A stretch of DNA of 23,465 nucleotides from a virus (Duplodnaviria > Heunggongvirae > Uroviricota > Caudoviricetes), in the IMG/VR virus record IMGVR_UViG_2531839529_000006; one strand, written 5' to 3'. This document shows positions 1-23,465 of the stretch, one piece after another. The position numbers and the translations under genes are program-made. Below the pieces are notes generated by a model. The model searched no databases. It saw only the letters and a program-made list of their open reading frames with translations, and was not told where the DNA came from. How positions within the stretch are numbered: the first letter of the stretch is position 1; every line of letters begins with the position of its first letter.

Positions 1-474
1 TGGCATTTTCATCAACGCTTCAACGATATGTCCGTCGAATGTTGCCATGTCTTCCTGCAACAATTCCTGTGCGCTAATAACCATATCAACGGTGATGTTT
101 TCACATGTGTCGAACTTAACCATGACAGCGTTCTGTACTTCAGGGGCCAGCTTGTCAAAAGTGACGTTCATCGGATCGGATTCAGTCTCAACCGGGACAA
201 AGGAAGCAGACTCCTCATCCCAGCGGTTTTCCTGCATATATTCAGCATCCCAGGAATCGAGGGCAGGGCGGGGTATACCGGGTTTATCCTCGCAGACAAG
301 AAATTTATAAGCGCAGTCCTGAGCAGCCGGATAATGTTCCAGGAATTGCCAGTGAAATTTTGCGCGGGCGCGACGTTCATCACCGGCTTCAATGGCAGTG
401 GCTACAGCGACGGCACCTTCTTCCTTTATTGCCTGTTCGTCCGGAATGGCGGCGCAAATAAAGACTTTACTCAT
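1..474 (-). CDS. Hypothetical early-left protein, partial (3' end lies beyond window start)
   Basis: Minus-strand reading frame open from ATG at 474 to the window edge (begins MSKVFICAAIPDEQAIKEEG...); GAGG Shine-Dalgarno about 10 nt upstream. The plus-strand ORF 28..534 is its antisense shadow. No family recognised. Confidence 0.5.
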   Translation of the reverse strand, partial: MSKVFICAAIPDEQAIKEEGAVAVATAIEAGDERRARAKFHWQFLEHYPAAQDCAYKFLVCEDKPGIPRPALDSWDAEYMQENRWDEESASFVPVETESDPMNVTFDKLAPEVQNAVMVKFDTCENITVDMVISAQELLQEDMATFDGHIVEALMKMP

Positions 475-566
475 TTTGTTTTACCTCATTACAGATTTAA
501 GGGTGAACAAATCCCTGCCATTGCTGGCATATAAGAATGAAACCGGATATTTATTACGGAACTGTT

Positions 567-758
567 TTAAAGACCTGCCGGGATTTCGTTATTATCCTGG
601 TGAATAACTTTATCGACCGGGTAACAGTTACCGGGAATTTTCTGTTCGGTTGCTGCAGTCACACACTCCTGCATTGTCCTGTGAACACTGACTGCAATAT
701 CAACTGGCTCTCCGGAAACAAGAAAAACTGTCAGAACAAGTGCAAATGCTGTATTCAT
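567..758 (-). CDS. ydfD: YdfD-like small membrane (lysis) protein, 63 aa
   Basis: 63-aa ORF with hydrophobic N-terminus (MNTAFALVLTVFLVSG...). Its ATG overlaps the dicB stop in an ATGA arrangement, the same size, position and 4-nt overlap as ydfD next to dicB in the Qin prophage. Assignment is by synteny and size, not sequence identity. Confidence 0.5.
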   Translation of the reverse strand: MNTAFALVLTVFLVSGEPVDIAVSVHRTMQECVTAATEQKIPGNCYPVDKVIHQDNNEIPAGL

Positions 759-943
759 TGCCAGCATCCTTTTTGTATCGGACGTAAACGGGCCAGCATT
801 GAAAGAATGCATATTTTATTTAATAGCTCCCGTTCGTGTTTTCTCTTGTTAATGGCATCTTCAGTAAATACAGGGTTACTGATAGTGACACCAATTTCAA
901 AACAACCTTCAGACGTATTAACGTTTGGTAATAACGTTTCCAT
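755..943 (-). CDS. dicB: Cell-division inhibitor DicB (MinC-activating), 62 aa
   Basis: Translation METLLPNVNTSEGCFEIGVTISNPVFTEDAINKRKHERELLNKICILSMLARLRPIQKGCWQ is near-identical to E. coli K-12 Qin DicB as recalled from memory. Confidence 0.85.
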   Translation of the reverse strand: METLLPNVNTSEGCFEIGVTISNPVFTEDAINKRKHERELLNKICILSMLARLRPIQKGCWQ

Positions 944-1112
944 TATCGCGTCCTCAACAATGAATTTTGTGATGCGGTGCCTGGTGCCTCCAGGTGACGT
1001 TAACCAGTTAACAATTAACGCCGGATACAGAGAATCCACCCATAACACTGTTTTTGGTTTTAACTGTTCCGCGTGCGCTCAGCCGCATTCACCACATCAC
1101 AAAATTCACTTT

Positions 1113-1170
1113 AAAAAGGGCGGCAGAGCAGTCACGGAGTAAAACTGATACCGCCAAACGTCACCAGAAA
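1113..1170 (-). ncRNA. dicF: DicF small RNA (ftsZ-targeting sRNA) with intrinsic terminator
   Basis: Minus-strand sequence TTTCTGGTGACGTTTGGCGGTATCAGTTTTACTCCGTGACTGCTCTGCCGCCCTTTTT matches the DicF sRNA as recalled, including the GGCGG/CCGCC terminator stem and U-run. Lies just upstream of dicB as in Qin. Confidence 0.8.
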
Positions 1171-1502
1171 ATTGATAACAGAGGGCGTTGCAGCGGGGTT
1201 GTCACTTAAGCGTATGGTCAACCTGACAACCCGGTGTCCTCAACGGGGGAAGGAATAACCCCGCCATACTTACCGCCGCACCATTTCGCGGATTGCCACA
1301 ACCGGAAGCGCACGGTCGAACTAAATTTAACGACACCGTACAGAGAGACCAATTTCGCCGTGCGCTTTCGCGTTATGCCCTGACTTTTCAGGGACATATC
1401 CTTTCAGTAAACTGTCAGTGCCGGATGTTCACCCGTGTCCGGCGCACGCACTCCACCTGACCCGTGGAGAACTCCTTAATTACCAACCCTCAGGAGGGTG
1501 AA

Positions 1503-1781
1503 ATGGATAAAAAGCAAATTGAGGCCCTGCAATCTATTATTGAAAAACAAGATGAAGCTATCAGGATTCTTTCATATCGCACTGATATGATACTAAATAT
1601 GCTTTCTGCATTAACGGCTGCGCTTGGTGGTACAAAAACAAACGTATACCGCGAAGTTGTTATTCAACAGATAGATAAATTTGAAAAAACCATACCAGGT
1701 ATTAATGCTCATCTTGCAGAACAAGAGAAAGACCATGCTCTTATGGCAATTTCTTCAGTAGCTCTCCCGAAAGTTGAGTAG
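1503..1781 (+). CDS. Hypothetical coiled-coil protein, antisense to the early-left operon
   Basis: ATG at 1503 preceded by AGGAGG about 7 nt upstream; 92 aa (MDKKQIEALQSIIEKQDEAIRIL...). Its 3' end overlaps the convergent minus-strand gene by about 40 nt. No family recognised. Confidence 0.35.
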   Translation: MDKKQIEALQSIIEKQDEAIRILSYRTDMILNMLSALTAALGGTKTNVYREVVIQQIDKFEKTIPGINAHLAEQEKDHALMAISSVALPKVE

Positions 1782-2154
1782 TTTTAATTGTTGTTTTGAA
1801 ATAATCACTGCTTTCACATTTGAGTGATTTCATGGCAATCCAAATGCGGGCCTCTGTGCCTGCATTTGGTTCCAGTTGCTGTAGACGTTTTGCGTCTTCC
1901 AAAAGTAAGGCGATAATGTGTTTCAGCTTCTCATCATTTGCTTGATTCTTGTTTTCAGGCGAATTCTGTCCGCCGAATAGGCGCTTCTCTTCATACAGAC
2001 CTATAAAGGCACGACGCACGTTACCGGATATAGTATCGATGGTTTCTTTTTCTACGGTACTCAGGTCAAGAGTCGCCAGTTGAGAGCGAACCACATTCGA
2101 TGCCATTTCCTGGAATGGTACTGGTAAATCTTTAAATTCCATCGTCAACCTCAT
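1741..2154 (-). CDS. Hypothetical early-left protein, 137 aa
   Basis: ORF whose ATG overlaps the stop of the upstream gene in a TGATG arrangement, suggesting translational coupling. An in-frame ATG at 2142 with GAGG upstream is an alternative start. No family recognised. Confidence 0.55.
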   Translation of the reverse strand: MRLTMEFKDLPVPFQEMASNVVRSQLATLDLSTVEKETIDTISGNVRRAFIGLYEEKRLFGGQNSPENKNQANDEKLKHIIALLLEDAKRLQQLEPNAGTEARIWIAMKSLKCESSDYFKTTIKTTQLSGELLKKLP

Positions 2155-2387
2155 CAGTCAGTGTTTCTGGTTAACCAGCGACGCGCGCCAGCTTCAGTTT
2201 TAAACGTTTTGCTTCTGGTATACGTCATCGCGGTAAACGTGCCGTCCTGGTTGGGGAACACGCCACATACCAGAGATTCGTTGTTGCCAAGATTGAGCAT
2301 ATCCATGTTGACCTCATTTCCCCTTAACGCCGGGGTAGCGGAACAAAAACCTGCTGCATAGTTATTAAAGTTGAACCCTGCCGTCAT
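2154..2387 (-). CDS. Hypothetical early-left protein, 77 aa
   Basis: First ORF downstream of the leftward promoter/operator region; GAGG Shine-Dalgarno about 9 nt upstream of the ATG at 2387. Confidence 0.5.
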   Translation of the reverse strand: MTAGFNFNNYAAGFCSATPALRGNEVNMDMLNLGNNESLVCGVFPNQDGTFTAMTYTRSKTFKTEAGARRWLTRNTD

Positions 2388-2571
2388 GTTCTTACGCCTC
2401 GGGCTGGCTACTTAACCCCTGACCACTGCCTGGTAACTCGAAGTATTGCCCTGCATTCTGTGGGGCGGGGTGGGTTGGTATGAAAAGAAGGATACCCATA
2501 GGTATTTAAAAAGTAAATACCCGTGGGTAAATTTTTGCGGTGTCTTAACTGGTGACTAGTTGTTTGGTGAG
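2388..2571 (-). promoter_or_regulatory. OL/PL-like leftward early promoter with two operator palindromes
   Basis: Inverted repeats ATACC-CATA-GGTAT (2492..2505) and TACCC-GT-GGGTA (within 2516..2530). On the minus strand a -35 TTTACC (2531..2526) and -10 TAAATA (2508..2503) are 17 nt apart and overlap the operators. Confidence 0.5.
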
Positions 2572-2991
2572 CTATGATGCGTTTTGTGCTTTCTTTTTAC
2601 GGATTTCTTCGTAGATCATATTGTAATACTGTTTTTTCTCTTCAAGAGTTTTTAATAATTTATCCGCTTCACTTTCTGGCAGTTCGTCTAAGAGATCTAA
2701 AAAAATACGTTGTCGTGGCGTTAGAACCCTTGTTTCATAACTGGAGGCTGTGTTCGTTGATGATGAAACGATACCATCCATCCATCCCCGGGGTAACCCA
2801 AAGGACTCTTCGATAATCTCCACCATATCATCAGCGATCCGTTTTTTTCCCTTTTTCCCCTCTGGGTACAACATTCTTGATACATAAGAAGGCTCGCGCC
2901 CGATCTTTCTGGCCACGTTAACCGCTTTACCATCGCATTTCTCATCACGAATTTTGATGAGTTGCTGTCGTCTAAATTCATATTTGTCCAT
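2572..2991 (-). CDS. DicA-like prophage repressor (HTH, functional CI/C2 analogue)
   Basis: 139 aa with an N-terminal HTH (GKAVNVARKIGREPSYVSRM). The C-terminal segment LTPRQRIFLDLLDELPESEADKLLKTLEE resembles the DicA C-terminus as recalled. Divergent from a Cro-like gene, with operators on both sides. No Shine-Dalgarno; a TATTAT -10 sits about 7 nt upstream of the ATG. Confidence 0.75.
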   Translation of the reverse strand: MDKYEFRRQQLIKIRDEKCDGKAVNVARKIGREPSYVSRMLYPEGKKGKKRIADDMVEIIEESFGLPRGWMDGIVSSSTNTASSYETRVLTPRQRIFLDLLDELPESEADKLLKTLEEKKQYYNMIYEEIRKKKAQNAS

Positions 2992-3091
2992 AGGTAAATA
3001 ATAGATGCGATTACCGCAAGGTAAACAACCTGTGGGTATTGACTTTTGTTTACCTGTGGGTATTCTTTGCTGTGTTTACTAAGGAGTAGCT
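2992..3091. promoter_or_regulatory. OR-like divergent promoter/operator region
   Basis: Direct repeats ACCTGTGGGTATT at 3028..3040 and 3052..3064, each containing a TACC-N4-GGTA palindrome. Rightward -35 TTGACT (3039..3044) and -10 TATTCT (3062..3067) with 17-nt spacing, then AAGGAG SD (3079..3084) for the Cro-like gene. Confidence 0.6.
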
Positions 3092-3373
3092 ATGGAAGAA
3101 TTAAGAATATTTCTCAATTCTCTTTCGTCAGATGAACAGCGTATGTTTGCATGCGAGTGTGGTACCAGCATCGGTTATCTAAGAAAGGCATTGAGTAAAG
3201 GTCAAGTGTTAGGGGCATCGTTATGTGTCCTTATTGAGCGAGCCAGTAATGGTGAAGTTACACGTCAGCAACTAAGGCCTTTTGATTGGATGAATATTTG
3301 GCCCGAGCTGGAAGATACCAAAACGTTAACACAACCACTTTCTAGGAGCTTGATTCATGAAAATCAAGCATGA
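3092..3373 (+). CDS. Cro-like DNA-binding protein (YdaS/DicC-type)
   Basis: 93 aa, strong SD AAGGAG 7 nt upstream, divergent from the repressor. Motif pattern ...GTSIGYLRKAL...LIERASNGEVTRQQLRPFDW... is typical of YdaS/Cro-type phage regulators. Confidence 0.7.
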   Translation: MEELRIFLNSLSSDEQRMFACECGTSIGYLRKALSKGQVLGASLCVLIERASNGEVTRQQLRPFDWMNIWPELEDTKTLTQPLSRSLIHENQA

Positions 3374-3782
3374 ACACATCCGCATGGCGATGAATGTCTG
3401 GGCGCATCCGGACGGCGAAAAAGTGCCGGCTGCGAAAATTACCAAAGCGTATTTCGAGCTGGGAATGACGTTCCCGGAACTGTATGACGACAGCCATCCG
3501 GAAGCCCTGGCCCGTAATACCCAGAAAATTTTCCGTTGGCTGGATAAAGACACCCCTGATGCTGTTGAAAAAATGCAGGCTCTGTTACCGGCGATCGAAA
3601 AGGCGATGCCGCCTTTGCTGGTGGCCCGTATGCGTAGCCACAGTTCTGAATATTACCGTGATATCGTCGAACGGAGGGATCGGCTGGTGAAGGATGTCGA
3701 TGATTTTGTTGCGTCAGCGGTTGTTTTGTATGACCAGATGAATCGCGGCGGCCCGGCAGGGAATGCTGTGGTGATGCACTAA
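3357..3782 (+). CDS. YdaT/CII-like regulatory protein
   Basis: 141-aa ORF directly after the Cro-like gene, overlapping it by 17 nt; AGGAG SD. Position and size match YdaT-family genes of Rac-like immunity regions. Confidence 0.55.
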   Translation: MKIKHEHIRMAMNVWAHPDGEKVPAAKITKAYFELGMTFPELYDDSHPEALARNTQKIFRWLDKDTPDAVEKMQALLPAIEKAMPPLLVARMRSHSSEYYRDIVERRDRLVKDVDDFVASAVVLYDQMNRGGPAGNAVVMH

Positions 3783-3804
3783 AAGCACGGTGTTCGGGGG
3801 TTTT

Positions 3805-4767
3805 ATGAGCAGCAAGCTTCATGGTCTTGTCTGGGAAGGGTGCGCCTTCACCGGCATGATCTTATCCAGGGTGGCGGTTATGGCCCGTCTTGCAGACTAC
3901 AGCAATGACGAGGGCGTGTCATGGCCTGCCATTGAAACTATCCGGCGTCAGATCGGTGCAAGAAGTGAATCCACAGTGAAATCGGCTATTGCAGAACTGG
4001 CGAAAGAGGGCTGGCTGACGAAGGAAGAGCGTAAGGTCGGTGGGCGTAATGTAAGCAATATCTATCGGCTTAATGTGGAAAAACTCGAAGCAGCTGCGGC
4101 GGCGGCGCGTGAGTCATATAAACCGAAAAGAAAAATTAGCCCGGCAAAAAATGACCCGTTAACAGTTGACCCGTCAAATATTGACCCCTCAACGGTTGAC
4201 CCGTCAAATTTTGATGGATCAACTGTTGATAAAAAACTGCCGATTAGGGGGCCGATGATTGACCCCGATCCGTCAGTATTAAAACCTGATCCGTCAGATA
4301 AAAGATCTTCTTGTCCGGACGCTTCGCAACCGGACCCGCAGACGGCTGAACAGGATTTTTTAACCCGACACCCTGACGCGGTTGTGTTCAGTGCGAAAAA
4401 ACGCCAGTGGGGAAGTCAGGAAGATTTGGTGTGCGCACAGTGGATCTGGGGACGAATCGTGAGTCTTTACGAGCAGGCGGCCAGCTATGATGGCGAGATC
4501 ACTAGACCGAAAGAACCCAACTGGACAGCATGGGCCAATGACGTTCGCACAATGCGGATGCTGGATGGCAGAACTCACAGACAAATTTGTGAAATGTTTG
4601 GGCGTCTCCAGCGGGATTCGTTCTGGGTAAAAAACATCATGAGTCCGGCAAAACTCCGGGAAAAATGGGATGAACTGGTTATCCGCCTGGGGCGTTCGCC
4701 TGCGCAGCGTTGCGTGAATCACATTTCTGAACCGGACACTGAAATACCGCCGGGATTCAGGGGGTGA
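3805..4767 (+). CDS. Replication initiator (lambda O-like, N-terminal HTH) carrying internal origin iterons
   Basis: N-terminal winged-helix region (VSWPAIETIRRQIGARSESTVKSAIAELAKEGWLTKEE). The internal protein repeats DPLTVDPSNIDPSTVDPSNFDGSTVD are encoded by DNA iterons. A GTG at 3790 is an alternative start. Followed by a DnaC-like loader gene. Confidence 0.7.
   Translation: MSSKLHGLVWEGCAFTGMILSRVAVMARLADYSNDEGVSWPAIETIRRQIGARSESTVKSAIAELAKEGWLTKEERKVGGRNVSNIYRLNVEKLEAAAAAARESYKPKRKISPAKNDPLTVDPSNIDPSTVDPSNFDGSTVDKKLPIRGPMIDPDPSVLKPDPSDKRSSCPDASQPDPQTAEQDFLTRHPDAVVFSAKKRQWGSQEDLVCAQWIWGRIVSLYEQAASYDGEITRPKEPNWTAWANDVRTMRMLDGRTHRQICEMFGRLQRDSFWVKNIMSPAKLREKWDELVIRLGRSPAQRCVNHISEPDTEIPPGFRG
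4151..4230. repeat. Origin-like iterons inside the initiator gene
   Basis: Tandem 14-15-bp repeats: GTTGACCCGTCAAAT twice exactly (4166..4180 and 4196..4210), plus the variants ATTGACCCCTCAACG, ATGACCCGTTAACA and TTTGATGGATCAACT, followed by an A-rich stretch. Same arrangement as ori-lambda inside O. Confidence 0.6.
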
Positions 4768-4773
4768 CGTGTC

Positions 4774-5520
4774 ATGAAAAACATTGCGGCAGGCGGCGTT
4801 CTTGAACGTATCCGAAGACTGGCTCCGCCACATGTAACCGCCCCATTCAGAACGGTAGCGGAGTGGCACGAGTGGCAACTTGCTGAAGGCCAGAAACGTA
4901 GCGAGGAGATCAACCGCCTGAATCGCCAGTTGCGGGTGGAAAAAATTCTGAATCGCTCAGGCATCCAGCCGTTGCACCGTAAATGCTCGTTTGCGAATTA
5001 CCAGGTGCAGAACGACGGTCAGCGATACGCGTTGAGCCAGGCGAAATCTATCGCTGATGAACTGATGACCGGATGCACAAATTTCGCGTTTAGCGGAAAA
5101 CCTGGTACCGGGAAGAACCACTTAGCAGCAGCTATCGGGAATCGCCTGCTGAAAGACGGTCAGACAGTGATTGTGGTTACCGTGGCTGATGTTATGAGTG
5201 CCCTCCACGCCAGCTATGACGATGGGCAGTCAGGCGAAAAATTTTTGCGGGAACTGTGCGAAGTGGATCTGCTGGTTCTTGATGAAATTGGCATTCAGCG
5301 CGAGACGAAAAACGAGCAGGTGGTACTGCACCAGATTGTTGATCGCCGGACAGCGTCGATGCGCAGCGTGGGGATGCTGACAAACCTGAACTATGAGGCC
5401 ATGAAAACATTGCTCGGCGAGCGGATTATGGATCGCATGACCATGAACGGCGGGCTATGGGTGAATTTTAACTGGGAGAGCTGGCGTCCGAATGTCGTCC
5501 AGCCAGGAATTGCGAAGTAA
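4774..5520 (+). CDS. DnaC-like helicase loader / replication ATPase (IstB-like)
   Basis: Walker [16 protein letters not shown] and Walker B LLVLDEIG; 248 aa; immediately downstream of the initiator. Confidence 0.85.
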
Positions 5521-5542
5521 TTTTTACCGGGAGAAAAATTTA

Positions 5543-6304
5543 ATGGAGACTGTTTTTGACGCACTGAAAGCAATGGGAAAAGCCACATCCATAGAACTTG
5601 CTGCGCGACTTGATATCAGTCGTGAAGAAGTGCTGAACGAACTATGGGAACTGAAAAAGGCTGGTTTTGTTGATAAAAGCGCGTACACCTGGCGTGTGGC
5701 TGATAACAACGTTCAGCAGGAACAGCCAGCGCAGGCAGAACTGCCGGAAGAAATCACCACAGCAACAGTAGCGAAAATCTCAGAGTGCGATTTAACCGCG
5801 ACGATTGAACAACGAGGACCACAAACGGCTGATGAGCTGGCTACATTGTTTGGTACCACATCACGCAAAGTGGCTTCAACGCTGGCAATGGCAATCAGCA
5901 AAGGTCGTCTGATTCGCGTAAATCAGGGCGGTAAATTTCGTTACTGCATACCGGGCGATAATTTACCAGCAGAGCCGAAAGCAGCATCGGTAGCGGAAAC
6001 TGATGGTAAGGCCTTTCCTCATACCGCAGGTGTTGCGTTACCAGTACAGGAGGCTGCAACACAGGAAGATATTAAAACAGAAACTGTGGCGGACATTGTG
6101 CAGTCGCTGCCATCGTTTACTGAAACGCGAGCGGATGACCTGGTTTTACCATCACTGCATATGGCAAACCGCGAACTGCGTCGGGCGAAAAATCATGTCC
6201 AGAAGTGGGAGCGAGTCTGCGCCGCGCTGCGGGAGCTGAACAAGCACCGGGATATTGTTCGACAGATTACTGATTCTTCCCGCCGTGTTGTATCGGAAAA
6301 GTGA
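5543..6304 (+). CDS. Hypothetical protein with N-terminal winged-helix domain
   Basis: ORF with SD GGGAGA upstream of the ATG at 5543 (the ORF track starts it at 5492). N-terminus [41 protein letters not shown] looks like a winged helix. Confidence 0.6.
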
Positions 6305-6319
6305 TTGCCGGAGGCGCTT

Positions 6320-6751
6320 ATGGCAAAAGTATTTACACAAGAAGAGCGGGAAAAAATTAAAGGGCAGGTTGTTGAGCTAGTACGCCGGAGTGGGCGCGAG
6401 ACGTTACGGCAACTGGAAGCCAAGACAGGTGCGACAAGATATCTGATGAGCGTTCTCGCCAGAGAGCTGGTTGCCAGTGGCGATGTATACAACTCTGGTT
6501 ACGGGTTATTCCCGTCTGAACAGGCTCGTAAGGACTGGCAAAATGCCCGCAAAAAACTATCCAGGGCAAAGGTGAAGAAACCATCTGTGGTTGATCCGGA
6601 CCTTATCTGGTCATTACCAGACGGAGAAATACGCCGCTACGACAGGCGTCTGAACATAATCTGTCGCGAGTGCCGGAAGAGCGAAGTTATGCAGCGTGTG
6701 CTGGCGTTTTATCAGAATGGTTTTCGAGAGAGGCTTGGAGATCAGGGATGA
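6320..6751 (+). CDS. Hypothetical protein
   Basis: ORF with GGAGG SD about 6 nt upstream of the ATG at 6320; last gene of normal GC content before the AT-rich cassette. Confidence 0.55.
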   Translation: MAKVFTQEEREKIKGQVVELVRRSGRETLRQLEAKTGATRYLMSVLARELVASGDVYNSGYGLFPSEQARKDWQNARKKLSRAKVKKPSVVDPDLIWSLPDGEIRRYDRRLNIICRECRKSEVMQRVLAFYQNGFRERLGDQG

Positions 6752-6944
6752 ATAGAACGATGAAGGATGGAAGCTACATATTCTCGGTACTAAGATTTAT
6801 TTTTCTGACACAAAATGACCATTTGGCGTTACATAATCCCAAAAAAACGTATCAAAAATCTCAAAATGCGTTACGATTAGAGAGTATTTTGATTCTGCGT
6901 GCTCATTTTTTGATTGCTGTGGCTTTTTGTTGTGGGAGTGTTGA

Positions 6945-8099
6945 ATGGATTATTTATCAGAAGTGTTAAAAATCATTGAAGGTGCAACAAAGGCAAATGC
7001 TTCGATGGCTAGTAATTATGCTGGGTTGCTGGCAGATAAGCTCGAACAAAAAGGGGAGGTCAAGCAAGCCAGAATGATAAGAGAAAGGTTGCTTAGAGCT
7101 CCCCAGGCGTTGGCAGGAGCTCAAAGGGCTGGAGGTGGGATATCTCTGGGCTCATTACCGGTAGATATTGATAGTCGACTCAACACTGTTGATGTCAGTT
7201 ATCCTAAATTAGACAGTTCAGAGATTTTTCTGCCTGCAGCAATCAGTACCCGTGTTGAAGAGTTTATCACTAATGTTCAACGTTATGATGAGTTTGTTAA
7301 AGCTGATGCAGCATTGCCGAGTCGTATGCTCGTGTATGGAAAGCCAGGAACAGGTAAGACTATGTTATCTAAGTACATCGCTACCCGCTTAGATTTTCCA
7401 CTTCTTACAGTGCGTTGCGATACTTTGATTAGTAGTTTATTGGGACAAACCAGCAAAAATCTTAGACAGGTTTTCGATTATGTAATGCAGAGGCCATCAG
7501 TGCTTTTTTTAGACGAATTTGATGCTTTAGCTGGAGCAAGAGGTAATGAGAGAGATATAGGTGAGCTTCAGCGAGTTGTCATTTCACTATTGCAGAATAT
7601 GGATGCGGCATCAGAGGATACGGTAATTATTGCCTCAACTAACCATGAGCAACTTCTGGATCCTGCAATCTGGAGGCGATTTAGCTTCAGAATTCCAATG
7701 CCTCTGCCTGACATACATCAGAGAGAGTTAATTTGGAAAAATCGTTTAAAGAATATGATATGTAGCGATCTAGATTTAAGTGATTTATCAAGAAAATCGG
7801 AGGGATTATCCGGAGCAATAATTGAACAGGTGAGCTTGGATGCACGTAGGGATGCAGTTATTGAAGGTGCAAGTGTGATAAATCACCATAAATTGTATAG
7901 GCGTTTGTATCTTGCGCAATCGCTTATGGAAGGTGTAAATTTAAGCACTTACGAAGATGAAATTCGTTGGTTACGTTCTAAAGATAAAAAATTATTTTCT
8001 ATCAGAGTTCTTGCTAATTTGTACAAACTTACATCAAGAGTAATTTCAAACATTCTGAAGGAGTCAGGAGCATATGAGCAGAAGGGGTACACAGTTTAG
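6945..8099 (+). CDS. AAA+ ATPase (classic AAA clade), 384 aa; first gene of a candidate defense pair
   Basis: Walker A GKPGTGKT, Walker B VLFLDEFD, sensor-1 IIASTNH and arginine-finger region AIWRRF are all present. GGGAG SD upstream. AT-rich codon usage compared with the flanking phage genes. Confidence 0.85.
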   Translation: MDYLSEVLKIIEGATKANASMASNYAGLLADKLEQKGEVKQARMIRERLLRAPQALAGAQRAGGGISLGSLPVDIDSRLNTVDVSYPKLDSSEIFLPAAISTRVEEFITNVQRYDEFVKADAALPSRMLVYGKPGTGKTMLSKYIATRLDFPLLTVRCDTLISSLLGQTSKNLRQVFDYVMQRPSVLFLDEFDALAGARGNERDIGELQRVVISLLQNMDAASEDTVIIASTNHEQLLDPAIWRRFSFRIPMPLPDIHQRELIWKNRLKNMICSDLDLSDLSRKSEGLSGAIIEQVSLDARRDAVIEGASVINHHKLYRRLYLAQSLMEGVNLSTYEDEIRWLRSKDKKLFSIRVLANLYKLTSRVISNILKESGAYEQKGYTV

Positions 8100-10338
8100 T
8101 AACGCAAAAGTTACAAACCCAATGTTAAGAATCCCTTTTTCCAGTAGTGACTTGGGTGCAATAGTAAACGCTGGCGGTGGGGCAAAGGTATTGGTTGATG
8201 TAACAGCCGAATATAGACAAGGGCTAGTAAGAAATTTAACAACCAGTAAACATTATTTAGAATCCAAACTTTCAGAGTACCCTGGAAGCTTGGGTACTTT
8301 GGTTTTCAAATTAAGAGACCAGGGAATAGCCAAAACGCATAGGCCGAACAAAATTGCTCAAGAGGCTGGATTGCAAAATGCCGGTCATGCCAAAATAGAT
8401 GAAATGTTGGTTGCTGCTCATGCCGGCTGTTTTGACGTATTAGAGTCAGTCATTTTACATCGGAATATTAAAGCGATTTTGGCTAATCTAAGCGCGATTG
8501 AGCGCATTGAACCTTGGGATGAGAATAGGAAGGTTCCAGGAGGCACTGATGGTTTGTTTGAATCATCAAACATCCTTGTACGACTATTTGAGTACACAGG
8601 TGAAGATGCAACTTACAACAACTATGAAAACGTTATTTCTATATTAGAACAACACGGAGTTAAATATGATGAGATTAGACCAAAATGTGGTCTTCCCTTA
8701 TTAAGGATAATGGATTTATCCCCAAATGATAGATATATATTAGACATTCTCATTGATTACCCGGGTATAAGAACGTTAATTCCAGAACCAAAATATTCAG
8801 CATTCCCGGTTAGTGTAAGTGATTCTGTTGGCATTGAAACAAATAGCTTTCCCGTACCATCAGAAGAATTACCCATTGTTGCTGTATTTGACACTGGGGT
8901 AAGCCCCATCGCGGCAACAATTACTCCTTGGGTAGTGAGTAGGGAAACATACGTAATTCCTCCTGATACGAGTTATGAACATGGGACTATGGTGTCTTCA
9001 TTGATATCAGGCGCTCATTTTTTAAATGACAATCATCCATGGATTCCTGATACAAAATCTAAAATCCATGATGTTTGTGCTTTAGATGAAAATGGATCTT
9101 ATATATCAGATTTAATTCTGAGGCTAGCAGATGCTGTAAATAAAAGACCAGATATAAAAGTCTGGAATTTGTCTTTGGGAGGCGGACCATGTAATGAGCA
9201 GATGTTTAGTGATTTTGCGATGGAGTTAGATCGGCTCAGCGATAAATTTGGTATTTTGTTTGTAGTTGCTGCAGGTAATTATGTAGATGAACCTATACGT
9301 ACATGGCCAAATCCTGATCCGCTTGGAGGTGCTGATTTAATTTCCTCTCCTGGAGAGTCAGTCCGAGCACTAACAGTTGGTTCAGTTTCTCATATGGAAG
9401 CTAATGATGCTTTAAGTGAAATTGGAACACCGACACCATATACTCGTCGTGGCCCTGGGCCTGTATTTACTCCAAAGCCAGATATAATCCATGCTGGCGG
9501 TGGGGTTCATAGACCTTGGAATGTAGGAGCAAGCAGTTTAAAGGTCGTAGGGCCAGATAATAGGCTTTGCTCTAATTTTGGTACTAGTTTTGCTGCTCCA
9601 ATTGTGGCAAGTTTAGCTGCGCATACATGGCAGAGAATAGCCACTAATTCAGACTTTAATGTTTCACCATCATTGATTAAAGCATTATTAATTCATTCCG
9701 CTCAATTATCTTCTCCTGATTACTCGCCAAGTGAAAGACGCTATTTGGGAGCGGGAATTCCTAATGAGGTTATTGAGACCTTATATGATAGTGATGATAG
9801 GTTTACTCTGATTTTCCAAACATTCTTGGTTCCTGGGGTGAGGTGGAGAAAGGAAAACTATCCCATACCATCGGCACTTATTCAAAATGGAAAATTTAAA
9901 GGTGAGATTGTAATTACTGCTGCATATGCACCACCACTGAACTCTAATGCCGGCAGTGAATATGTTCGCGCGAACGTAGAGCTAAGTTTTGGCTTAATTG
10001 AGAATAATACTATAAAAGGAAAAGTACCTATGGAAGGAGAAAACGGTCAATCTGGATATGAGAGAGCTCAAATTGAGCATGGTGGAAAGTGGTCACCAGT
10101 AAAAATTCATCGCAAGGCATTTAATAAAGGAATTACTTCGGGTAACTGGGCTCTTCAAGCTAAAACAACGTTGAGAGCGAATGAACCGGCCTTAATGGAG
10201 CCTTTACCTGTAACTATTGTAGTAACTTTAAAATCATTAGATGGAAACACACAAGTTTATGCTGATGGCGTAAGAGCTTTAAATGCTAATAACTGGGCTC
10301 ACTATCCATTGCCTGCTCGTGTGCCAGTTTCCGTATAA
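8074..10338 (+). CDS. S8 family subtilisin-like serine protease, 754 aa, no signal peptide
   Basis: Catalytic motifs in canonical order: Asp (VAVFDTGVS), His (YEHGTMVSS), oxyanion Asn (VVAAGNY), Ser (GTSFAAPIVA). Strong SD AAGGAG..AGGAG; overlaps the ATPase gene by 26 nt. About 265 aa N-terminal and about 200 aa C-terminal of the protease core are unassigned. Confidence 0.85.
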   Translation: MSRRGTQFSNAKVTNPMLRIPFSSSDLGAIVNAGGGAKVLVDVTAEYRQGLVRNLTTSKHYLESKLSEYPGSLGTLVFKLRDQGIAKTHRPNKIAQEAGLQNAGHAKIDEMLVAAHAGCFDVLESVILHRNIKAILANLSAIERIEPWDENRKVPGGTDGLFESSNILVRLFEYTGEDATYNNYENVISILEQHGVKYDEIRPKCGLPLLRIMDLSPNDRYILDILIDYPGIRTLIPEPKYSAFPVSVSDSVGIETNSFPVPSEELPIVAVFDTGVSPIAATITPWVVSRETYVIPPDTSYEHGTMVSSLISGAHFLNDNHPWIPDTKSKIHDVCALDENGSYISDLILRLADAVNKRPDIKVWNLSLGGGPCNEQMFSDFAMELDRLSDKFGILFVVAAGNYVDEPIRTWPNPDPLGGADLISSPGESVRALTVGSVSHMEANDALSEIGTPTPYTRRGPGPVFTPKPDIIHAGGGVHRPWNVGASSLKVVGPDNRLCSNFGTSFAAPIVASLAAHTWQRIATNSDFNVSPSLIKALLIHSAQLSSPDYSPSERRYLGAGIPNEVIETLYDSDDRFTLIFQTFLVPGVRWRKENYPIPSALIQNGKFKGEIVITAAYAPPLNSNAGSEYVRANVELSFGLIENNTIKGKVPMEGENGQSGYERAQIEHGGKWSPVKIHRKAFNKGITSGNWALQAKTTLRANEPALMEPLPVTIVVTLKSLDGNTQVYADGVRALNANNWAHYPLPARVPVSV

Positions 10339-10352
10339 CAACTATATAAATC

Positions 10353-10380
10353 AAACCCGCTGTAGCGGGGTTGATTTATT
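10353..10380 (+). terminator. Rho-independent terminator closing the ATPase-protease cassette
   Basis: GC-rich hairpin CCCGC-TGTA-GCGGG followed by a T-rich tract, 15 nt after the protease stop codon. Confidence 0.6.
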
Positions 10381-10746
10381 TGTGGGTGTGTTTTATAAAA
10401 ATACCGCCCATACACAACAAAATACAAAAAGTATTACAGATAAAAAAGGAGCGTAATGTGCAGATTTGTTGTTTTCCATATTTACTCACCTTAATATGAT
10501 TAATCCCGATAAGATTGTTATTTCAGCGGTTTTCAAATGAAATATTATGCTAATCTGGCAGATTTGCATAACATTAAAATTTAATTTATCTAACCGCTTT
10601 TAATAATAAGCGTTGTATTTTTATCCCAGCAATCTGTTGTTTGGTTTTTATTCCATTAAGGTGGGGCTTTACACTGGAGCCAGTTTATTTATACTTCATA
10701 CGTCAGCCTGAACAACTGGCACCTGCTGCGCCAGCAGAGAAAACAG

Positions 10747-11025
10747 ATGGCGCACGATACCAAATTTTACAATTCGGATAACTCTGCCGCCCCTGCCAGC
10801 AGGCACGGGCGGCGTTCTCATGCATTCAAATCTGACTGGTATCAGCACGACCCCTGCACCGAAGAACAGGCTGAATGGCTCATTCAGTGTTACCGCGGGC
10901 GCGGATGCGAGGTTAAAAAAGCCCTTAGCCTCGACTACCGTCACTGGATAATCTCCGTCAGGCTCCCTTACTCAGAACGGCCAGCGCGTCCGTCCCGCAC
11001 ATTCCAGCAACGGATCTGGAGGTAA
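10747..11025 (+). CDS. Hypothetical protein, 92 aa
   Basis: ORF ending 1 nt before the GTG start of the next gene; weak SD. No family recognised. Confidence 0.4.
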   Translation: MAHDTKFYNSDNSAAPASRHGRRSHAFKSDWYQHDPCTEEQAEWLIQCYRGRGCEVKKALSLDYRHWIISVRLPYSERPARPSRTFQQRIWR

Positions 11026-11026
11026 T

Positions 11027-12085
11027 GTGCGGGTATTACTTCGATCTGTTCTGGTACCGGAACTCGGTCTGGTTATCGTTAAGCCAGGCCGTGAATCAAT
11101 GTCAGCATTCCATAACGGCAGAATACTGGTGGAGCCGGAACCAAAAAGCATGCGTAATCTGCCGTCCGGGGTCGTTCCTGCCGCTCGCCAGCCGCTGGTG
11201 GAAGACAAAACATTGCTGCCGTTTTTCAGTAACGCACGGGTGATTCGTGCTGCTGGTGGTGCTGGTGCATTGTCTGACTGGCTGTTGCGCCATATTAAAT
11301 CCTGCCAGTGGCCACACGGCGATTATCATCACAGCGAAACCGTCATTCACCGTTATGGTACCGGCGCAATGGTGTTGTGCTGGCACTGCGACAACCAGCT
11401 GCGTGACCAGACATCCGAATCACTCGGGCAACTTGCTCATCAAAACCTGTCAGCATGGATGATTGACGTCATCGGTCACGCAATAAGCGGTACGCAGGAG
11501 CGTGAATTATCTCTGGCTGAATTATCCTGGTGGGCGGTCCGCAATCAGGTGGCGGACGCGCTACCGGAAGCGGTATTACGTCGTTCGCTGGGGTTGCGTG
11601 CGGAAAAAATTCGCTCTGTGTACAGTGAAAGCGACATCATACCGGGAGAGCAGACCGCCACCAGCATACTGAAACAGCGCACAAAAAATCTTGCGCCGCT
11701 GCCTCACGCCCACCAGCAACAGAACCCACCACAGGAAAAGACGGTGGTCAGCATTGCCGTTGATCCCGAGTCACCGGCTCAGTATTTCCAGCGCCAGAAA
11801 TCACAACGGGAAGAGATGCCTGTATACACGCGCTGGGTAAAAACGCAGAAATGCATGACGTGTGGCAATCAGGCAGATGATCCGCATCACATCATTGGTC
11901 ATGGACTGGGAGGGATGGGAACAAAGGCTGATGATTTGTTTGTTATTCCGCTGTGCCGTAAATGCCATAGCGAACTACACGCCGGGGTAAAAGATTTTGA
12001 AGAAAAACACGGCAGCCAGCTGTTGTTGCTGATTCGTTTTTTAATGCACGCGAGAAATTCGGGTGTTCTGAAGTGGAAAGCATAA
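11027..12085 (+). CDS. DUF968/YdfU-like protein with C-terminal HNH-like zinc motif
   Basis: 352-aa ORF with GTG start and GGAGG SD 5 nt upstream. The C-terminus (KCMTCGNQADDPHHIIGHGLGG...IPLCRKCHSELH) has an HNH/YbcO-like CxxC...HH...CxxCH pattern. Sits directly upstream of rusA. Confidence 0.6.
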   Translation: MRVLLRSVLVPELGLVIVKPGRESMSAFHNGRILVEPEPKSMRNLPSGVVPAARQPLVEDKTLLPFFSNARVIRAAGGAGALSDWLLRHIKSCQWPHGDYHHSETVIHRYGTGAMVLCWHCDNQLRDQTSESLGQLAHQNLSAWMIDVIGHAISGTQERELSLAELSWWAVRNQVADALPEAVLRRSLGLRAEKIRSVYSESDIIPGEQTATSILKQRTKNLAPLPHAHQQQNPPQEKTVVSIAVDPESPAQYFQRQKSQREEMPVYTRWVKTQKCMTCGNQADDPHHIIGHGLGGMGTKADDLFVIPLCRKCHSELHAGVKDFEEKHGSQLLLLIRFLMHARNSGVLKWKA

Positions 12086-12466
12086 ATGACTGAACGCATA
12101 GAATTTGTTTTGCCTTACCCGCCAACGGTGAACACTTACTGGCGTCGTCGTGGCAGCACATATTTTGTATCAAAAGCCGGGGAGCGTTATCGCCGGGCAG
12201 TGGCGCTTATTGTTCGCCAGCAGCGGCTGAAATTAAGCCTGTCCGGAAGGTTGGCAATAAAAATTATTGCAGAACCACCGGATAAGCGCCGCCGTGACCT
12301 GGACAATATTCTGAAAGCGCCGCTGGATGCGCTGACGCATGCGGGGTTGCTAATGGACGATGAGCAGTTTGATGAAATCAATATCGTTCGTGGTCAGCCA
12401 GTATCTGGTGGACGTCTGGGGGTGAAGATTTACCCCATAATGCATGAAGAGCAGGTCAAAAAATGA
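12086..12466 (+). CDS. rusA: Holliday-junction resolvase RusA
   Basis: 126 aa. Conserved RusA pattern YPPTVNTYWRR...DKRRRDLDNILKAPLDALTHAGLLMDDEQ...GGRLGVKIY matches E. coli RusA as recalled. Confidence 0.85.
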   Translation: MTERIEFVLPYPPTVNTYWRRRGSTYFVSKAGERYRRAVALIVRQQRLKLSLSGRLAIKIIAEPPDKRRRDLDNILKAPLDALTHAGLLMDDEQFDEINIVRGQPVSGGRLGVKIYPIMHEEQVKK

Positions 12467-13284
12467 AACTGGAAGATTTACCGAAATACTACTCCCCAAA
12501 ATCCCCCGGCCTGACTGATGCATCGGCCTCAACGTCGAAAGATGCGCTGAGTATCACTGATGTGATGGCCGCGCAGGGCATGACACAGAATCGGGCTGAG
12601 ATGGGGTTTTCTGCGTTCCTTGGGAAAATGGGCATCAGTATGAATGACAGGGCGCGGGCAACAGAATTGCTGACAGAATATGCACTCAGTCGGTGTGATC
12701 GCGTGGCGGCGTTAAGAAAACTCCCGGCAGAAATAAAACCGGTAGTGATGCGCATTATGGCTTCGTACGCTTTTGAGGATTATGCCCGCAGCGCAGCGAG
12801 TAAAAAGCAGTGCCCTTGTTGCTATGGGGAAAAATTTATTGAAAGCGTAGTTTTTACAAACAAGGTCCAGTATCCGGATGGTAAGCCGCCGGTATGGGCA
12901 AAGTGTACGAAAGGTGTGTATCCGTCTTACTGGGAAGAATGGAAAAAAATTCGGGAGGTGGTGAAAGTGTCTTGTCCTGAATGTAAAGGGAAGGGGGAGA
13001 TTTCCACTGCCTGTAAAGACTGCCGTGGGCGTGGTGTTGCCATTCATCGTGAAGAGTCGGTAAAACGTGGTATGCCTGTTATCAGAGACTGCCAGCGTTG
13101 TGGTGGTCGTGGCTGTGAAAGACTACCATCAACGGAGGCATTTAATGCCATATGCAAAGTGACGAGTGCTATCACGCTTGATACGTGGAAAAAATCAGTG
13201 AAACGCTTTTACGATACGTTGGTGGTTCGGTTTGACATTGAAGAGGCATGGGCGGAGCGGCAGTTAAAGAGGGTAACGCGATAG
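12463..13284 (+). CDS. Late-gene antiterminator Q (lambda Q family, extended zinc-binding region)
   Basis: N-terminal region KYYSPKSPGLTDASASTSKDALSITDVMAAQGM...FSAFLGK aligns with lambda Q (KFHSPKSPMMSD...GTDVMAAMGM...) as recalled. Several CxxC pairs are present. Confidence 0.85.
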   Translation: MKLEDLPKYYSPKSPGLTDASASTSKDALSITDVMAAQGMTQNRAEMGFSAFLGKMGISMNDRARATELLTEYALSRCDRVAALRKLPAEIKPVVMRIMASYAFEDYARSAASKKQCPCCYGEKFIESVVFTNKVQYPDGKPPVWAKCTKGVYPSYWEEWKKIREVVKVSCPECKGKGEISTACKDCRGRGVAIHREESVKRGMPVIRDCQRCGGRGCERLPSTEAFNAICKVTSAITLDTWKKSVKRFYDTLVVRFDIEEAWAERQLKRVTR

Positions 13285-13289
13285 TGTTG

Positions 13290-13317
13290 TTGATTTTTCC
13301 CGAATCTGTGGTAAATT
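13290..13317 (+). promoter_or_regulatory. PR'-like late promoter (with putative qut site)
   Basis: TTGATT-16 nt-TAAATT followed by TGCTCTAACGATGGG, very close to lambda PR' (TTGACT-17 nt-TAAATT-TGACTCAACGATGGG) as recalled. Confidence 0.6.
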
Positions 13318-13366
13318 TGCTCTAACGATGGGCGTTTTATGCCTGACGTTAGATGATTTTTTACAC

Positions 13367-13390
13367 CCCGCCGCCTGGCGGGTTTTTTAT
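13367..13390 (+). terminator. tR'-like intrinsic terminator
   Basis: Stem CCCGCC/GGCGGG with a GCCT loop followed by TTTTTT, about 50 nt downstream of the PR'-like -10. Predicts a short 6S-like RNA unless Q-modified. Confidence 0.6.
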
Positions 13391-13510
13391 GACTGAAATC
13401 GCGTCAGTACAGTAAACGCGCTGGTGGCGGTGAATACCTGTCTTTCAGCTTGCTGGCTTTTTCGACAAGAGTTATTGGTGTGTCACGTTAACCGGAAAAG
13501 GGAAAAAGAC

Positions 13511-13708
13511 ATGCTAAAACAGCAGGATATGACAGAAACTGCCAGAGTGGTGTTTAATGAATTAAGCGTTACCGAACCGGCGACAGTCGGGGAGATAGCG
13601 CAGAATACTTACCTTTCACGCGAACGCTGCCAGTTAATACTGACCCAGCTGGTTATGGCGGGTCTGGCAGACTATCAGTTCGGTTGTTACAGACGCCTTC
13701 CGCAGTGA
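13511..13708 (+). CDS. Small hypothetical protein, 65 aa
   Basis: ATG at 13511 with a purine-rich SD-like stretch (AAGGGA) 9-14 nt upstream. The ORF track extends it to 13424, but that would start inside the terminator region. Followed by a hairpin and T-run. Confidence 0.45.
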   Translation: MLKQQDMTETARVVFNELSVTEPATVGEIAQNTYLSRERCQLILTQLVMAGLADYQFGCYRRLPQ

Positions 13709-13720
13709 AGGCTTTTTTAT
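13695..13720 (+). terminator. Intrinsic terminator-like hairpin
   Basis: Stem GCCTTC/GAAGGC with 6-nt loop followed by TTTTTTATTT, overlapping the stop codon of the 65-aa ORF. Confidence 0.5.
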
Positions 13721-13858
13721 TTGTGGTAAATGGGCGGCTGGTGGGTGTTAGGGGCACCCACCAGCCATCTGCTCATGCGTTGGGTTCACAAGCAAACCTC
13801 AGGCCCACTGCTTTGCGCAAAAGCAGAATGAGCCTATCAGAGACAGGCTTAATGATCC

Positions 13859-14908
13859 ATGCTTAATACTGTAAAAATATCCAGTTGTGAGTTAATCAAC
13901 GCCGACTGCCTGGAATTTATCCGGTCGTTACCCGAAAATTCTGTTGACCTGATAGTTACGGACCCGCCGTACTTTAAAGTGAAGCCTGAGGGCTGGGATA
14001 ACCAGTGGAAGGGCGACGATGATTACCTGAAGTGGCTGGACCAGTGTCTGGCGCAGTTCTGGCGGGTGCTGAAACCTGCCGGAAGTCTTTACCTGTTCTG
14101 TGGTCATCGCCTGGCATCTGATATCGAAATCATGATGCGTGAACGCTTCAGTGTGCTGAACCATATTATCTGGGCGAAGCCGTCCGGACGCTGGAACGGA
14201 TGCAACAAGGAAAGCCTGCGGGCGTATTTCCCCGCCACAGAGCGCATTCTGTTCGCGGAACATTATCAGGGGCCGTATCGTCCGAAAGATGCCGGGTATG
14301 CGGCGAAGGGCAGTGCACTGAAACAGCATGTGATGGCCCCGCTGATTTCTTACTTTCGTGATGCGCGCGCGGCCCTGGGGATAACGGCAAAACAGATTGC
14401 AGATGCCACAGGAAAGAAAAACATGGTGTCGCACTGGTTCAGTGCCAGTCAGTGGCAGCTACCGAACGAAAGCGATTATCTGAAATTACAGTCGCTGTTT
14501 GCCCGGGTGGCAGAAGAGAAACATCAGCGCGGTGAACTGGAAAAGCCCCACCACCAGCTGGTGGATACGTATACGTCACTGAACCGGCAGTATGTGGAGC
14601 TGCAGAGTGAATATAAGCATCTGCGGCGGTATTTTGGTGTGACGGCGCAGGTGCCGTACACGGATGTGTGGACACATAAACCGGTGCAGTTCTATCCCGG
14701 GAAACATCCGTGCGAAAAACCGGCAGAAATGCTGCAGCAGATAATCAGCGCAAGCAGTCGTCCGGGAGACCTGGTTGCAGATTTTTTTATGGGCTCAGGT
14801 TCAACGGTAAAAGCTGCACTGGCGCTCGGGCGTCGTGCGATTGGCGTTGAACTGGAGACCGGACGTTTTGAGCAGACAGTCAGGGAAGTTCAGGATTTAA
14901 TCGTTTGA
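13859..14908 (+). CDS. DNA methyltransferase, beta-class amino-MTase, apparently orphan
   Basis: Motif IV DPPY (LIVTDPPYF) near the N-terminus and motif I FxGxG (FFMGSGST) near the C-terminus, the beta-class order. No cognate restriction gene adjacent. Confidence 0.85.
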   Translation: MLNTVKISSCELINADCLEFIRSLPENSVDLIVTDPPYFKVKPEGWDNQWKGDDDYLKWLDQCLAQFWRVLKPAGSLYLFCGHRLASDIEIMMRERFSVLNHIIWAKPSGRWNGCNKESLRAYFPATERILFAEHYQGPYRPKDAGYAAKGSALKQHVMAPLISYFRDARAALGITAKQIADATGKKNMVSHWFSASQWQLPNESDYLKLQSLFARVAEEKHQRGELEKPHHQLVDTYTSLNRQYVELQSEYKHLRRYFGVTAQVPYTDVWTHKPVQFYPGKHPCEKPAEMLQQIISASSRPGDLVADFFMGSGSTVKAALALGRRAIGVELETGRFEQTVREVQDLIV

Positions 14909-14957
14909 AACGGATGAGATTGCAGAATTAATTACGCACCATTATTATTCTGCTCCC

Positions 14958-15033
14958 GGCCCTTTAGCTCAGTGGTGAGAGCGAGCGACTCATAATCGCC
15001 AGGTCGCTGGTTCAAATCCAGCAAGGGCCACCA
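14958..15033 (+). tRNA. tRNA-Ile2 (anticodon CAU, lysidine type), phage-encoded
   Basis: 76-nt cloverleaf GGCCCTTTAGCTCAGTGG...CTCATAA...GGTTCAAATCC...AAGGGCCACCA. 7-bp acceptor stem, anticodon loop CT-CAT-AA, encoded CCA. Resembles ileX/ileZ. Confidence 0.8.
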
Positions 15034-15040
15034 TCACATA

Positions 15041-15117
15041 CCGCCATTAGCTCATCAGGAAAGAGCGCCAGCCTTCGAAGCTGGTTGCGCGGGGTTCAAG
15101 TCCCCGATGGCGGTCCA
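15041..15117 (+). tRNA. tRNA-Arg (anticodon UCG)
   Basis: 77-nt cloverleaf: acceptor CCGCCAT/ATGGCGG, T-arm CGGGG-TTCAAGT-CCCCG, anticodon loop CT-TCG-AA, 3' CCA. Confidence 0.75.
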
Positions 15118-15130
15118 TTATCTGCATCAT

Positions 15131-15207
15131 GCGTTGTTAGCTCAGCCGGACAGAGCAATTGCCTTCTAAGCAATCGGTCACTGGTTCGAATCCAGTACAA
15201 CGCGCCA
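15131..15207 (+). tRNA. tRNA-Arg (anticodon UCU, rare AGA codon reader)
   Basis: 77-nt cloverleaf: acceptor GCGTTGT/ACAACGC, T-loop GGTTCGAATCC, anticodon loop CT-TCT-AA, 3' GCCA. Confidence 0.8.
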
Positions 15208-15442
15208 CACTTATTTTCCCTGGCTCGCTTTTGTGGGCCTTTTTTTTAAATGTCTCACAATTTAGGCGGTTGACTGTTGTCTGGTTTGCGGGGAGTTTGT
15301 TAAAAGAAACTGGCATGGTGAATCCCCCTGTGCGGAGGGGCAATCAGCGAGTAGGTATATGGGATAATCGCGGATTCAGGTGCTGGTACTGAATTCACCG
15401 GGAGGCACCCGGCACCATGCAATGGCACATAGCGCCACTCTC

Positions 15443-15470
15443 CAGCCCCTCTCCGGAGGGGCTGTTTATA
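15443..15470 (+). terminator. Intrinsic terminator-like hairpin
   Basis: 9-bp stem CAGCCCCTC/GAGGGGCTG with TCCG loop, followed by a T-rich tract. Confidence 0.5.
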
Positions 15471-15498
15471 TTGATTTTGTCAGATGTGAGTAAACTGC

Positions 15499-15834
15499 TT
15501 ATGGACTTTGTTGTTTTAGCCCATAAGGACATATTTGCAGAGTGCAACGGTTATTAAAGCATTCATTCAATACGTTATCTGTATTTGTAGGGCATTCCTG
15601 GCTGTTTTTGATTAAATTCCAGAATGTTTTATTGAATGGTACTACGTTGTAAATGGTTACAGGTAGCACTTTGTTATTGAGCATGATGCCTGTGTGAGTC
15701 AGTGTAAATATACTTTCAGGAGGTAAGAAAGCATCCGATTGATACCAGATTATTAATTTTATTTTACTCCATATGACTGAAAAAGATATTCCGCATGATG
15801 GCTGGATAACTGTATCAATCACAATCCACTTCAT
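15499..15834 (-). CDS. Hypothetical moron protein (111 aa) in an AT-rich island
   Basis: Minus-strand ORF with AGGAAA SD about 5 nt upstream of the ATG at 15834. Strongly AT-rich and opposite to late transcription. Occupies the slot after the tRNA trio where stx sits in Stx phages. Confidence 0.5.
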
Positions 15835-16079
15835 TTAGTTTCCTTGTTTATGCCTTGCTGGTGATGTTCTGAAAAGTATAAATGATATTTTTGATTGTAA
15901 ACCATAGAGCAGAATTATTTTTCTGATGTTGTTTATTGTTTATTTAAATGCAGGGTGGTTTATATCTCGTCTTGTAGTTTATCCATGCATATCTGCTTGA
16001 TGATGAGGTTTTTATTTAAGGTATGGTTTTGTGTTTTTTCTGTATTACATGTCAGGTATTTTAAAGAATCATTTTTCAG

Positions 16080-23465: not shown

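Follow-up and report, generated by a model that had tools for sequence, protein, structure and literature searches.

The small RNA DicF, the cell-division inhibitor DicB and the protein YdfD are encoded in the dicBF operon carried by the Qin prophage of Escherichia coli K-12 (ydfABC-dicF-dicB-ydfD, b1571-b1576), and all three products have already been characterised in the literature. Compensatory mutants proved that DicF represses ftsZ, xylR and pykA through base pairing; its 5' region pairs with xylR and pykA, and its 3' region with ftsZ (PMC5069750). Additionally, DicF represses manX (PMC6832061, PMC5861419). DicB binds MinC, dissolves Z rings via ZipA and, through MinC, blocks ManYZ-dependent entry of lambda DNA, conferring about 100-fold resistance (PMC6832061). 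K-12 YdfD is reported to bind IspG and to lyse dividing cells, and co-expressed DicB to prevent this lysis (PMC8835842). Transcripts ending at DicF and transcripts running on to ydfD have both been observed in K-12 (PMC10448788).

The dicBF locus occurs in multiple prophage contexts, with several copies in O157:H7 (Balasubramanian et al. 2016; PMC5069750, Fig. 9), and the functional phage mEp460_ev081 carries a locus of this type (Ragunathan et al. 2023; PMC10448788). A widespread, multi-copy toxic cassette in varied E. coli prophage contexts is already documented (PMC5069750, PMC6832061, PMC10448788). The PL operon of lambda carries kil, which likewise encodes a small division inhibitor in a leftward early operon, between the regulatory and the recombination/exo genes. 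Kil acts on FtsZ in a ZipA-dependent manner (PMC3961180).

Here we analysed a 23,465-nucleotide stretch of DNA, hereafter the window, whose minus strand carries a 604-nt dicF-dicB-ydfD module. We read the locus, with a probability of roughly 0.88, as an intact dicBF-type segment of the leftward early operon of a lambdoid prophage. The features of the region, listed in leftward order, are as follows.

3092..3373, plus strand: cro-like YdaS-type gene, diverging from the repressor gene (Pfam).
3027..3062: OR-like operator pair, AACCTGTGGGTA and TACCTGTGGGTA, in the interval that separates the repressor gene from the divergent cro-like gene.
2991..2572, minus strand: probable prophage repressor gene, 139 aa (PHROG 5736 'transcriptional regulator', E 6e-70).
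2493..2529: OL-like operator pair, TACCCATAGGTA and TACCCGTGGGTA, downstream of the repressor gene at 43-79 nt from its stop codon.
2154..2306, minus strand: ydfA-like first gene of the left operon, DUF1391 (Pfam PF07151, 97 bits).
1741..2154, minus strand: 137-aa gene (PHROG 1363, unknown function, E 1e-44).
1503..1781, plus strand: convergent open reading frame (ORF), 92 aa.
1171..1488, minus strand: untranslated leader, homologous to the Qin ydfC-dicF spacer (K-12 alignment).
1170..1118, minus strand, with a T-run at 1117..1113: DicF small RNA (Rfam RF00039, identity to K-12, fold).
944..1112, minus strand: untranslated dicF-dicB spacer, including the dicB Shine-Dalgarno sequence (K-12 alignment).
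943..755, minus strand: dicB, cell-division inhibitor, 62 aa (Pfam PF05358, NCBIfam NF049927, K-12 alignment).
758..567, minus strand: ydfD, DUF1482 lysis protein, 63 aa (Pfam PF07358, K-12 alignment).
1..474, minus strand: exonuclease gene, N-terminal 158 codons, running off the window (PHROG 2082).

Nucleotide alignment to K-12 dicF-dicB-ydfD bore out the identity of the module proposed in the first-pass annotation. The homology to Qin forms one contiguous block (window 1488..1, 1491 bp at 95.1%) that extends from just after ydfC into ydfE, and the module itself matches the K-12 locus at 98% nucleotide identity overall. The small RNA agrees with K-12 over its full length, seed region included, and the 62-aa protein aligns with DicB.

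The evidence for DicF comes from covariance search, alignment and folding. Rfam RF00039 matched positions 1169..1118 with 76.7 bits over the complete model (1-52 of 52, E 1.3e-15), compared with a gathering score of 48, and the window sequence 1170..1118 is identical to K-12 dicF (b1574; NC_000913 1649382-1649434) at 53 of 53 nucleotides, without a single difference. Consequently, the target-pairing sequences for xylR and pykA in the 5' region and for ftsZ in the 3' region are those of K-12. The 3' end folds into a stem (GGCGGUA.../...UGCCGCC) followed by UUUUU, with a predicted energy of -15.9 kcal/mol and a z-score of -2.3, which would act as the Rho-independent terminator that forms the 53-nt species. 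These results uphold the first-pass reading of a minus-strand DicF with its own terminator. A simple terminator scan missed this element because the loop and bulge of its compound stem exceed the rules of the scan.

The RNA is flanked by conserved untranslated sequence on both sides. Upstream, the leader is 83.9% identical to K-12 between 1488 and 1308 and 97.8% identical between 1307 and 1171. The latter 137 nt would correspond to the leader of the published 190-nt DicF precursor generated by RNase III, judged by the processing sites of PMC10448788; they are 97-98.5% identical in seven other copies and are predicted to pair long-range with the 3' half of DicF (z -2.19). Downstream, the 174-nt dicF-dicB spacer is 99.4% identical to K-12 and 97-100% identical in the seven other copies, and it carries the dicB Shine-Dalgarno sequence GAGGA, 7 nt 5' of the ATG.

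The dicB reading frame runs from ATG to TGA over 62 codons. Its product matched Pfam PF05358 with 127.4 bits over positions 1-62 of 62 (cut-off 27) and NCBIfam NF049927 with 132.7 bits (cut-off 100). Compared with K-12 DicB, 55 of 62 residues are shared (89%; nucleotide identity 93.7%), so the earlier assignment to DicB holds, while the description 'near-identical' was slightly generous. The seven substitutions are K2E, Q36H, V47L, L55P, M56I, P57Q and A61W, and the C-terminal tail reads PIQKGCWQ rather than the LMPKGCAQ of K-12. Mutational work on DicB found the last eight residues dispensable, K2 substitutable and L5 critical; residue 2 must exist but may vary, glutamate not being among the substitutions assayed (PMC4967827). 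Measured against these data, five of the seven changes, K2 and four within the last eight residues, appear to fall at tolerant positions, and L5 is retained in the N-terminus METLL. The protein is the mEp460-type allele, one residue (E39K) apart from DicB of mEp460_ev081. Collectively, the tolerant substitutions, the retained L5 and the closeness to the mEp460_ev081 allele suggest that this DicB is likely active.

The 63-aa ydfD-like gene overlapping the dicB stop codon, as described in the first-pass annotation, was likewise recovered: the sequence ATGA at 758..755 joins the end of dicB to the start of ydfD. The product matched Pfam PF07358 (DUF1482) with 88 bits (cut-off 25) and shares 59 of 63 residues (94%) with K-12 YdfD, with 97.4% nucleotide identity between the genes. 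Both conserved cysteines, C32 and C45, are retained, and residues 1-15 are hydrophobic (mean Kyte-Doolittle hydropathy 1.96). This YdfD is identical to that of mEp460_ev081.

The module lies in an operon whose leftward order is repressor, ydfA-like gene, 137-aa gene, leader, dicF, dicB, ydfD and exonuclease. Its assignment to the early-left operon, already made in the first-pass annotation, stands because the module is on the same strand as the repressor gene, downstream of that gene and of the palindromes beside it, and upstream of the exonuclease gene. The ydfA-like gene is 88.8% identical in nucleotides to the K-12 ydfA region; an alternative 77-aa reading from 2387 is possible, and the annotation of a relative gives a 50-aa DUF1391 protein. 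The 137-aa protein gave no match in Pfam or PADLOC and has no homology to Qin, and the product of the convergent 92-aa ORF gave no Pfam match. None of DicB, YdfD, the 137-aa and 92-aa proteins and the repressor matched a PADLOC model. The convergent ORF lies inside the operon on the opposite strand and could interfere with leftward transcription. The exonuclease N-terminus matched PHROG 2082 'exonuclease' at positions 1-158 of 823 (E 1e-118), with no Pfam match, and the start of its gene is 95.6% identical to K-12 ydfE. In relatives, the gene product is 823 aa long and is annotated as exonuclease or exodeoxyribonuclease VIII, and xis and then int follow 3' of the gene in near-identical prophages, in mEp460_ev081 and in phage Tritos.

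The 139-aa repressor gave no Pfam match and only a weak match, in its C-terminal part and below cut-off, to the NCBIfam DicA model. BLASTP aligned it to K-12 DicA over the C-terminal 46 aa alone (15 of 46 residues, 33%), and the N-terminal part is unrelated; the protein is thus not DicA. The divergent cro-like YdaS-type gene is accompanied by a YdaT-type gene (Pfam). A palindromic 12-mer, TACCYRYRGGTA, was found four times when the window was searched with up to one mismatch allowed, twice at 2493-2529 and twice at 3027-3062; the chance mean is 0.39 matches and none of 100 shuffles reached four, a comparison that is post hoc as the pattern was derived from the same copies. The placement of the palindromes matches the OL/OR arrangement of lambdoid phages. 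Promoter-like hexamers on both strands overlap the OR-like pair at 3027..3062. For the leftward early promoter, a consensus scan gave no sigma-70 site with at least 9 of 12 matches, and support for its probable position near 2493-2529 therefore comes from synteny and from the operator-like palindromes.

Comparison with the Qin operon showed a shared core in a different regulatory setting. Both loci have the order dicF-dicB-ydfD-ydfE/exonuclease, a ydfA-like first gene, the ATGA overlap, and a module on the repressor strand downstream of the repressor gene. In contrast, ydfB and ydfC are absent from the window, where the 137-aa gene and the convergent 92-aa ORF are found instead, and no Qin homology was detected between window positions 1489 and 2174. 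Qin is governed by DicA, whereas the repressor of the window is of another kind and the promoter/operator region is unrelated; the immunity type therefore differs. K-12 ydfE is cut by IS2, while the exonuclease gene of the window is uncut within the stretch seen. In the strict sense, a Qin-type operon would run ydfA-ydfB-ydfC-dicF-dicB-ydfD with its promoter, dicBp, repressed by DicA. Of ydfABC the window holds only the ydfA-like gene, and repression of dicBp by DicA does not apply; what is present is the dicF-dicB-ydfD core, with ydfE/exonuclease after it, on the strand of the repressor gene. Control of the locus thus differs from that in Qin, with another immunity type and with ydfB/ydfC replaced.

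The first-pass annotation described the element as otherwise lambda-like and, with its division module, as a notable mosaic. Its overall gene order is lambdoid. On DNA, the former description failed: blastn aligned 2561 of 23,465 window bases to lambda (NC_001416) versus 4511 to Qin. The parts matching lambda are Rz (80.5%), a cos flank (86%) and cos-Nu1 with part of A (99.7%); those matching Qin are the module, ydfA, ydfU, the lysozyme gene and the cos/nohA region. No alignment to lambda was obtained in the early, replication or nin-equivalent regions. The Q protein is closer to that of Qin (40% identity) than to that of lambda (29%); as it aligns to both, a candidate assignment of this Q to a different family from lambda Q was rejected. 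The claim of a notable mosaic also gave way, in that a very large family of lambdoid phages and prophages of E. coli, with Qin as a decayed member, has this arrangement as its standard layout (PMC5069750, Fig. 9). Although kil holds a similar place in lambda, it has no sequence relationship to the window module, lambda is without a DicF-like small RNA or YdfD, and Kil acts on FtsZ assembly whereas DicB acts through MinC.

The nearest context is provided by lambdoid prophages integrated at ompW, such as that of WP7-S17-ESBL-04 (NZ_AP022177), which are 98.5% identical over window 1..21026 and share the repressor, dicB, ydfD, replication genes, iteA/iteS, Q, tRNAs and lysis genes. After the lysis genes, these prophages carry an HK97-type HNH/terminase/capsid module, whereas the window has lambda-type cos-Nu1-A (99.7% lambda). 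The recombination joint of note thus lies at about 21026, where the lambda-type packaging module is attached, and not at the dicF-dicB-ydfD cassette. In terminase gene A, the frame is shifted by a 1-nt deletion at about 22432 (lambda nt 1202), and lambda homology then stops at 23068, giving way to an IS66-family (ISCro1-like) element. Because gene A is both frameshifted and interrupted, the prophage is predicted to be packaging-defective, like Qin. We also considered contamination as the source of the lambda-identical Nu1-A stretch and rejected it, as similarity to lambda is only 86% in the left flank and eight complete genomes, mostly enterotoxigenic E. coli (ETEC), share the A/IS66 junction.

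These data permit a proposal for how the locus would act, with function transferred from published K-12 studies on the strength of an identical RNA and of 89-94% identity in the proteins. In a lysogen, the 139-aa repressor would occupy the palindromic operators at 2493-2529, and the leftward promoter would stay silent. When repression lapses, through an antirepressor, stress or stochastic switching, a transcript would extend across the ydfA-like and 137-aa genes and the long leader. Processing by RNases III and E and termination at the DicF hairpin would release 53-nt DicF, which with Hfq would pair with ftsZ mRNA near its ribosome-binding site to block FtsZ synthesis and would also repress xylR, pykA and manX. 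Transcripts reading through the terminator would yield DicB and the translationally coupled YdfD. DicB would then bind MinC and bring it to the septum via ZipA, dissolving Z rings, and through MinC would block ManYZ-dependent entry of the DNA of lambda-like phages; YdfD would bind IspG and lyse dividing cells, an effect counteracted by the division arrest that DicB imposes. The first-pass annotation had attributed possible phage exclusion to DicB and DicF alike. This agrees with the literature for DicB, the primary agent, and not for DicF, which is reported only to repress manXYZ (PMC6832061). It had further suggested that induction would express division inhibitors. With a terminase gene A that carries a frameshift and is interrupted by the IS66-family element, productive induction is doubtful; expression of the left operon would be unaffected by that defect.

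The same molecules and targets may have been selected for another role, as a lytic-cycle accessory: an arrest of division would give a larger cell and a larger burst, YdfD would serve as an auxiliary lysis factor, and exclusion would be a side effect. The cassette is nearly unchanged in isolated, plaque-forming or virome-derived temperate phages, and it holds the position that kil has in the lambda PL operon (PMC3961180), both of which fit such a role in phage development. However, it is also intact in many defective prophages in which a lytic cycle is impossible, including Qin and that of the window, and the published resistance is strong, at about 100-fold (PMC6832061). A role selected primarily in phage development is therefore possible and yet somewhat unlikely; roles in phage development and in host benefit are in any case not mutually exclusive.

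A less favourable alternative is that the module, though intact, is inert cargo of a decaying prophage, retained only through recent insertion. The defects in gene A (the 1-nt deletion and the IS66-family insertion) are in keeping with decay, and toxic products should be tightly repressed (PMC5069750, PMC10448788). Nevertheless, every reading frame and Shine-Dalgarno sequence is intact, as is the terminator, the untranslated RNA is 97-100% conserved in eight independent copies while flanking coding DNA diverges, and the module has been kept, often in multiple copies, by 4648 of the 5426 complete E. coli genomes. Even cryptic Qin in K-12 yields DicF in stationary phase and is on in about 1% of cells (PMC10448788). 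We thus regard a silent relic as very improbable. A reading of the short ORFs and of the 52-nt RNA match as chance resemblances or mis-called genes, as the very small size of all three products and longer overlapping ORFs (755..1048, GTG start, 97 aa; 567..812, ATG start, 81 aa) might suggest, is refuted to near certainty by the Rfam, Pfam and NCBIfam matches (profile E-values 1e-15 to 1e-39), by the alignment of the whole module to an experimentally characterised K-12 locus and by the conserved K-12 start codons and Shine-Dalgarno sequences.

We compared eight independent copies. Leader, DicF and spacer are 97-100% identical throughout, whereas identity drops to 76% for dicB and to 57% for ydfD in the O157-type PPompW copy; the spacer is conserved even where dicB has diverged to this extent. 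The PPompW phages of O157, which are also integrated at ompW, keep DicF and the spacer; their DicB is 70% identical and a different gene lies downstream. The last eight DicB codons occur in at least three forms among the eight copies. This conservation pattern is the only feature that hints at something undescribed. Because the untranslated part is kept at 97-100% while dicB stands at 76% and ydfD is replaced, the spacer might have a second function, as a further regulatory RNA or as a structure gating dicB translation or terminator read-through; separately, the two DicB tail alleles (LMPKGCAQ and PIQKGCWQ) might tune partner or exclusion specificity. We consider such additional functions unlikely.

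Finally, we surveyed the spread of the cassette. Among 5426 complete E. coli genomes, 4648 matched the 604-nt module, and 3779 did so with coverage of at least 80%, placing the cassette in approximately 70-85% of complete genomes, with a median of two places per genome and up to nine. Copies with 100% identity occur in many strains, O104:H4 and 55989 among them, for which the RefSeq annotation includes dicB and a DUF1482 protein. mEp460_ev081 (LR597641), a temperate phage from an infant gut virome, is 99.5% identical over the module and has the same sequence of small genes, a convergent small ORF and then dicF-dicB-ydfD-exo-xis-int. It differs in being a functional phage, whereas the terminase gene of the window is disrupted, and in carrying a DicA/C2-type repressor with a Rem-like antirepressor (PMC10448788), whereas the window repressor is of another type and no Rem-like antirepressor was identified in the window element. 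The layout repressor-small genes-dicF-dicB-ydfD-exo-xis-int is thus the usual setting of an already known cassette. The locus has little importance beyond correct annotation, which includes showing that DicF is present; the practical value would be to mark a prophage region that could arrest host division when derepressed and would probably block ManYZ-dependent phages. In a near-identical relative prophage, PGAP left DicF unannotated. The module was also found in 38 phage records, among which phage Tritos annotates all three elements, as 'DicF antisense sRNA', dicB and ydfD.

The untranslated RNA around DicF is strongly preserved in the division-control module dicF-dicB-ydfD. Across eight independent copies, the leader and the dicF–dicB spacer (window positions 944–1307) are 97–100% identical, and this RNA is better conserved than the coding sequences of the adjoining dicB and ydfD. 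The PPompW copy of the O157 type, carried by an ompW-integrated prophage of O157, keeps the leader and spacer at 98–100% identity, with dicB at 76% and ydfD at 57%.

Sequence of the module also appears in other records. The DicF end is matched at 97.9% identity in a 254-kb record bearing the name Aeromonas phage AP1 (MT713136.1, 249916–250152) and at 88.8% in one bearing the name Actinobacillus phage vB_Apl-pPE4 (PP818812.1, 5840–6004); in these unexpected hosts, the matches could reflect contamination, misassembly or real transfer. In the near-identical ompW-integrated prophage of NZ_AP022177.1 (locus 12943–13503), the RefSeq/PGAP annotation includes dicB and the DUF1482 gene. It lists no dicF ncRNA in the interval from dicB to its next neighbour, despite a sequence the same as that of the window.

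The features discussed below, located in the window, are as follows.

1503–1781, plus strand: 92-aa ORF with a strong Shine-Dalgarno sequence (PHROG 18692)
1741–2154, minus strand: 137-aa gene (PHROG 1363)
2572–2991: prophage repressor, 139 aa
6945–10338: IteA/IteS (IetA/IetS) pair, an anti-phage ATPase and S8 protease (NCBIfam, PADLOC)
14958–15473: three tRNA genes and an STnc100 match (ARAGORN, Rfam)
15499–15834, minus strand: iraM-like ORF (position and length in the annotated closest relative)
16080–17948, plus strand: SASA-family esterase gene (position and length in the annotated closest relative)
21421–21966: Nu1, intact
21941–23465: terminase large-subunit gene A, pseudogene

Inside the leftward operon, the 92-aa ORF and the 137-aa gene run toward each other, with the ORF sharing 41 nt with the 3' end of the gene. 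The ORF matched PHROG 18692 (category "unknown function") over its full length with an E-value of 6e-63, and no match was found in PADLOC or Pfam. Qin, the cryptic K-12 prophage, has ydfB and ydfC where the window has these two genes. A comparable convergent small ORF is annotated in the temperate Escherichia phage mEp460_ev081, and the placement of the 92-aa ORF resembles that of sieB in the lambda PL operon.

No Pfam domain was found in the repressor, which has no recognisable LexA/S24 cleavage domain and resembles DicA only in its C-terminal 46 aa (33% identity). Induction therefore likely proceeds via an antirepressor or stochastic switching, not RecA-mediated cleavage; no antirepressor was identified in the window.

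The IteA/IteS pair is flanked by replication genes on one side and DUF968, rusA and Q genes on the other. IteA passes the NCBIfam NF042959 cut-off of 510 bits with 526.6 bits and IteS that of NF042956, 900 bits, with 1040.7 bits; the PADLOC models matched IetA and IetS with E-values of 9e-143 and 4e-300, respectively.

Both Q and a gene for a DNA methyltransferase lie upstream of the tRNA trio, which is one tRNA larger than the pair in the closest relative. The first tRNA (anticodon CAT) is Met by ARAGORN but Ile in the relative's annotation, and the others are Arg-TCG and Arg-TCT. The STnc100 sRNA match (15284–15473, 132.4 bits), the iraM-like ORF and the esterase gene follow in that order. 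Stx phages carry stx where the window has the tRNA genes and the STnc100 match; stx is absent from the window.

The cos-Nu1-A stretch is 99.7% identical to lambda. Gene A is a pseudogene, with its frame shifted by a 1-nt deletion at about position 22432 and the gene split at 23068/23069 by a minus-strand IS66-family (ISCro1-like) element. Of 5426 complete genomes, only 8, mainly ETEC, share the A/IS66 junction.

Follow-up and report, generated by a model that had tools for sequence, protein, structure and literature searches.

Evidence that an AAA+ ATPase and subtilase gene pair in a lambdoid Escherichia coli prophage is IetAS cargo

IetAS, also known as Gao_Iet, was reportedly described as a defence system by Gao et al. 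in 2020. The founding members of the group are toxin-antitoxin pairs, IetAS of the Agrobacterium plasmid pTiC58 and, on Salmonella genomic island 1 (SGI1), SgiAT (S026/S025); both were described as stabilisation modules and not as phage defence. In SgiAT the protease is the toxin and the ATPase the antitoxin; the pair stabilises SGI1 when an IncA/C plasmid is present and, when expressed from its own promoter, causes no post-segregational killing (PMC5006074). Defence by ietHAS (Liu-DS4) needs the protease; cloning of an ietA mutant proved impossible, and the ATPase acts like an antitoxin. The mechanism of ietAS is stated there to be unknown (PMC13069673). The ietAS system of B. cereus acts by abortive infection and its trigger is the SPbeta protein YosG (bioRxiv 10.1101/2022.08.27.505566). 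The ietAS genes of E. coli ECOR52 have been cloned and tested, giving only limited protection when alone, and ietAS has been noted as prophage-located (bioRxiv 10.1101/2022.08.21.504612).

The window analysed here is a stretch of 23,465 nucleotides of viral DNA (IMGVR_UViG_2531839529_000006). It contains two overlapping, co-directional genes exactly where the original prediction had placed them, with the same boundaries as those drawn by RefSeq PGAP in strain TW10722:

6752..6944, + strand: AT-rich spacer 5' of ietA, GC 0.352, whose 3' end is the ietA ribosome-binding site GGGAG
6945..8099, + strand: ietA (PGAP iteA), encoding a 384-residue classic-clade AAA+ ATPase, the putative antitoxin/regulator partner
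8074..8099, + strand: overlap of 26 nt between the 3' end of ietA and the 5' end of ietS
8074..10338, + strand: ietS (PGAP iteS), encoding a 754-residue cytoplasmic S8 subtilase, the putative toxin/effector partner

We conclude that this is very probably a canonical IetAS system (Gao_Iet; iteA/iteS) that was acquired horizontally and sits as cargo in the variable DUF977-to-hok-3'/DUF968 slot of a lambdoid E. coli prophage. The locus is real but it is already catalogued: it is a common E. coli allele and not a new system. Since this prophage-borne defence cassette is already named by standard pipelines (PGAP, PADLOC), little is gained from the locus as such.

Both proteins are assigned to the family by profile matches that span their full length and exceed the curated cut-offs, as expected of the IetAS-like ATPase and S8 protease pair that had been proposed. 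IetA matched PADLOC profile PDLC02196 with an E value of 8.9e-143 (residues 1-374 on positions 1-371 of 374) and the NCBIfam equivalog for IteA, NF042959, with 526.6 bits, where the cut-off is 510, a small margin (16 bits) with complete coverage of the profile (1-367 of 367). IetS matched PDLC02197 with an E value of 4e-300 (residues 12-753 on positions 3-748 of 749) and the IteS equivalog NF042956 with 1040.7 bits, where the cut-off is 900 (residues 15-752 on positions 1-747 of 747). Of the eight IetS profiles in PADLOC, one fits the protein far better than the rest. IetS is 100% identical to an NCBI entry named 'S8 family anti-phage peptidase IteS [Escherichia coli]' (P0001), and a protein identical to IetA also exists in public data (P0121). 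The pair matched neither a housekeeping nor a morphogenesis family. In RefSeq, 78 of the 5,426 complete E. coli genomes already have these genes under the names iteA/iteS, on DNA with at least 99.5% identity and always as a single chromosomal copy, and one deposited phage record has the same cassette at 99.6% identity. ECOR52, the source of the tested E. coli ietAS, was absent among the 60 carriers listed of the 78.

Compared with IetAS/Gao_Iet as described, the locus likewise has an ATPase gene followed by an overlapping protease gene, full-length profile matches, the catalytic residues and a mobile-element location, and no difference was detected. The one local detail is that the cassette ends 15 nt before a hok-type terminator belonging to the backbone, which it probably uses in place of one of its own. 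SgiAT resembles the window pair in combining an AAA-ATPase with a subtilisin-like protease on a mobile element. When 72,556 plasmids were searched with IetS by tblastn (E ≤ 1e-20), no Ti plasmid was among the matches, and the nearest Agrobacterium match in that search was a partial one on an A. vitis plasmid (25.5% identity, residues 267-738). The ietHAS system has IetA and IetS modules in common with the window pair (PMC13069673), but it also has an SNF2 helicase, whereas the 3,638-bp insert in the window holds ietA and ietS only. The AAA-then-S8 order is kept, with overlapping genes, in a P. aeruginosa pair (41 nt) and a Salmonella pair (20 nt). Relatives were found beside defence-type and mobile-element genes (Fic, NERD, AAA_15/AAA_21 and a transposase-like gene) and on plasmids, and not as a conserved operon away from mobile elements.

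The overlap of ietA and ietS suggests translational coupling. Each gene has its own Shine-Dalgarno site, as predicted: GGGAG lies 5' of 6945 and AAGGAG/AGGAG lies 5' of 8074. A consensus scan of 6752-6944 gave no sigma-70-like promoter, and inspection of the spacer by eye gave no convincing -35/-10 pair. The ORF at 6670-6969 was rejected as spurious, being without an NCBIfam match and not called by PGAP; part of it is labelled 'kinase (fragment)' in one phage record.

The limits of the insert were read from sibling prophages that do not have IetAS. Three features describe this region:

6716..10353, + strand: low-GC insert of 3,638 bp (GC about 0.39) peculiar to the IetAS cargo, delimited by sibling-prophage junctions
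10354..10731, + strand: conserved AT-rich backbone segment outside the IetAS cargo, 3' of hok in other prophages, identified from junctions and genome counts
10356..10369, no strand assigned: GC-rich hairpin CCCGCTGTAGCGGG with a T-rich tract after it, from a terminator scan

On the left, homology to siblings L003, L004 and L007 ends at 6714-6715, setting the junction at 6715/6716; on the right, homology to L006 and L007 restarts at 10354, setting it at 10353/10354. A right boundary at 10688-10703, obtained from two sibling prophages, was rejected in favour of this one because 10354-10731 is common backbone, present at 80% coverage or more in 740 genomes while IetAS is present in 78. With its limits mapped to the base, the insert is convenient for cloning. 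The block had been called compositionally distinct and AT-rich, and this agrees with a GC content of 0.391 over 6716-10703 against 0.495 in the remaining window, and with GC3 values of 0.325 in ietA and 0.270 in ietS against 0.44-0.62 in the adjoining genes. The hairpin at 10356-10369 is real and probably terminates ietAS transcription, but it is not the pair's own terminator, as had been claimed: it belongs to the shared backbone and is also found 3' of hok/hokD in L006 and L007.

The cassette has DnaC-like, DUF1627 and DUF977 genes on its 5' side and DUF968, RusA and Q antiterminator genes on its 3' side, and it therefore does lie between the replication module and the nin/Q region. In sibling prophages the same slot is occupied by QueH with hokD, by small genes with hokD, by a Dcm methyltransferase and an ATP-dependent nuclease with Hok, or by a 1,210-residue protein with hokD. 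These shared flanks with other inserts bear out the description of the pair as cargo acquired at a lambdoid moron hotspot, and the siblings without IetAS contradict its being a fixed core gene of the prophage lineage. The locus is a clean natural case of the DUF977-to-hok slot as a place where lambdoid prophages exchange defence and addiction cargo.

The ATPase motifs of IetA were assessed in an alignment of 24 homologues (A3), and two of them can be placed on the DNA from the translation:

7338..7361, + strand: Walker A, GKPGTGKT, residues 132-139, with G132 and P134-T139 invariant in A3
7509..7523, + strand: Walker B, LDEFD, residues 189-193, with L189, D190, E191, F192 and D193 invariant in A3

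The sensor-1 residue N233 and the arginine fingers R244/R245 are likewise present and invariant in the 24 homologues, and the prediction of an ATPase with intact Walker A, Walker B, sensor-1 and arginine finger thus holds for all of the key residues (K138, D190/E191, N233, R244/R245). Pfam AAA covers residues 128-253, and residues 1-100 matched no Pfam family at E ≤ 10. The closest relatives of the AAA module are p97/Cdc48 D2, PAN and FtsH-type unfoldases. At the position of the p97 D2 pore-loop aromatics, all 24 aligned homologues have L-L-G, L165 being nearly invariant and L166-G167 invariant.

The architecture of IetS is as follows:

8293..8784, + strand: N-terminal region of two tandem beta-alpha-beta-beta-alpha-beta (ferredoxin-like) modules, residues 74-147 and 167-237
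8875..9753, + strand: S8 catalytic domain, residues 268-560, with D273, H303, N402 and S505
9799..10308, + strand: C-terminal beta-sandwich domain, residues 576-745, conserved in the family

The complete Asp/His/Asn/Ser set that had been predicted consists of D273, H303, N402 and S505, all of them invariant in an alignment of 41 IetS homologues (A1). Pfam Peptidase_S8 covers residues 268-544; residues 1-262 and 565-754 matched no Pfam family at E ≤ 10, and a PDB profile search with IetS gave a match limited to the S8 core, 267-580. On account of these extensions the original prediction had left room for a divergent or undescribed variant. That suggestion did not survive: the IetS profiles span the whole protein, both extensions occur in the 41 homologues, and homologues at 50-84% identity match it in length, with many invariant positions in each extension. 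From the alignment, the N- and C-terminal extensions are conserved parts of the family and not the sign of a variant. A long helix at residues 45-68 precedes the tandem modules, whose fold is generic and may equally be read as prodomain-like or ACT-like. KP-43 (1wmd) and pro-Tk-SP (3afg) are secreted degradative enzymes with no known AAA+ partner. They are only 18-21% identical to IetS and have one propeptide where IetS has two N-terminal ferredoxin-like modules; IetS also appears to have no signal peptide, in keeping with the earlier claim, its N-terminus (MSRRGTQFSNAKVTNP...) being hydrophilic on direct reading.

These features suggest how the cassette might work. The overlapping genes are predicted to be co-expressed, giving a classic-clade AAA+ ATPase and a cytoplasmic multi-domain subtilase with its catalytic residues intact. 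By analogy with the characterised relatives, IetS would be toxic when alone and neutralised by active IetA, its protease activity would be needed for defence, and defence would be an abortive infection triggered when one particular phage protein is expressed. As long as the lysogen is uninfected, IetA may bind or remodel IetS in an ATP-dependent manner and so hold it silent. A protein of a superinfecting phage would then upset this control, and IetS would cleave host (or phage) proteins, bringing about growth arrest or death before the release of progeny, with the result that clonal lysogens, and hence the prophage, would be protected. The L-L-G sequence at the pore loop is a poor fit to a processive unfoldase and makes ATP-dependent control of IetS by IetA uncertain in its detail. 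The tandem ferredoxin-like modules and the C-terminal beta-sandwich could plausibly be the regulatory or partner-binding parts of IetS; together with the S8 core and the non-aromatic IetA pore loop, they are the targets for mutagenesis that the domain map provides.

One elaboration of this scheme, which we think unlikely but worth stating, is that IetS is an uncleaved, zymogen-like subtilase of the cell interior in which the two N-terminal modules are an inbuilt inhibitor or sense a ligand; IetA, with its L-L-G loop, holds or resets the lock instead of threading substrates, and a phage protein releases it. If true, IetAS, whose mode of action was still described as unknown in 2026, would gain its first mechanistic model and subtilases a new form of control, yet the locus would still not be a new system. 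It is decidedly unlikely, in our judgement, that the two proteins together make up a proteasome-like, ATP-dependent protease, with IetA selecting and unfolding specific substrates for IetS and with lone IetS toxic for want of gating. The kinship of the IetA module with p97/Cdc48 D2, PAN and FtsH-type unfoldases speaks for such a machine, the gene overlap suggests coupled synthesis and a possible complex, and the large conserved non-catalytic domains of IetS could dock a ring.

A reading in which the cassette serves chiefly for addiction, as a toxin-antitoxin module keeping the prophage in the chromosome, with any anti-phage effect secondary, is possible but rather unlikely. It draws on the stabilisation of SGI1 by SgiAT in the presence of the IncA/C plasmid (PMC5006074), on the near-invariance of the allele in the 78 genomes and on the slot itself, which in sibling prophages usually carries a hok-type toxin and so looks like a site for addiction genes. 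However, SgiAT under its own promoter gave no post-segregational killing (PMC5006074), and homologues show an abortive infection that is phage-specific and trigger-dependent (bioRxiv 10.1101/2022.08.27.505566). Addiction and defence are not exclusive, so the two readings differ in emphasis and not in mechanism.

Returning to the pair as defence cargo, a role in the phage life cycle, for instance that of maturation protease and partner ATPase, or the status of an inert, decaying passenger is extremely improbable, even though the cassette sits inside a prophage with a damaged terminase gene. Its position is in the early/nin region between the replication and Q genes, outside the head cluster; the related prophage L001 encodes a separate S49 head protease next to its portal; IetS matches S8 and IetS profiles and no prohead protease family; and sibling prophages manage without the pair. 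Decay is contradicted by two intact ORFs that keep all of their catalytic residues and by a DNA identity of at least 99.5% in 78 genomes. The terminase gene of the host prophage is frameshifted and interrupted by an IS66 element. The prophage is probably defective and, given this damage, the cassette may now serve the host and not the phage.

The AT-rich block holds two co-directional genes that overlap by 26 nt and lie exactly where the original prediction placed them. It had also described Shine-Dalgarno sites, the catalytic motifs of an AAA+ ATPase and an S8 protease, and a distinct base composition, and each of these was borne out. Ribosome-binding sites are seen upstream of both starts, and the translations contain the motifs listed here.

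6945-8099, plus strand: ietA, 384 aa, ATG start
8074-10338, plus strand: ietS, 754 aa, ATG start
IetA residues 132-139 (translation): Walker A, GKPGTGKT
IetA residues 189-193 (translation): Walker B, LDEFD
IetA N233 (translation): sensor-1
IetA R244/R245 (translation): paired arginines
IetS D273 (DTG), H303 (HGT), N402 (GN) and S505 (GTS) (translation): subtilase motifs

Pfam assigns IetA residues 128-253 to AAA and IetS residues 268-544 to Peptidase_S8. The motif residues are invariant, both in the alignment of 24 IetA homologues (G132, P134-T139, L189-D193, N233, R244 and R245) and among 41 homologues of IetS (D273, H303, N402 and S505). GC3 is 0.325 in ietA and 0.270 in ietS, compared with 0.44-0.62 in the ten neighbouring genes that were checked. 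A scan of the 193-bp AT-rich spacer 5' of ietA found no consensus sigma-70 promoter. An open reading frame at 6670-6969 (plus strand; 99 aa, GTG start) covers the 3' end of the DUF977 gene and the spacer and overlaps the start of ietA; phage record ON470595 gives one part the label 'kinase (fragment)'. This frame probably does not represent a gene: it has no NCBIfam match and RefSeq makes no call there.

Profile searches settled the proposed IetAS-like identity unambiguously for both proteins. The PADLOC IetA profile matched with an E-value of 8.9e-143 (protein residues 1-374 on profile positions 1-371 of 374) and its IetS profile with one of 4e-300 (residues 12-753 on positions 3-748 of 749). 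The NCBIfam equivalogs 'anti-phage ATPase IteA' (526.6 bits; cut-off 510) and 'S8 family anti-phage peptidase IteS' (1040.7 bits; cut-off 900) were each matched over the full profile. The sequence-level features that define IetAS are all present, namely both profiles, gene order, adjacency and catalytic residues. The same DNA, already named iteA/iteS by RefSeq, occurs in 78 of 5,426 complete E. coli genomes, where every copy is chromosomal, single and at least 99.5% identical; strain TW10722 has 100.0% identity across both genes. One deposited phage record, vB_EcoS-683R6, carries the cassette in the same position at 99.6% identity. The exact IetS protein is an NCBI entry under the IteS name and belongs to a cluster, built at 90% identity, with 1,093 members; the exact IetA protein is likewise in public data. 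Judged from its sequence, the locus is an IetAS system that is real, was correctly interpreted and is already known. The ietHAS variant includes a helicase gene; the locus lacks one and is therefore not of that type. A tblastn search of a plasmid collection with IetS (E <= 1e-20) gave no Ti-plasmid match, the founding pair being that of pTiC58. In two of the 78 carriers, H88 (NZ_AP040205.1) and H89 (NZ_CP196120.1), the annotation of the iteS region reads 'S8 family peptidase' and 'hypothetical protein' in place of iteS, which suggests that the gene is disrupted in those strains.

The long extensions of the protease had been taken as a possible sign of a divergent or undescribed variant. They are instead features of the family, kept in homologues that are 50-84% identical and come from Morganella, Klebsiella, Pseudomonas, Aeromonas, Burkholderia, Comamonas and Ralstonia. 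Nearly all of these proteins have 748-771 aa (708-715 aa in three of the 120 listed), and many invariant residues of the alignment fall within IetS residues 1-260 and 565-754. An AlphaFold2 model of IetS (pLDDT 81, pTM 0.85) predicts the following elements.

Residues 45-68: long helix
Residues 74-147 and 167-237: two tandem beta-alpha-beta-beta-alpha-beta modules
Residues 268-560: S8 core
Residues 576-745: C-terminal beta-sandwich

The modelled N-terminal modules may be described as tandem ferredoxin-like, and could be read either as propeptide-like or as ACT-like. In IetA, residues 1-95 form a conserved domain in the homologue alignment, and a Pfam search matched no family to this N-terminal region. 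The AAA module (residues 99-310) aligns best with the D2 domain of p97/Cdc48, and also with PAN and FtsH. Its pore loop 1, SSLLGQTS (residues 163-170; window 7431-7454), aligns with the W-F of p97 D2, contains no aromatic residue and varies little or not at all across the 24 homologues. Such a loop is unusual in a classic-clade AAA+ unfoldase; it argues weakly against processive threading by IetA and may be relevant to IetA's control of IetS.

The genes are also paired elsewhere. In P. aeruginosa the overlap between the AAA and S8 homologues is 41 nt, and Fic, NERD, AAA_15/AAA_21 and transposase-like genes are neighbours; in Salmonella Mississippi the overlap is 20 nt. The match lists of IetS and IetA give the same length for the longest contig in at least 10 cases, which agrees, indirectly, with linked inheritance.

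O-like, DnaC-like, DUF1627 and DUF977 genes lie upstream of the pair, and a 92-aa ORF, DUF968, RusA and the Q antiterminator lie downstream, confirming the predicted location between the replication genes and Q in a lambdoid prophage. BLAST comparison with four related prophages that have no IetAS (L003, L004, L006 and L007) defined the private DNA as 6716-10353. On the left, homology ends at 6714-6715, within the last codons of DUF977 (L003, L004 and L007); on the right it restarts at 10354 (L006 and L007), the insert ending 15 nt past the ietS stop codon. The siblings hold other genes in this slot between DUF977 and the hok 3' end, as expected of acquired cargo.

L004, 7441-8499: QueH and hokD
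L003, 7267-12283: eight small genes, hokD and two more genes, one encoding an HTH protein
L006, 2717-5911: cytosine methyltransferase, ATP-dependent nuclease and Hok
L007, 1496-5932: 1,210-aa hypothetical protein and hokD

A Hok toxin is carried in nearly all sibling versions, and the slot looks like an exchange point for defence and addiction genes. The AT-rich, non-coding segment at 10354-10731 is present in 740 genomes, compared with 78 that have IetAS; its counterpart in other lambdoid prophages adjoins the 3' end of hok/hokD, a gene absent here. The GC-rich hairpin at 10356-10369, originally assigned to the cassette as its own terminator, aligns with the hairpin 3' of hok/hokD elsewhere, and the insert therefore borrows a backbone terminator. 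It seems that IetAS took the place of hok in the slot, whose 3' end and terminator were kept.

The ietAS pair was first reported as a plasmid-stabilising toxin-antitoxin system with a protease toxin and an ATPase antitoxin (Yamamoto 2009, as described in PMC13069673). In the homologous SgiAT pair of SGI1, toxicity of the protease is rapid and is neutralised by the ATPase (PMC5006074). Defence by ietHAS, the variant with a helicase, needs protease activity, and cloning of an ietA mutant proved impossible (PMC13069673). The B. cereus system protects by abortive infection; expression of SPbeta YosG makes it toxic, and escape mutants map to the yosG gene (bioRxiv 10.1101/2022.08.27.505566). ietAS is typically located in prophages, and the cloned ECOR52 system protected to a limited extent by itself and acted synergistically with Zorya II (bioRxiv 10.1101/2022.08.21.504612). 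Several papers up to 2026 call the mechanism unknown (e.g. PMC13069673). By analogy with published work on relatives, IetA and IetS would be made together by coupled synthesis, with IetS restrained by IetA in an ATP-dependent manner. A protein of an incoming phage would be the trigger, as in relatives, and may act by breaking the restraint; released IetS, through proteolysis of targets that we can only infer, would then stop the cell. In this scheme IetA might serve as a holder, an unfoldase or a substrate gate.

A role in addiction alone is plausible, given that hok toxins normally occupy the slot and that the family was discovered as a toxin-antitoxin system; such a role is compatible with defence and does not exclude it. 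That IetA and IetS form a proteasome-like AAA-protease machine is quite improbable, subtilases not being chambered peptidases. For the family as a whole, rather than this locus in particular, IetS might be zymogen-like or ligand-gated under an atypical AAA+ partner, a reading we consider unlikely. A morphogenetic function or a decaying passenger is contradicted by the family assignment and the position in the prophage, by the absence of the pair from sibling prophages and by open reading frames that are intact here and conserved.

The prophage that bears this IetAS pair is, from its sequence, probably defective, because the terminase large-subunit gene gpA (21941-23465) has an apparent frame change near 22470 and is broken at about 23090, beyond which RefSeq annotates an IS66-family transposase in strains that share the junction. 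In the left part, a dicB-type region encodes a full-length DicF antisense sRNA (1118-1169, minus strand; Rfam 76.7 bits, gathering threshold 48). Behind Q and an N6/N4 DNA methyltransferase gene (13859-14908, plus strand) are three tRNA genes (14958-15207, plus strand): the first is tRNA-Met (CAT) according to ARAGORN but tRNA-Ile on the homologous RefSeq gene, and the others are tRNA-Arg (TCG) and tRNA-Arg (TCT). The cluster is typical of the late-region island of Stx-like lambdoid phages, here with no stx genes following. Just 3' of it is a full-length STnc100 sRNA (15284-15473, plus strand; Rfam 132.4 bits, gathering threshold 47). A second AT-rich pocket (GC 0.336 at 15501-16000) contains a 111-aa ORF (15499-15834, minus strand) that had no match in a Pfam search, is the counterpart of the gene for anti-adapter protein IraM in RefSeq (strain WP7-S17-ESBL-04) and appears to be a further small cargo gene. 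A SASA-family (NanS-p-like) carbohydrate esterase of 622 aa with DUF1737 and DUF6645 is encoded before the holin (16080-17948, plus strand); it and the methyltransferase are typical accessory genes in this group of prophages.
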